DNA from: Xylanibacter ruminicola 23
GTDB lineage: Bacteria > Bacteroidota > Bacteroidia > Bacteroidales > Bacteroidaceae
DNA length: 32,000 bases
Reading direction: 5' to 3'
Assembly: GCF_000025925.1 (NCBI RefSeq)
Contig: NC_014033.1
Location: forward strand, 3,450,001-3,482,000
The notes under the pieces were generated by a model. The model had not been told where the DNA came from. It saw nothing but the letters and a program-made list of their open reading frames with translations, and made no database searches. Positions within the stretch are counted from its first letter, which is position 1. Each line of letters starts with the position of its first letter. Position numbers and translations under genes: made by a program. Positions 1 to 32,000 of the stretch are shown one piece after another.

Positions 1-60
1 GTAGTTTTATCGTGTGTTTTGCTATCATTATCTTGAAATTAAGTACCAAAAGTTGTGTAA

Positions 61-145
61 TTTGTCCGACGACGTGTCGTTTTGTCCGACAGATTGTCTG
101 AAATGTCCGACGATTTGTCTGAAACCACCCGACTATTTGTCTAAA
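61..145. repeat. Four tandem ~21-nt repeats (consensus tgtccgac-gatttgtctgaaa)
   Basis: tgtccgac occurs at 63-70, 83-90 and 104-111, with cacccgac at 125-132. ttgtctgaaa occurs at 94-103 and 115-124, with ttgtctaaa at 136-144. The offset is a constant 21 nt (20 nt for the first unit). The array ends ~27 nt upstream of a -7 promoter box. Confidence 0.8.
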
Positions 146-171
146 CCCTTGTGGGAATGGATTTTTTGCCT

Positions 172-179
172 TACCTTTG
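172..179 (+). promoter_or_regulatory. Bacteroidetes -7 promoter box (TACCTTTG)
   Basis: Matches the TAnnTTTG consensus of Bacteroidetes sigma-A promoters. No credible ORF lies downstream before a strong terminator at 300-349. Confidence 0.5.
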
Positions 180-185
180 CAACCA

Positions 186-349
186 GAAAATTTAATCGCT
201 CTTTCTTTTTTTTAAGTAATAGATATAACCTAATGATCAATATCCTTTTGACAATGAAGTGCAGTGCGTAATGGAACGAAGCGTTAACTGCCAAACGTGC
301 CCCAGGCCAACTATCTCGCTAACGGATAGAAGGCCTGGGGCCTTTTTTT
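186..349 (+). ncRNA. Candidate small RNA (promoter to intrinsic terminator, no convincing ORF)
   Basis: Bounded by the -7 box at 172-179 and a long terminator hairpin. The overlapping 85-aa track ORF (14..271) starts upstream of the promoter and looks non-coding. The RNA family is not recognised. Confidence 0.3.
300..349 (+). terminator. Rho-independent terminator
   Basis: ccccaggcc (300-308) pairs with ggcctgggg (332-340). An inner stem pairs ctatc (311-315) with gatag (325-329). The hairpin is followed by cc + T7. Confidence 0.75.
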
Positions 350-401
350 GTATAAAACAAATTATTTTTGATTTTTTGTTTGGCGTATAAGAATAATGTT
401 G

Positions 402-409
402 TATATTTG
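402..409 (+). promoter_or_regulatory. -7 promoter box (TATATTTG) for the riboswitch/flavodoxin-like transcript
   Basis: TAnnTTTG match located ~90 nt upstream of the riboswitch core. Confidence 0.5.
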
Positions 410-434
410 CAACGTGATTCAAGAATGAGTCTAT

Positions 435-494
435 GTGAAAGTTGAGGCTACGCCTCGACATAACGTGAACGTTGAGGCATAGCCTCGACCTTCG
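435..494 (+). repeat. Two tandem 30-nt units, each an 8-bp hairpin, in the 5' leader
   Basis: The units are gtgaaagttgaggctacgcctcgacataac (435-464) and gtgaacgttgaggcatagcctcgaccttcg (465-494). In each unit gttgaggc pairs with gcctcgac across a 3-nt loop. Confidence 0.8.
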
Positions 495-496
495 CC

Positions 497-655
497 CGTA
501 AAGGTTCGCTTAGCCGCGATTAATTGGGAATGTGAGTGAGAATCTCCGACTGTCCCGCAGCAGTGAACTCCATTATGGCTCCTAAGCATCAATGCCATTG
601 CCCGTTTGGGTGAGAAGGCGCTTGGGAGTGGAGGAAAGTCTGAAGACCAGCCTTT
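497..655 (+). promoter_or_regulatory. Cobalamin (B12) riboswitch
   Basis: aattgggaatgtgagtgagaatctccgactgtcccgcagcagtgaa (522-567) matches the conserved core (GGGAA..GGUG.GAAUC....C.G.CCCGC.AC.GU.A). gccattg...gggtgagaaggcg (594-620) matches the GCCACUG...GGGAAGGC 3' element. gctcctaagc (578-587) can pair with gcttgggagt (620-629). The boundaries are approximate. Confidence 0.75.
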
Positions 656-716
656 TTCGGTATTTGCTAAATGCTCTCGATGTAAGGGCGTGAGGCGCAA
701 CTTAATTTTTGTGGGT

Positions 717-1112
717 ATGAAACATGAATCAATCGTCGTGGTATACGACAGTTGTCAGGCTATTGCAGAAGAAATAGCCGACAAGCTTGGCGCTGAAACT
801 ATCAGCGTACAGAGTATTAACAACAGGCAGATAGAAAACTGCCAGAGTTTTGTTCTTGCATTAGAGTTTATGGCTGATGGAAGTATGACTCCCCATTGGC
901 AGTGGGCTTGTCAAACGTTGCGTGGTGCTAGCCTAAGTGGAAAGAACTTTGCCGTGTTAGTGGCATTAGGTAACAAACTGAATCATGATGCAGATAAAAT
1001 TTGCCATGAACTGCGTGAACGCCATGCGCACATTGTTGGCGAACAGCTATATGCTGAAACGCCCCAATGCAATCTCGAAAATTGGATATGTTCTGTTTCA
1101 CCTAATTTATAA
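717..1112 (+). CDS. Flavodoxin-like protein, degenerate (lacks the canonical FMN phosphate-binding loop)
   Basis: It aligns by eye with the neighbouring true flavodoxin: IVVVYDS---CQAIAEEIADKLG against IVIYGSSTGTCEAIAEKIASKLG, and LRGASLSGKNFAV against LQGADLSGKTIAI. The S/T-x-T-G-x-T loop and the TSTWG tryptophan region are missing. The start is set at ATG 717 because the track ORF start at 606 lies inside the riboswitch. Confidence 0.7.
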   Translation: MKHESIVVVYDSCQAIAEEIADKLGAETISVQSINNRQIENCQSFVLALEFMADGSMTPHWQWACQTLRGASLSGKNFAVLVALGNKLNHDADKICHELRERHAHIVGEQLYAETPQCNLENWICSVSPNL

Positions 1113-1255
1113 TCAAATTACTATGGTATACATTTTAGTAGTAGCTTTGGAATTTTTGCTCGCAACCATTGGTGTAGCGTGTCTTATCAGACACTATAAC
1201 CACAAAGTTTAGTGGCTATATAGAAACAATGATTGTTAATTTATGCCGCAAAGAT

Positions 1256-1298
1256 GCGAAAAAAGAAAGGTGGCTGGTCGTCTCGACTAGCCACCTTT
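1256..1298 (-). terminator. Intrinsic terminator between convergent genes (strong for minus-strand fldA)
   Basis: ggtggctggtcg (1269-1280) pairs with cgactagccacc (1284-1295). On the minus strand the hairpin is followed by tttcttttttt. Confidence 0.7.
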
Positions 1299-1341
1299 AC
1301 CCTAACTAAACAAATACTTATTTATAAATTTACACCTGTGA

Positions 1342-1836
1342 TTAAAGACTTGGAGTAATAGCTGCCAACCAGGCATCGATACGTGTATCGGTCTGGTCGT
1401 CCTCATTGATGTCGTCGAGAGGCAGGCCAATAAACTTTCCGTCGATAACTGCTTCAGAATCGTCGAAAGTGTAACCATCGGTTTCAACGCTACCAATAAA
1501 GTTGGCACCGCTGTCTTTGATGCCGTTATAGAGCTCACCCATACCACCTACAAATGTATCACTATAGGTAGAACAGTCGCCACAACCAAAGATGGCGATA
1601 GTTTTTCCGCTCAGGTCGGCACCCTGTAAGGTCTTCAAACCGTCGTACCAATCGTCCTGCAGTTCGCCAGCTCCCCAGGTAGAGGTACCTAAGATCAGAT
1701 TCTGGTTTGCGGCAACGGTTTCGGCCGAAAGATCCTGTACATTCAAGGCTTCGCAACCCAGCTTCGAGGCTATCTTCTCTGCGATGGCCTCGCATGTTCC
1801 TGTAGAGGAACCATAAATTACAATAGTTGAATTCAT
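1342..1836 (-). CDS. fldA: Flavodoxin (long-chain)
   Basis: The N-terminal segment IVIYGSSTGTCEAIAEKI carries the FMN phosphate loop. The TSTWGAGELQDDW motif and the 164-aa length are typical of FldA. Confidence 0.9.
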   Translation of the reverse strand: MNSTIVIYGSSTGTCEAIAEKIASKLGCEALNVQDLSAETVAANQNLILGTSTWGAGELQDDWYDGLKTLQGADLSGKTIAIFGCGDCSTYSDTFVGGMGELYNGIKDSGANFIGSVETDGYTFDDSEAVIDGKFIGLPLDDINEDDQTDTRIDAWLAAITPSL

Positions 1837-1860
1837 TACTTTATATTATCATTATGTGGT

Positions 1861-2235
1861 TTAATTCTTACATTTGCAGTTTCCGTCGCATTGTCCTTTA
1901 CGTTTGCAATAGCGCTCGCACTGGGCACAGATGTCGTACCCCAACATAGCACCAAGAATAAAATCCTCTTCAGGTGTAAGTTGGTTCAACGGACGGGTAA
2001 CAATGAGTCGGATGGCATCCAGGCATTCGCGACGCCCAAAGTAAACGTTCAGGTTCTGCTGACCTGCAGGCTGCAGCACGTAGGGTATGCCTTGGCTTTC
2101 CAATCGTTCAACAGCCTGGTTACCATACTTTTTATTGCAGGTAAACAGTACCATCTGGCGCACGCCTTTATTCAGCTCGTAGATGTGGTTCATCAGTACT
2201 TTGAGTTCCGTTGGGATGTTTCTTTCTGTTCTCAT
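1861..2235 (-). CDS. DUF2023-like small protein with a Cys-rich C-terminal tail
   Basis: The start is set at ATG 2235 because a -7 box at 2260-2267 lies inside the longer track ORF. I recall DUF2023 proteins sitting next to fldA in Bacteroidales. The tail CAQCERYCKRKGQCDGNCKCKN has 6 Cys in 22 residues. Confidence 0.55.
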   Translation of the reverse strand: MRTERNIPTELKVLMNHIYELNKGVRQMVLFTCNKKYGNQAVERLESQGIPYVLQPAGQQNLNVYFGRRECLDAIRLIVTRPLNQLTPEEDFILGAMLGYDICAQCERYCKRKGQCDGNCKCKN

Positions 2236-2259
2236 TGTTATACTTTTAATTCGACGGTG

Positions 2260-2267
2260 CAAAGGTA
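2260..2267 (-). promoter_or_regulatory. -7 promoter box (TACCTTTG on the minus strand)
   Basis: The plus strand reads caaaggta. The surrounding ~45 nt resemble the promoter at 8035-8042 (see findings). Confidence 0.5.
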
Positions 2268-2374
2268 CGGCGAAAAAATAAAGTGCGCAATACCTAAAAC
2301 AGAGTGTTTTAAGCATCGCGCACCTTTCGGTGTTCAATAAAAAGAACTAATATAAAATAGGTATTGGAGTATCC

Positions 2375-3535
2375 TTAAGCGTACGAGTGCATGCCGCCTA
2401 AGAAGTAGTTTACACCAAAGTAAGTCATGAGGATGGTGAGGAATGCCAGAACCATATACACGTTGTGATTAAGTTTGATGCTACGATGGGCGGGGATGCC
2501 GTAAATCATCAGGGTGATGAGTGCCCAGGTTTCTTTGGGGTCCCACGACCAGTAGTTTCCCCACGAGATGTTGGCCCAGATGGCACCGATAAAGATACCA
2601 AAGCCTAAGAAGGTGAGTGCAGGGTAGAGCAGCATCTGCGACAGGTGTTGCATGCCTTGGCGATGCTTGGCAGAAATAATACCCACCAGACTGCTGAGGC
2701 AGGCAAACAACAATAGGGTGTAAGCCAGCATGATAGTTGCAATATGGATGGGCAGCAAACGCGAGTTGAGTACAGGCATGGGGTGGTTCTCAGGCGAGTA
2801 CTTATTCAAGAAGTGATACATCAGGAATAAGAAGCATGCCGCGATGCCAGCTGCAAAGATATTCAGTTGTCGGCGATGATTGCGCAGCAAAGCCAGCTGT
2901 TCGCGGAACCTGCCCTTAGGATCGATGAGTATCCAGATGAGCGATACAAACAGCAAGGCGTAACCACAGTAGGTTACGGGGATGCCCCATGGATCGTAAT
3001 TCAGCGACAGGATACTACCCTGCATATCTGCATCGTAGTCCATTTGATACAGGCGGATATTCCTATAACTGGCAATCTGATTCATTGAGATGGTAAAGGG
3101 CTTGCCATCGATGGTAACCTGCGAGATATAGTCGGATGGCATCTCTGTCCCCTCATAGAACTTTACGTCAAAATGCTCCAGACAGATGTTGAAAGGCAAC
3201 TGGTGGAGGTGCATGTCGCGTGTTAGGAATGTGTTGGTGGCTACGCCCTGACGTAAAGGTACTACACCTCTTACGGCGGTGAGATGCGTGAGCAGGGCAC
3301 CTGCCAGGATAACTACAAACGACAGGTGTAGCACCATTACCGATGGGCGACGCACCTTACGCTTGATGAGCCAGAATATGCTGATGGCTACTAACAAAGC
3401 CCATAAGGCCGAGAACCACCAGGCACCATAGATATTGTTGGATACATACTCTGTACCCTGATATTTCTCAAAAACCGTGGCGGCTGCCAGTACAGCAACC
3501 ACCACGATGTATAGAATGATTATACTTCGCTTCAT
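2375..3535 (-). CDS. ccsA: Cytochrome c biogenesis protein CcsA/ResC family (system II haem handling)
   Basis: It is polytopic and carries the W-rich haem-handling motif WGNYWSWDPKETWALITL, with conserved His residues nearby. Confidence 0.8.
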   Translation of the reverse strand: MKRSIIILYIVVVAVLAAATVFEKYQGTEYVSNNIYGAWWFSALWALLVAISIFWLIKRKVRRPSVMVLHLSFVVILAGALLTHLTAVRGVVPLRQGVATNTFLTRDMHLHQLPFNICLEHFDVKFYEGTEMPSDYISQVTIDGKPFTISMNQIASYRNIRLYQMDYDADMQGSILSLNYDPWGIPVTYCGYALLFVSLIWILIDPKGRFREQLALLRNHRRQLNIFAAGIAACFLFLMYHFLNKYSPENHPMPVLNSRLLPIHIATIMLAYTLLLFACLSSLVGIISAKHRQGMQHLSQMLLYPALTFLGFGIFIGAIWANISWGNYWSWDPKETWALITLMIYGIPAHRSIKLNHNVYMVLAFLTILMTYFGVNYFLGGMHSYA

Positions 3536-3565
3536 ATATAATAAAACGTAAATGGCGTGCGATTA

Positions 3566-5320
3566 TTATATTGACTCGATGAATTTTATTACAGCATCTC
3601 TATCGGCCTTAGGCAGATGATAGAATTTCTCTGTTGGTCCGTAAGCATCCGACTGCTTTGAATAACCATGCCACATGATAGCCTCAAGTACACTGCGGGC
3701 ACGGCAGTCGTGCAGACGATCGTTAGCACCTGTAAGCAACTGCGACAGTCCGCGACCCCACAATGGTGTGGTGCGGCACCAGCCAGTGCGGATGTCGTTC
3801 TTCATCATCAGGCGATGCTGAACCATATCGGTGTAAGGCCAGATGGTCTGGTTAGGATAGCGTGGCAGCATCTTGTTGGCATCCTTACCAATGCTCTTGG
3901 CATAAGCCTTGATGCTGGCATCTACCCACATATCGTCGTTGCCAGTCTTCCATGAAGGACGGTGGCAGCGGGCACAGCCAATCTGCGAGAACAGATCCTT
4001 ACCGCGCTGTACGGCTTCATCGTTCAGATTACGGGCAGCAGGCACAGCCAGAGCACGATGCCATACCATAAACTGATAGTACTGCTTGTCGCTCATCTCT
4101 TCCTTGCCATTATAAGGTGCACCGTTAAACAGGTACTTGTCGAAAGTCTCTTTCTTGGCAATCGACGAACAGCTCAGAATCTCGTTTACACGAGCCGCAA
4201 TACCTTCGTCGGTACCATCGGCATAGTAGGGGTGCAGAATGCTGAGTGGCGATTCACCATGCTCTTTGATATAGCTGATAACCTCCTTATCCTCGCTTTG
4301 TGCCTTTGCCCATGCTGGGGTGGTGTATAGGAAGTGACGGTCGCTACGGGTGACGTTGGTGATATTCCAGATAGCGTTAGAACCGGCACCATCCTGCAGC
4401 GAACCGCGAGTCATGGCATAGGTGAAGCGCTTAATCGGACCATGAGAGCCACGGAATGTGCCCAGATCGTTATAAGCAGCCGAATAGTAGGCAGACGCCT
4501 TGAAGGTGCCAGCCTCCTGATCCCACATGGCAGGGTTCAGTGTGGCATGCTTCGACTCGGCCAACCACTGTGCCTCGATATCCTCATCGCTGATGGCATC
4601 GAGCAGGCCTGTACCATAAACACCGATGGTTGACTCCAGTCGTACCTCGTAGTTGGTAGGCAGTGGGTTGGTGTTGAAGGCGGTCTGTGGGATTGTTACT
4701 TCAGGATAGATGAGGGCGTACTCCTCGCCATCTTCAAACTTCATGGGCAGTCCGCTCTCCATGGCTGTCACATTCTTCCAGTCGATGGTTATCTGATTTT
4801 CGTCGATAGGAGCCTTGAAGGGTGACATGGCCTGTGTCTGAGGCATACCTGTAACCTCGGTGATGTAGCCGTTGGTATCAGGATGATAAATCACCAGCAG
4901 ATAGCCGTTGCCAATCTGGTTGGCACGATATTCGGTCTGTCGCTTGCCGTGACCATAGCTGGGGTGGCAGGCGATACACGAGTTGCGCACCCATGCAGGA
5001 CCTAAGCCTTTACGTGGTTCCTGCTCAAAGGTGTAGAGCTTCTCAAAGAAACCTTCACCCGTATTGAAGTCTTCCTCCATGCCAGCGGCTATAGCAGCAG
5101 GAGTGATGGCCGAATAGCTGGCCTTCTCGGTGGTGCCGAGCTCACCGCCGGGGTACCATTCCTCGGCAGTAAAATTACCAGTAGCTTTTCCGAATGCTTG
5201 TTCTTCAGGTGTCAGAGGTCCCAGATCTGCAAAGTCGTTATTATCGGAACATGCTGTCAGCCCTGCGGCCGACAGCATTCCGAAACATACAACACATGTT
5301 AGTTTCGATATTTTCTCCAT
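3566..5320 (-). CDS. Di-haem cytochrome c peroxidase-like lipoprotein (DUF1111 / 'thiol oxidoreductase' family)
   Basis: The signal peptide has a lipobox (LTAC). There are two CxxCH haem motifs, CIACH and CARCH. The position directly downstream of an imelysin gene is typical of this family. Confidence 0.8.
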   Translation of the reverse strand: MEKISKLTCVVCFGMLSAAGLTACSDNNDFADLGPLTPEEQAFGKATGNFTAEEWYPGGELGTTEKASYSAITPAAIAAGMEEDFNTGEGFFEKLYTFEQEPRKGLGPAWVRNSCIACHPSYGHGKRQTEYRANQIGNGYLLVIYHPDTNGYITEVTGMPQTQAMSPFKAPIDENQITIDWKNVTAMESGLPMKFEDGEEYALIYPEVTIPQTAFNTNPLPTNYEVRLESTIGVYGTGLLDAISDEDIEAQWLAESKHATLNPAMWDQEAGTFKASAYYSAAYNDLGTFRGSHGPIKRFTYAMTRGSLQDGAGSNAIWNITNVTRSDRHFLYTTPAWAKAQSEDKEVISYIKEHGESPLSILHPYYADGTDEGIAARVNEILSCSSIAKKETFDKYLFNGAPYNGKEEMSDKQYYQFMVWHRALAVPAARNLNDEAVQRGKDLFSQIGCARCHRPSWKTGNDDMWVDASIKAYAKSIGKDANKMLPRYPNQTIWPYTDMVQHRLMMKNDIRTGWCRTTPLWGRGLSQLLTGANDRLHDCRARSVLEAIMWHGYSKQSDAYGPTEKFYHLPKADRDAVIKFIESI

Positions 5321-5352
5321 TAGTGTATTTGTTTAATTAATGTTCAGGTGTA

Positions 5353-6687
5353 TTACTCTCCAGATGTAGAGTCCCAGTTGTCGGGATCGTCGAAGTTCTT
5401 GCCCCATACCACGCTGCAATACTTAACGAATGGTGTTGGCATGTTGCTGATACCCTCGATAGCACCCACGTAGTTGCTTTCTACAGCGGTGTTCACCTTG
5501 TCGCTCTTTACGCTGGCAAAGAAGGTGTGGAAGCTGTACTCGTTAGCCTTCTTGTCGGTTGAACCCAGCCATACGTTACGGATACTGCGGATGTTATCGC
5601 GGAAGTCGGTGATTGAGTTGTAGCTGTAAGGCGACTCTACATAAGCGATGTCGCCTGCAGAGAATGGGTTGGCAATCTTGGCTGTACCTACCTCGTTACA
5701 GATAGCCAAGCATGAGCCTTCGTCGTTAATCAGTACCTGAGCAATGGCATCCTTCAGTGTGGGGAAGGTGCTCTTGCTGCCACTTACACCAGCCTGCTTC
5801 AGGTTCTCGCCATAAGAGAGACCTGCGGCGGTAGTCATATCCAGACCTGCGGCCTTAACTACTGCTACACGAGCGGCATTAGCTGCTGTCTCGCCCTCCC
5901 AGGCAACCTGCAACTGGAAGCAACGCTGCTTAAGCAGGGTGCAGATAGTCTGAGCGTAAGCCAGCTCCTGGGCACCAGTAATCTTCTCGAAGTTAGTGTA
6001 GGTATCGTTACCCTGCAACTCGGCTACCTTACGGTTCTGACCGTTACGGAACAGGATGAACTCCAAAGCGTGGAAGCCCAGGATGGTGGCATCCTCCAGC
6101 ATCTCGTCGTTCATGCCATTGTTAAAGTAGTTGAGCAGCAGACTGCGGTTCAAAGGCCATGAATCGATAGTTGGGTCGATATCGAAATCGCTGGCGGCAC
6201 CCATCAGGAATGCCTCAGAGCGCTCCCAGTTCTGGCGGGCCTGCTTAAAGTCGGCACAAGCCTTGTCAATCTGGGCCTGTGTAATGCTGTTTACGGTCAG
6301 ACCGTTCAGAGTCTTCTCCAAATCCTCAACATCATCAGCCAACTGTGTATAGGTAGGAACGATGACGTTACCAACCAGAGTCTCGAGTACCTTGCGCAGG
6401 TAAGCCTCTTGAGCCTCGCTCAGTTTTGCTGTAGCGATGGTGGTATTGGCATTTTCAAGCTCTGAAATCAGCGACAAACAGTTGTCGATAGCGTCCTGAC
6501 CGAAAGCCTTGCTGTTGTAGTTTGCAGCGGTGGTGTTCTGGGGATAGCTGTCCTCATCTACCAATGGTGTAGTGTTGATAACGTTGAACTCGTTACCGTT
6601 CTCTTCATTGTTGTTGTTACTTTCACTGCAGGCAGTGAACGCGAGTCCCATCATGAGGACCGACATTGCATAAGTAATTTTCTTCAT
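5353..6687 (-). CDS. Imelysin-family (peptidase M75-like / EfeO-like) lipoprotein
   Basis: The signal peptide has a lipobox (FTAC). The GFHALEFILF segment carries the imelysin HxxE signature. Size and operon context fit imelysin-type iron-uptake loci. Confidence 0.75.
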   Translation of the reverse strand: MKKITYAMSVLMMGLAFTACSESNNNNEENGNEFNVINTTPLVDEDSYPQNTTAANYNSKAFGQDAIDNCLSLISELENANTTIATAKLSEAQEAYLRKVLETLVGNVIVPTYTQLADDVEDLEKTLNGLTVNSITQAQIDKACADFKQARQNWERSEAFLMGAASDFDIDPTIDSWPLNRSLLLNYFNNGMNDEMLEDATILGFHALEFILFRNGQNRKVAELQGNDTYTNFEKITGAQELAYAQTICTLLKQRCFQLQVAWEGETAANAARVAVVKAAGLDMTTAAGLSYGENLKQAGVSGSKSTFPTLKDAIAQVLINDEGSCLAICNEVGTAKIANPFSAGDIAYVESPYSYNSITDFRDNIRSIRNVWLGSTDKKANEYSFHTFFASVKSDKVNTAVESNYVGAIEGISNMPTPFVKYCSVVWGKNFDDPDNWDSTSGE

Positions 6688-6720
6688 TGCTGTTATAATA
6701 ATTATGTGGTTATTTTCTTA

Positions 6721-8001
6721 TTAGAGGAAGAATCCTTCGTAAGCCACACCGATGTTAACTGATGGCTCGTTGTTGTATTTGCTCTTTAAGAAGCGCTTAG
6801 AGTACTCGGCCTTGATCACAATCTGCTTGATGGGGTGATAGTTCAGACCCACTGCCATGCGCTTAACGGCTGTGTAGTCGTAGCTGATGCCCTTGGTGTC
6901 GCTGGCGTAGGGATTGTAAGCCTCGTAACGTCCGAACAGATAAAGGCGCTCACCCTGCTGGCGCATGCTCTGTATCTGCGAGAAGATGTCGTAGCCAGCC
7001 TCGATACCCATGGCATAAGCATTGCCGCTTACAAAGGCAGAGTGCTTGTAAGGCGACTTAGAGTTCAAACGGTTGTACATGTACTTCAGCTCTTCAGCGT
7101 CGCCTAAGTAACCGTAGTCGGCCTGTCCGCGAACAATCCAGTTGTGGGCATTGTAGGTGAAGTCGATGGCACCAATGGCCACCTTACCCTGATAGGTGGC
7201 GCCTGTACCGTTGGCATCGTTAGGGTAGGTATTGCCGATGCTGTGACCGTAGTAGCCGCTCAGACCGATACGTAAACCAGGAATAGAGTAGTTGTCGATA
7301 CGCAGGGCTGCTGCATATTTGTTGGCTACATCAAACTCCATGGGTGACTTGTGACCTTTGTGAATCCAACCTACGTTGGTAAACTGGTCGGCATTCAAGC
7401 CGCCTAAGAACTGAGCCTCGTAGCGGAACTTGCCTGCACGGCCCCAGAACGATACGCCTGTCTGATGCCAGGTGCTGGGCATGATGGTGTTTTCGCCTTC
7501 GGGGCGATAAACAGTAAAGTAGCTCAGTGGCTCGTGGTGGGCATTGTTCAAACCTACGGGCACTACGATATGTCCGGCACGGATGTTAGCCCAAGGGGCA
7601 AACGACTTCTGCAGCCAGAACTGCTCCAGTTCTACCTCGCCGCCTTTCTCGGTTTCCTGTTCCCACTCACCGCCTTCTTCGTCTTCCTTCTCGTAGGCAA
7701 TACCTGCGCCGCCATGCTCAAACTCTATCTCGGTACCAAAACTCCAGCCTTTGCCAAAGTCGTAACCTAAATATATCACTGCATGGGGGATGTCAAGACG
7801 TCCGTGACTGGGATCGTTCTTATGTTCCTCGGGCTGACTGTAGCGACTCACGTGGTCGCTGTAATAATTTCGTGTAAAGTTTGCTTCGCCATAGCCACCA
7901 ACGCTCAAACGTGAGGTTTTGGTGCTATCTGCATTGTTCTTCTGTGCGCTGCCTGTTAAGCAGATCGCCATCATCATTAATGTATATATAAACCTTTTCA
8001 T
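6721..8001 (-). CDS. Outer-membrane beta-barrel (porin-like) protein of the imelysin locus
   Basis: The signal peptide is MKRFIYTLMMMAICLTGSAQ. The sequence has alternating aromatic/Gly-rich beta-strand character and an aromatic C-terminus (YEGFFL). The start is set at ATG 8001 because the -7 box at 8035-8042 excludes the 8037 start. Confidence 0.7.
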   Translation of the reverse strand: MKRFIYTLMMMAICLTGSAQKNNADSTKTSRLSVGGYGEANFTRNYYSDHVSRYSQPEEHKNDPSHGRLDIPHAVIYLGYDFGKGWSFGTEIEFEHGGAGIAYEKEDEEGGEWEQETEKGGEVELEQFWLQKSFAPWANIRAGHIVVPVGLNNAHHEPLSYFTVYRPEGENTIMPSTWHQTGVSFWGRAGKFRYEAQFLGGLNADQFTNVGWIHKGHKSPMEFDVANKYAAALRIDNYSIPGLRIGLSGYYGHSIGNTYPNDANGTGATYQGKVAIGAIDFTYNAHNWIVRGQADYGYLGDAEELKYMYNRLNSKSPYKHSAFVSGNAYAMGIEAGYDIFSQIQSMRQQGERLYLFGRYEAYNPYASDTKGISYDYTAVKRMAVGLNYHPIKQIVIKAEYSKRFLKSKYNNEPSVNIGVAYEGFFL

Positions 8002-8034
8002 AACCGAATTTAGTCTCTTAAACAAATCCGGGTG

Positions 8035-8042
8035 CAAAGGTA
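8035..8042 (-). promoter_or_regulatory. -7 promoter box (TACCTTTG on the minus strand) for the porin-imelysin operon
   Basis: The plus strand reads caaaggta, ~34 nt upstream of ATG 8001. Confidence 0.55.
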
Positions 8043-8112
8043 CGGCGATTAAGGCAATGTTACAATACCTAAAAAGTGTGAAAAAAGAAAGTGACCGCGT
8101 GTGCGGCCACCC

Positions 8113-8832
8113 TTATTTTCCTAAAAACTTGGTATCGAGATAGGCTTGAAATGCATCTTTATACAAATCGCCTATTGGTAAATAGGTATCGCTATCCATA
8201 ATCACACGGTTCTTATTTACCTCCTGAATCTTGTTCAGGTTGATGATATAAGAGCGGTGAATACGCATAAAGTTGTTGGGCAGATGTTCTTGCATCTTCT
8301 TCATGGATAGGAGTGTGATGATGGGTTTCGCCTCGCCTTCTATCCACACTTTCAGGTATTCGCTCATGGCCTCTACATACCTGATATCGGGGATGCTCAC
8401 CTTTACAATGCGGTAGTCGGTCTTCAGGAAGAGCGAGTCGTCGCTATCGGTAGCAGGCTTGGCTGCAGCTACCGATTCGGTTAGTCGGTCCTTAATCCGG
8501 TTGGCGGCACGTTGCAGATCCTGTAGGCCGAAAGGTTTCAGCAGGTAATCTACGGCATTCACCTTAAATCCCTCAACCGCATACTCTGAGTAGGCGGTGG
8601 TGAATACAATCAGTGGTGGTACCGCCAGCGACTTTACAAAGTCCATACCATTCAGGTCGGGCATGTTGATATCGCAGAAGATGGCATCAACTGTATCGTT
8701 CTCTAAAAACTTGCGGGCTTCTAAGGCACTCTGGCATTGAGCTGCCAGTTGCAGAAATGGCACCTTATTAATATAGGAAACCAGTTGCCCCAGAGCCAAT
8801 GGCTCATCGTCGATAGCTAAACAACGTATCAT
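8113..8832 (-). CDS. LytR/AlgR-family response regulator (receiver + LytTR DNA-binding domain)
   Basis: Receiver motifs are LAIDDEPLA, DINMPDLNG and LLKPF. The C-terminal LytTR-like segment is FMRIHRSYIINLNKI. Confidence 0.9.
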   Translation of the reverse strand: MIRCLAIDDEPLALGQLVSYINKVPFLQLAAQCQSALEARKFLENDTVDAIFCDINMPDLNGMDFVKSLAVPPLIVFTTAYSEYAVEGFKVNAVDYLLKPFGLQDLQRAANRIKDRLTESVAAAKPATDSDDSLFLKTDYRIVKVSIPDIRYVEAMSEYLKVWIEGEAKPIITLLSMKKMQEHLPNNFMRIHRSYIINLNKIQEVNKNRVIMDSDTYLPIGDLYKDAFQAYLDTKFLGK

Positions 8833-9992
8833 AATGGTAATATTAGTTCTACAAAATAGGTATCAGTATCATCTTTGATGCTCAGCGTGTAGTTCTTGTC
8901 ATACAACAAGTCCAGTCGCTTCTTAACGTTCACTAAACCTACACCACCTTTCATTTCATTAGGACGCTCAGCCTTGGAGTTCTTACAGGTAAAGTGCAGG
9001 TGGGTTACCTGAGGCAGTGGCTCGATAAGTTCTACCTTAATATCGATAAACGATTCGTGCTGATAACTCACGCCATGCTTAAAGGCATTCTCGATAAACG
9101 AAATCAGCATCAGGGGTGGAACGGTTTTGTCGGGCACCTGGGTAGGCAGGTCGAGATTAATCTTCACCTTGTCGGTATAACGTAGCTTCATCAGTGTGAT
9201 GTAAGTACGTATAAACTCTAGTTCGCGATTCAAAGGCACACCGCTCTTATCGCCTTCGTAAAGCACAAAGCGCATCATCTTCGACAGTTCAAGGATGGTG
9301 TCCTGTGCCTTGGCTGGATCGATATCTACCAGGGCATGGATATTGTTGAGCGTGTTCATAAAGAAGTGTGGGTTTATCTGATATTTCAGATATTCCAGCT
9401 GCTGCTCCAGATTCTGCTTTTCCAGCTCGTGCAGTTTGCGCTGGTCGCTACGGGTGCGGAAGTAGAGCTTGGAACCAAGGTTGGCACCAAACATCAGCAC
9501 GAGTATGACGGTGGCAATGATGTCGTGAAGTCCTCTGCCCGGTCCCTCTTTGCGCATGAATGGCGGATGGGGCTTTCGGTCATGAAATTCTGGTGGCATT
9601 CTGCGGTCATCGCGATCCATTCTGCGGTCGTCGCGTTCTTGGCGTGGGCCGTTAAAGAATTCGCGTTTTTCTCTTTCAGGGAAAGGCCGTGGATGAGTAT
9701 TCATCTGAACGAACACAAATCCTGTAATCACAATGGTGATGGCCGATAAGTATAGGGTGCGCTTATGCCGCTGGATGAGCAAGGGTGCCAGCAGGAAATT
9801 GTGAAACAGAAACAGCAATAAAAATATAATGAACTTGCCCCAGATAAAGAATACTTCACCCCATTGAAAGCTGAGGTTATCATCGCTCATGGTACGTAGA
9901 TACAGACTTAGTAGCGGAGTTGCAAAGAGCAAACTCCACACTACTAAGTATATCAGGTTTTCTTGTCTCGACTGATTTTTCATCCAATACAT
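8829..9992 (-). CDS. Sensor histidine kinase, LytS/YehU-type (His_kinase + GHKL)
   Basis: It has N-terminal TM helices and the NPHFFMNTLNNI H-box typical of LytS-type kinases. It overlaps the response regulator gene by 4 nt. An alternative start is ATG 9983. Confidence 0.85.
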   Translation of the reverse strand: MYWMKNQSRQENLIYLVVWSLLFATPLLSLYLRTMSDDNLSFQWGEVFFIWGKFIIFLLLFLFHNFLLAPLLIQRHKRTLYLSAITIVITGFVFVQMNTHPRPFPEREKREFFNGPRQERDDRRMDRDDRRMPPEFHDRKPHPPFMRKEGPGRGLHDIIATVILVLMFGANLGSKLYFRTRSDQRKLHELEKQNLEQQLEYLKYQINPHFFMNTLNNIHALVDIDPAKAQDTILELSKMMRFVLYEGDKSGVPLNRELEFIRTYITLMKLRYTDKVKINLDLPTQVPDKTVPPLMLISFIENAFKHGVSYQHESFIDIKVELIEPLPQVTHLHFTCKNSKAERPNEMKGGVGLVNVKKRLDLLYDKNYTLSIKDDTDTYFVELILPL

Positions 9993-10037
9993 TCCAATTA
10001 CTACTATTAATAACGTGAAAATATGCGATTTATTGTG

Positions 10038-11804
10038 TCAGTGCCAACCGCCAGGCCAACCGCCGCCTCCGCCCATGCTATTACCGCCGGTATAGCTGGA
10101 CAGCGAAACGCTGCTTCCACCTGATATGGAACCGCCTGCAATGCCTAAGCCGCCAAAGAAACTGCTACCGCCGCTAACCGATGTGCCCGACTGCAGGGTG
10201 GGGGTAGTGGCTGCTGATACTACAAGCCCGGAACCGCCACTGGATGGGGTGCGGAACGAGAAGGTGTTCTCGCCAACGGTCATGGTGTACCAGGTGTTCT
10301 TGCTCCATGACGACGACTGGTAGCACGACTGTGTAAGACTGCTGCCACTCTCCAGTCCGCCTACGGCCACGATGGTGCCACCGGTGAGATAGAGTTTCTT
10401 GCCGCCTTCGGTATTGGCATCGATGGCCACCTCGGGCTGTCCCGAACAGATGGCATACACCAGTCCGCCTTTCAGATAGATGTTGCCATTGGCATCCAGT
10501 CCGTCGTTGTTCTTGCCCTGTGCATACACATAGCCGCCAGTGATGGTCATGTCGCCTTTCGAGTTGATGGCATCGTCGTAGGCATAGCAAGCCACCTCGC
10601 CACCGCTGATGTTCAGCTGGCTCTTGGTCTCGATGCCCTCGCCGTTATAGCCGCTGGTGCGCACCCAGATGGTACCGCCGCTGATGTTGATATCACCATC
10701 CACCTTGATACCCTTAGGCGATGAGGTGTCGTTGTTGCTCTTATACTGTCCGCCTTCGGTCACCACATACACGTTGCCGCCATTAAAGTTGGCATCCATA
10801 TCTACGTTGATGCCTTTGCCGCCGCTGCCAGTGCTCTTGAGCCATAACTCGCCAGCATTGATGGTAAAGGTAGAGTCGGCCTTGATGCCGGCAGCCCCTT
10901 TGGCCTCCTGATCGTCGGTGTCGTAGGTGCCGTCGCCAGTGGTGATGACGGTGGTGCGACCGCCGTTAACCACGATGTTACTCTCGCAGTTAATACCTTT
11001 GGCTGCTGCCGCCGTTACCTCTACGTTGATGATACCGCCGTTGATAAACACACCGTCGTTGGCTTTGATACCATGGTTGACGGTTGATTTGGCGTAGATG
11101 TTGTTGCCTTTGCGAAACACAATGTAGTCGGCCGAGTGGATGGCATTGTTGGTATTGCCGACAACACTTAGCTGTCCGCTGCCGTTAAACAGTAGTTTTC
11201 CCTTGCAGTAGAGTGCTCCCTTTTGGCTGCCACTCGTACCATCGGTCAGTGTATTGCTGGTGCCGTCGACTAATACGATATAGGCGCGCTTGCCGCTCAG
11301 CAGATTCAGGGCTGCCGAGTCGGGATTGGTGATATTTACACCATTCAGCTTTATTTCGTACTTCTTGTCGCCTACAACGGTAAACGATCCGTTGCTGGTG
11401 GTGCCGCTCAGTACATAGCAGATGTTTTTGGTAGAGCCGTGATTGGCTGTGATATGTCCGCCGTTCACGGTTATCTCTACGCCGTTCTCGGTCTTAGCTG
11501 TGGGGCTGGCCATATCGATGGCAACCTCGGTGGTAAAAGTACTGTTTTCCAGAGCGTCTTCCTCGTCGGGCATGTACTCTGTAGCCGCATCAGTTGGTTC
11601 GGCCGATGTCTGGTCGATGTTTACGGTAAATGTGGTTAGATCGCCAGTGGTGGTCGAACTGCCGCTGCTATTCTCGCTGGGAGTGTCGTTGCCCCAGTTA
11701 TCTCCCCAACTGTTAGTGTAATCGCTGAATGGGTCGCCGGCCGAACAGCTTATCAAAAGTGCTACCGATGCCACCTGCATCATTCTGGTCATTGCTTTTT
11801 TCAT
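10038..11804 (-). CDS. Secreted lipoprotein with right-handed beta-helix-type repeats (Cthe_2159-like carbohydrate-binding family suspected)
   Basis: The lipobox is LLISCSAG. Long runs of G/N/T-rich ~22-25-aa repeats are present (NGG..I...G..). The C-terminus is Gly-rich (GGGGGWPGGWH). The family assignment is from memory only. Confidence 0.5.
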   Translation of the reverse strand: MKKAMTRMMQVASVALLISCSAGDPFSDYTNSWGDNWGNDTPSENSSGSSTTTGDLTTFTVNIDQTSAEPTDAATEYMPDEEDALENSTFTTEVAIDMASPTAKTENGVEITVNGGHITANHGSTKNICYVLSGTTSNGSFTVVGDKKYEIKLNGVNITNPDSAALNLLSGKRAYIVLVDGTSNTLTDGTSGSQKGALYCKGKLLFNGSGQLSVVGNTNNAIHSADYIVFRKGNNIYAKSTVNHGIKANDGVFINGGIINVEVTAAAAKGINCESNIVVNGGRTTVITTGDGTYDTDDQEAKGAAGIKADSTFTINAGELWLKSTGSGGKGINVDMDANFNGGNVYVVTEGGQYKSNNDTSSPKGIKVDGDINISGGTIWVRTSGYNGEGIETKSQLNISGGEVACYAYDDAINSKGDMTITGGYVYAQGKNNDGLDANGNIYLKGGLVYAICSGQPEVAIDANTEGGKKLYLTGGTIVAVGGLESGSSLTQSCYQSSSWSKNTWYTMTVGENTFSFRTPSSGGSGLVVSAATTPTLQSGTSVSGGSSFFGGLGIAGGSISGGSSVSLSSYTGGNSMGGGGGWPGGWH

Positions 11805-11837
11805 GTTTTAATGCGTTTTAGTGAATTATTTGGTGTG

Positions 11838-11845
11838 CAAAGGTA
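11838..11845 (-). promoter_or_regulatory. -7 promoter box (TACCTTTG on the minus strand)
   Basis: The plus strand reads caaaggta, 34 nt upstream of ATG 11804. Confidence 0.5.
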
Positions 11846-11907
11846 GCATGATGAGGCCGATCCGCCAAAAAAAATCAGCGAACCGGCCAAAACAAATTAC
11901 AAAATGC

Positions 11908-12354
11908 CTACTTGATGGTTATCCACACAGCCTCGCCGCGGTCTTTGGCCTCTACAATCTTATGCTTCAGACGGTGCAGCCAGATGCGGCTGTCAACTAC
12001 TTGCCCCACCAGCTTGTTCTTGCCAACAAGAATGCAGCCTTCGGTGTCGGCGGCCGTATTGCCCGTGTGGATGCGTATGCCCTCAAATTTTGGCACGCCG
12101 AGCAGGATGGGGAGCCACTGCCCGAACTTGGGGCTCCAACTGATTACCACGGCATATCGGCCTTCGGGTATGGCGGAGCGGCCTTTCACTTTGTAGGCTC
12201 CGTGGGCATAGTCGCGCCAGGTGGGTTCCAGCGTGTCGCAGAAGTACTGGTTCTCCGTGCCTGCCAGATACTCGTCGTCCACGTGTCGCTGAATGTAAAT
12301 ATGCCCAATGGTGTAAGTTTTGCGTTTTGCTATACGCTCTAGAATCAATTCCAT
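11908..12354 (-). CDS. DUF5675-like protein (possible YkuD-like cell-wall enzyme fold)
   Basis: The motif pattern CDTLEP...[11 protein letters not shown]...[19 protein letters not shown] matches my recollection of DUF5675. The H-x-G...G-C arrangement resembles L,D-transpeptidase catalytic motifs. Confidence 0.6.
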
Positions 12355-12368
12355 AATTTTTGAATGTG

Positions 12369-12403
12369 CTTAATGTTACATTGTTGCAAAGTTACTTTGT
12401 GAC
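12369..12403. repeat. Left arm of a 35-nt inverted repeat (partner at 29658-29692); carries the DUF5675 promoter
   Basis: The reverse complement gtcacaaagtaactttgcaacaatgtaacattaag matches gtcacattgtaactttgtaacaatgtaacattaag in 32 of 35 positions. It contains the TAACTTTG -7 box (12387-12394, minus strand). Confidence 0.85.
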
Positions 12404-12414
12404 AAAGCGGAAGC

Positions 12415-12455
12415 CAATTTTTACATTTTTACATTTTTAATTTTTACATTTTTCC
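12415..12455. repeat. Tandem 8-nt A/T-tract repeats (atttttac)n; inverted partner at 30739-30766
   Basis: The units are atttttac x2, atttttaa, tttttac and atttttcc. The reverse complement of 12415-12437 matches 30744-30766 in 22 of 23 positions. The array overlaps the last codons of the 768-aa gene. Confidence 0.8.
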
Positions 12456-14743
12456 TTCCTCCAGTGGTGGCGGTCGGTCTTGGTGATCCACCCGTCGCGG
12501 CTCCAGCGTGAGATGATCATGCGCAGGGCCGATTCCGAGCAGTAGCCGCGCTTCAGCGCTCGCAGGTCGTCGATGGTGAAGCTGGGTGCCAACTGGTCGA
12601 ACACGCTGTGGTTGGTGCCATATCGCTTACACTCTTCGCTGGCTTCTACATACTGGTTCTGCAGGGCATCGCCGAAGGTCTTGATTTGCTGCATCAGACA
12701 GTAGTCGGCCATCATCAGGGCAAAATCCAGGCATTGTTTCGATTCTTTATCCTTGCCGCTCAAAAGATGGAATATCACCCCACAACGGAAACCAATCACG
12801 GCAGCACGTTTACGATAGGTGTCCTTCACATGGTCGATGTCCTTGGCCGCTTCTACGCGCTTCTGCTCCACCCAGTCCTCGATAGCCTTGCGCAGGCGGG
12901 GGGTATCCACAAGTCCGCTGTATGAGCGAAGCCGGCTTACTGCTTCTTGTATTCTGGCTTCGTCGTCGGCCGACCGACGGCCAAACTTGGGCATCTTCGA
13001 AAAACTGGAGTCGGGCATTTCTGCCACGAGGATACGAGAAGAAAGACCGTTCTCGATATTATCCGACTTGAAGCATTTCCTCATGGCCCCATTGGTTCCA
13101 AGCATCGTCCAGTTATAGGCTACTTTCACCACGCCCGACTCTGCGGCATCCGAGTTGTAATCCTGGCCCCATTCACCTTTATCAAAGCTCAGACGATAGA
13201 TGTCGTACTTCGAACTCCAGGAGCCAGCACCATTCGTTTTCCTGAGGGTGTCAAGTTCCTCTCCGAACGAGTAGATAGTGTGTCCCTGGGCATTTTTGAA
13301 ACGCTTCAAAAGGGTTGAACACGAAACTGTTACGGGTACCATCCGGATTAGAACCTTTGGATCTTCAGGAGCCTTCTCGTTGGCCTTGCGACCTTTTTTG
13401 CGCTCCTTCCATTCCTCCTCACGTTTGCGGGCAAGGGCATCTTCTTCGTCGAACTGACGCTTCCAAATGTCAACGGCATTCTTCACCACGCTTTTGTTAG
13501 AGGCCTGCTCGCCACGGATAATCGACATAAGTCCAAGGTGCTGCAAATTGCCGTCGCAATATTGAATCTGAACTTGATCGGCGTAAGCCGCTGCTATTGG
13601 CAATACACCGCAGAGCACGGGCATGTGCATCGTAACCGGTACACCCGCAAGGCTCTCTTTCAAACCAATGGGCAGAACCTTTACATTCACCTTTGCTCCA
13701 GTCTCGGCAGCCACCACCTCGGCATCCTCGATTTCATCCGATGAGATACCCATTTCGAGCGCACTCACAATCTGATCAATCAGCCGCGACCCTTTGGTTG
13801 GCTCCTTACAGGCCGAGTGGATAATGCCTCGCATCTCCTGATCCGACAACCCGTACTTGGGCATCACCTCGAGCAACCAATCCTTGTTATTATCACAGAT
13901 GGCACGAAGATTAGCAGCCAACTGATGGAGTCGTTTATTCCGCTCGCCCTCTGATGGTTCACCACCTGTTCGGCGCCAGTACTCACAGATAATAGAGGTA
14001 TAAGGCACGCCCTTGAACTCTGCAGGGTGATTAGCCGGATGATCGGTTAGATGATCGGCACCTTCTCCCTCGGGATCATAGTAGCTACCATCCTCCGTAC
14101 GACCATCAATCGAAAGCCCTCTATCGGTATAGGCCTTTCTCCTCGCGGCCACCTCTTGCTCTGAAAGCTGAGCGTACCAGCCATCGGCACGATAAATCTC
14201 AAAATCGGCAGGCGAAATATAGATGAACCTCTCTGGGGTAAAGCAGCTGGTATCACAGGCAACACCAAGAGCCTTACAATATTCGCGCTGTGCTTCGGGC
14301 ACCGTCATACCCAACGGCAGACGAATATCAATGTGCAGTTTACGGCGGATGGAGTAATCCTTATGAAGCATCAGCCCCTGCCACTTTCCACCTGCCTCGA
14401 TATCGAGCCGTTCCGACATCTTGTTGGCCTTTTCCACCAACTCAGGGTCGTCGATATCGATGCAAGTCTGCCAAGTGAAACTCTCTGCCACGATGTGCTC
14501 ACGGTCGCGATAGTCGTCACGGAACTGGGTGTAGTGCGGACAACGGAATGGCAGCCACGACTTTAATTTACGCTGCTGTTCGTCGTCGTCAGTTAAATTG
14601 ATACGTTCTGCCATCTGTTTCAGTCGAGGTGACTGAGTAAGTGCATCGTAGTCGTGGAGCGGGCATTCTTTCACGAATGCCCTGGTTTGCTCCTTAGTCT
14701 GACGTGCGTTGAGTGCTATCAGTCGCTCCAAAATCATTTCCAT
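12437..14743 (-). CDS. Primase-type replication protein (VirE_N/BT4734-like N-terminal domain with a large DUF3987-like C-terminal region)
   Basis: The N-terminal pattern KLKSWLPFRCPHY...TCIDIDD resembles the BT4734/VirE N-terminal domain common in Bacteroidales mobile elements. No canonical Walker A motif was seen. Confidence 0.55.
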   Translation of the reverse strand: MEMILERLIALNARQTKEQTRAFVKECPLHDYDALTQSPRLKQMAERINLTDDDEQQRKLKSWLPFRCPHYTQFRDDYRDREHIVAESFTWQTCIDIDDPELVEKANKMSERLDIEAGGKWQGLMLHKDYSIRRKLHIDIRLPLGMTVPEAQREYCKALGVACDTSCFTPERFIYISPADFEIYRADGWYAQLSEQEVAARRKAYTDRGLSIDGRTEDGSYYDPEGEGADHLTDHPANHPAEFKGVPYTSIICEYWRRTGGEPSEGERNKRLHQLAANLRAICDNNKDWLLEVMPKYGLSDQEMRGIIHSACKEPTKGSRLIDQIVSALEMGISSDEIEDAEVVAAETGAKVNVKVLPIGLKESLAGVPVTMHMPVLCGVLPIAAAYADQVQIQYCDGNLQHLGLMSIIRGEQASNKSVVKNAVDIWKRQFDEEDALARKREEEWKERKKGRKANEKAPEDPKVLIRMVPVTVSCSTLLKRFKNAQGHTIYSFGEELDTLRKTNGAGSWSSKYDIYRLSFDKGEWGQDYNSDAAESGVVKVAYNWTMLGTNGAMRKCFKSDNIENGLSSRILVAEMPDSSFSKMPKFGRRSADDEARIQEAVSRLRSYSGLVDTPRLRKAIEDWVEQKRVEAAKDIDHVKDTYRKRAAVIGFRCGVIFHLLSGKDKESKQCLDFALMMADYCLMQQIKTFGDALQNQYVEASEECKRYGTNHSVFDQLAPSFTIDDLRALKRGYCSESALRMIISRWSRDGWITKTDRHHWRKEKCKN

Positions 14744-15198
14744 ATTGTTTCCTCCTTTCTGGTTTTAAAGTACGACATAATCTCGTCGGCCTCCTCTTCG
14801 TAGAGAGCCTTGGTGAGCGCCAGTCCGTATTTCTTCGGGAACTTAAAGGTTACGTATACGAACTCCCTGTCTAATCTGCGTTCACCAGCTTTGTGACTAT
14901 TGTTGCTGCGCTTGCGGAATATGGGGCGTGTTATCTTCACGGCACCGTGAGCAGTCTCGAAGAGTGTATCGTGGAGCGGCCCTTTTGTGCCGTCCTTGTA
15001 GCGCTTCACTCTGGTGCGCCCGTCGGCATCCACCTCGATGCCTGCACGATAGCTCACTCGGCTGCCGTCGGTTACCTGCTTCTCATCCTCCCATGGGCAT
15101 GGATACACGTTGATATCTCCGTTGGTCATGAAGTTAATACTTGCATCCATCTGGATAGCGTTATTCAAAATCTGTTCTTGAAATTTCTGTGGATTCAT
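14734..15198 (-). CDS. Hypothetical protein (154 aa)
   Basis: An intact ORF whose end overlaps the primase-type gene start by 10 nt, implying translational coupling. No motif was recognised. Confidence 0.55.
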   Translation of the reverse strand: MNPQKFQEQILNNAIQMDASINFMTNGDINVYPCPWEDEKQVTDGSRVSYRAGIEVDADGRTRVKRYKDGTKGPLHDTLFETAHGAVKITRPIFRKRSNNSHKAGERRLDREFVYVTFKFPKKYGLALTKALYEEEADEIMSYFKTRKEETIWK

Positions 15199-15304
15199 TT
15201 TCTGAAACTTTAGCGAGACCGGGCAAGTGCTGAAATTGGATCCTTTTCACTCGCGAGACTTCCCTCATCCTGCTTTCGTCTCAGATTAAACTTAGTGTTA
15301 CTTT

Positions 15305-15460
15305 TTAGCGATTAAGAAACTGAACGTAGAAAGGCTGCTGTCCTCCTCTGCCCGTTCTTCTACTCAGCATCCTGCACTTGTTCATCAGCGCCATCTGCTG
15401 TCGAGCCTGATTCTTCAATCTGTCGTAGAGTCGCTTACCTTGCATTAAATCTCTTGCCAT
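15305..15460 (-). CDS. Small basic hypothetical protein (51 aa), below the ORF-track size cut-off
   Basis: My hand translation is MARDLMQGKRLYDRLKNQARQQMALMNKCRMLSRRTGRGGQQPFYVQFLNR*. It is the first ORF downstream of the minus-strand -7 box at 15529-15536. Confidence 0.35.
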   Translation of the reverse strand: MARDLMQGKRLYDRLKNQARQQMALMNKCRMLSRRTGRGGQQPFYVQFLNR

Positions 15461-15528
15461 AATTATAATGGTGTACTCACAGGGCTTAACCTCCGCACCG
15501 TTGCATCTGGTTTTCTGTTTTCCGAGTG

Positions 15529-15536
15529 CAAAGGTA
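15529..15536 (-). promoter_or_regulatory. -7 promoter box (TACCTTTG on the minus strand)
   Basis: The plus strand reads caaaggta. It lies immediately downstream of the terminator of the preceding operon. Confidence 0.5.
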
Positions 15537-15550
15537 CGGCAACCTACATG

Positions 15551-15585
15551 AAAAAACCTGCTACGTAGTAGGTACGCGTAGCAGG
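15551..15585 (-). terminator. Intrinsic terminator of the three-gene operon
   Basis: cctgctacg (15557-15565) pairs with cgtagcagg (15577-15585). On the minus strand the hairpin is followed by TTTTTT (15551-15556). Confidence 0.7.
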
Positions 15586-15611
15586 TACGATGTTTTGCAA
15601 AAAGCTGATAA

Positions 15612-16088
15612 TCAGCCTAATACATTTTTCAGTTTGTCTTGGTATTTTAGAGACTTCTTCTGATCTAAAGCTTTGTTGAAATACGAACGCAGTGTTTCTG
15701 GCCTTTCGTTCCACAACATCCCGAATACTTGCCATACATCGTTAATCTTCAACTTATCGCAAACGTTTTTGGCCAGCAATGCCCGTTCAGAACAGCTCAG
15801 CCCGTTAGCCTGCCATTCCTCAGTCAGCATGCCAGCATCCACCAGTTTGTCCATCAGCTCTTCAGCCTCTTCTGTCTTCAGCCTCTCGGGTATCACTCCA
15901 TCCGCTGCATCTGGGTTTGATGAGGCTTCGGCCGCATTGCCATTGTTAATCTGGATACCGATGCCTCCAGGCTCTATGTTTCCAAACTCGTTTTCCACAT
16001 ATTTCACGGCCACTACATCGCCCTTGAAGTTACTTAGGTCGAACCCTTCGGTAGCCGCCTTTATCAGTTCTTTGATGTCTATATCCAT
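15612..16088 (-). CDS. Hypothetical protein (158 aa), third gene of a coupled operon
   Basis: Its start overlaps the upstream stop (TAATG). The N-terminal motif YVENEFGNIEPGGIGIQ resembles the C-terminal motif of the upstream protein. Confidence 0.7.
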   Translation of the reverse strand: MDIDIKELIKAATEGFDLSNFKGDVVAVKYVENEFGNIEPGGIGIQINNGNAAEASSNPDAADGVIPERLKTEEAEELMDKLVDAGMLTEEWQANGLSCSERALLAKNVCDKLKINDVWQVFGMLWNERPETLRSYFNKALDQKKSLKYQDKLKNVLG

Positions 16089-16849
16089 TATTCCTTTTTT
16101 ATTTCCTTAATTACACCAGTGCCGCCAGCCTCTATATTCTGGATCTCAGTATCCACAACCTTTGTGTTTACATATTCCTTTGGCTTTATGATAGTGGAAC
16201 TTTTTATACCAAACTTGTCATACAGGGCTATAACTTCTTTGTCATAAGCATGGTTGTGTTCGATGTTATAACGATTAATAAACAGCAGATTCCCCTTAAT
16301 GGATTCTTTGTCCATTTTGTCGGAACATGCTGCCATGTAGGCAAACAGCTGTTTGATTTCTTCCGATCCGCCGCCATCCAGCTTTATCTCTTGCAGTTCA
16401 TAGTCCAACAGATTTGTTTTCTTGCCTTCCAGCCAACGAGCATCCTCCTTATTAGTCATTTTTTCGATGAGAGGCCACATCAGTTCGTGACCGTCTAAAT
16501 GCTCGAAGATGTGGAGGATAATCTTTCGGATATCTATGTTCGCATATTTTTTGTTCAGGGCTTGCAATTGGACTGTGGCTAATACCAGGATGAGCATGGC
16601 ATCATTATCTCCCTCGGCTTCATCCTCCAAATCCTCAATCTCATATTCTAAGCCTTCGTCGATGTCTGGTAAAGCCAGTACTTCGTGGCAAAAGTTTTGG
16701 GCAGACAAGACAACTTCGGCGGGTGACAATTCTGTATGCCCATCGCGTTGCATTTGCTTTAGTGCATCTTGACTGATGATATATACCACATCAGCGAGCA
16801 GCTGATGACGGGCTGGTTTCTGTTGCTCCTTTTCTAACCTTACTATCAT
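16088..16849 (-). CDS. Hypothetical acidic protein (253 aa), second gene of a coupled operon
   Basis: It overlaps the upstream gene by 4 nt (ATGA). It has an acidic block, EIEDLEDEAEGDND. The C-terminus reads VVDTEIQNIEAGGTGVIKEI. Confidence 0.7.
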   Translation of the reverse strand: MIVRLEKEQQKPARHQLLADVVYIISQDALKQMQRDGHTELSPAEVVLSAQNFCHEVLALPDIDEGLEYEIEDLEDEAEGDNDAMLILVLATVQLQALNKKYANIDIRKIILHIFEHLDGHELMWPLIEKMTNKEDARWLEGKKTNLLDYELQEIKLDGGGSEEIKQLFAYMAACSDKMDKESIKGNLLFINRYNIEHNHAYDKEVIALYDKFGIKSSTIIKPKEYVNTKVVDTEIQNIEAGGTGVIKEIKKE

Positions 16850-17835
16850 GCAGCCTGCTCCTCATCTATAGCTTCCACCTCGTGCTTCATCGAGTTCATC
16901 AGTCCGAGCACCGCTTCTTCGGCTTTCAGACGGTCTTCTGGTTCTACCTTGCTACCGTCCTTCTTTCTTGACTTGAACAAAATTTCCAGATGATTCTCGT
17001 CGAACTCATGGCTCACAATCTTATCCGTATTGTCGCCATCGTTGTCAATGAAGCATCTGAACGTGATTCCATCGGTAGTTATCAGTTCCACAGGCTCATC
17101 TACGGCTTCGGCAAACGTTAGCATATTGCGCATGAAAACACTATTCTTATCTACATAAAGTGCTGCCTTTCTGTCTTCTGGCATTACTGTGTAATGTCCT
17201 TTATACTTAGCTTTCTTCTGCGCATAGCACACATCCAGGATTTGCCCCATGATGGAATCATCGAAATAGTCGCGTTTCTTGGCCTTCAATGCCTCCACTT
17301 TCGCCAGAATATCCTCCTTCTCCATCTCTGGTGTTCCAAAGCGCATCTGCTGGGTATGTGCCTGTTGAAGCTCCCATATCGTGAAAAGGTCGGCGGGGTA
17401 ATAGTCGGGCAGAATCTCAAACCCATAGCAATGATCCAAGAATAGTCGCTTGTCTATGACCTGTGACAGAATCTTTGCCACCTTATGCGTGTCGCTGAAA
17501 GCCTTCCTTCGCTTCTGGATGGCCACGGTACGCATGTTGTTGCGATTGTCGATAATGACAAAACACGATGGCTCGTCCTTGGCCATAGCGGGTTCAAAGT
17601 CGCGCTCCACGGGTATATCAATATTATTTGCAAAGCGCATCACCGTGATACTTGGTGCTATGCTCAAATGATACACCTTGTGTTTATATACCTTGCGGTC
17701 GGAATCTTCTCCTAAACAAAACTCGATGCTCTCATTATTTTCAAAGAGCGCATCCAAATGCTGTTGACGCAGCTGCCAGTCGTAGCAGCCTGCAGCGTAC
17801 TTGTATTTACAGTAATATTGTGCGAATTTAGACAT
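16846..17835 (-). CDS. Hypothetical protein (329 aa), first gene of a coupled operon
   Basis: A long intact ORF. The start is set at ATG 17835 (MSKFAQYY), since the track start at 17859 is a TTG. No family was recognised. Confidence 0.7.
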   Translation of the reverse strand: MSKFAQYYCKYKYAAGCYDWQLRQQHLDALFENNESIEFCLGEDSDRKVYKHKVYHLSIAPSITVMRFANNIDIPVERDFEPAMAKDEPSCFVIIDNRNNMRTVAIQKRRKAFSDTHKVAKILSQVIDKRLFLDHCYGFEILPDYYPADLFTIWELQQAHTQQMRFGTPEMEKEDILAKVEALKAKKRDYFDDSIMGQILDVCYAQKKAKYKGHYTVMPEDRKAALYVDKNSVFMRNMLTFAEAVDEPVELITTDGITFRCFIDNDGDNTDKIVSHEFDENHLEILFKSRKKDGSKVEPEDRLKAEEAVLGLMNSMKHEVEAIDEEQAA

Positions 17836-18099
17836 TGGTTTATTAATTTGTGCTGTCAAATCTCACACGAAGGCAGATTACCCCCGTGCGTGTGAATATA
17901 TAAATATTGTTAGTTACAGCATTGCTAATATCGCTCTCAGATTTTGTGTCAGTATTTAATGTTCTTATTAAACTCTGTCAGGTTGATGCTTGGCCGATAA
18001 TGCAATACAGTCGATTTAGCGTGGTTGTATATGTCCACGTTTGAGTGATATCCTAAATTGTAATTCTTCATAATTTTTTAAACAGTTTTTAATTGGCTA

Positions 18100-18195
18100 C
18101 AAAGTTACAAAAAAACCTTGTAACAGCAAAGCGATTTTGGAAGATTAACGCAATTCGGCCTGAAATAAAGGCAAAGAGGGGAAAAATGAAGAAGT
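18100..18195. repeat. Left copy of the 96-nt direct repeat bracketing the AT-rich island (partner at 28017-28112)
   Basis: The first 62 nt are identical to the partner, and 91 of 96 match overall by hand alignment. It contains a minus-strand -7 box (TAACTTTG, 18100-18107) and the hairpin gttacaa-aaaaacc-ttgtaac. Confidence 0.9.
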
Positions 18196-18260
18196 TCAAT
18201 TTGGGTCAAATAGCAAATTGTGGAGGATTGGTGAAGGAGTTAGGTTTCCAAATCGTAACC

Positions 18261-18353
18261 TCATTTAGCCATCTCCTTCATCTTTGTGACGAAGCTATTG
18301 AAGCTCGTCAGCAGCTCCTCGTAGGTACTGCGCTCAATTGATATAACTTCCAT
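18261..18353 (-). pseudogene. Truncated excisionase/HTH-like stub (30 codons)
   Basis: MEVISIERSTYEELLTSFNSFVTKMKEMAK* resembles only the N-terminal coiled segment of the ~100-aa Bacteroidales mobile-element HTH (excisionase-like) proteins. The DNA-binding part is absent. It has its own -7 box at 18380-18387. Confidence 0.35.
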
Positions 18354-18379
18354 GTCTGTTTAGTTTTAAATTCTGAGCA

Positions 18380-18387
18380 CAAAGGTA
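18380..18387 (-). promoter_or_regulatory. -7 promoter box (TACCTTTG on the minus strand)
   Basis: The plus strand reads caaaggta, 27 nt upstream of ATG 18353. Confidence 0.45.
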
Positions 18388-18494
18388 CATCATGTTTTCC
18401 AGATAGACTCATTTTGAAAATTCTCTATTGTGAAATAACAATTCAGAGGAACATAATCCTAATGTCTGCCGAGCTTGCTCATAAGGAAGCAGAC

Positions 18495-18530
18495 ACGCAT
18501 CTTTGTGTGGCACTCCACAGAAAAGTGCGT
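18495..18530. repeat. Long imperfect hairpin/palindrome upstream of the WYL gene
   Basis: acgcatctttgtgtgg-cact-ccacagaaaagtgcgt forms a 16-position stem with 13 Watson-Crick pairs, 1 G-U wobble and 2 mismatches. An adjacent 7-bp hairpin pairs tgtctgc with gcagaca. Confidence 0.6.
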
Positions 18531-18639
18531 ATTAGGCTACACCCTTCTACGGAATCAATTTGCGGCATTGCAAGCAATAAAAGACAGGTGCAACCTTGAA
18601 TTATTTCGACCTATGCCTCAATTATTCACACCTTTTTTG

Positions 18640-18647
18640 TATCTTTG
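18640..18647 (+). promoter_or_regulatory. -7 promoter box (TATCTTTG) for the WYL-exonuclease operon
   Basis: TAnnTTTG match 22 nt upstream of ATG 18669. Confidence 0.55.
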
Positions 18648-18668
18648 CAGCATCAAATATTAAAATGT

Positions 18669-19580
18669 ATGGCAAAGAACCTATTAAACAAGTACGTCTG
18701 GTTGGTGGAAACCATTTACAAAGCCAAAAGGATCTCTTTTGAGGAGATCAACCATCGTTGGCTCGATAATGATATAAGCGAGGACAAACCGTTGTCAATT
18801 AGGACTTTCCACAAATGGCGTATCGCTATCGAAGAGATGTTTGGTCTCATCATTGAGAATGAACAGGGTGGTCAGTATCGCTACTATATCCAGAATGCTG
18901 AAGAACTGAGAAGTGGCTCGATGCGCAGCTGGCTTTTCAACACGCTGACTGTCAGTAATCTGATGCTGGATAGCGTCAGCATCAAGGATAAGGTGTTGTT
19001 CGAAGAAATCCCTGATGGCGAGCAGTATCTCCCTGATATTCTTGAAGCCCTGAAGAAGAATCTGGTACTTGGAATGACTTATCAGAGTTTTACCCGTGAC
19101 GAGGCCAATACTTTCGAAATTGAGCCTTATTGTCTGAGGGCTTTTAAACAACGCTGGTACTTGGTGGCGCGTAGTCCCTATTATAATAAGATCATGATTT
19201 ACGCTTTGGATAGGGTTCAATGGCTGGGATTAACCGAAAAGACTTTCAAATACCCCAAGGATTTTATTCCTGTAGAATTCTTTGATGATTGTTTTGGCAT
19301 CATTGCTGACCAAAACGTCAGCATAGAGACTGTCAAGTTCAAGGTCTCCACAGGACAGGCAAATTATCTTCGCAGTTTGAGATTGCATCAATCACAGCAT
19401 GAGATTGAACGGACAGATGAATATAGCATCTTTACTGTCAGGCTTCGCCCTACCTTCGATTTCCGTCAGGAGATTCTCTCGCAAGGTTGTGACATCGAAG
19501 TATTGGAGCCCAAATGGTTCCGTGATGAGGTGGCAGAGATTTCAAAACACATGTGGAACAAATACAAGGATGACAAATGA
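18669..19580 (+). CDS. WYL-domain transcriptional regulator (wHTH-WYL-WCX, BrxR/CapW-like architecture)
   Basis: The central segment FKQRWYLVARS is the WYL signature. An N-terminal wHTH-like region is present. The ~300-aa length is typical. The start is set at ATG 18669. Confidence 0.8.
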   Translation: MAKNLLNKYVWLVETIYKAKRISFEEINHRWLDNDISEDKPLSIRTFHKWRIAIEEMFGLIIENEQGGQYRYYIQNAEELRSGSMRSWLFNTLTVSNLMLDSVSIKDKVLFEEIPDGEQYLPDILEALKKNLVLGMTYQSFTRDEANTFEIEPYCLRAFKQRWYLVARSPYYNKIMIYALDRVQWLGLTEKTFKYPKDFIPVEFFDDCFGIIADQNVSIETVKFKVSTGQANYLRSLRLHQSQHEIERTDEYSIFTVRLRPTFDFRQEILSQGCDIEVLEPKWFRDEVAEISKHMWNKYKDDK

Positions 19581-20068
19581 GAGACTTTGCAGCAATAGAT
19601 TTTGAGACAGCAAACAACGAGCGTACCAGTGTTTGTTCCGTTGGTGTGGTCATCGTCAGAAATGGCGAGATAGTAGACACCTTCTACTCTCTGATTCAGC
19701 CAGAGCCCAATTATTATAATTATTGGTGCAGCCAAGTGCATGGGCTTTCTCGTGAGGACACTGAGGACGCTCCTGTATTCCCAGAGGTTTGGAAGCAGAT
19801 AGAACCACTTATTGATGGCTTGCCCTTAGTGGCCCATAACAAAAGCTTTGATGAGAGTTGCCTGAAAGCCGTATTCCGTTGCTATCAGATGGATTATCCG
19901 GATTATCCGTTCTACTGCACATGTGTGGCTTCTCGCAAGGCTTTTCCACAATTACCCAACCATCAATTGCATACGGTTTCAGAATACTGTGGTTATCACC
20001 TCGAAAACCACCATCATGCCCTCGCAGATGCTGAGGCTTGTGCCTGGATAGCAAGGGAGATTCTGTAA
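19577..20068 (+). CDS. DEDDh 3'-5' exonuclease (DnaQ/epsilon-like)
   Basis: The Exo I motif is AIDFETAN, Exo II is VAHNKSFDESCL and Exo III is HHALADAEA. Its start overlaps the WYL gene stop (ATGA). Confidence 0.85.
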   Translation: MRDFAAIDFETANNERTSVCSVGVVIVRNGEIVDTFYSLIQPEPNYYNYWCSQVHGLSREDTEDAPVFPEVWKQIEPLIDGLPLVAHNKSFDESCLKAVFRCYQMDYPDYPFYCTCVASRKAFPQLPNHQLHTVSEYCGYHLENHHHALADAEACAWIAREIL

Positions 20069-20131
20069 TTATCAACTTATCAACGTTACATTATTATCCT
20101 CATAAAAAGAAAAAGAAAGAAAAATAAGATA
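20069..20131. repeat. Intergenic repeat class 1, copy 1 (partner at 21179-21241)
   Basis: ttatcaacttatcaacgttacattattatcctcataaaa aligns ungapped with ttatcaacttttccacgctacatcattatactcatataa at 33 of 39 positions. Both are followed by purine-rich aag/aaa runs. Both lie just after a stop codon. Confidence 0.75.
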
Positions 20132-20160
20132 TAAGTGTATGATGAATAAGAAAAAAGTAG

Positions 20161-20168
20161 TATCTTTG
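20161..20168 (+). promoter_or_regulatory. -7 promoter box (TATCTTTG)
   Basis: TAnnTTTG match. Its position makes ATG 20173 an unlikely start and favours ATG 20194. Confidence 0.55.
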
Positions 20169-20193
20169 CAGAATGGTTTTATCAGATAGCAAA

Positions 20194-21165
20194 ATGGACG
20201 AGAACAAGATTGTAATATATCAGACGGAAGACGGACAGACACAGATTGATGTCCGCTTGGAGAATGAGACGGTATGGTTGACGCAGGCTCAGATGGCGGA
20301 ACTATTTCAGAAAGATCAGTCTGTTATAGCTCGTCATATTAACAATGCTTTGAAGGAGGGTGAACTTGAAGAAAATAGTAATATGCATTTTTTGCATAAT
20401 ACTCAATACAAGTATCGTCCAACAAAGATTTACGACCTTGATACCATTATCTGTGTTGGCTACCGTGTTCATAGTAAACGTGGTGCTGCATTTCGTATCT
20501 GGGCACGCAAGATTATCAAGGATTATCTTGTGAAAGGCTATGCTGTAAACCAGCGCATTCATAGTGAGCAGATTGGAGAGTTGCGTCAGTTGGTAGGTAT
20601 GCTTGGGCGTACCCTGCAAAACCAACCTGTTATCTCTACTGATGAAACTGCAGCTTTGTTCGAAGTGGTTACAGATTATACTTATGCACTTGATACACTC
20701 GATAACTACGACTACGAGCGACTCGCCATCGATAAGACCACAAAAGAAGAGCCTTTCCACGCTACTTACGAAAATGCGATGGAAGCCATCAGTGGCTTGC
20801 GAGAGAAATTTGGTGGCTCAACTCTCTTTGGTAACGAGAAAGATGATTCTTTCAAGAGTAGTATTGGCCAGATCTATCAGACTTTTGGAGGTGAGGAACT
20901 CTATCCAAGTGTTGAGGAGAAAGCAGCCATGTTGCTATATCTGGTAACGAAGAACCACTCCTTTAGTGATGGCAACAAGCGTATTGCTGCCACGTTATTC
21001 CTCTGGTTTCTGAACAATAACCACATCCTGTATCGCAAAGACGGTTCAAAACGTCTGGCTGATAACACCCTCGTTGCTCTTACGTTGATGATTGCAGAGA
21101 GCAAGACGGAGGAGAAGGACGTGATGGTAAAAGTCGTGGTTAATTTAATTAATCAGAAGAACTAA
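20194..21165 (+). CDS. RhuM-family N-terminal domain fused to a Fic/Doc domain
   Basis: The N-terminal pattern IVIYQTEDGQTQIDVRLENETVWLTQAQMAELF...VGYRV.S.RG..FR.WA is RhuM-like. The C-terminal HSFSDGNKRIAATLFL matches the Fic/Doc motif HxFx(D/E)GN(G/K)R. Confidence 0.8.
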   Translation: MDENKIVIYQTEDGQTQIDVRLENETVWLTQAQMAELFQKDQSVIARHINNALKEGELEENSNMHFLHNTQYKYRPTKIYDLDTIICVGYRVHSKRGAAFRIWARKIIKDYLVKGYAVNQRIHSEQIGELRQLVGMLGRTLQNQPVISTDETAALFEVVTDYTYALDTLDNYDYERLAIDKTTKEEPFHATYENAMEAISGLREKFGGSTLFGNEKDDSFKSSIGQIYQTFGGEELYPSVEEKAAMLLYLVTKNHSFSDGNKRIAATLFLWFLNNNHILYRKDGSKRLADNTLVALTLMIAESKTEEKDVMVKVVVNLINQKN

Positions 21166-21178
21166 CCAATTTCGTCAT

Positions 21179-21241
21179 TTATCAACTTTTCCACGCTACA
21201 TCATTATACTCATATAAGAATAAGAGAAATAAGAAAAGATA
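21179..21241. repeat. Intergenic repeat class 1, copy 2
   Basis: See the copy at 20069-20131. Confidence 0.75.
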
Positions 21242-21261
21242 ATAATAATGATGTTTTTATA

Positions 21262-21300
21262 AGGTGTGCCTCAATACGGCGCACCTTTCTTGTATCTTTG
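21262..21300 (+). promoter_or_regulatory. Hairpin-plus-promoter cassette junction
   Basis: The hairpin pairs aggtgtgcc (21262-21270) with ggcgcacct (21278-21286). It is followed by ttcttg and the -7 box TATCTTTG (21293-21300). Confidence 0.6.
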
Positions 21301-21327
21301 CATCGTGAACTATAAAGATGTAACGAT

Positions 21328-21723
21328 ATGACAGTATCAGAATTATTTAAGAAGTATGACTTTGAAAGCCTACTACCGCATTTAAATCACCTCTTTATGG
21401 TGAATAGTGGGCGGCATTTCTCTGAAGCGAGTATTGAGGTGTTCAGAGGTCTTTATAAAAAATGGACCGAGTGCGAAACAAAACCTACGAATCGCCATAT
21501 CCGACTTGTATCTCGTTGGGAGCATACAAGTCCTTCCATTGATATGAATTGTCATGTTAAAGAGAAGAATGTTTTTTGCTACGCAGTAGCAGACCAGAAA
21601 GATATGATTGAAGTACTGGGCATGAAAGTGAGAGTAGATAAAGACGTTGAAATCAGCGAGGTGGAGTTGGCAGCTGGTCTCTTTTGGGAAATGACCTATT
21701 ATGGTCCTAAAGAAAATGGATAG
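21328..21723 (+). CDS. Hypothetical protein (131 aa), paralogous to the N-terminal domain of the 25486..26532 product
   Basis: ELFKKYDFESLLPHLNHL matches ELLNSVTFEEVAPCLLHL. VEISEVELAAGLFWEMTYYG matches VEATNAELAACCIWHTSFYG. It may be a DUF6557-type family, which is an unverified recollection. Confidence 0.7.
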   Translation: MTVSELFKKYDFESLLPHLNHLFMVNSGRHFSEASIEVFRGLYKKWTECETKPTNRHIRLVSRWEHTSPSIDMNCHVKEKNVFCYAVADQKDMIEVLGMKVRVDKDVEISEVELAAGLFWEMTYYGPKENG

Positions 21724-21769
21724 TTATACGAAATTATGTTAATACGCTCTATTGTTCAAAATAAAGTAG

Positions 21770-21777
21770 TATCTTTG
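21770..21777 (+). promoter_or_regulatory. -7 promoter box (TATCTTTG)
   Basis: It lies inside the long track ORF 21736..22632, which argues for the ATG 21802 start. Confidence 0.5.
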
Positions 21778-21801
21778 TTGCACCTAAAAGAAATAAGGAA
21801 T

Positions 21802-22632
21802 ATGATTAACGGATTTAAGGTTATAACCCTCTGCGGTAGCACTCGCTTCAAGGAAGAATTCTTGGAAGCACAAAAGCGTCTGACACTTGAAGGCAACATC
21901 GTTATTTCTGTGGGGCTGTTTGGCCATTCTGGTGACGATGTGGTATGGACAGAGGGAGTGAAGGATATGTTAGATCGCCAGCATCTGGCAAAGATTGACT
22001 TGGCTGATGAAATCTTTGTCATCAATGTGGGTGGTTATATTGGCGATAGCACCAGACGCGAAATCGCATATGCAGAATTCAAAGGCAAGACAATTAAATA
22101 TATGGAAAATAGTAAGAAAACAAACATCTATGAGAATTACGCTGCATTGCGCGAACTTCATGATGCAGGAAGAATCTCTGATGATGATTTTGAACAGGCG
22201 GGACGAGACTTTGACGAAAAGCGTAAAACTGCTATAGCTGAGTATAACGCATGCCAAGGTCCCTGGCCCTATCAGTGGAAAAACATAGATACTGTTGTCT
22301 GTGGAGTTTTGCAGCAGATGGACGTTGTCTCTATTGACTATTCAGACCTCAAAGATCTCTATGATGCTGATAGCGTATATGAAGTTCGCATTAAAGGAAA
22401 AGGAGCCAATGATGAAGAACAACTTCAAAACATCATTGACACAATCAGAAGTGAATACATGGCCAAACTACGTTCCCCAAGGAAGGCTGTTGTAACGTTA
22501 TGTGCTTCGTCTAATCCTTCTGGCTTACTTGAAAAACTTGCCGACTGCATGGATGGCCTGAATGTAGTTTGGCAGACAAGAACTCTCCATACAGATACAA
22601 AAGAAATAGAATTGTCAATATTATTTGTATAA
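21802..22632 (+). CDS. Nucleoside 2-deoxyribosyltransferase-like (NDT/Rcl-fold) N-terminal domain fused to an unknown ~170-aa C-terminal domain
   Basis: The N-terminal pattern is KVITLCGSTRF...LTLEGNIVIS...HLAKIDLADEIFVINVGGYIGDSTRREIAYAEFKGKTI. It resembles a phage/actinobacterial NDT-like family (GS.RF ... H..KI..AD...V.N..GY.G.ST..EI.YA...GK). This is from memory. Confidence 0.45.
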   Translation: MINGFKVITLCGSTRFKEEFLEAQKRLTLEGNIVISVGLFGHSGDDVVWTEGVKDMLDRQHLAKIDLADEIFVINVGGYIGDSTRREIAYAEFKGKTIKYMENSKKTNIYENYAALRELHDAGRISDDDFEQAGRDFDEKRKTAIAEYNACQGPWPYQWKNIDTVVCGVLQQMDVVSIDYSDLKDLYDADSVYEVRIKGKGANDEEQLQNIIDTIRSEYMAKLRSPRKAVVTLCASSNPSGLLEKLADCMDGLNVVWQTRTLHTDTKEIELSILFV

Positions 22633-22636
22633 GTAT

Positions 22637-22996
22637 ATGGAATTGTTAGAACAAAAGATAAATGAACTAATAGGACGGTTAGAGGCATTACATAAGAATC
22701 CCAATCCTGATTTTGATAGATTAAGGGAAAAAGTTGATGCTATAGAGTATGACTATTCCAAGTTAGAAGAAGAATATTATGAGTTGAGGGAAGGAGAAGA
22801 GGCATTACTTCTTCCTATAGAGTATATCGAAGACCGTCTTCAGTATGCAAATGCATTAATCTTTAGGATCTGCGATGAAAACGGATTGGAATACGCTGAT
22901 TATAATGAATATGATGGCGGAATAATTAGGGTGCCTTTGGAAGATAAGGAAGAGAATAGTTCTTTGCAATATCTGCCGATGGATAATATAGAATAA
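22637..22996 (+). CDS. Small acidic coiled-coil-like hypothetical protein (119 aa)
   Basis: ATG 22637 lies 4 nt after the upstream stop. The protein is Glu/Asp-rich (EEEYYELREGEEALL). No family was recognised. Confidence 0.6.
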   Translation: MELLEQKINELIGRLEALHKNPNPDFDRLREKVDAIEYDYSKLEEEYYELREGEEALLLPIEYIEDRLQYANALIFRICDENGLEYADYNEYDGGIIRVPLEDKEENSSLQYLPMDNIE

Positions 22997-23035
22997 GCGT
23001 GATTGTATATTTTTTATGGATATAATTGGAAAAAT

Positions 23036-24214
23036 ATGAGTGGAGAAGAATACAAAAAATGGGTTAACGAAGCATATTTATATATTAGTAAAAAGGAGGT
23101 ATATGATAGAGTAAACCAACTTAAGTATGTCAATGTAGGTTCTACTCAGTACATTCCCAAAATTGACGGAAATGTAGAATTCGTATTTCTTGGTCATGAT
23201 GCCCATGAAGGGAGAGGCGATAACGACAAATTGGATATTACCTTTGCGAAAGAAAGATTTTATAAAGGTAATGGTGATCCAAGAATTTGGCGTAAATGCC
23301 CTGAATGGAAAATATGGAATAATATGGAACGCGCTTTATGGAGAGTTGGTTTTGCTGAGATAATGGATGATAAATATATCTCAGATGAAATACTGAAGAA
23401 TACGATAGTAACCAATGCTTTGTTTTTTACTTATGCGAATGACAGCGAAAAAGCGCTCGCAAAAAAACTCAATACTCTCTTGGGACCAGATATTGTTAAT
23501 GAGTGTATGAAACGTACAGGGGAGCTTATTTTTGAGGTAATAAAACCCAAAATGGTAATATGCTCTTCTTGTTCTATGGTTTTTGAGCCTCTTATAAAGA
23601 ACTATAATGCAGATATTAGGTATGAGGTTATCCGTTTGGAAGGAACAAGTAGAAGAGTTATGAGATGTAATTATAATGGTGTTACCGTGCTAGGAATACC
23701 ACATACAAGTTATCCTGTTCCATTACCTGTGGCAGCATTTGTTCGAGACTCATATTTGGGGAAAGATAATGGATATACAATGTCAAATGTATCTTATGCG
23801 TCTTCTATTAATCCCATGCATCTTCGTGCTAAGGCACTAAAAAAAATGATTAGTAAAAATTGGGCGGTACAAAGTATTTACTATAATATACTTTACCACG
23901 AATATTATTCTACAAAAGTAGATGGAAAATATGTAAATAGCAAAGACAATATTGTTATTGATTTGACTCCTGAAGAAGACAAGAATCAATATGTGGTACT
24001 TGTATTCACACGTCAGAATGACATTGAAAAGACAAGAGATTTAATAAAAGGCATTTGGCCATATGAAAAATTCAATCCATGGGTATGCGACAAATCGCGC
24101 CATGTTCATGAGGTGATTTCTTTCGAAGAAAGCAATGAGGAGATTAAAAACAAGATGGAGAAAGTGCTACAAGAAGTGAAGGCATATCGTGACAAAGAGT
24201 ATCCTCTGAAATAA
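23036..24214 (+). CDS. Hypothetical protein (392 aa); N-terminal ~260 aa possibly uracil-DNA-glycosylase-superfamily fold
   Basis: The motifs VEFVFLGHDAHEG, IVTNALFF, IKPKMVICSSCSMVFEPL and VTVLGIPHTSYP occur in the order and approximate spacing of UDG-family motifs (GEAPG / TN.VK / P..I..LG / HPS). The motif A residues are atypical. Confidence 0.3.
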   Translation: MSGEEYKKWVNEAYLYISKKEVYDRVNQLKYVNVGSTQYIPKIDGNVEFVFLGHDAHEGRGDNDKLDITFAKERFYKGNGDPRIWRKCPEWKIWNNMERALWRVGFAEIMDDKYISDEILKNTIVTNALFFTYANDSEKALAKKLNTLLGPDIVNECMKRTGELIFEVIKPKMVICSSCSMVFEPLIKNYNADIRYEVIRLEGTSRRVMRCNYNGVTVLGIPHTSYPVPLPVAAFVRDSYLGKDNGYTMSNVSYASSINPMHLRAKALKKMISKNWAVQSIYYNILYHEYYSTKVDGKYVNSKDNIVIDLTPEEDKNQYVVLVFTRQNDIEKTRDLIKGIWPYEKFNPWVCDKSRHVHEVISFEESNEEIKNKMEKVLQEVKAYRDKEYPLK

Positions 24215-24238
24215 AAGCTTATATTATTCTTTCTTTAT

Positions 24239-24278
24239 AACCTCTGCCCTAAAACGGCATTGGGTTCTATTATCTTTG
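24239..24278 (+). promoter_or_regulatory. Intergenic repeat class 2, copy 1 (degenerate hairpin plus TATCTTTG promoter)
   Basis: aacctctgccctaaaacggcattgggttctattatctttg is the counterpart of 25035-25074. The -7 box is at 24271-24278. Confidence 0.65.
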
Positions 24279-24308
24279 CATAGTGATTAATATATAAAGA
24301 ATAAAGTT

Positions 24309-24962
24309 ATGGAGAATGAAAAAAAACGATTTTCAAGTGAGATAAAAGTGATAGACGAATTATTTCCAAAGGGAAAAGTCTCAATTCTGGCATCTGGTCC
24401 CGGTGTGGGCAAAACAATATTTGCTTGCAAAATAGCCAAGTGGTTAACTTATCACAGGGAACGCGTTCTTTATGTCAATATGGCGTCTGACCATATAAAT
24501 ATAGACACTTCGGATGACGATACTATTCCATGGAAATGTAGCTTATTAGACATGCCTCTTCTTTCAATAGAGGATATATCGTTTGTATTGTCAAGAAGAT
24601 ATACTTTTGACACCATTATTCTCGACTACATAGAATTGATGTATTTTGTCAAAGGTATAGAATGCTTGAAAAGGAAAGAAGAACTAAATGCTATTTGGCA
24701 TTTTCTTGACCATATTGCAAAAGAAAAGAACATTCGTGTAATAGGATTGTCCCAGTTGGAACGAGGCCGTATAGATGGAACAGAAGAGTCTTGTTTCGAT
24801 AAAGTGCTGAAATACTTAAACAGGGATTTTGTTAGGGAAAGACTTGTCGTTTTACATCGCCCTAGTTATTATGAGCCACAAGATAATAATACTGAGCAAG
24901 TACAATTAATAACGTTTAAGAATGGAATAAAAAAGGAAAACATATTAGAAAATACAAAATAG
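24309..24962 (+). CDS. DnaB-helicase C-terminal (RecA-fold) domain-only ATPase
   Basis: The Walker A motif is ILASGPGVGKTIFACKIA and the Walker B-like motif is TIILDYIELM. VIGLSQLERG matches the DnaB (A)LSQL(S/N)R motif, and VVLHRPSYYEP matches DnaB ..YRD.YY. There is no DnaB N-terminal domain, and the SDLRESG-type motif is not evident. Confidence 0.65.
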   Translation: MENEKKRFSSEIKVIDELFPKGKVSILASGPGVGKTIFACKIAKWLTYHRERVLYVNMASDHINIDTSDDDTIPWKCSLLDMPLLSIEDISFVLSRRYTFDTIILDYIELMYFVKGIECLKRKEELNAIWHFLDHIAKEKNIRVIGLSQLERGRIDGTEESCFDKVLKYLNRDFVRERLVVLHRPSYYEPQDNNTEQVQLITFKNGIKKENILENTK

Positions 24963-25034
24963 GAAAAGAAGTAATACTTACAGGCTTACAGGTTTAAGTT
25001 ACAATACAATATAAAGCGCGATACAGAAAAGCTC

Positions 25035-25074
25035 AACCTCTGCCCCAAAACGGCAGGGGTTTCTTTTATCTTTG
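25035..25074 (+). promoter_or_regulatory. Intergenic repeat class 2, copy 2 (10-bp terminator hairpin plus TATCTTTG promoter)
   Basis: aacctctgcc (25035-25044) pairs with ggcaggggtt (25052-25061). It is followed by tcttt and the -7 box at 25067-25074. Confidence 0.7.
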
Positions 25075-25082
25075 CACCATAA

Positions 25083-25493
25083 ATGAAAAATAGTATGAAC
25101 TCGAACAGAAATTCCAGAAGAAAAGATTGTCTTATAATGGTGTTGACAATCGTTATTATTACCCTCGTCGCTATCGTTTTATGTGGTTCATTAATGAGGG
25201 TACTTGAAGGACGCTTGCTATTTCAACTATTTGTTGCAGTATTGTTAAGTGTTTCCGCTACCGGTATAATAACGACTCTGTTATTATACTCACAGCGTAT
25301 ACAACATGAGGAATGGGTAAGAGCACAAATGGTGTTTTTAGAGGAACAAATCAGAGACCAACGGCTTTTTGAGTCAAAGCAAAAGCAGAAAGAAAAAGAA
25401 AGGCTTTGGGGATTTTTAAGAAAACTATGTGATATGGTTAAAGACCAGAAGATCTTACCTGAATACATCTACAAGGAATTATATAATGAATAA
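25083..25493 (+). CDS. Small membrane protein (two predicted TM helices plus a charged coiled C-terminal tail)
   Basis: The hydrophobic segments are LIMVLTIVIITLVAIVLCGSL and LFQLFVAVLLSVSATGIITTLLLY. The tail is Lys/Glu-rich (ESKQKQKEKERLW). Confidence 0.65.
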   Translation: MKNSMNSNRNSRRKDCLIMVLTIVIITLVAIVLCGSLMRVLEGRLLFQLFVAVLLSVSATGIITTLLLYSQRIQHEEWVRAQMVFLEEQIRDQRLFESKQKQKEKERLWGFLRKLCDMVKDQKILPEYIYKELYNE

Positions 25494-26532
25494 AGATATA
25501 AGAACAATTATGACTTTCAAAGAATTATTAAACAGCGTTACATTTGAGGAGGTGGCTCCCTGTCTTTTGCATTTGCATCCAGATGCAGAGGGTAATTTGA
25601 AATGGTATAAGATTCATTTCGATATGTTGCGTCAGATGACACCCAAGCATCATGATGATGCAAATAGTGATGTGTGCAATATCACAATGGAAAAGTGGAG
25701 GGAAGGTAAGATGATTCTCGATGCTCATCCAATGGAGGGTGATTTGTGGGAGCATTCACTAACAAAAGAAATCATTCTCGCTCCTGATGTTGAAGCTACA
25801 AATGCTGAATTAGCAGCTTGTTGCATCTGGCATACCTCATTCTATGGCTTTGTGGATAAGCAGGCACAGGAATGCTTAAGGTTTGACGAGGATGATTTAG
25901 ATATCAAAGACAGGTGGGACGACTCTATCTATAATAAGGTAAAAGCAATGCGGTATTTCTCCATCATTCGCAGAAATGGTGGCCATGTTCCTACTTTGAA
26001 AGAATTGCCGCAATCAAAGAAAAAGGAATTGATTAAGCAATCTAAAGAATATTTCTGGTGTATCAGTGAATCGATGAACAATACTAAAAAGAAGAGGATG
26101 TTCCGAAGAGAATTTATGGGCTACTACTACGAGCGTATGGCAGCTATCAGCAGGTTTATCGTTCAGGCAATTCCGGCATTGGGTGACGAAAGAAATAATA
26201 TGAGTATTGAACAACTCTGTGGTTTGTTTAAGTCAGACCTATTTAGCCCAGAAACAATCACATCGTATGCTGATGAGCATACGAATGGGGCAAAGTATTT
26301 CTGCGATTTACTGGAGATGGAAGATATCAATACCAGATTAGATAGAATGGTAGTGGTTCTAACAACAGGAGAATATCATAAAGAACTGACGGAAGACGAA
26401 CAACGCTTATGCAAGCTTCTTATTGGCAATTGTAAATCAAGCAACATCCTCTTGGCTACAGACCCCTCATTAGGCAGACAAGTCCGTATCGACTATGCTA
26501 CGTTTAATTTAAAATATCCATTAGTAAAATAA
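25486..26532 (+). CDS. Hypothetical protein (348 aa); the N-terminal ~120 aa are paralogous to the 21328..21723 product
   Basis: ATG 25486 overlaps the upstream stop by 8 nt. The shared motifs are listed under 21328..21723. The C-terminal ~230 aa are unrecognised. Confidence 0.65.
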   Translation: MNKDIRTIMTFKELLNSVTFEEVAPCLLHLHPDAEGNLKWYKIHFDMLRQMTPKHHDDANSDVCNITMEKWREGKMILDAHPMEGDLWEHSLTKEIILAPDVEATNAELAACCIWHTSFYGFVDKQAQECLRFDEDDLDIKDRWDDSIYNKVKAMRYFSIIRRNGGHVPTLKELPQSKKKELIKQSKEYFWCISESMNNTKKKRMFRREFMGYYYERMAAISRFIVQAIPALGDERNNMSIEQLCGLFKSDLFSPETITSYADEHTNGAKYFCDLLEMEDINTRLDRMVVVLTTGEYHKELTEDEQRLCKLLIGNCKSSNILLATDPSLGRQVRIDYATFNLKYPLVK

Positions 26533-26533
26533 T

Positions 26534-26836
26534 ATGGGAAAAAGGAAAGTGAGAAATGATGACTATATTAATAGTTTTCCAATAAGTGAGGTCTGGGGGA
26601 CTTATCACTATTTGGCACGAGAGATTGCTCCTCGATTGAAAGCTTTCAAGGCTCTTGATAAACATGGATGGCCAGAAGATTTCGAGAGCCAGGAGGATTG
26701 GAATAAGGCTATTCAGAAGATGATTGATGCTTTTGATTTGGTGAAGTACTATTCTCCGTCTTATGAAGAAGATATACGGATTGTTGAACAAGGGGTGGAA
26801 TTGTTCTGCAAGTATTATCGTGATTTGTCGGATTAA
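26534..26836 (+). CDS. Hypothetical protein (100 aa), tandem paralog A
   Basis: It starts 1 nt after the upstream stop. It shares FPI.EVW....YLA..IA.RLKAFKALDKHG....F....EWNKAIQKMIDAF.L........E.....E.G.ELFCK.YR.L.D with the next gene. Confidence 0.7.
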   Translation: MGKRKVRNDDYINSFPISEVWGTYHYLAREIAPRLKAFKALDKHGWPEDFESQEDWNKAIQKMIDAFDLVKYYSPSYEEDIRIVEQGVELFCKYYRDLSD

Positions 26837-26851
26837 CAATATTGATTCTAT

Positions 26852-27166
26852 ATGAAAAGGAAGAAGAAAGATGACTCCGCTGAGAACTGGAGTTACAAGA
26901 ATGACTTTCCAATAGAGGAAGTCTGGAACACAGACAATTATTTGGCTGGGGTGATTGCTGCTAGATTAAAAGCATTCAAAGCTCTCGACAAGCATGGCTA
27001 TTGTCCTGCGTTTAAGGGAATGGCAGAATGGAACAAGGCCATTCAGAAGATGATTGATGCATTCGAGTTACTGAAGCATATAACAACATTCAGTGAAGAA
27101 GAAGAAAAGACCATTGAGGAAGGACTTGAATTGTTCTGCAAGCATTATCGAAATTTATGGGATTAA
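26852..27166 (+). CDS. Hypothetical protein (104 aa), tandem paralog B
   Basis: See 26534..26836. RLKAFKALDKHG and NKAIQKMIDAF are identical in both copies. Confidence 0.7.
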   Translation: MKRKKKDDSAENWSYKNDFPIEEVWNTDNYLAGVIAARLKAFKALDKHGYCPAFKGMAEWNKAIQKMIDAFELLKHITTFSEEEEKTIEEGLELFCKHYRNLWD

Positions 27167-27807
27167 CTAATCGTGTTATTATGGACAACAATGTAGATGT
27201 TATAGAGAGGGAGATCTTTCTAAAATATAATGATTATCGCTGTTATAACTCTGATAATGATGTGCTTTTGTCCCTACGAAAAGGCATCATCAACAAGCAG
27301 ATTCTGGCAAATCAAAAAGAGCTATTACCTGATATTATCGCCTTTAATGATGCACTGCGTGAGGCACTTCGTGACATGTACGATCGAGCTCATCGTATCT
27401 GGGATAAGATGATAAACATCATAGATGAGGGTGATGGCGAAGAGATGGAGCTTACTGCTAAAATATATCTCGACACAGACTATCCGGCTTTGCATCCTAT
27501 ACAAGGTGATGATAGGCAGGATTTGTGGTACGCACTGTGTGATGATGATCTGAATCCTATGTATGCTGATGGCATTTCTGTGCTGACTCTGACATTCCCC
27601 AGGGATGAGGGCTATACTTTTGATACGTTCATAGGTATGGATTGCCCTCCACCTAATTGGAATGAAGGTCTTGACCCTGAGTTGACAAAGGACTTGCACC
27701 TCATCAGCCAATTCCACAATCTCTTTCAGCATATGTTGTTTGCCATTACTGATTTCATCTATGTAAGGAAGTTCAAGACGGAGATTAATATTGAAATTAT
27801 ACAGTAA
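27157..27807 (+). CDS. Hypothetical protein (216 aa; alternative start ATG 27181)
   Basis: It is the last ORF of the five-gene operon. It overlaps the upstream gene by 10 nt if the start is 27157. No family was recognised. Confidence 0.6.
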   Translation: MGLTNRVIMDNNVDVIEREIFLKYNDYRCYNSDNDVLLSLRKGIINKQILANQKELLPDIIAFNDALREALRDMYDRAHRIWDKMINIIDEGDGEEMELTAKIYLDTDYPALHPIQGDDRQDLWYALCDDDLNPMYADGISVLTLTFPRDEGYTFDTFIGMDCPPPNWNEGLDPELTKDLHLISQFHNLFQHMLFAITDFIYVRKFKTEINIEIIQ

Positions 27808-27846
27808 ATAAACAATAAATGTTTTTGGTAATTTAAAAGAAATGAT

Positions 27847-27854
27847 TACCTTTG
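27847..27854 (+). promoter_or_regulatory. Orphan -7 promoter box (TACCTTTG) with no ORF downstream
   Basis: It faces the minus-strand -7 box of the right direct repeat (28017-28024) across ~160 nt of ORF-free DNA. Confidence 0.45.
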
Positions 27855-28016
27855 CACACGAAGTTGAGTCATGAAATGGCTGGTGACCCATCTTCGGGTG
27901 CTCATTGAAAGCAATTTATAGCAGAACGTGGAATTGAGAACGGTCTCCAATCCGTAACCCAGAAAATCCTCAAATCCCCAGACTGCCTCTATTTAAAGAA
28001 ATCCTGCAAATTCTTG

Positions 28017-28112
28017 CAAAGTTACAAAAAAACCTTGTAACAGCAAAGCGATTTTGGAAGATTAACGCAATTCGGCCTAAAATAAAGGCAAGACGGGGAA
28101 GAATGAAGAAGT
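28017..28112. repeat. Right copy of the 96-nt direct repeat bracketing the AT-rich island
   Basis: See 18100-18195. It carries the same minus-strand TAACTTTG box (28017-24) and the same hairpin. Confidence 0.9.
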
Positions 28113-28351
28113 ATTTTGGATGGAAGTTTACCTAATGTGGCAAGTATAACATTAATTCCATGATTAACAAGCCTTGCAAATGATAGTTTTTGAGTAAAAA
28201 CTTGTTGTTATCAAAAAAAAGTGTGTATATTTGCACTCATGAATGCTAATGACCAGAATATCACATATACCTTTTATAAATTGGGGCCAAGTTTTATTAC
28301 GTGGTTCTATCCTTTTGCATACTATATAGGTAGAAAGAACAGATTATTGAT

Positions 28352-28359
28352 TAATTTTG
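28352..28359 (+). promoter_or_regulatory. -7 promoter box (TAATTTTG) 10 nt before the DUF1016 ATG; alternative TATATTTG at 28226-28233
   Basis: Both are TAnnTTTG matches. I cannot tell which one is used. Confidence 0.35.
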
Positions 28360-28369
28360 CAAACGCAAT

Positions 28370-29578
28370 ATGGCAACAGACAAACAGAAACTACAGATGA
28401 GTGAAGATTTTGACTCTTTGGTCAGACGTATACAGAACACGAGCGATGTCCTGCAACAAGACGCTCGATTGGTCATCAATCGGAATGTCACCACACGTGC
28501 GTGGCTGACAGGTTTTTATATTGTGGAATACGAACAGCACGGAAAGGATCGTGCAAAGTATGGCGATAAACTGCTAAAACGTTTGGCTGAACAATTAGAT
28601 GACAAAAGCTTCAGCCTTGCCAGTCTGAAGAATTATAGGCAATTCTATCTTTATTATCCTGAGATAGCACGACCTATAGCAGACTATTTACAGCATAAGA
28701 CACAAAAAAGCCAATCACTGATTAGCCTTTTTCAACAGATAGGAAATCAGAGACTTATAAAAAGCCAATCACTGATTAGCCTTTCTGATGGATTACAATC
28801 AGATATTGTTTCTGAGGATGGATTTGCTATTAAAGCGGCAAATGGGAATGTGATGGCTGCTCCTGATATGGTATTTAATAGATTATCTTTCACACATATA
28901 GCGCAGTTGATACACTTGAATGACCCTCAGAAACGAGCATTTTATGCCATCGAAGCCATGCGTGGACCATGGAGTGTGAGAGAACTTCAGCGGCAGATAG
29001 ACAGCAATTACTACGAACGTAGCGGGTGGAGTAAGAAACCAGAACTGTTGGCAAGCAAAGTCAATGACAAAATAGAGAGACCTACTTTCAGAGGAGAACT
29101 GAAATCGCATTATGTATTTGAGTTTTTAGGGCTATACGCAAAAGATACTATCGAGGAAGATGTATTGGAGCAAAGCCTCATTGACCATCTGGAAGAATTC
29201 TTGTTAGAGCTGGGCATGGGATTCTGTTTGGAGGCACGACAGAAGAAACTGCTTATCGACGATCGTTACTTCAAGGCAGACTTGGTGTTTTACCACAGGA
29301 TATTGAAATGTCACTGTATCGTGGAATTGAAAGGGCATCGTTTGGATTATGCGGATGTTGCTCAGTTGAATATGTATATAGAGTATTATCGCAAGAACTA
29401 TATGCAACCTGAAGACAATCCCCCTGTAGGTCTGCTCCTCTGCACAGAGTACGGACAAGAAATGGTTGAATACTTATCACCATTCGTGGATCCTCAGTTG
29501 TTTGTAGCACAATACGAACTTCAACTGCCCAGCAAGGAGAAGATGAAGGAATTCCTGTTGAGAGAAAACAGAGGATAA
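28370..29578 (+). CDS. DUF1016/YhcG-family PDDEXK nuclease-domain protein
   Basis: The N-terminal region has the YhcG-type pattern RAWLTGFYIVEYEQHG. LSFTHIAQLIHLNDPQKRAFYAIEAMRGPWSVRELQRQI is present. The C-terminal D...E.K nuclease core reads DLVFYHRILKCHCIVELK. Confidence 0.8.
   Translation: MATDKQKLQMSEDFDSLVRRIQNTSDVLQQDARLVINRNVTTRAWLTGFYIVEYEQHGKDRAKYGDKLLKRLAEQLDDKSFSLASLKNYRQFYLYYPEIARPIADYLQHKTQKSQSLISLFQQIGNQRLIKSQSLISLSDGLQSDIVSEDGFAIKAANGNVMAAPDMVFNRLSFTHIAQLIHLNDPQKRAFYAIEAMRGPWSVRELQRQIDSNYYERSGWSKKPELLASKVNDKIERPTFRGELKSHYVFEFLGLYAKDTIEEDVLEQSLIDHLEEFLLELGMGFCLEARQKKLLIDDRYFKADLVFYHRILKCHCIVELKGHRLDYADVAQLNMYIEYYRKNYMQPEDNPPVGLLLCTEYGQEMVEYLSPFVDPQLFVAQYELQLPSKEKMKEFLLRENRG
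28705..28784 (+). repeat. In-frame 26-nt perfect direct repeat inside the DUF1016 gene (28705-28730 and 28759-28784)
   Basis: aaaaagccaatcactgattagccttt occurs twice, 54 nt apart. This gives KSQSLISL twice in the protein. Confidence 0.85.
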
Positions 29579-29599
29579 TTTTTTTTTGAGATTTACAAG

Positions 29600-29630
29600 C
29601 CTTGCAAACGGAAATCGCTTGCAAGGTTTG
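29600..29630 (+). terminator. Intrinsic terminator after the DUF1016 gene
   Basis: ccttgcaa (29600-29607) pairs with ttgcaagg (29619-29626), followed by tttg. Confidence 0.55.
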
Positions 29631-29657
29631 TATTATGGTAATAGGACGTAATTGATC

Positions 29658-29692
29658 GTCACATTGTAACTTTGTAACAATGTAACATTAAG
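29658..29692. repeat. Right arm of the 35-nt inverted repeat (partner at 12369-12403)
   Basis: It matches the partner at 32 of 35 positions. It contains a plus-strand TAACTTTG box with no ORF within ~470 nt downstream. Confidence 0.85.
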
Positions 29693-29724
29693 GTGGTGGT
29701 AGTTTGGGTGGGGAATGGTATAAG

Positions 29725-29754
29725 AATATATAATAATTATAATTATTATATATT
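29725..29754. repeat. Perfect 30-nt A/T-only palindrome
   Basis: aatatataataattataattattatatatt is its own reverse complement. I checked this base by base. Confidence 0.9.
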
Positions 29755-30065
29755 TATAGTGGGGTAGGCTGCAATTTGGATGGGGCTTAATGTTGCAAAG
29801 TGGCAAAGTGGCGATGTGGCAACCGAAAAATGCGCATCCTGGACGTTATTGGCGAGAGGTAATCTTTGAGGGTCGAAAATTACGGCTTCGAGCATCGTAT
29901 ATTACGGCTCGTTCATTTTCATCAAATTCGTGCTGAAAATCGCGATTAAGCGAGAACAGGGTCATGCTCGCATGAATTCTGTCGAGCGTGAGCGATTTCG
30001 ATGAATTCTTCATCAAAATCGGGCCAATTGGAGGGCCGAAATTTGGAGGCGCACGAAAAATGTTG

Positions 30066-30073
30066 TACCTTTG
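30066..30073 (+). promoter_or_regulatory. -7 promoter box (TACCTTTG) for the HU-like gene
   Basis: TAnnTTTG match ~90 nt upstream of ATG 30162. Confidence 0.5.
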
Positions 30074-30161
30074 TACTCGCAAACAAGAAGCGGGAGGTCG
30101 GTCACCCGATGTAGTTGGCCGCAAAGTATCTAATACCATGTAAAACACACATTTTAAAATT

Positions 30162-30707
30162 ATGGCAAAGATTTTGTACGAAGTAAAGCAGAACACTAAC
30201 AGCGTATCGAGTGCCTTCGGCAAGTGGTTCGCAATCATCAAGAACCTGGAAACGCTGAACACACGCAAGTTGGCTGCTCACATCTCGGAGCACGGCTCTA
30301 TCTACACCCCCGACGTGGTGTACGGCGTGCTGGAGAAGTTCCGCTCGTGTCTCATCGAGATGCTGTTGGAGAGTAAGAAGGTGAAGATTGATGGCCTTGG
30401 CACATTCTACTGCACCTTGGAGAACCAGAAGAACGGCGCGGTGAAAAAGGATGAGTTTAACGTTGGCAAGCATCTGAAGGCGCTGCACATCCGATTCCTG
30501 CCCGAGCAGGCTGCCGAGGAGAATATCTCGTCGAGGGAGTTCCTGAAGAAGGCCGAGTTTATCAACGTCGAGAGTCTGTTAAAGGGTGAGTCGGATGACA
30601 AGCCAGCTGGCGGCGGTGCGAGCGGTGGAAACACCTCTGGTAGCGGCAGCGGTCAGAACACCGGCGGCAACCAGGGCGGTGGCAGCCATGAGCCCATCGG
30701 CGACTAA
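30162..30707 (+). CDS. Bacteroidales HU-family (HU_HIG-type) DNA-binding protein with a Gly-rich C-terminal tail
   Basis: The N-terminal pattern YEVKQNTNS....GKWFA...NLETLNTRKLAAHISEHGSIYT.DVV.GVL..F is typical of the Bacteroidales histone-like family. The tail reads GGGASGGNTSGSGSGQNTGGNQGGG. Confidence 0.75.
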   Translation: MAKILYEVKQNTNSVSSAFGKWFAIIKNLETLNTRKLAAHISEHGSIYTPDVVYGVLEKFRSCLIEMLLESKKVKIDGLGTFYCTLENQKNGAVKKDEFNVGKHLKALHIRFLPEQAAEENISSREFLKKAEFINVESLLKGESDDKPAGGGASGGNTSGSGSGQNTGGNQGGGSHEPIGD

Positions 30708-30738
30708 GGGCTGGGGCGAAAGCCCCACCCAACTTTAA

Positions 30739-30766
30739 ATGTAAAAATGCAAAAATGTAAAAATTG
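30739..30766. repeat. Tandem 8-nt repeats (atgtaaaa/atgcaaaa/atgtaaaa), inverted partner of 12415-12437
   Basis: It matches the reverse complement of 12415-12437 at 22 of 23 positions. It lies between the HU stop and the smalltalk start. Confidence 0.8.
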
Positions 30767-30770
30767 AGTT

Positions 30771-30872
30771 ATGAGTAAGAAAGAAACGATTAAGTTTGTG
30801 GCGCAGCTGATAGCATCGATTGCTACGGCAATCATCACGGCGCTGGGCACAACCTCGTGCATGGGGTATTGA
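30771..30872 (+). CDS. 'Smalltalk'-type small hydrophobic protein (33 aa), below the ORF-track cut-off
   Basis: My hand translation is MSKKETIKFVAQLIASIATAIITALGTTSCMGY*. The sequence and its position directly after the HU-like gene match the Bacteroidales small-protein family annotated as smalltalk. Confidence 0.6.
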   Translation: MSKKETIKFVAQLIASIATAIITALGTTSCMGY

Positions 30873-30903
30873 GCAAAAACAGGGGCCGAAAAGCGAATGG
30901 CTT

Positions 30904-30943
30904 GGGGAGGGGAAACCGATGTTTCTCCTTCCCTGTTTTTTTT
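30904..30943 (+). terminator. Intrinsic terminator (bidirectional position)
   Basis: ggggaggggaaac (30904-30916) pairs with gtttctccttccc (30921-30933), including G-U pairs. It is followed by T8. It abuts the stop of the convergent response regulator gene. Confidence 0.7.
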
Positions 30944-31583
30944 AGATGTAAAACTCTGAAGGGTCGACCAGTCCGGCACGGATGGCATACTTAATGAGTT
31001 CGTGGGCTGTGTTGATGCCCAGTTTGCGGAAGATATTCTTGCGGTGGGTGGTGATGGTGTGGATGCTCGAAAAACGCTCTTCGGCAATCTCCTTGGTGGT
31101 TTTACCTTGGGCGATGGCTTTTACGATTTCGGCTTCGGTGGCGGTTAGAATGTCAGGCTTTTCCTCGTCGTTCTGCTGTGAGATAATCACTTCGAGCGCA
31201 CGCTGACTGATAAAACGCTGATGGTGACTTACAGCGTGCAGGGCATCGCGCACGTCCTTCATCGGTCCGTCCTTAAATACTATGCTGAACTGATGCGATG
31301 AATAGATGACGCGACGCAGGAATTGAGGCGTCAGCTCATCGCTGATGAGCAGCCATTGCGATAAGGCAAAGCGTTCGCTTACAATCAGCAACTGGTCTTC
31401 GTCGGCAAAATCAAACAGGGTATAGTCGAGTATCACCACAGCATGCTCGTGCTCCTTTAGCTTGGCAACCAGACTTGTTTTGTCTGATGCTCGGTATATC
31501 TGGTTCTCGTCGTTCTGCTTGAGCAGACTTTCGATTGCAAACCTTGTTATTTCCTGATTATCTGCTATTATATACTTTGCCAT
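30942..31583 (-). CDS. NarL/FixJ (LuxR-type HTH) response regulator, orphan
   Basis: The receiver-like N-terminus has IIADNQEITR and VVILDY. The C-terminal LuxR HTH is GKTTKEIAEERFSSIHTITTHRKNIFRKLG. The start is set at ATG 31583, and a -7 box lies at 31604-31611. Confidence 0.8.
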   Translation of the reverse strand: MAKYIIADNQEITRFAIESLLKQNDENQIYRASDKTSLVAKLKEHEHAVVILDYTLFDFADEDQLLIVSERFALSQWLLISDELTPQFLRRVIYSSHQFSIVFKDGPMKDVRDALHAVSHHQRFISQRALEVIISQQNDEEKPDILTATEAEIVKAIAQGKTTKEIAEERFSSIHTITTHRKNIFRKLGINTAHELIKYAIRAGLVDPSEFYI

Positions 31584-31603
31584 AACTGTTCCGATTTTGG
31601 GTG

Positions 31604-31611
31604 CAAAGATA
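31604..31611 (-). promoter_or_regulatory. -7 promoter box (TATCTTTG on the minus strand)
   Basis: The plus strand reads caaagata, 21 nt upstream of ATG 31583. Confidence 0.5.
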
Positions 31612-31713
31612 CAAAGAATAGATATAACCTCCAAATATCTGGCGATATTTAGATAATATATCTATAAACGTGGCGTTAATTGATGTTTTTTGCTGGATTC
31701 GAAGCCTGTTTGC

Positions 31714-32000
31714 CTATTTCGTAGAATAATATTCTATATCTTCTATCACCAGACCTGCCAACATAAAACCAAAGATAGCGGTGATATGAGCAAGCGTACC
31801 ATTGATCTGGGCTTTAGAAGAGCACCACTCGTGGTTCAACAGACTCTTGTCGCCTGGACCATTCTGGGCTTTGGGGCACATGCACTTCTCGGTGCCACAG
31901 GTGGCATTATGCCCCCGGTTCTCCAGTAGCTCGTCGCTATAAACGCACTGGAACTTTCGCTTAGGGAATTGCTTCTGCGACTTGAATTTCTTTCTAAGTG
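31714..32000 (-). CDS. 3' part of an ORF whose start lies beyond the window end (Cys-rich segment plus a hydrophobic C-terminus); product unknown
   Basis: My hand translation of the minus strand is ...KKFKSQKQFPKRKFQCVYSDELLENRGHNATCGTEKCMCPKAQNGPGDKSLLNHEWCSSKAQINGTLAHITAIFGFMLAGLVIEDIEYYSTK*. It is open to the window edge. It is absent from the track because no start lies in the window. Confidence 0.4.
   Translation of the reverse strand, partial: LRKKFKSQKQFPKRKFQCVYSDELLENRGHNATCGTEKCMCPKAQNGPGDKSLLNHEWCSSKAQINGTLAHITAIFGFMLAGLVIEDIEYYSTK

Follow-up and report, generated by a model that had tools for sequence, protein, structure and literature searches.

A cobalamin riboswitch heads a flavin-less flavodoxin paralogue and a small membrane protein in Prevotella

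At the start of a 32,000-nucleotide window from Xylanibacter ruminicola 23 (contig NC_014033.1, positions 3,450,001–3,482,000), a cobalamin riboswitch precedes two genes, one encoding a 131-residue paralogue of the flavodoxin FldA in which the FMN site has been lost, referred to here as the pseudo-flavodoxin, and the other a predicted membrane protein of 29 residues. We tentatively regard the pseudo-flavodoxin as a cofactor-less accessory protein of a B12-starvation module for the overflow of succinate or other dicarboxylates; literature searches found no description of its family or of such a module. The region comprises the following features.

379–409, forward strand: putative Bacteroidota primary-sigma promoter
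435–494, forward strand: two tandem 30-nt hairpin units, species-specific
485–669, forward strand: cobalamin riboswitch aptamer, RF00174, full length (78 bits, E = 8e-18)
673–689, forward strand: 5-bp hairpin with the 7-nt loop CGAUGUA, conserved across loci
717–1112, forward strand: pseudo-flavodoxin P0001, 131 residues, an FMN-less flavodoxin paralogue by sequence, alignment and fold
1123–1212, forward strand: predicted, unannotated 29-residue single-helix membrane protein, in the same operon
1266–1298, between the convergent operons: 15-bp hairpin
1342–1836, reverse strand: FldA, a bona fide long-chain flavodoxin (TIGR01752, 182 bits; PF00258, 76 bits)

The cobalamin riboswitch and its leader

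The aptamer is the sole Rfam RNA family in the window and matches the RF00174 covariance model over its full 189 positions, with a score significant against the gathering score of 31.5 bits. The segments proposed in the initial annotation as a cobalamin-riboswitch core (522–567 and 594–620) fall within this match, and the promoter box placed ahead of them is visible in the sequence as TTTG (−33, 379–382) and TAnnTTTG (−7, 402–409) separated by 19 nt, which we take to be the Bacteroidota promoter consensus. A TAnnTTTG-like box lies at the equivalent spot 5′ of the aptamer in most orthologous leaders. The riboswitch follows this promoter and forms the 5′ leader of a same-strand gene, an arrangement kept in orthologues, and the pseudo-flavodoxin start codon at 717 follows the aptamer end by 47 nt.

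Within this interval, the loop of the hairpin at 673–689 is invariant and its stem changes are compensatory across loci (U–A to A–U, C–G to A–U); this hairpin is probably the kissing-loop partner P13/L13 of the expression platform. No consensus intrinsic terminator was found between the aptamer and the start codon, so that control would be exerted either through Rho-dependent termination or at the level of translation and decay. The 30-nt hairpin unit is present in one or two copies in X. ruminicola strains and occurs neither in the other leaders examined nor elsewhere in the genome; not being conserved, it was rejected as a component of the switch.

Upstream of the riboswitch promoter, a promoter box (173–180), a 12-codon open reading frame (233–271) and a strong terminator hairpin (about 299–345) on the forward strand suggest that 173–352 may encode a small transcript of about 160 nt (folding z-score −2.2). 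At 60–135 a GTCCGAC core recurs in several imperfect direct repeats, which may form a regulator-binding array. In long-leader loci (L010:1474–1560, L016:4918–5000, L077:506–580, L103 and about 20 others), an AU-rich stretch, a GNRA-capped hairpin and a U-run lie 25–35 nt before the paralogue or the small open reading frame, and also between a DASS transporter gene and the paralogue; this element matches no Rfam family, and the short leader of the window lacks it.

The genome contains four cobalamin riboswitches, two of which precede TonB-receptor and cob/cbi operons. A further one (genome 2197551–2197736, reverse strand; locus L157) starts about 12 nt past an Lrp/AsnC stop codon and is followed by no gene. 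In aptamer and 3′ tail it is very similar to the long leader of the pseudo-flavodoxin in other genomes, and it may be a copy of that leader from which the cargo was lost. The Lrp/AsnC gene at the matching position of strain KHP1 (J4031_11665) is down 3.75 log2 with B12 (PMC11575231).

Retention of the riboswitch among orthologues

Orthologues are consistently linked to the riboswitch. In 66 genome loci, it lies directly upstream of the paralogue in 54 and upstream of an intervening DASS transporter gene in 4; contig ends cut 5, of which 3 retain the 3′ half of the aptamer, and the aptamer is internally deleted in 1 locus and lost in 2. The riboswitch therefore heads 58 of the 61 informative loci, a count of retention and not of independent gains as the loci are related by descent, and the flanking genes differ widely. 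Distant members, reaching about 30% identity, are in their majority also riboswitch-linked where upstream sequence is available; one, L072, has no riboswitch. The closest public loci are from Xylanibacter (Prevotella) ruminicola. In L055 (4451–4949) and L058 (2730–3259), two cobalamin riboswitches stand back to back and diverge, one serving a TonB-dependent receptor and one the pseudo-flavodoxin module.

Response to B12 in strain KHP1

A published RNA-seq study compared X. ruminicola KHP1 with and without B12 (PMC11575231). Its Table S5 includes the KHP1 pseudo-flavodoxin riboswitch, and its Table S6 lists as eighth most repressed gene J4031_06995, left there as ‘hypothetical protein’, with a log2 fold change of −4.22 (Q = 1.5e-180), about 19-fold lower with B12. 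Assignment of this tag to the KHP1 pseudo-flavodoxin gene is by synteny and is strong but inferred: the tag is six steps from the single-copy cysK (J4031_07025), and exactly five genes lie between cysK and the pseudo-flavodoxin gene in locus L198, which carries the KHP1 riboswitch allele and the flanks of X. ruminicola-like transcriptome contigs. The annotation of J4031_06995 contains the stray word ‘cmsearch’, as does the thiS entry of the same table, which suggests a neighbouring riboswitch feature. Contigs from the RNA runs span the operon; they were used only for strain alleles, since contig depth cannot rank expression. The protein itself was not among the 13 differentially abundant proteins of that study (PMC11575231).

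From the RNA-seq values we infer with high confidence that B12 very likely represses the pseudo-flavodoxin gene, which upholds the B12-repressed half of an earlier suggestion that the protein is a B12-repressed redox partner. The element resembles other RF00174 riboswitches in its full-length match, its 5′ leader position and its behaviour as an OFF switch with B12, but its cargo belongs neither to B12 transport or synthesis nor to the recognised B12-independent isozymes.

About 4–6 kb before the window are metY and cysK (L001:13581–15997). In KHP1, metY is down 5.2 log2 with B12 (PMC11575231). Given this drop and the lack of a MetE match in the genome, MetY may serve as a methionine bypass while MetH is idle.

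The pseudo-flavodoxin

The pseudo-flavodoxin is 37% identical to the convergently encoded FldA over 81 residues (E = 8e-16), and the family profile aligns with FldA at 99.5% probability over its whole length (131 columns), in agreement with the similarity of the two neighbours reported earlier. In a tree lacking an outgroup, from which the order of events is not readable, paralogues and FldA proteins fall on opposite sides of one well-supported branch. The AlphaFold model (pLDDT 87.7) has five strands and core helices in a flavodoxin fold, and its best structural matches are flavodoxins (Z-score of 15.2 and r.m.s.d. of 2.6 over 127 residues with 3f6r). On these comparisons the protein clearly derives from FldA by descent, sharing with it the fold and the core residues Y10, G25, W61, L73-G75-K76 and W123 and a C-terminal motif. 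It differs from FldA in lacking the phosphate loop, the Trp and Tyr stacking loops and the long-chain insertion, in being far less acidic (mean net charge −5.6 versus −18.3) and in its regulation by B12. FldA, the only flavodoxin of its type in the genome, is outside riboswitch control.

All four FMN loops of the paralogue are deleted or replaced, with loss of both stacking aromatics. Relative to FldA, four residues are missing from the phosphate loop; the third FMN loop is lost together with its aromatic residue; and about 26 residues comprising the long-chain insertion and the last FMN loop that follows it are deleted. The Trp loop keeps the length it has in FldA, with its residues replaced (Ser to Glu50, Thr to Phe51, Trp to Met52, Asp-Asp to Pro-His), so that Glu50 occupies the position of the phosphate-binding Ser. 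The initial annotation was thus correct that the phosphate loop and the long-chain insertion are missing and that the FMN site is lost; as for the W-containing loop, which it described as missing, the motif and the Trp are lost but the loop is rewritten rather than deleted. The phosphate-loop motif S/T-x-T-G-x-T was found in 0 of 190 homologues versus 17 of 17 FldA proteins (Prevotella variant), and the S/T-T-W-G loop and the third-loop aromatic motif are each found in 0 of 190; no homologue has any of the three motifs, which the 17 FldA proteins have. The paralogue falls below curated cut-offs (21.5 against 25 for PF00258, 31.5 against 146.75 for TIGR01752). With high confidence, the pseudo-flavodoxin is predicted not to bind FMN, and the name ‘flavodoxin’ that some databases give to family members is probably wrong functionally.

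The gene is, judged by its substitution pattern and spread, under purifying selection and not a pseudogene, because its median pairwise dN/dS is 0.15 at a dS of about 0.85 (0.06 for FldA), the family forms at least 264 clusters at 90% identity, and distant members are at about 30% identity. Length is held at 131–136 residues (a few have 144) down to 30% identity. Of 400 Prevotella genomes, 28 contain a member; among the order and family genomes searched, none was found beyond GTDB Prevotella (Prevotella sensu lato), hits at 1e-18 to 1e-23 being plain FldA. Atlas look-alikes were only clusters of the same family and ordinary flavodoxins, and a weak search for longer fused forms found none. An upstream start giving 140–178 residues was rejected, as it would fall in the aptamer or leader and homologues begin at the same Met.

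Residues conserved family-wide are mostly fold residues common to FldA. Conserved polar residues (D11, S12, C13, E50, H60 and N86) are present on the former cofactor face in the main clade, the invariance of the N-terminal ones being partly an ascertainment effect of the search seeds.

The 29-residue membrane protein

The second open reading frame (1123–1212), overlooked in the initial annotation, begins ten bases past the paralogue stop codon and, by its position, is co-transcribed with the pseudo-flavodoxin. In alignments its product has an invariant Glu-Phe in mid-helix and a basic, His-containing C terminus. It is kept behind the paralogue in about 55 loci and has a dN/dS of 0.13–0.15, with no Pfam or NCBIfam match. 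Of the 400 Prevotella genomes, 29 encode it, and 25 of these also have the paralogue, which 28 genomes contain; this overlap is inflated by linkage and kinship. Small membrane proteins that tune transporters include AcrZ, KdpF and MgtS. The 29-residue protein is like them in size (about 30 residues), single helix, induction under stress and location beside transporter genes, a likeness that serves as a lead, but it has no family match.

Just before the window start (genome about 3449570–3449830, reverse strand), two small hydrophobic open reading frames of 33 and 32 residues diverge from the riboswitch promoter. They are also present at L199:8858–9114, are absent from the KHP1-like locus L198, and resemble clusters of small membrane proteins divergent from the riboswitch or from LysR genes in other genomes.

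On the other side, the hairpin at 1266–1298 (RNAfold −25.6 kcal/mol, with a U-tract on the minus strand) is a probable bidirectional terminator. A role of the operon as antisense to fldA was considered and dropped: the two operons are kept apart by this strong hairpin, many strains carry additional genes in between, and fldA is not a neighbour in most loci. Two metagenome contigs of X. ruminicola (L200 and L201, downstream of 10396) lack fldA and a DUF2023 gene at this locus and have an intact paralogue. Upstream of DUF2023 and fldA, an operon at 2375–8037 (reverse strand) encodes a porin-like protein, an imelysin lipoprotein, a di-haem oxidoreductase and a ResB/CcsA fusion, and looks like an iron-acquisition locus.

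Gene neighbourhoods

Module genes recur in four arrangements.

Arrangement 1: riboswitch, then paralogue, then small protein, as in the X. ruminicola 23 window
Arrangement 2: small protein gene(s) divergent from riboswitch, then (DASS), paralogue and LysR, with T-N11-A boxes in the intergenic DNA
Arrangement 3: riboswitch with DASS and paralogue, in either gene order
Arrangement 4: riboswitch, then small protein alone

All module parts are carried by L160. A DASS symporter gene adjoins the paralogue and points the same way; the pairing occurs in both gene orders and on several tree branches (L056–58, L060, L061, L077, L101, L104, L194), and two genomes with a riboswitch-linked DASS have a second DASS with no riboswitch match. 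A LysR gene lies 3′ of the paralogue in L100, L101, L103, L105–107, L195 and L197, where the T-N11-A boxes face the divergent small membrane gene; in loci lacking LysR, the small protein is usually directly under the riboswitch, as in the window. The same riboswitch heads a LysR gene in other genomes, which would constitute a relay from riboswitch to transcription factor. Because 19 of the 28 genomes with the paralogue gave no LysR match, an obligate co-regulator role for LysR was downgraded.

Of 23 other loci with a relative of this LysR, 10 have a ThrE-family exporter gene beside it, and in several of the others the relative diverges from similar short membrane open reading frames. In the source genome, the LysR relative diverges from two genes, one of the membrane-helix/TrkA-C type and one for ThrE; the pseudo-flavodoxin operon of this genome contains no DASS or LysR gene. 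At that LysR locus (genome 1468061–1470817; L156), the divergent genes encode a 109-residue protein, with one membrane helix that by eye resembles the small proteins and a TrkA-C domain, and a fused ThrE/ThrE_2 exporter, beyond which is a Na/Pi cotransporter fused to PhoU and a winged-helix DNA-binding domain. In L150, a paralogue of the small protein overlaps the start of an AspT/YidE transporter gene.

The DASS and AspT/YidE families include succinate transporters, and we take the YjjPB proteins to belong to the ThrE family. YjjPB of Escherichia coli are succinate exporters (PMC7236211).

A candidate B12-starvation overflow module

The succinate-overflow proposal draws on the succinate transporters in the DASS, ThrE/YjjPB and AspT/YidE families; the export role and any physical partner are attributed by association. 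Prevotella FldA would have been duplicated, and the copy would have lost the ability to bind flavin, along with most of the acidic surface, and been retained in a non-redox role, accessory or regulatory. Under cobalamin scarcity, the riboswitch would be open and would yield a two-gene message for the pseudo-flavodoxin and the 29-residue protein; in the presence of B12, this message would be shut off about 19-fold. The module would help to dispose of succinate, or a related dicarboxylate, piling up with the B12-dependent methylmalonyl-CoA mutase idle: without B12 the mutase would form no propionate, and so succinate would have to leave the cell. In its fullest form, the module would consist of small membrane protein gene(s) divergent from the riboswitch, followed by DASS, pseudo-flavodoxin and LysR.

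In culture, X. ruminicola made propionate only with added B12, no riboswitch control of propionate-pathway genes was found, and succinate tended to be higher without B12, as a trend only (P = 0.07) (PMC11575231). Several points weigh against the proposal. With fold residues predominating among the conserved positions, no dedicated interface is evident. The operon in this genome is without DASS and LysR, most paralogue genomes (19 of 28) gave no LysR match, and the transporter substrates in Prevotella are putative. The negative search for fused forms, as weak evidence, and the absence of the protein from the differentially abundant set of KHP1 point the same way.

A stronger version, which we consider doubtful, is that this is a previously undescribed B12-starvation system of rumen and gut Prevotella in which the riboswitch releases a pseudo-flavodoxin and a 29-residue protein that physically switch on or tune succinate export, elsewhere by way of a LysR relay and a spare DASS.

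Alternative explanations

FldA reactivates MetH, and flavodoxin partners dock on the acidic FMN face. The pseudo-flavodoxin could be a flavodoxin decoy or a guard of apo-enzymes, binding a partner of FldA or an idle B12 enzyme and throttling or protecting it while B12 is absent; MetH with its reactivation module, methylmalonyl-CoA mutase, the PFL activase, Rnf and PFOR are candidate targets. Direct descent from FldA, the frequent presence of fldA as a neighbour, a genome with MetH and the mutase and no MetE match, and the strong induction of metY without B12 all suit this role, as does the part of FldA in MetH reactivation. We nevertheless judge it unlikely: the docking face is deleted or neutralised (net charge −7 versus −20, with Asp-Asp replaced by Pro-His), and in the loci examined the paralogue is never next to a candidate target enzyme.

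Quite improbable is that the emptied flavin site holds a corrinoid or cobalt for salvage, storage or sensing. The initial annotation had raised a corrinoid-binding or corrinoid-handling role, citing the flavodoxin-like fold of the cobalamin domain of methionine synthase. The PF02310 B12 domain of MetH and methylmalonyl-CoA mutase has a general flavodoxin-like α/β topology, and the likeness ends there; because the paralogue descends from FldA, the fold argument fails and is uninformative about B12. Control by a B12 riboswitch and the polar residues on the old cofactor face of the main clade speak for binding. Against it, the first loop has no DxHxxG (strings of this type occur in 3 of 190 homologues, all at other, unconserved places), the SxL and GG motifs of B12 domains are absent from the paralogue, and the family as a whole conserves no His at any position and no other polar residue on that face. 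Profile comparison by hhalign with the B12 domains of MetH and the mutase of this genome gave probabilities of 0.1% and 0.4%, and 50 family members gave no match to a B12-binding Pfam domain. No btu, cob or cbi genes are present in the paralogue operons of the loci examined. The best 50 fold matches listed include no B12-binding domain, an observation that is neutral on binding because families further down the ranking may match as well. HmuF/FldH of Fusobacterium nucleatum, a tetrapyrrole-binding flavodoxin (PMC10404700), offers a precedent for a flavodoxin-superfamily protein repurposed in a cofactor regulon and matches the paralogue model with a Z-score of 11.5, but it needs FMN and a helical cap bearing the axial His, whereas the 131-residue paralogue has neither FMN loops nor cap.

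We also give little credence to the paralogue being a dispensable relic, a fading passenger of a riboswitch whose real cargo is the 29-residue protein (or DASS or LysR). At least three loci have the riboswitch followed by the small protein with no paralogue (L134, L146, L152), the paralogue is broken in about 5 of 66 loci with the small open reading frame usually intact (L065–68, L070), and its dN/dS is more than twice that of FldA. Some of these breaks may, however, be assembly errors of metagenome bins, and a relic is hard to reconcile with the measured constraint (dN/dS 0.15 at a dS of about 0.85), the fixed length to 30% identity, the 264 or more clusters, and retention of the paralogue in every type of operon, including those without the small protein.

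Least probable is a protein that still binds FMN or riboflavin in an altered mode and works as a B12-independent electron carrier: its top fold matches are all flavodoxins (Z-score up to 15.2) and some databases call it one, but its four FMN loops are deleted or replaced, Glu50 stands at the phosphate-binding Ser position, both stacking aromatics are lost and it scores below the Pfam and NCBIfam cut-offs. The redox half of the earlier redox-partner suggestion is likewise unlikely, given the missing cofactor and the loss of most of the acidic surface.

Implications

The gene listed as hypothetical in KHP1 is assigned here to a flavin-less flavodoxin family under selection; a small membrane protein missing from the annotation joins it, and both are linked to genes for transporters and LysR. 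The parts of the module are of known kinds, the family is narrow in range and the mechanism is proposed. The B12 regulon thereby reaches further than uptake, synthesis and isozymes. Rumen Prevotella and Xylanibacter need B12 to form propionate, a process that is important for the glucose supply of the host and for greenhouse-gas output. If the proposal is true, the module would be a dedicated control point for the balance of propionate and succinate in dominant rumen bacteria, with the pseudo-flavodoxin and the 29-residue protein as a small, testable two-gene target.

Follow-up and report, generated by a model that had tools for sequence, protein, structure and literature searches.

A strain-variable gene island of Xylanibacter ruminicola 23 as a probable integrase-deleted integrative element in tandem with an older relic

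How did a block of AT-rich genes, all read from the same strand and bracketed by 96-nt direct repeats, come to lie in the chromosome of Xylanibacter ruminicola 23 with no recombinase of its own? The window, i.e. the whole stretch of DNA analysed here, comprises 32,000 nt (NC_014033.1, 3,450,001-3,482,000), and positions are counted from its first letter. The original prediction described an AT-rich island coded on the plus strand, and both features hold when computed. The G+C of the island (18100-28016) is 0.386, or 38.6%, compared with about 49% in the far flanks (0.489 for 1-12400 and 0.486 for 30001-32000). The lowest value, 0.339, is found in the variable middle part (22625-25032). Low G+C extends past the right repeat (0.396 for 28113-30000), and the three-gene operon on the left (15612-17835) shows intermediate values of 0.42-0.47, the region 12401-18099 taken together having 0.478. 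All 13 credible genes between the repeats lie on the plus strand, the sole minus-strand exception within the island being a 30-codon remnant of an HTH_17 gene (18352->18260). No recombinase was found in the island or in the whole window by Pfam search and tblastn.

The two repeats (18100-18195 and 28017-28112) agree at 91 of 96 positions (95%) and share a 62-nt perfect core, which reproduces the predicted figures. Nucleotides 1-62 are identical in both copies, and all five mismatches fall within the last 34 nt, a clustering with a chance of 0.0046 if mismatches were placed at random. Each copy also exhibits the minus-strand promoter and the hairpin that had been predicted. The promoter is of the Bacteroidetes type (TTTG-N19-TAACTTTG), a pattern that occurs 10 times in the window where 1.0 would be expected, and the hairpin is the same feature as an inverted repeat, GTTACAA-N7-TTGTAAC, which we regard as a putative recombination core. 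In the left copy, this core spans 18104-18124, with arms at 18104-18110 (GTTACAA) and 18118-18124 (TTGTAAC) around the 7-nt spacer AAAAACC. The left promoter (18100-18130, minus strand) faces outward from the element end and is aimed at the operon at 17835->15612. From 18100 to the start codon (17835), direct reading of the sequence revealed no other -7 box (CAAAnnTA). This operon, which encodes proteins of 329, 253, and 158 aa on the minus strand and is transcribed away from the island, is presumed to be the original integration target; its proteins match no Pfam or PADLOC family.

Based on the comparison with related loci, the island is very likely an integrative genomic island of Prevotellaceae that has lost its integrase and sits in tandem with an older, decayed member of its family (the relic). 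The WYL protein that opens its gene array is 100% identical in nine other contigs, among the 10 places listed, which represent at least five chromosomal contexts, and near-identical copies of the element occupy at least five other chromosomal sites. The host genes beside the copies with an identical WYL protein differ (ABC transporter/CotH, YAcAr, Zn-peptidase). This presence of the same element at different sites suggests that it is mobile. In intact copies, the WYL gene is directly preceded by genes for a tyrosine integrase (Arm-DNA-bind_5/SAM_5/Phage_integrase) and two excisionase-like HTH_17 proteins. With a size of about 11.4 kb, as measured in L021, an intact element comprises a left end of ~160 nt, the integrase, the two HTH_17 genes on the opposite strand, a co-oriented array, and a 157-nt right end. 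The array begins with WYL, DEDDh exonuclease, RhuM-Fic, a DUF6557 protein and a ~276-aa protein, and continues with a variable slot, a second DUF6557 protein, two ~100-aa paralogues and a ~216-aa protein.

Alignment with L021 locates the loss. Positions 7378-7546 of L021 align with 18092-18260 of the window and positions 9598-13956 with 18268-22624 (95.6%), whereas the 2051 nt in between (7547-9597), which span the integrase, one HTH_17 gene and the greater part of the second, have no counterpart. The remnant of this second, excisionase-like gene (18260-18352, minus strand) comprises 30 codons followed by a stop, and in a tblastn search the L021 protein is identical to the window at 29 of 30 residues (18352->18263), beyond which there is only noise with stop codons. 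The absence of a recombinase from the island, as originally described, is thus correct but secondary, as intact copies bear the integrase and two HTH_17 genes at the site of the ~2-kb deletion. L039 and L027, the copy adjoining MutS, have also lost the integrase, with junctions that differ from that of the window; judging from these junctions, the losses appear to be independent of the one studied here. In 20 GTDB species representatives of Prevotellaceae, WYL-led arrays adjoin housekeeping genes and have no such integrase within 10 kb, so the array may also spread or persist without it.

With regard to the ends, the left end of the island (18100-18260, plus strand), the first 96 nt of which form the left repeat, is 84-88% homologous to the ~160 nt preceding the integrase gene in intact copies (L021 7386-7546, L023, L024, L028, and L029), and the homology starts precisely at CAAAGTTAC in all copies. 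The right end (27860-28016, plus strand; 157 nt) is 100% identical to those of L021, L023, and L026. In these three, it is followed only by CAAAGTTACGAAAAAA, i.e. ~16-17 nt of the core, and then by unrelated chromosome, the usual direct repeat of the family being only ~16-17 nt long. Nucleotides 1-10 of attL vary with the chromosomal site (CAAAATTACA, CAAATTTACA, CAAAGTTACG, and CAAAGATACT) and nucleotides 1-16 of attR are constant in the three copies, which would place strand exchange in the A-run that the arms enclose. Shortly ahead of the right end, a promoter pattern search detected a site facing outward (27824-27854, plus strand), which may act as a promoter.

Six sites have a flank that can be read, and in all of them the left end directly adjoins the 5' end of a gene that points away from the element. 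The reconstructed empty sites of L023 and L039 are canonical promoters (TTTG-N19/21-TAnnTTTG), and that of L021 fits a promoter in relaxed form. A -33-like TTG is found at the same spacing in six of seven left ends, the strict TTTG form occurring only in the window. We propose, partly from these observations and partly by inference, that the element inserts within Bacteroidetes promoters and that its end provides an outward promoter. The integrase would recombine at the inverted arms (GTTACAA and TTGTAAC in the window) around the A-rich spacer, and would target the chromosomal segment that separates the -33 box of a promoter from its -7 box (TAnnTTTG). The host gene would retain its own -7 box upon insertion, with a new spacer and a -33-like box supplied by the element end.

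The island is a real, strain-variable insertion, in line with the predicted horizontally acquired accessory island. Metagenome contigs L008, L016, and L017, and with less certainty L006 and L009, lack it: in these, the sequence up to 18099 is followed by one repeat and then by the DNA to the right of 28112, reaching in L006 and L016 the gene of a YhcG/DUF1016 PD-(D/E)XK nuclease (28370-29578, plus strand; Pfam 7e-43; PADLOC candidate PDC-S02, 8e-110). The junction with the left flank passes exactly through the repeat, and the copy kept in all five contigs is of the right type, joined to the left flank. L008 is not an assembly shortcut, since the k of 141 exceeds the repeat length and this contig has extra relic sequence of its own. 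Insertion at a promoter-containing repeat had been predicted; the junction does pass through the repeat, but the repeat is the island's own integrase-proximal end and not a host promoter.

The repeat could instead be a host promoter element through which the island enters and leaves by RecA-dependent recombination, a dedicated recombinase never having been involved. A 62-nt perfect core with mismatches confined to the last 34 nt resembles the footprint of homologous exchange, many assemblies break precisely within the core, and recombination between the copies would yield exactly an allele of the L009 type. However, the repeat does have a counterpart at the ends of integrase-bearing elements, as checked here: the ~160-nt sequence is found directly upstream of the integrase at unrelated sites with the same starting base everywhere, which indicates that it travels with the element. 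Intact elements, moreover, need only the short repeat, the exact 24-mer of the core occurs in JGI metagenomes at this locus only, and a 28-mer has no match in 185,579 species-representative genomes. We therefore consider a purely host-borne repeat unlikely. Homologous recombination may be a route of island loss or of homogenisation of the ends.

The existence of a repeat as long as 96 nt is explained if its right copy, together with about 14 nt (28017-28126, plus strand), represents the left end of a second element, now decayed. More of this relic, including an HTH_17 remnant that differs from the left one of the window in both sequence and deletion junction, survives in L008 and L017. The right-type repeat together with this distinct remnant marks the relic as a separate element. 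In the history that we favour, an older element would have entered the promoter of the 329-aa operon and decayed to its left end and a scrap of HTH_17. The present island would then have integrated at the same core, by then located in the end of the relic, giving two ~96-nt element ends in direct orientation. The ~2-kb deletion (18260/18268) would have followed and taken away the integrase together with one HTH_17 gene and the bulk of the other, and gene conversion probably homogenised the first 62 nt of both ends. The placing of the relic first is an argument from parsimony. Position 10 of the right repeat is an A, where the attR of the element normally has a G, and the closest intact left end (L029) differs within nucleotides 1-62, where the two copies of the window are identical. 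As simple site-specific tandem integration predicts neither the A nor this identity, gene conversion or integration by homologous recombination has to be added. Salmonella genomic island 1 (PMC2297512) offers a parallel for tandem integration, in which the resident island recreates the att site and a second element enters there head-to-tail, with directly oriented ends. In contrast to that case, the resident here amounts to only ~110 nt, the incoming element later lost its integrase, and the tandem origin is inferred. The island is probably no longer able to move by itself, and homologous recombination between the 96-nt ends, or a related integrase acting in trans, could still remove it.

The island is an ordinary kind of mobile element, from a family that seems to be undescribed. 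NBU1 and NBU2 are Bacteroidales integrative mobilizable elements with tyrosine integrases of the IntDOT/NBU type. The integrase of the Prevotella element is 73% identical to 'MULTISPECIES site-specific integrase [Bacteroides]', and a Bacteroides element headed by P0224 shares its architecture (Arm-DNA-bind_5, Phage_int_SAM_5, and Phage_integrase), the terminal position of the integrase, a modest size and conflict-type cargo (PIF1/TOTE in the Bacteroides element). The latter possesses a primase, MobC and a relaxase, whereas no genes for mobilisation or replication are recognisable in L021. The Prevotella element, in contrast, bears the WYL-exonuclease-Fic-DUF6557 array, and the window copy additionally lacks integrase and excisionase genes. 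The att sites of CTnDOT, which is moved by the Bacteroidetes tyrosine recombinase IntDOT, contain a TTTG(C) motif, and the outer edge of the present element, GTAAnTTTG(C/T) followed by site-specific sequence, resembles attDOT/attB TTTGCNNNNN (PMC2034462). CTnDOT is, unlike the Prevotella island, a large conjugative element, and its exchange takes place at TTTGC with five heterologous bases (PMC2034462), whereas the comparison of junctions here would place exchange in an A-run ~10 nt inside the TTTG, between the arms.

Regarding gene content, the predicted WYL regulator, DEDDh exonuclease and RhuM-Fic fusion are upheld by Pfam and PADLOC matches. The first array gene encodes a WYL-WCX transcription regulator (18669-19580; Pfam WYL 3.7e-14, WCX 1.6e-11) and is followed by the DEDDh 3'-5' exonuclease (19577-20068; Pfam RNase_T 4.4e-21; PADLOC DEDDh, and PDC-S48 over part of the profile). 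The RhuM-Fic/Doc fusion (20173-21165; Pfam RhuM and Fic; PADLOC candidate PDC-S23, full length, 9e-137) is flanked by its own 63-nt direct repeats (20069-20131 and 21179-21241) and is absent, relocated or IS-split in relatives. A conserved backbone (21328-22632; Pfam search) comprises a DUF6557 protein of 131 aa and a 276/298-aa protein, the 276-aa family of which counts 3969 clusters, every one named hypothetical; these genes show 80-99% conservation in near-identical copies and about 60-100% in more distant relatives. The variable middle slot (22625-25032), with a 123-aa, a 403-aa and a 217-aa DnaB_C-like P-loop protein (Pfam DnaB_C, 1.6e-14), holds different genes in relatives. The right backbone (25083-27807), with 75-96% conservation in relatives, encodes a 136-aa membrane protein, a DUF6557 protein (348/367 aa), tandem paralogues of 100 and 104 aa (56% identity) and a 216-aa protein. 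All these genes lie on the plus strand.

The DnaB_C-like ATPase, together with the size of about 11.4 kb (L021), an integrase at one end and divergent small HTH genes, would also suit a phage satellite (PICI-like) or a defective prophage. The proteins, however, match no virion or packaging family in PHROGs, whether capsid, terminase, portal or any other. The matches there are confined to DnaB-/DnaC-like replication, for the 217-aa protein, and to families of unknown function (phrog_11543, phrog_12723, and phrog_6357, which match four of the proteins), and the DnaB_C-like gene sits in the variable slot and is missing from most relatives, all of which makes a phage origin highly improbable.

The array might otherwise be a Prevotella version of the recombinase-associated acquired interbacterial defence system (rAID-1), which is a reservoir of orphan genes for immunity to contact-dependent toxins. 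It resembles rAID-1 in its co-oriented short genes, its low G+C (at most 41% over most of the array), its conserved intergenic motifs, and the tyrosine recombinase of intact relatives (bioRxiv 10.1101/471110; PMC12247911). It differs in lacking immunity domains, in the gene order on the recombinase side, in its defined mobile ends and in its conserved backbone (bioRxiv 10.1101/471110; PMC12247911). None of the 13 island proteins matches an immunity domain, and Imm, SUKH, and SMI1 are likewise unmatched in 10 variable-slot proteins of relatives (Pfam, E<=0.01 or 0.001). In intact relatives, two opposite-strand HTH_17 genes part the recombinase from the array. The latter opens with WYL, exonuclease and Fic genes absent from the rAID-1 description and is made up for the most part of conserved backbone, not of freely mixed cassettes. 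An immunity array as originally suggested, at odds with the published definition of rAID-1, thus appears quite doubtful. The alternative suggestion of phage defence draws only on matches to PADLOC 'candidate' families. The likeliest role of the island may lie in defence-like or conflict functions under the control of the WYL regulator.

These genes might form separate expression cassettes, with a terminator-like hairpin and a promoter box ahead of each. The predicted promoter-bearing cassettes are recognisable in three junction modules, at 21261-21302 (plus strand), 24239-24280, and 25035-25076, in which a 10-bp hairpin precedes a TATCTTTG promoter box. Related loci contain 58 copies of this module, all on the array strand, and these copies are mostly 97-100% identical (range 87-100%), also where protein identity is 60-85%. 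In the alignment of the module hairpin, 97% of the cells are paired and three pairs are compensatory.

The island (18100-28016) is bounded by 96-nt direct repeats at 18100-18195 and 28017-28112, which match at 91 of 96 positions and are identical over the first 62, in agreement with the original prediction. All five mismatches fall within the last 34 nt (P = 0.0046 if mismatches were randomly placed). The predicted AT-richness was also recovered when composition was computed: the G+C content is 0.386 in the island, and the far flanks reach 0.489 and 0.486. It is 0.339 in 22625-25032 and 0.43-0.46 in the first three genes; the right neighbour of the island, 28113-30000, is also low in G+C (0.396). 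As anticipated, all 13 genes between the repeats are on the plus strand, and neither protein family searches nor tblastn revealed a recombinase or integrase in the island or elsewhere in the window. The WYL-WCX regulator, the DEDDh exonuclease and the RhuM-Fic fusion that had been read from the sequence are all present, along with two DUF6557 proteins and a DnaB_C-like P-loop protein, and seven of the 13 proteins have no family match in a Pfam search. Two tandem paralogues of 100 and 104 aa (26534-26836 and 26852-27166), which are 56% identical, both match phrog_11543, a family of unknown function.

The island is most probably a copy of an integrative element whose integrase/excisionase module has been deleted at 18260/18268, as indicated by an alignment gap relative to L021, an intact reference copy, and by a gene remnant at the left end. 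Many other contigs encode a WYL protein 100% identical to that of the island. Upstream of its gene, six of the contigs listed exhibit a tyrosine integrase of 406-425 aa on the plus strand, with Arm-DNA-bind_5, Phage_int_SAM_5 and Phage_integrase domains, followed by two minus-strand HTH_17 genes of 98 aa and 106-120 aa, the first of which has an excisionase-family domain according to NCBIfam. The exonuclease, RhuM-Fic and further array genes follow the WYL gene. In the nucleotide comparison, L021 7378-7546 matches window 18092-18260 at 84%, whereas the following 2051 nt of L021 (the integrase, one HTH_17 gene and the greater part of the second) are missing from the window. The match then resumes with L021 9598-13956 (window 18268-22624, 95.6%) and L021 15785-18815 (window 25033-28033, 82%). 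The second HTH_17 gene survives as a minus-strand remnant (18352->18263) in which 29 of the first 30 codons are kept before a stop. A 60-aa tblastn match of this gene running into the left end was rejected, as it consists of 30 real codons, the remainder being noise.

Since the integrase is missing from the window and present at the gap in intact relatives, the window copy is a derivative of a member of this family, not a functional member. The left 96-nt repeat corresponds to the first part of the ~160-nt integrase-proximal end of the element, which starts at the same base, CAAAGTTAC, in every copy compared. As expected for integrative islands, the ends are conserved and their boundaries fall on identical bases in all copies, a short direct repeat is present as an att core of ~16-17 nt (CAAAnTTACnAAAAAA), and the same element is observed at several sites, along with island-free sites. 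Copies that are 95-100% identical are found in at least five flanking contexts, including ABC transporter/CotH genes (L021, L022), YAcAr (L023, L024) and a Zn-peptidase (L028). No sibling integrase from this genome is present among the best 120 integrase clusters, which is a weak indication of its absence.

Elements of this family abound in gut and rumen Prevotella, with 3537 clusters of integrase relatives at E<1e-30 and 3969 clusters, at 90% identity, of one backbone protein. In the relatives, the array comprises a conserved left backbone (WYL, exonuclease, usually RhuM-Fic, a DUF6557 protein of 131 aa and a ~276-aa protein), a variable slot, equivalent to window 22625-25032, and a conserved right backbone (a ~120-aa membrane protein, a DUF6557 protein of ~348 aa, two ~100-aa paralogues and a ~216-aa protein). 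The slot genes of the relatives include a PDDEXK_4 nuclease (PADLOC candidate family PDC-S26), a YgjP/SprT-like peptidase and several unknowns. RhuM-Fic behaves as a separate cassette: it is absent in L038, located at the array end in L030 (18378-19307) and split by an ISL3 transposase in L023 and L024. In the window, this gene is flanked by 63-nt direct repeats (20069-20131 and 21179-21241, 75% identity).

The integrase is also deleted in L027, next to MutS, and in L039, next to TrpS, with junctions unlike that of the window. It was lost independently several times, at least three independent deletions being seen in the sequences compared. L039 is a mini-island of 2.8 kb, retaining the left end, WYL, exonuclease, Fic and the right end. 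In addition, 20 GTDB Prevotellaceae species representatives, mostly rumen MAGs, exhibit WYL-led arrays next to housekeeping genes, with no L021-type integrase within 10 kb. The recurrent loss of the integrase module with retention of the outward promoter is a noteworthy property of these elements. Reduced arrays devoid of WYL, exonuclease and Fic were also observed (L052-L059); they contain the 276-aa backbone protein, the PDDEXK_4 nuclease and proteins of 114 and 335 aa, and end in the hairpin-promoter module that is also found within the island. We found no paper mentioning DUF6557 or GTANNTTTGC and no description of a WYL/RhuM island in Bacteroidales. The element family appears to be undescribed; the island as an object is ordinary.

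Alleles of the locus were found by exact-protein look-ups of the flanking genes and by a metagenome scan with a 24-mer of the repeat. In L006, L008 and L009, the left flank (up to 18099) is followed by a single right-type repeat and then by the DNA right of 28112; the same single repeat adjoins the left flank in L016 and L017, which came from the 24-mer scan. L008 is not an assembly shortcut across the repeat, because the k-mer length of its assembly (k=141) exceeds that of the repeat and it contains relic sequence of its own without window counterpart. Taken alone, L006 and L009 could be such shortcuts, and their island-free status is less certain. Island-occupied alleles, such as L007, are also common, and many contigs end inside the 62-nt core, including L002, L003, L005, L010, L011 and L015. 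These alleles point to a genuine presence/absence polymorphism of the island, at a locus that is variable in other ways too. L016 has a separate 7.1-kb insert (7396-14498) between the repeat and the gene of a YhcG nuclease (28370-29578, plus strand), at window 28312/28313. It encodes proteins of 470 aa, 802 aa (Hsp70-like, with a repeat-rich tail), 421 aa (UvrD/GajB/Nhi-like helicase), 429 aa and 124 aa, and looks like an uncharacterised defence-type module. L017 exhibits different genes downstream of the repeat. Right of the YhcG gene, where the window has a HU-HIG gene, L016 (1-6070) has another co-oriented array, with a 293-aa protein that is DnaB_C-like and a 127-aa protein that is single-strand-binding-like, both judged by eye only.

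The original prediction of an acquired and deletable island is thus supported by the island-free alleles L008, L016 and L017. The accompanying idea of a promoter-containing repeat serving as the target without a recombinase did not hold, and an integrase-deleted integrative element next to the relic end of an older element is better supported. The repeat could alternatively have been a promoter element scattered in multiple copies, a possibility raised together with the prediction. An exact 28-mer of the repeat core has no match in 185,579 species-representative genomes, and an exact 24-mer has three matches in the JGI metagenomes, all three at this locus; in these collections, the exact repeat thus does not occur as a dispersed multi-copy element.

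The right repeat is probably a relic, left by another and older member of this element family. In L021, L023 and L026, the right ends are 100% identical to the final 157 nt of the island (27860-28016) and are followed only by CAAAGTTACGAAAAAA before unrelated chromosome. The normal direct repeat of the family is therefore ~16-17 nt and not 96 nt. An entire second left-end sequence comes after the right end in the window, and this same sequence adjoins the left flank in island-free strains. L008 and L017 keep more of it, namely extra left-end bases and an HTH_17 gene remnant, which differs from the left one of the window at ~8 of 46 positions and has its deletion junction elsewhere. It is this persistence in island-free strains, with a distinct HTH_17 remnant, that argues for a second element. 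The form present in the window, shared with L009, is the most reduced. As the most economical history, we infer that the older element integrated and decayed, that the present island then integrated at the att core recreated at the edge of the relic, and that it subsequently lost its integrase. The puzzle of an island with long repeats and no recombinase would resolve into a tandem insertion followed by decay. Two observations are at odds with a simple site-specific event. The right copy has an A at position 10, where the attR of the element has a G, and the two repeats are identical over positions 1-62, although L029, the closest intact left end, differs within this stretch and shares the variants of the left copy at 63-96. 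Gene conversion between the ends, or integration by homologous recombination, would account for both.

With regard to the integration site, comparison of the junctions shows that attL differs between chromosomal sites in its first 10 nt (CAAAATTACA, CAAATTTACA, CAAAGTTACG, CAAAGATACT) and that the sequence past the A-run is constant within one element type; attR is constant over its first 16 nt and variable beyond. As attL is variable and attR constant at their starts, strand exchange probably falls in the A6-7 run, which is flanked by imperfect inverted arms (in the window, GTTACAA and TTGTAAC). Inverted arms around the exchange region are the usual layout of tyrosine-recombinase cores. The hairpin originally described in each repeat corresponds to a real inverted repeat, GTTACAA-N7-TTGTAAC, which we now read as the putative arms of the recombination core. 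Each repeat also carries a minus-strand TTTG-N19-TAACTTTG promoter pattern. On the opposite strand, the outer arm and the A-run read TTTTTTnGTAAnTTTG, a likely Bacteroidetes promoter -7 box with a T-rich spacer before it.

The flank could be read at six sites (ABC transporter, YAcAr, Zn-peptidase, MutS, TrpS and the 329-aa operon of the window), and at each of them the gene adjoining the left end has its 5' end against the element and is transcribed away from it. Empty sites rebuilt from attL and attR yielded canonical TTTG-N19/21-TAnnTTTG promoters for L023 and L039 and a relaxed match for L021. The element end brings a -33-like TTG at the same spacing in six of seven copies, in the strict TTTG form in the window. 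The element thus appears to insert between the -7 and -33 boxes of promoters, replacing the upstream half. Such promoter-spacer integration is noteworthy, as replacement of the -33 region by the element end would rewire the neighbouring host gene. It follows that the left copy would drive the 17835->15612 operon, as predicted, no other -7 box being present in the 265 nt between the left repeat and this operon. The right copy faces the right end of the island, which is the ORF-free DNA noted originally. The operon (15612-17835, minus strand) encodes proteins of 329, 253 and 158 aa that match no family in Pfam or PADLOC; given its intermediate G+C content (0.42-0.47), it may have been acquired as well.

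A plus-strand promoter pattern, TTTG-N-TACCTTTG, is also present just before the right end (27824-27854). In a circular form, it would be directed at the integrase across the joint; as it stands in the window, it opposes the minus-strand promoter of the relic. No tRNA or tmRNA is present at either end of the island, so tRNA genes are not the target of the element. The sole Rfam match in the window is a distant cobalamin riboswitch (485-669, plus strand, 78 bits versus a gathering score of 31.5). The right end showed no structure as an RNA (z = 0.12), and scans with sigma-70 and terminator consensus sequences gave no enrichment. A candidate arm-site motif, TCCAAnnCGTAACCC, was not convincing, with three matches for 0.5 expected and 3 of 100 shuffles equalling it.

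The presence of promoter-bearing cassettes was confirmed by three intergenic modules (21261-21302, 24239-24280 and 25035-25076), each comprising a 10-bp hairpin, a T-rich run and a TATCTTTG box. Related loci contain 58 further copies, all on the array strand, and every copy checked against gene calls is intergenic. Module identity is mostly 97-100% (range 87-100%), even next to proteins that are 60-85% identical. Two stem classes are three fully compensatory pairs apart, and stem positions are 97% paired, versus 35-57% with the partner slid. The modules are best read, from these patterns, as putative terminator-plus-promoter insulators. More broadly, the WYL-led arrays could form an undescribed integron/rAID-like cassette platform of Prevotellaceae, in which slot genes are swapped at the hairpin-promoter junctions (mostly 97-100% identical across species with proteins 15-40% different), the integrase targets promoter spacers and rewires the promoters, hosts repeatedly fix the array by integrase deletion and the cargo is a reservoir of new defence or conflict genes. 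We consider this scenario rather unlikely.

The island was compared with several known systems. Integrative mobilizable and conjugative elements carry a relaxase and oriT or conjugation genes; no such genes are recognisable in the Pfam matches of the island or of L021, although an oriT of unrecognised type may be present. A Bacteroides 'site-specific integrase' that shares 73% identity with the Prevotella enzyme lies at the head of a mobilizable element with primase, MobC and relaxase (L060-L064), whose cargo comprises a PIF1-like helicase and TOTE-type conflict genes (DUF7017, S1CSD-TOTE); in contrast, the Prevotella element is without such mobilisation genes. The rAID-1 interbacterial defence clusters of Bacteroidales are defined by a 5' XerD-like recombinase at least 44% identical to BF9343_RS08045 and by at least two co-directional downstream genes with a G+C content of at most 41% (bioRxiv 10.1101/471110; PMC12247911). 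The 13 co-directional genes of the island, at G+C 0.386, agree with the second feature, but the window has no recombinase. The conserved intergenic motif of rAID-1 clusters is published as a figure; the conserved hairpin and promoter modules of the island may or may not correspond to it. Immunity-family homologues are lacking: Pfam searches detected no Imm, SUKH or SMI1 domain in any of the 13 island proteins (E<=0.01) or in 10 cassettes of the relatives (E<=0.001), which argues against the interbacterial-immunity array initially proposed. Integrons combine an IntI-type integrase, an attI site and attC-flanked promoterless cassettes. The island does not have this organisation: each of its cassettes has its own promoter box, and the integrase of the relatives scores 47.8 bits against an integron-integrase cut-off of 265 bits. 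The outer edge of the element, GTAAnTTTG(C/T) with its flank, resembles the CTnDOT att consensus TTTGCNNNNN (PMC2034462). However, IntDOT-type sites have their crossover at TTTGC plus five non-homologous bases, whereas the crossover here would lie in the A-run.

WYL-WCX regulators commonly control defence loci. In a PADLOC scan of the island proteins other than the three small ones of 131, 100 and 104 aa, RhuM-Fic gave a full-length match to candidate family PDC-S23 (9e-137), the exonuclease a partial match to PDC-S48 and a match to a generic DEDDh model, and the WYL protein a match to a generic model. The other proteins scanned had two marginal matches only (LmuB, 0.0032; AbiO, 0.0026). For the suggested phage defence, the candidate-family matches are weak hints; no complete known anti-phage system was found in the island, only 'phage defence candidate' singletons and generic models. 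The Fic domain has a Doc-toxin signature in the NCBIfam search. PADLOC also assigned the right-flank YhcG nuclease to candidate family PDC-S02 and the helicase of the L016 insert to a GajB/Nhi-like model, and had no match in the left three-gene operon. Our best guess, with low confidence, is that the cargo may be a WYL-controlled conflict or defence gene set. Alternatively, the conserved backbone may function for the benefit of the element. The conserved hairpin-promoter junctions around a variable, very AT-rich slot make this family a sensible hunting ground for defence genes.

PDB sequence searches with the 298-aa, 403-aa and DUF6557 proteins returned nothing meaningful, and the AlphaFold2 model of the 348-aa DUF6557 protein (pLDDT 66) had no PDB match at E<=0.001. 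For the 276-aa backbone protein (pLDDT 74), an FtsZ fold was the best Foldseek match, but with a TM score of ~0.25 and an rmsd of 17-19 Å it was not counted. The 217-aa protein had DnaB-like matches in PHROGs and NCBIfam.

Two inverted-repeat pairs, 12369-12403 / 29658-29692 (35 nt, 91%) and 12415-12444 / 30737-30766 (30 nt, 90%), enclose the whole low-G+C stretch, including the DUF3987 and HU-HIG genes. The first pair holds the CAAAGTTAC / GTAACTTTG -7 box of the element core. The YhcG nuclease gene contains a perfect 26-nt direct repeat (28705-28730 and 28759-28784, 54 nt apart), which corresponds to an in-frame duplication of 18 residues (KSQSLISL...).

Follow-up and report, generated by a model that had tools for sequence, protein, structure and literature searches.

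The principle of glycosylase-based defence is already known. Brig1, an antiviral enzyme of the uracil-DNA glycosylase (UDG) superfamily, excises glucosyl-hmC, and its authors named 4ZBY as the best structural match (PMC11078745). The UDG-like Brig2 acts against phages with modified thymidines (bioRxiv 10.1101/2025.10.29.685425), and Brig3 shares one operon with a partner hydrolase, BapA (bioRxiv 10.64898/2026.02.25.707755). NAD+-depleting effectors resembling nucleoside 2-deoxyribosyltransferase (NDT) have been described for the retron Ec86/Eco1 (review PMC13276650). In humans, the hmdUMP hydrolase DNPH1 (PMC10603095; so named also in the PDB) and the hmU glycosylase SMUG1 (PMC13223739) are known as a sanitation pair.

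We compared these systems with three adjacent genes, g1, g2 and g3, in a stretch of 32,000 nucleotides from Xylanibacter ruminicola 23, here called the window. An NDT-like N-terminal domain (g1N) is predicted for g1 and a UDG-like domain followed by a C-terminal domain (CTD) for g3. We assign a probability of roughly 45% to the reading that g1 and g3 constitute a two-enzyme conflict module controlled by an upstream WYL regulator and most probably directed against phages or mobile elements. In the original prediction the three genes had been proposed as an undescribed system. The pairing of an NDT-like with a UDG-like protein is indeed the novelty of the locus, whereas the principle is not, with Brig1, Brig2, Brig3-BapA and NDT-like retron effectors published. 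The module is a credible candidate relative of the glycosylase-based anti-phage defences.

With Brig1, Brig2 and Brig3 the locus shares a divergent UDG-fold protein, a place in an acquired A+T-rich island and other defence candidates nearby. It takes a profile or a structure to recognise the g3 family, and its best solved sequence relative is the 4zbx/4zby/4zbz group, which includes 4ZBY. Membership of g3 in the Brig1 family was considered and rejected: an hhalign comparison of the g3 family profile with the Brig1 sequence from the paper's supplement yielded P = 0.0033 for an alignment of 62 columns confined to the surroundings of motif A, which is no family-level homology and a superfamily-level relationship at most. 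The Brig3-BapA operon with its partner hydrolase is the nearest architectural precedent, but the partner there is an ASCH-fold glucosyl hydrolase, whereas the one described here is NDT/DNPH1/LOG-like and often fused to the glycosylase. The locus further differs from the Brig systems by the extra swappable CTD of g3 and the attached WYL regulator.

The human pair resembles the proposed module in combining an NDT-fold nucleotide N-hydrolase with a UDG-superfamily glycosylase, directed at the same non-canonical base in the nucleotide pool and in DNA. However, there is neither linkage nor fusion of the two genes in humans, and their role is sanitation and repair, not conflict. In type II-A retrons (Ec86/Eco1) an NDT-like domain provides the enzymatic part of the defence, as is proposed for g1N; the partner here is glycosylase-like, and no reverse transcriptase domain was found among the window proteins scanned. 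BrxR-BREX and CapW-CBASS are WYL-regulated defence operons. The module shares with them a WYL-WCX regulator encoded upstream on the same strand; in compact versions the regulator adjoins it, whereas in the window three other transcription units separate the WYL gene from g1.

Layout of the three-gene group

The predicted reading frames were found at the following coordinates, with gaps of 4 nt between g1 and g2 and 39 nt between g2 and g3.

21770-21777, + strand: candidate -7 promoter box TATCTTTG for g1-g2-g3, matching the Bacteroidetes motif TAnnTTTG
21802-22632, + strand: g1, 276 aa
22637-22996, + strand: g2, 119 aa
23036-24214, + strand: g3, 392 aa
24271-24278, + strand: next TATCTTTG box, assigned to the gene at 24309 that encodes a DnaB_C-like ATPase and taken to mark the end of the transcription unit

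All three are real genes. The reading frames are preserved in relatives of 65-97% identity, and an identical g3 protein was called on nine contigs, with g2 and g1 directly upstream in all six contigs that were listed. In one of these six, g1 is cut at the contig end. RefSeq names each product 'hypothetical protein' of Xylanibacter ruminicola, and none of the three matched a family or model in Pfam, NCBIfam, PHROGs or PADLOC; for g3, nothing was found in Pfam at E ≤ 0.1. The motifs LCGSTRF, HLAKIDLADEIFVIN, GGYIGDSTRREIAYA and GHDAHEG were all recovered in the translated proteins. The starts at 21802 (g1) and 23036 (g3) fit the homologues in length and N-terminus, and a longer g1 beginning at the ATG at 21736 was rejected, as it would engulf the promoter box.

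A single promoter for the three genes, with the following one at 24271, is plausible, since the octamer occurs at 21770 and 24271, neither gap contains such a box, and the motif TAnnTTTG is in excess in the window (41 matches compared to 24 ± 4.6 expected, a number reached by none of the shuffles). The ATG of g1 lies 24 nt downstream of the box. Besides 21770, the exact octamer is found at 18640, 20161, 21293, 24271 and 25067, and in all six cases the next + strand reading frame has its first listed start codon a short distance downstream. The common promoter box thus agrees with what had been predicted, as does the promoter at the downstream junction, but the hairpin postulated there did not hold: it is weak (-8.7 kcal/mol, z = -0.9), 29 of 200 shuffles folded equally well or better, and a terminator scan at the operon end found nothing.

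The encoded proteins

The proteins were divided as follows.

21802-22116, + strand: g1N, residues 1-105, NDT/DNPH1/LOG-like Rossmann-type domain, putative nucleotide N-glycosidase
22117-22632, + strand: C-terminal part of g1 (g1C), residues 106-276, helical hairpin plus alpha/beta domain according to AF2 secondary structure
22637-22996, + strand: g2, small accessory protein, acidic and largely helical, detected exclusively with g1 on one side and a glycosylase of the GHDAHEG clade on the other
23036-23821, + strand: N-terminal domain of g3, residues 1-262, divergent UDG-superfamily domain as judged from relatives, with motif A GHDAHEG (53-59), Asn127 and motif B His223
23822-24214, + strand: CTD of g3, residues 263-392, conserved swappable module

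The assignment of g3 to the UDG superfamily (PF03167) rests on transitive homology, not on a direct match, and is accompanied by weaker structural support. Of the 33 sequences in alignment A1, 20 match PF03167 (best E 1e-8), an annotation already present on 13 of 110 g3 homologues; a fused relative (P0236) reaches 27.1 bits at a cutoff of 24.3, and the A1 family profile matches the solved family-4 UDG 4zbx with E 1.5e-5. The AF2 model of g3 (pLDDT 86.9) has strands at 49-53, 123-127, 173-177 and 216-221. Its top five Foldseek matches in the PDB are all SMUG1 and weak (E 0.02-0.06, TM 0.43-0.48, rmsd 7-10 Å, probability up to 0.98), none of the PDB matches reaching E ≤ 0.001.

Motif A after strand 1, which in UDGs is of the G-x-[D/N]-P type with the water-activating residue, and the motif B His after strand 4 are in the places expected for a UDG. 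Three glycosylase clades with a mutual identity of 23-30% retain G53, D/N55, G78, N79, W91, N127, P171, K172 and H223. For motif A, clade i has GHDAHEG, clade ii GINPG and clade iii GYNPHE; the unusual form noticed in g3, with Ala for Pro, belongs to clade i and presents a UNG-like Asp alongside the conserved Asn and His. His223 is kept in all three clades (PHTSYP, HTAYY and HPSGR), as is Asn127 after strand 2.

The CTD, for which Foldseek of the AF2 model found no structural match, also forms the C-terminus of a membrane protein in the same islands; 26 architectures combine it with the segment TMmid and 22 with a clade ii UDG. One further feature of the window belongs here.

25083-25493, + strand: truncated membrane-protein remnant (TMN), resembling L011_350 and L013_373 in their N-terminal portion

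Full-length versions of this protein in sister islands carry a CTD of the g3 type, and the remnant is a trace of domain shuffling in the module slot.

As predicted, g2 is a small acidic protein (pI 4.20, 32 Asp or Glu among 119 residues). It is present in the window and in L013-L015, L117 and L118, and absent from L035, which also has a GHDAHEG-clade glycosylase, and from all clade ii and clade iii loci. This distribution makes g2 an optional accessory restricted to the Asp-type (GHDAHEG) clade of the glycosylase.

The NDT/Rcl-like fold proposed for g1N is the one the models point to. AF2, which was confident in one of five models (80.8 compared to about 64), predicts a beta-alpha unit repeated four times. 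The best match in BFVD is a phage 'N-deoxyribosyltransferase' (E 2.1e-8, TM 0.70, rmsd 3.4 Å, 108 columns, 42% identity), and behind it come over ten others with the labels NDT, DUF4406, DUF7768 or SLOG, all these labels being automatic annotations. Most g1N relatives, like g1 itself, have no Pfam match, and the others match DUF4406 or NDT weakly; 5 of 63 show DUF4406 matches (0.0026-0.01), and the relative P0398 scores 20.7 bits against DUF4406, below the cutoff of 22. A search of PDB sequences with the g1N profile gave nothing significant, the best being a LOG-family protein (E 0.087), and an hhalign comparison with human DNPH1 remained below significance (E 0.08). In that non-significant alignment the motifs are colinear (CGSTRF opposite CGSIRGG, and an acidic helix before beta-3), and Glu87 lies opposite the Glu of the DNPH1 YELG motif.

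Like the NDT (PF05014), DUF4406 (PF14359) and LOG-SLOG proteins, g1N is a small domain of Rossmann-like beta-alpha type. A Gly-Ser motif after strand 1 and a conserved Glu in the helix behind a GGY-type loop appear to be further common features, and its structural matches in phages are so labelled. It differs from them by an invariant signature of its own (TLCGSTRFK, GLFGHSGD, GGYIGxSTxxEIxYA), a length of only about 100 residues and unusually high conservation (59-87% identity among the best 150 representatives at 50% identity). C11-G12-S13-T14 are invariant, and Glu87 is kept in at least 90% of the sequences. With relatives in 7631 clusters of the representative library, g1N belongs to a family of domains that is very large, strongly conserved and fused to many kinds of partners; elsewhere it is joined to the NAD/ADP-ribose-related domains NADAR, YjeF_N and NUDIX. 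In viral contigs it is commonly a stand-alone protein of about 100 aa; the surrounding 4 kb contain no UDG-like reading frame of the g3 family, and none of its neighbours is conserved. The frequency of such stand-alone copies indicates that the basic job of g1N is independent of a glycosylase, and it may serve phages rather than hosts.

The C-terminal part of g1 is reached by only 5 of the best 150 g1N representatives (62-79% identical). It is dispensable for the pairing, since it is missing in L033 and L034. A relationship of g1 to FtsZ/tubulin, suggested by whole-chain Foldseek matches with E of about 1e-6, was rejected: TM values were 0.22-0.27 at an rmsd of 14-18 Å, and the GTP-binding signature GGGTG[ST]G is missing. 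The FtsZ domain has six strands, compared to four in g1N.

Pairing across genomes and island context

GTDB species-representative genomes were scanned for co-occurrence with g1 as anchor, yielding 17 informative loci. In 16 of these, g1 is followed directly by a UDG-like domain or fused with one. Seven loci (L023, L025, L027, L028, L030, L031, L033) carry g1-UDG fusions in a single reading frame, the fusion in L033 being a shortened one of N-domain and UDG. Two proteins, P0170 and P0180, unite g1N, g1C, UDG and CTD in one chain, and P0231 and P0236 are similar fusions. The fused glycosylase is of clade iii in the seven loci and of clade ii in P0170 and P0180; adjacency thus persists through a complete swap of the glycosylase clade. 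A minimal order of WYL, N-domain and UDG was found on the Agathobacter contig L034, a Firmicute. Most loci come from one family, the Prevotellaceae, in which adjacency is partly due to shared descent of the island.

Compared to the window copy, g1N is 72-98% identical, g1C 45-80% and the UDG-like domain 23-75%, while flanking backbone genes are mostly 55-98% identical. The UDG-like gene is therefore the fastest-changing of the island and g1N nearly constant. Co-occurrence of the two enzyme genes far outside this genome, with repeated fusion, upholds the core of the original prediction, but g2 is no constant member, and the conserved unit is the two-enzyme pair with a WYL gene rather than a three-gene operon.

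The upstream regulator was identified as expected.

18645-19580, + strand: WYL-WCX transcription regulator, probable controller of the module; the true start may be a later ATG

It matches WYL (3.7e-14) and WCX (1.6e-11) in Pfam and WYL in PADLOC (7e-30). A WYL gene is located directly upstream of g1 or g1N in L023, L033 and L034 and farther upstream in most other loci, and this arrangement suggests that it probably controls the module.

With a G+C content of 0.33-0.44 compared to 0.47-0.56 in the flanks, the region is an acquired island, as had been assumed. It is not a recognisable prophage: it shows no phage structural genes, and a search of IMG/VR yielded no relative of g3. PADLOC candidates in the island are PDC-S23 (RhuM-Fic), PDC-S02 (YhcG) and a PDC-S48-like DEDDh, and in L016 an N-domain protein stands between EVE-McrB/McrC and UvrD. 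In L011 and L012 the place beside g1 is taken by genes for Nmad2/Nmad3 ('nucleotide modification associated'); in L025 and L027 such genes come after the fused g1-UDG gene, in the corresponding slot. All island genes point in the same direction behind repeated promoters. They include replication-type genes, namely the DnaB_C-like ATPase at 24309-24962 and a DUF3987 primase-like protein at 12437-14743, and a full DnaB is present in the sister locus L007. Given these genes, the pair could serve the element itself.

Proposed role and alternative readings

In the conflict module that we prefer, the pair would occupy a variable slot of a mobile island under a WYL-type regulator. The UDG-like domain of g3 would flip out and excise a non-canonical base, probably a modified pyrimidine, from invading DNA, leaving abasic sites that would block replication, as with Brig1, Brig2 and Brig3. 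By analogy, g1N would cleave the N-glycosidic bond of a nucleotide, in the simplest version by hydrolysing the matching modified (d)NMP. Together, g1 and g3 would hit both the precursor pool and the DNA, in the way in which human DNPH1 and SMUG1 jointly deal with 5-hydroxymethyl-uracil. The two activities are presumed to be physically coupled, which would explain why g1 and the UDG are so often one polypeptide. An arms race would swap and rapidly diversify the glycosylase and its CTD and leave the nucleotide-hydrolase-like domain nearly constant, with g2 as an optional accessory of the Asp-type clade. A more specific version, which we offer tentatively and consider rather unlikely to apply in full, is a WYL-controlled anti-phage pair in which the near-invariant g1N hydrolyses the modified dNMP precursor of the phage and the hypervariable glycosylase excises the same hypermodified pyrimidine from phage DNA, g2 of the GHDAHEG clade acting as a Ugi-like DNA-mimic brake. 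If true, this two-level attack would give bacteria an equivalent of the human DNPH1-SMUG1 axis and constitute a previously undescribed anti-phage system.

We regard it as unlikely that the pair is a sensor-effector system for abortive infection, in which the UDG-like domain would mainly sense foreign or modified DNA and then switch on the NDT-like domain as a toxin depleting NAD+ or nucleotides, like the retron effectors. Sensor-effector systems usually join a variable recognition domain to an enzymatic domain that stays constant, the fusions of g1N to NADAR, YjeF_N and NUDIX would suit an NAD+-related toxin, and the acidic g2 could serve as an antitoxin-like brake. However, the retention of catalytic-type UDG positions (motif A Asp/Asn, Asn127, His223) in three clades argues for catalysis beyond mere binding, the wide distribution of free g1N in viral contigs would be odd for a host-killing toxin, and neither a reverse transcriptase nor any other retron part was found among the Pfam-scanned proteins.

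Quite unlikely is also a self-serving modification or exchange of bases, by which the island, with Nmad2/Nmad3 in sister islands, would alter its own DNA to escape restriction in new hosts. Classical NDT enzymes (PF05014) are transferases that exchange bases. The Nmad genes beside g1 or behind the fused g1-UDG gene agree with this possibility, as does the unidirectional arrangement behind repeated promoters, which resembles leading or early regions of mobile elements. Yet the window yielded no partner able to supply a replacement base, be it an enzyme of the TGT/DpdA type or a pathway for base synthesis, the g1N motifs align with the hydrolase DNPH1 and with LOG and match no transferase family model, and the turnover of the glycosylase, with three clades and swapped CTDs, fits the chasing of targets better than a fixed chemistry.

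Herpes- and poxviruses keep their own DNA free of misincorporated bases by a UDG and a dUTPase. A comparable housekeeping role, with a DNPH1-like pool sanitiser and a uracil/hmU glycosylase guarding the replicating DNA of the island, appears very doubtful. The replication-type proteins, the UNG-like Asp of clade i with its Asn and His, and the precedent of the human pair are in line with it, but conservation would be expected of a repair enzyme whose substrate is fixed, whereas the glycosylase changes fastest, falls into three clades and has interchangeable CTDs. Moreover, it is sometimes replaced by Nmad genes, and WYL control and the neighbouring RhuM-Fic, YhcG and McrBC genes suit conflict better than maintenance. 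That the three genes are merely unrelated co-travelling cargo is highly improbable: synteny among the mostly Prevotellaceae loci could be inherited and g2 is clearly optional, but g1 is fused to glycosylases of two clades, its adjacency outlives their full replacement, and the pair recurs as a shortened fusion in L033 and behind a WYL gene in the Firmicute contig L034.

Pairing and fusion of g1 with UDG-like proteins

The ORF calls agreed with the original prediction in the coordinates of the three genes and in the gaps between them, which measure 4 nt (g1/g2) and 39 nt (g2/g3):

21802-22632, + strand: g1, ORF of 276 aa, NDT-like protein
22637-22996, + strand: g2, ORF of 119 aa, small acidic protein
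23036-24214, + strand: g3, ORF of 392 aa, UDG-like protein with a C-terminal domain

The exact proteins of Xylanibacter (Prevotella) ruminicola, WP_013063433.1, WP_041386390.1 and WP_143040102.1 (the last being PRU_2816 of strain 23), are annotated as 'hypothetical protein' in every case. None of the three gave a significant model match in Pfam, NCBIfam, PHROGs or PADLOC, and single-sequence searches of the PDB returned nothing useful.

The three genes had been proposed to form one module, and the pairing of g1 with a g3-type partner is borne out beyond this genome. A scan anchored on g1, using one genome per GTDB species, gave 18 loci, almost all from rumen Prevotellaceae MAGs together with one Agathobacter contig; one locus ends inside g1, leaving 17 informative. 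A UDG-like domain was located directly 3' of g1 or fused to it in 16 of these 17. An initial word-seeded search had returned 3969 matches for g1 and 110 for g3, as if a common g1 carried a rare g3 as occasional cargo. This is ruled out by the g1-anchored scan, and the two counts are misleading because the g1 count includes proteins with the N-terminal domain only, while a word-seeded search does not reach glycosylase partners as divergent as these.

By their motif A, the glycosylases fall into clade i (GHDAHEG, as in g3), clade ii (GINPG) and clade iii (GYNPHE). Single-ORF fusions of 406-542 aa, in which an N-terminal g1 precedes a C-terminal clade iii glycosylase, were found in seven loci (L023, L025, L027, L028, L030, L031 and L033), the one in L033 being devoid of the second half of g1. 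Independently, the proteins P0170 (665 aa) and P0180 (669 aa), each present on several contigs, unite both halves of g1 (residues 1-105, g1N; residues 106-276, g1C), a clade ii glycosylase and the tail module of g3 in one chain, and P0231 and P0236 are similar fusions. Fusion therefore involves at least two glycosylase clades, and the pairing itself is genuine and abundant, with strong support from these fusions. Across the loci, identity to the window copy was 72-98% for g1N, 45-80% for g1C and 23-75% for the glycosylase with its three clades; the island backbone genes were mostly 55-98% identical. In L028, the fused g1-UDG gene is directly followed by another UDG-like ORF (8265-8918), distinct from the first and with motifs of the family-4 type (GEAPG ... 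HPS), so that this island holds two tandem glycosylase-like genes.

The proposed three-gene operon did not stand as the conserved unit. g2 occurs only between g1 and a clade i glycosylase (the window, L013-L015, L117, L118) and is absent from L035, which also has a clade i glycosylase; g2 is thus an accessory outside the core.

Domains of g3 and g1

The assignment of g3 to the UDG superfamily was supported by its relatives and by its motif order, with weak structural matches. Precomputed PF03167 annotation was present in 13 of 110 g3 homologues, all distant (28-44% identity), and PF03167 was matched by 20 of the 33 members of alignment A1 scanned singly (best E 1e-8); g3 itself gave no match in the same scan. 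The A1 profile retrieved the solved uracil-DNA glycosylase 4zbx/4zby/4zbz from the PDB (E 1.5e-5), and 4ZBY of this group is the best structural match reported by the Brig1 authors (PMC11078745). The AlphaFold model of g3 (pLDDT 86.9) had its best PDB matches with SMUG1, which were weak (E 0.02, probability 0.98, TM 0.47). Its motif order agrees with the UDG fold: GHDAHEG comes after strand 49-53, the invariant Asn127 closes strand 123-127, and PHTSYP, which contains the invariant His223, comes after strand 216-221. The unusual motif A is real; relatives read GINPG or GYNPHE there, with Asp at the third position in the g3 clade and Asn in the other clades. Among UDG families, Asp at this place is typical of UNG and Asn of MUG/SMUG1. 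Nine positions (G53, D/N55, G78, N79, W91, N127, P171, K172 and H223) are kept across the clades despite the turnover of the glycosylase, a pattern that points to a catalytic core held constant while specificity or surfaces change.

Residues 263-392 of g3 form a separate, strongly conserved tail module, ending in the motif YRDKEYPL, for which no structural or sequence match was found. Among the 110 homologues it is attached to a clade i glycosylase in 11 and to a clade ii glycosylase in 22; it also sits on the membrane protein of sister islands (26 TMmid+CTD and five TMN+CTD architectures), and 26 further matches have a clade i glycosylase with an alternative tail. By transitive homology, g3 is a divergent UDG-superfamily protein with an exchangeable tail. 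The module (window 23822-24214) is common to a two-helix membrane protein encoded at L011 8001-9053 and L013 7737-8858, of which the window retains a truncated gene:

25083-25493, + strand: membrane-protein remnant, N-terminal 136 aa only

The common tail module and the loss of all but this N-terminal remnant suggest recombination between g3 and the membrane-protein gene.

As to g1, the claim of an NDT-like N-terminal domain is supported for the fold but not for membership in a named family. When 1.84 billion representatives were scanned in full with HMMER, 7631 clusters proved related, and 5056 of these had E <= 1e-10. The alignments are almost all confined to residues 1-103, and among the best 150 of the 7631 the identity was 59-87%. 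In the 146 representatives with a near-complete domain, g1N had a C-terminal extension in 63, an N-terminal one in 50, both in one, and stood alone in 32. At either end, g1N is found fused to NADAR, YjeF_N, NUDIX or GNAT domains, to a helicase IV-type helicase, to a restriction-endonuclease domain, or to DUFs (DUF4138, DUF1643, DUF1905, DUF4298 and DUF1653). Links to named families stayed below threshold: DUF4406 matched 5 of 63 relatives at E 0.0026-0.01, among the relatives P0398 reached 20.7 bits against a DUF4406 cutoff of 22 along with a separate weak Nuc_deoxyrib_tr match, and hhalign against human DNPH1 gave E 0.08 with colinear motifs (CGSTRF/CGSIRGG, Glu87/Glu of YELG). Profiles A2 and A4 of g1N had no significant PDB match, the best being a LOG-family protein with colinear motifs. 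Sequence comparison thus does not support membership in any named family.

The model of g1 (pLDDT 80.8; 63-66 for the remaining four models) shows a four-strand beta-alpha N-terminal domain. Its best match among viral models was a phage 'N-deoxyribosyltransferase' (E 2e-8, TM 0.70, 3.4 A), many further matches being labelled NDT, DUF4406, DUF7768 or SLOG, which supports a predicted NDT-like fold of g1N. Residues 106-276, a helical hairpin followed by an alpha/beta domain, were reached by only 5 of the best 150 representatives (62-79% identical). The full-length model (m1bad9891b35f) also matched FtsZ/tubulin among both PDB and viral models (Foldseek E ~1e-6, probability 1.0), but homology was rejected in view of TM ~0.25, an rmsd of 14-18 A and the absence of the GTP-binding signature. 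The element order resembles FtsZ (Rossmann-like domain, long helix, helix-strand-helix-strand-helix-strand-strand), and we treat this modelled resemblance as one of topology only. With 7631 clusters and no Pfam model, g1N is among the larger uncharacterised enzyme-like families met here and merits a name.

g1N is also frequent in viral contigs (283 matches, mostly free proteins of 102-160 aa), with no UDG-like ORF of the g3 family within 4 kb. No conserved neighbour emerged in 80 viral loci, the largest cluster (4/80) giving no substrate clue. In isolated phages g1N is rare (10 records). These include giant Caulobacter phages and a 735-kb uncultured phage whose copy (LR756501.1 / LR756503.1, 668496-668804) has 57% identity. 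The copies of the giant Caulobacter phages and of A-1(L) and A1, phages of Anabaena/Nostoc, are more distant, and one is annotated 'deoxyribosyltransferase'.

Promoters and island setting

The octamer at 21770-21777, TATCTTTG, matches the Bacteroidetes -7 promoter motif TAnnTTTG, which is over-represented in the window (41 observed vs 24 +/- 4.6 expected). Exact copies are located on the + strand, each a short way 5' of where the next + strand ORF has its first listed start codon:

18640, 20161, 21293, 21770, 24271 and 25067, + strand: TATCTTTG boxes

These six boxes divide the island into short units, each with its own promoter. As neither the g1/g2 nor the g2/g3 gap contains a box and the next follows at 24271, a single promoter for g1-g2-g3, as originally predicted, is a reasonable reading, with the next unit starting from 24271. 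The predicted terminal hairpin was not upheld: at -8.7 kcal/mol (z = -0.9) it is no better than shuffled sequence, and the terminator scan found none after g3. The sole terminator-like hairpin in the scanned 21200-24500 is at 21261-21287, just 3' of the RhuM-Fic gene.

The setting is that of an acquired island, with a G+C content of 0.33-0.44 at about 15-30 kb against 0.47-0.56 in the flanks and all genes at 18.6-29.6 kb on the same strand:

12437-17859, - strand: 768-aa DUF3987 (primase/helicase-like) protein and four unannotated proteins, left island edge
18645-20068: WYL-WCX regulator and DEDDh (RNase T-type) exonuclease (PADLOC PDC-S48), overlapping by 4 nt and paired in most sister islands
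20173-21165: RhuM-Fic fusion (PADLOC PDC-S23, 9e-137)
21328-21723 and 25429-26532: DUF6557 paralogues (131 and 367 aa), bracketing a variable slot in nearly all sister islands
28370-29578: YhcG/DUF1016 PD-(D/E)xK nuclease (PADLOC PDC-S02, 8e-110)

RhuM-Fic and YhcG are candidate defence genes. Of the window proteins that were scanned, none had a Pfam match pointing to an integrase, a phage structural gene or a reverse transcriptase. The tRNA search was likewise negative, and a prophage origin was rejected, as g3 relatives were found neither in IMG/VR nor in PLSDB plasmids.

The sister-island backbone consists of WYL, the DEDDh exonuclease, sometimes RhuM-Fic, the 131-aa DUF6557 protein, g1 and the variable slot, followed by the long DUF6557 protein and small proteins of 100, 104 and 216 aa. 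The predicted link to a WYL regulator was confirmed in compact versions (L023, L033 and the Firmicute contig L034), where WYL is directly 5' of g1 or g1N alone and the UDG-like domain is 3' or fused. Besides the glycosylase, the slot holds alternative tails, a BNR-like 113-aa protein, the membrane protein, Nmad2/Nmad3 ('nucleotide modification associated') genes, a YgjP-like peptidase and DnaB. Nmad2 and/or Nmad3 take the place of the glycosylase beside g1 at L011 6205-7634, and are 3' of the fused g1-UDG gene at L025 10635-11432 and L027 10626-11423. Nmad2 as a hidden UDG was rejected (hhalign E 0.27). In L013, a tubulin/FtsZ-family protein (Pfam Tubulin + FtsZ_C, 12145-13404) adjoins RhuM-Fic. 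P0389, a distant g1N protein of 381 aa including an uncharacterised 270-aa C-terminal domain, is located in L016 (4613-11729) in the row EVE-McrB / McrC / P0389 / UvrD helicase, beginning on the last base of McrC; the island further carries RhuM, a 131-aa ORF and a Schlafen-WYL protein. In the P0344/P0389 family, comparing the C-terminal domain with UDG by hhalign gave E 0.08, around the motif-B region.

Proposed function and alternatives

We hypothesize that g1 and g3 form a WYL-controlled conflict module, with a probability of roughly 0.45. What the analysis shows is the folds, the conserved active-site residues, the adjacency and fusion of the two genes, the link to WYL and the island setting; activities, substrates, regulation and a role in defence are inferred. 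The UDG-like domain would excise a non-canonical base from invading DNA, and the NDT/DNPH1/LOG-like domain would cleave a nucleotide N-glycosidic bond, the simplest substrate being the corresponding modified dNMP; other substrates are conceivable, since g1N occurs in viral contigs and is elsewhere fused to domains related to NAD/ADP-ribose. Excision of non-canonical bases from invading DNA, proposed likewise for g3, was reported for Brig1 (PMC11078745), Brig2 (bioRxiv 10.1101/2025.10.29.685425) and Brig3, whose operon also encodes a partner hydrolase (bioRxiv 10.64898/2026.02.25.707755). The human DNPH1-SMUG1 pair, acting on hydroxymethyl-uracil (PMC10603095, PMC13223739), is a proposed parallel to the NDT-like and UDG-like pair. 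g3 is outside the Brig1 family (hhalign P = 0.0033, motif A only), and the NDT-like partner role of g1 and the fusion architecture differ from the Brig systems. UDG-fold antiviral glycosylases and NDT-like retron effectors (PMC13276650) are already known, and it is their pairing that is new; for the combination, the literature searched yielded one general review only.

An abortive-infection sensor-effector whose NDT-like domain would be an NAD+- or nucleotide-depleting toxin, as in the retron effectors, is considered unlikely. Self-modification of the island's own DNA by the pair together with the Nmad genes seems rather improbable, and pool sanitation and repair serving the element's own replication is quite doubtful. 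Mere co-travelling cargo is effectively excluded by the independent g1-glycosylase fusions.

If the conflict module is a defence, it would add a second coupled arm, a nucleotide N-glycosidase, to the very recently recognised glycosylase-based immunity, which would then be abundant in rumen and gut Prevotellaceae. To our knowledge, almost no defence systems of these bacteria have been tested. The three clades with swappable tails would provide a natural series for finding enzymes specific for different modified bases, which are reagents for mapping DNA modifications. If self-modification or sanitation applies instead, the repeated fusion still marks a functional coupling of NDT and UDG folds that is absent from the literature searched.

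What the first reader, a model, noticed from the sequence alone, without database searches (positions are those of the whole stretch)
25083..27807. Five-gene translationally coupled operon led by a small two-TM protein, all products unrecognised
One promoter (25067-25074) precedes five ORFs joined by an 8-nt overlap, a 1-nt gap, a 15-nt gap and a 10-nt overlap.
1. A 136-aa two-TM protein with a Lys/Glu-rich tail.
2. A 348-aa protein.
3. The first tandem paralog (100 aa).
4. The second tandem paralog (104 aa).
5. A 216-aa protein.

The tight coupling implies a functional unit. Small duplicated proteins behind a membrane protein could be immunity or antitoxin-like components, or a membrane-effector module. 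Nothing matches a family I can name.
Basis: partly seen in the sequence, partly recalled or inferred. Interest (0 to 1): 0.65.

Follow-up and report, generated by a model that had tools for sequence, protein, structure and literature searches.

The report
Unknown gene set in Prevotella defence island
The five tightly packed genes are real, conserved and match no protein of known function; they form the last transcription unit of a 9.9-kb inserted island, headed by a DNA-damage-sensing type of regulator, that looks like an anti-phage defence island of rumen Prevotella.

Summary
The five ORFs exist as described and are under purifying selection (dN/dS 0.03-0.25). A hairpin terminator (25035-25061) and a Bacteroidetes -7 box (25067-25074) precede them.

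They are not a self-contained system. They are the 3' unit of a 9.9-kb island flanked by 96-nt direct repeats; a metagenome contig carries the empty site. A wHTH-WYL-WCX regulator and a DEDDh exonuclease head the island. Its neighbours match PADLOC defence candidates: RhuM/Fic = PDC-S23, YhcG = PDC-S02.

Across 70 species-level genomes, genes 2-5 recur together in similar WYL-led mosaic arrays:
- the long DUF6557 protein (gene 2);
- the ~100-aa paralogues (genes 3 and 4);
- the 216-aa protein (gene 5).

Gene 1 is a clade-specific truncation of a 390-476-aa two-TM protein.

The 216-aa protein folds confidently (pLDDT 88) with no structural relative in PDB or BFVD. The C-terminal domain of gene 2 resembles the FtsZ C-terminal domain (hhalign 74-89%).

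Best reading, at 0.45: a new, damage- or infection-induced candidate defence module. Its mechanism is unknown.

The parts
18100..18195 (.). Left copy of the 96-nt direct repeat bounding the island
   Evidence: 95% identical to 28017-28112, spacing 9917 nt. A 25-nt core has 0 matches expected by chance. Metagenome contig L085 carries left flank + one repeat + right flank, i.e. the empty site.
18669..19580 (+). WYL + WCX transcription regulator heading the island (303 aa from the ATG at 18669; listed ORF starts at TTG 18645)
   Evidence: Pfam WYL 3.7e-14 and WCX 1.6e-11. PADLOC WYL 7e-30. -7 box TATCTTTG at 18640. The family is present in 46 of 70 related genome loci.
19577..20068 (+). DEDDh 3'-5' exonuclease, overlapping the regulator gene by 4 nt
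   Evidence: Pfam RNase_T 4.4e-21. PADLOC PDC-S48 3.5e-31 and DEDDh 2.5e-27. Follows WYL in 27 of 70 loci.
20173..21165 (+). RhuM/Fic protein, its own transcription unit; its position varies in related arrays
   Evidence: Pfam Virulence_RhuM 4.3e-16 and Fic 1.5e-11. PADLOC PDC-S23 9.3e-137. -7 box at 20161. Sits after the ORF5 homologue in L004, L006 and L008.
21328..24214 (+). Second unknown unit: small DUF6557 protein (21328-21723), then 298-aa, 123-aa and 403-aa proteins
   Evidence: DUF6557 6.4e-07; no family for the other three. Hairpin plus -7 box at 21293. Conserved in L001-L010.
24309..24962 (+). DnaB C-terminal-domain-like (RecA-fold) ATPase of 217 aa, its own unit, optional in relatives
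   Evidence: Pfam DnaB_C 1.6e-14. -7 box at 24271. This family lies within three genes of the long DUF6557 gene for 19 of 70 such genes.
25035..25074 (+). Junction element: terminator-like hairpin + T-run (25035-25061) abutting the -7 box TATCTTTG (25067-25074)
   Evidence: The same junction recurs before units in related arrays: 57 copies of TATCTTTGCA on the array strand against 15 on the other, 30 with a hairpin. The stem is supported by covariation: 94.9% of cells paired, GC<->CG swaps at 3 pairs.
25095..25493 (+). Gene 1: 132-aa (136 aa from 25083) two-TM protein with a charged helical tail; a truncated derivative of a larger protein
   Evidence: Hydropathy. 45% identical to residues 61-178 of a 390-aa protein at the same position in L013, L028 and L034, and weakly similar to a 476-aa one in L071. 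dN/dS 0.24. SLATT not supported.
25510..26532 (+). Gene 2: 340-aa (348 aa from 25486) long DUF6557 protein: N-terminal DUF6557 domain, basic helix, C-terminal alpha/beta domain
   Evidence: Pfam DUF6557 7.7e-10. 271 representatives among 1.84 billion proteins. AF2 N-domain pLDDT 70-95, the rest below 50. No PDB match by fold or sequence. C-terminal domain equals the stand-alone c14 family (hhalign 97%) and resembles the FtsZ C-terminal domain (Prob 74-89%, controls <=1.7%). dN/dS 0.09-0.15.
26534..26836 (+). Gene 3: first 100-aa paralogue
   Evidence: 56% identical to gene 4. Family found in 35 loci, usually just after the long DUF6557 gene. phrog_11543 2e-05. dN/dS 0.06-0.27.
26852..27166 (+). 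Gene 4: second paralogue, 104 aa
   Evidence: phrog_11543 3.8e-10, a family of unknown function. Its 90%-identity cluster has 664 members. No PDB or PADLOC relative. dN/dS 0.03-0.13.
27157..27807 (+). Gene 5: 216-aa protein, conserved partner of gene 2, with a fold that has no known relative
   Evidence: 1430 clusters at E<=1e-3. AF2 pLDDT 88.2, pTM 0.87. Foldseek best E 1.2 in PDB and 3.0 in BFVD. Fused to a metallophosphoesterase in P0519 and P0529. dN/dS 0.04-0.11.
27808..28016 (+). Conserved 209-nt non-coding right end of the island, with a further -7-like box TACCTTTG at 27847
   Evidence: 100% identical in L009 and L017, although sequence beyond about 28030 differs there and the L017 ORF5 homologue is only 72% identical. 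Not significantly structured as RNA (z = -0.9).
28017..28112 (.). Right copy of the 96-nt direct repeat
28370..29578 (+). YhcG-type PD-(D/E)XK nuclease just outside the island
   Evidence: Pfam YhcG_C 7.1e-43 and DUF1016_N 6.7e-25. PADLOC PDC-S02 7.8e-110. In L085 a different 7.1-kb cargo sits next to it.

Best explanation
The five genes are the last transcription unit of a 9.9-kb mobile-type island of rumen Prevotella that works as an anti-phage defence island under a CapW/BrxR-type regulator. They are an undescribed candidate defence module.

Shown:
- The island is a discrete insertion between 96-nt direct repeats.
- It is organised as five units, each behind the same -7 box.
- It is headed by a WYL+WCX regulator and a DEDDh exonuclease.
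- It is surrounded by, and in relatives intermixed with, families that PADLOC lists as defence genes or defence candidates.
- The long DUF6557 protein, the ~100-aa protein and the 216-aa protein recur as a set across distant Bacteroidales.

Inferred:
- The WYL repressor holds the units off until single-stranded DNA appears during phage infection or DNA damage, as shown for CapW.
- The conserved trio has no invariant catalytic-looking residues. It may act as a sensor/adaptor complex, possibly binding nucleic acid through the basic helix of gene 2.
- That complex may work with interchangeable enzymatic or membrane partners: the two-TM protein, a metallophosphoesterase fused to the gene-5 family, a DnaB_C-like ATPase, or DnaE fragments.
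- The outcome would be arrest of phage replication or of the infected cell.
- In this window the two-TM partner is truncated to 132 aa.
For: Island and regulation:
- Direct repeats and empty site.
- Conserved right end joined to three different flanks.
- Five identical TATCTTTGCA boxes at 18640, 20161, 21293, 24271 and 25067.
- WYL+WCX regulator. CapW of this architecture releases DNA on binding ssDNA (PMC11662680).

Defence context:
- In the window: RhuM/Fic = PDC-S23 (9e-137), YhcG = PDC-S02 (8e-110), exonuclease = PDC-S48.
- In related arrays: PLD nuclease (DrmC-like), GmrSD_N/HEC-06, PDDEXK_4/PDC-S26, IetA-like AAA, ShosA-like DprA, Nmad3.
- 54 of 70 loci hold at least one such family.
- PDC families were defined by embedding in BREX, DISARM or RM systems (10.1101/2024.01.29.577857).

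The module itself:
- Co-occurrence of the gene 2, 3/4 and 5 families.
- Fusion of the gene-5 family to a metallophosphoesterase directly after a DUF6557 gene.
- P0498 joins a gene-2 C-terminal domain to a gene-5 domain.
- Purifying selection on all five genes.
- Rare in phage and plasmid collections.
Against: - None of the five proteins matches any PADLOC, NCBIfam or characterised Pfam family.
- The defence assignment rests on context alone. The neighbouring PDC families are themselves untested candidates.
- No phage-challenge, expression or toxicity data exist.
- No effector domain is recognisable within the five genes, and gene 1 is truncated.
- The arrays also hold domains of replication and division proteins (DnaA, DnaB, DnaE, FtsZ). 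These fit a damage-response or mobile-element reading at least as well.
- The N-terminal HTH of the regulator was not detected by Pfam, and its operator is unknown.
Confidence: 0.45

Rival explanations
1. A damage-inducible (SOS-like) module rather than immunity. The WYL regulator responds to DNA damage and switches on repair or tolerance functions and a cell-division inhibitor. Gene 2, with its FtsZ-C-terminal-like domain, would bind FtsZ and delay division. Genes 3-5 would modulate it.
For: - WYL regulators control DNA-damage responses, including a division inhibitor, in Acinetobacter (PMC13010146).
- The gene-2 C-terminal domain resembles the FtsZ C-terminal domain: Prob 74-89% against <=1.7% for 12 controls. 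The only PDB hits of the stand-alone c14 form are FtsZ chains.
- The arrays hold a DEDDh exonuclease, DnaE fragments and RecA-fold ATPases.
Against: - A core stress response would not be a strain-variable, repeat-flanked insertion with an empty site, nor mosaic gene content.
- The arrays are mixed with restriction-type nucleases and PADLOC defence candidates.
- The FtsZ similarity is sub-threshold against PDB (E 0.13), and the combined profile does not recover FtsZ.
- The AF2 model of that domain is low confidence.
Confidence: 0.15
2. Accessory cargo of a mobile element that serves the element itself: replication or maintenance functions, or anti-defence genes expressed on entry. Not host immunity.
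For: - Repeat-flanked insertion with a conserved end found in several contexts.
- Replication-type domains in the arrays: DnaB_C, DnaE, DnaA ATPase, exonuclease.
- One relative lies on a Segatella copri extrachromosomal replicon and three on IMG/VR contigs.
- Several relatives lie on short contigs binned with unrelated taxa, which suggests mobility.
Against: - No integrase, relaxase, conjugation, capsid or packaging gene in the island or the window.
- The replication-type genes are single domains or fragments, optional and shuffled. They are not a conserved replicon module.
- Near absence from 50,697 phage and 72,556 plasmid records.
Confidence: 0.15
3. One reading: orphan immunity or antitoxin genes, like the acquired interbacterial defence arrays of Bacteroidales, or a toxin-antitoxin-type addiction module. 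The small tandem paralogues would be the neutralising proteins.
For: - Small, non-enzymatic, tandemly duplicated proteins.
- Arrays with conserved intergenic promoter elements, reminiscent of what I recall of recombinase-associated AID clusters.
- A Tn-seq study in B. uniformis found orientation-biased insertions in a WYL gene, interpreted as toxicity of downstream genes (10.1101/2025.10.10.681549).
Against: - No tyrosine recombinase, no polymorphic-toxin or T6SS domain and no known toxin or antitoxin family in the five genes or their neighbours.
- The paralogue is single in many relatives.
- The neighbours are DNA/RNA enzymes, not immunity proteins.
Confidence: 0.08

Closest known systems
CapW/BrxR-regulated defence loci (wHTH-WYL-WCX repressor upstream of CBASS, BREX and other systems)
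   Same: A WYL+WCX regulator gene heads a co-directional set of genes that includes defence-associated families. Expected logic: repression relieved by ssDNA (PMC11662680).
   Different: Here the regulator heads a mosaic of about five separately promoted units, not one defined system. None of the five genes under study belongs to a known system. Regulation and operator are untested.
PADLOC 'phage defence candidates' (PDC-S02, S05, S23, S26, S48) and defence islands in general
   Same: The flanking genes of the window are strong members of PDC-S23, PDC-S02 and PDC-S48. The locus is a variable hotspot with alternative cargo.
   Different: The five genes have no PADLOC model. The only hits were HEC-01B at 7e-4 for one paralogue, not reproduced in 13 relatives, and a single NsnA hit at 2e-3.
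Pfam DUF6557 (PF20194)
   Same: The N-terminal 120 residues of gene 2 and the 131-aa protein at 21328-21723 pass the family threshold.
   Different: The family is uncharacterised, and the paper library holds no mention of it. This work adds the C-terminal domain, the partners and the genomic setting.
FtsZ/tubulin C-terminal domain
   Same: Profile-profile similarity of the gene-2 C-terminal domain and of its stand-alone relatives to FtsZ residues ~213-326, in the same order of strands and helices. FtsZ GTPase-only genes occur in the same arrays.
   Different: No GTPase domain in gene 2. Similarity is below conventional significance against PDB. No structural confirmation.
Recombinase-associated acquired interbacterial defence (rAID) arrays and integron cassette arrays
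   Same: Arrays of short units separated by a conserved junction element carrying a promoter.
   Different: No recombinase or integrase and no attC/attI-type sites identified. Contents are nucleic-acid enzymes and unknowns, not immunity genes. The comparison rests partly on my memory of the rAID literature.

Membership tests
Pfam DUF6557 (PF20194) | Score above the Pfam gathering threshold (27.8 bits) | tested here: met
   Gene 2: 39.9 bits, residues 11-132. The 21328-21723 protein: 30.5 bits. 27 of 36 distant relatives also match.
SLATT two-TM effector domain | Significant match to a SLATT model, reproduced in homologues | tested here: not met
   Gene 1 gives NCBIfam SLATT_4 E 0.01, 15.7 bits against a cut-off of 55. 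Three homologues (157, 390 and 476 aa) give no hit. No Pfam SLATT hit.
PADLOC HEC-01 (component B) | Match of the paralogue family to the HEC-01B model | tested here: not met
   Only gene 3 hits (E 7e-4). 1 of 14 family members hits.
CapW/BrxR-type regulated defence locus | Regulator with WYL and WCX domains at the head of the locus | tested here: met
   WYL 3.7e-14 and WCX 1.6e-11. The regulator family is present in 46 of 70 related loci.
CapW/BrxR-type regulated defence locus | N-terminal winged HTH, and repression relieved by ssDNA or DNA damage | not testable with these tools
   No HTH family reported by Pfam. Needs a structure model, EMSA and reporter assays.
CapW/BrxR-type regulated defence locus | Downstream genes confer phage resistance | not testable with these tools
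   Only guilt by association with PADLOC families.
FtsZ/tubulin C-terminal domain | Significant sequence or structure similarity to the FtsZ C-terminal domain | tested here: inconclusive
   hhalign against two full-length FtsZ paralogues: c14 84% (E 7.6e-6), gene-2 C-terminal domain 73.8% (E 2.9e-5), combined profile 89.4%; 12 controls <=1.7%. c14 against PDB hits only FtsZ, at E 0.13. The combined profile against PDB gives no FtsZ. AF2 confidence is low for this region.
Type II toxin-antitoxin or polymorphic-toxin immunity array (AID/rAID) | Recognisable toxin or immunity family; an associated recombinase for rAID | tested here: not met
   No such family among the island's proteins, and no integrase or recombinase among the 30 window ORFs scanned.
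Prophage, satellite or integrative element | Integrase plus structural, packaging or transfer genes; att-type repeats | tested here: inconclusive
   Direct repeats and an empty site are present, but no integrase or structural genes. Rare in viral collections.

The most novel reading that the evidence does not exclude
The WYL-led arrays are a hitherto undescribed kind of defence island. It would be built largely from isolated or truncated domains of essential replication and division proteins: DnaA ATPase, DnaB C-terminal domain, DnaE palm/fingers, FtsZ GTPase domain and FtsZ C-terminal domain. These would be kept silent by the WYL repressor. On infection they would be released to act as dominant-negative poisons or decoys of the host or phage replication and division machinery. 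In this reading gene 2 (DUF6557 + FtsZ-C-like domain), with genes 3-5, caps or sequesters FtsZ or a phage tubulin. The conserved hairpin-promoter junction is the recombination handle by which cassettes are shuffled between arrays.
Probability: 0.15. Interest if true: 0.85.

Novelty: new variant of a known kind. Interest (0 to 1): 0.6.

Why it matters
Rumen and gut Prevotellaceae are abundant, phage-rich and poorly covered by current defence catalogues. The gene-5 family alone has over 1,400 sequence clusters in public data, and one relative cluster has over 4,000 members. Yet it has no annotation and a confidently predicted fold without any known relative.

If the module defends against phages, it adds a new system type and a new protein fold to bacterial immunity. 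It would also define a recognisable array architecture for finding further systems in Bacteroidales: a WYL regulator, a DEDDh exonuclease and cassettes separated by a conserved hairpin-promoter junction.

The possible FtsZ-like domain, and the many single-domain copies of replication and division proteins in these arrays, give a concrete hypothesis that can be tested directly: immunity by dominant-negative or decoy fragments.

Tried and rejected
- SLATT pore-forming domain for gene 1. Rejected: a weak hit in gene 1 only.
- HEC-01B for the paralogues. Rejected: 1 of 14 members.
- Homology between gene 5 and the neighbouring DnaB_C-like ATPase. My iterated HMM had merged them; hhalign probability is 2%. 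The merge arose from drift, and from metallophosphoesterase fusions linking unrelated ORFs.
- Structural matches for gene 2. The Foldseek search found nothing, but two thirds of that model are low confidence.
- Profile searches of genes 2, 3/4 and 5 against PDB sequences: nothing credible.
- Phage origin. tblastn against 50,697 phage records gave one weak hit for gene 2 and none for genes 4 and 5. Only 3 IMG/VR loci.
- Plasmid origin: one weak hit.
- Literature on DUF6557/PF20194: none.
- A par-to-gene-5 fusion suggested by P0499 is only a remnant of a paralogue 3' end in front of the gene.
- Singleton fusions of DUF6557 to IF3 and to LRR were not pursued and may be gene-calling artefacts.
- c45, first suspected to be FtsA next to FtsZ, is a group II intron reverse transcriptase.
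- The 160 nt after the -7-like box at 27847 are not significantly structured.
- The first attempt at a genome scan with the 32-sequence alignment failed for lack of a conserved stretch. A 12-sequence alignment worked.


Full report
**1. The observation**

- ORF3 and ORF4 are paralogues (56% identity).
- ORF1 has two hydrophobic spans and a Lys/Glu-rich tail.
- TATCTTTG at 25067-25074 fits the Bacteroidetes -7 consensus TAnnTTTG (consensus from my own knowledge). A 10-bp hairpin plus T-run at 25035-25061 precedes it and terminates the upstream gene.
- No comparable terminator lies inside the five genes.

Homologues suggest shorter products. ORF1 is probably 132 aa from 25095, and ORF2 340 aa from 25510. 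The first junction is then a 16-nt gap rather than an overlap.

All five genes evolve under purifying selection: dN/dS is 0.03-0.25 against orthologues of 55-97% identity. They are genuine genes.

The host is a Prevotella. The exact proteins occur on a 3,619,559-bp NCBI contig. From memory, that is the genome size of P. ruminicola 23.

**2. The unit belongs to a larger island**

G+C drops from about 0.5 to 0.33-0.44 between about 18 and 30 kb.

A 96-nt direct repeat (95% identical) lies at 18100-18195 and 28017-28112. Rumen metagenome contig L085 has the left flank, one repeat copy and the right flank joined directly. That is the empty site. The island is therefore a 9.9-kb insertion.

Its right-hand 209 nt (27808-28016) are 100% identical in L009 and L017. 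There the sequence beyond about 28030 differs, and the L017 ORF5 homologue is only 72% identical. So there is a conserved end joined to at least three different flanks.

No integrase was found among the 30 larger window ORFs scanned.

Inside the island, five copies of TATCTTTGCA (18640, 20161, 21293, 24271, 25067) each precede a unit:
- WYL regulator and exonuclease;
- RhuM/Fic;
- small DUF6557 protein, then 298-, 123- and 403-aa proteins;
- DnaB_C-like ATPase;
- the five genes.

**3. Context in other genomes**

Ten contigs carrying the exact ORF4 protein show the same array, with optional or relocated parts.

A scan of one genome per species returned 70 loci. They are almost all Prevotellaceae or other Bacteroidales from rumen and gut.

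I called ORFs, clustered them and mapped the families. Counts for the 70 long DUF6557 genes found among all 80 loci then held (L001-L080):

| Family | Long DUF6557 genes (of 70) |
|---|---|
| ORF5 family within three genes | 36 |
| Paralogue family within three genes | 30 |
| DnaB_C-like ATPase within three genes | 19 |
| WYL regulator in the same locus | 48 |

- In distant loci the order is ORF5 family, long DUF6557, paralogue. In the window's clade it is long DUF6557, paralogue, paralogue, ORF5 family.
- In L002 and L003 a DnaE-fragment gene and a further hairpin-promoter junction separate gene 2 from genes 3-5.
- ORF1 has relatives only in the close clade. It aligns to residues 61-178 of a 390-aa protein at the same position in L013, L028 and L034. 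It is a truncated derivative of that protein.

**4. What the arrays contain**

| Family in window or related arrays | Match |
|---|---|
| RhuM/Fic (window) | PADLOC PDC-S23, 9e-137 |
| YhcG (window) | PADLOC PDC-S02, 8e-110 |
| Exonuclease (window) | PADLOC PDC-S48 / DEDDh |
| PLD nuclease | DrmC-like |
| GmrSD_N | HEC-06-like |
| PDDEXK_4 | PDC-S26 |
| AAA ATPase | IetA-like |
| DprA | ShosA-like, 4e-61 |
| Nmad3 | Pfam |
| HAD_SAK_2 | Pfam |

Fifty-four of the 70 genome loci (L011-L080) contain at least one of these families.

PDC families were proposed because they are embedded in BREX, DISARM or RM systems. wHTH-WYL-WCX repressors such as CapW sense ssDNA and de-repress immune operons.

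The locus itself is a hotspot. L085 carries a different 7.1-kb cargo, including an Hsp70-like protein with TPR repeats and a helicase-like protein, next to YhcG.

Together this makes a defence island the best-supported setting.

**5. The five proteins**

None matches a characterised family in Pfam, NCBIfam, PADLOC or PHROGs.
- Gene 2 matches DUF6557.
- The paralogues match phrog_11543, a family of unknown function.

*Gene 2.* It has 271 representatives in 1.84 billion proteins. Conservation is low, with no catalytic-looking invariant residues. AlphaFold2 gives a confident N-terminal domain but not the rest. Fold and sequence searches against PDB found nothing.
- Its C-terminal domain equals a stand-alone 140-160-aa family (c14) found in the same arrays (hhalign 97%).
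- c14 resembles the FtsZ C-terminal domain: Prob 84%, E 7.6e-6 over FtsZ 213-321.
- The gene-2 domain alone gives 74%. Twelve control families give <=1.7%.
- The only PDB hits of c14 are FtsZ chains, at E 0.13.
- A combined profile does not recover FtsZ from PDB.

I rate this homology as likely but unproven.

*Gene 5.* It folds with pLDDT 88 and pTM 0.87 on a 45-sequence alignment. It has no structural neighbour in PDB or BFVD. In some relatives it is fused to an N-terminal metallophosphoesterase, directly after a DUF6557 gene.

*Genes 3 and 4.* No relative in PDB or PADLOC. Sequence conservation suggests three helices, but this was not predicted with any tool.

**6. Mechanism**

Shown:
- a discrete inserted island;
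- a shared promoter motif;
- a WYL+WCX regulator at its head;
- defence-candidate neighbours;
- a conserved trio of gene families.

Inferred:
- de-repression by ssDNA on infection or damage;
- the trio acting as a non-enzymatic sensor/adaptor that works with interchangeable partners (two-TM protein, metallophosphoesterase, RecA-fold ATPase, DnaE fragment) to stop phage or cell.

I put this at 0.45.

Rivals:
- A damage-response module with an FtsZ-directed division inhibitor, by analogy with the WYL regulator DdaA and the inhibitor AciT: 0.15.
- Mobile-element accessory or anti-defence genes: 0.15.
No toxin, recombinase or T6SS evidence supports it.

**7. A wider pattern**

The arrays are rich in isolated domains of essential proteins:
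- DnaA ATPase domain;
- DnaB C-terminal domain;
- DnaE palm/fingers;
- FtsZ GTPase domain;
- FtsZ-C-like c14;
- a full-length FtsZ paralogue.

Thirty-three of the 70 genome loci have at least one.

The units are separated by a conserved hairpin + T-run + TATCTTTGCA junction. The motif occurs 57 times on the array strand against 15 on the other. The stem co-varies: 94.9% of cells are paired, against 78% in shuffles, with GC<->CG swaps at three pairs. These swaps reflect essentially two stem variants, so they represent few independent events.

This suggests cassette-like shuffling and, speculatively, immunity by dominant-negative or decoy fragments.

**8. Verdict**

The module is new within the known category of defence-island cargo. 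Its function is unproven.

Noticed in passing
window 21267-21300, 24240-24278, 25035-25074; also L002-L004, L011-L018, L028, L034, L073: A conserved junction recurs between transcription units of the arrays in several species: a 9-bp hairpin with loop CCAAAAC, then TTTCTTT, then TATCTTTGCA. It comes in two stem versions (CCTCTGCC/GGCAGGGG and GGTGTGCC/GGCGCACC) that keep the pairing. It may be both terminator and promoter, and a handle for cassette exchange.
   Followed up: partly
window 18100-18195 and 28017-28112; L085 14499-14827: 96-nt direct repeats flank the 9.9-kb island, and a metagenome contig shows the empty site. The repeat carries a -7-like box (TAACTTTG) on the minus strand, facing the leftward gene 16846-17859.
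   Followed up: yes
L085 7395-14499: At the same hotspot, next to YhcG, another contig carries a different 7.1-kb cargo on the opposite strand: an 802-aa Hsp70-like protein with TPR repeats, a 421-aa helicase-like P-loop protein, and 429-, 470- and 124-aa unknowns. It may be another defence system.
   Followed up: no
window 27808-28016; L009 5046-5254; L017 12325-12533: The 209-nt non-coding tail after ORF5 is 100% identical in arrays whose coding genes are only 70-80% identical. It ends at ...TTGCAAAGTTAC, where the flanks diverge. It could be the recombination end of the island. It contains a -7-like box (TACCTTTG, 27847) with no ORF behind it.
   Followed up: partly
related loci L012, L019, L023, L024, L029, L030, L033, L035, L039, L042, L046, L050, L073: The arrays hold single-domain copies of essential proteins: DnaA ATPase (c33), DnaB_C (c7), DnaE palm/fingers (c9), FtsZ GTPase-only (c21, ~190-210 aa), FtsZ-C-like (c14, ~140-160 aa), and a full-length FtsZ paralogue next to a 195-aa partner (c47).
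   Followed up: partly
window 21328-24214: The preceding unit also starts with a DUF6557 protein (131 aa), followed by three unknowns (298, 123 and 403 aa). It may be a second module built on the same domain. My iterated HMM also pulled the 298-aa protein towards DUF6557, which I did not verify.
   Followed up: no
proteins in alignment A6 (representatives): One DUF6557 representative also matches IF3_N + IF3_C, and one matches leucine-rich repeats. These are single cases and possibly gene-call fusions.
   Followed up: no
window 485-669: Cobalamin riboswitch (Rfam RF00174, 78 bits) upstream of the ORF at 606-1112. Unrelated to the finding.
   Followed up: no
window 28705-28730 and 28759-28784: A perfect 26-nt direct repeat 54 nt apart inside the YhcG gene, giving a duplicated KSQSLISL peptide in an insertion that most YhcG relatives appear to lack.
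   Followed up: no
window 11908-14743 (minus strand): DUF5675 and a 768-aa DUF3987-like protein (sub-threshold: 26.2 bits against a cut-off of 27) lie left of the island, followed by three unknown genes up to 17859. They may be remnants of another mobile element. No integrase was seen.
   Followed up: no
L012 7456-8958; L029 13475-14971; L012 9099-9896: A group II intron-type reverse transcriptase (c45) and an ADP-ribosylglycohydrolase-like protein (c46) sit inside or beside related arrays. Both were identified by eye from motifs.
   Followed up: no
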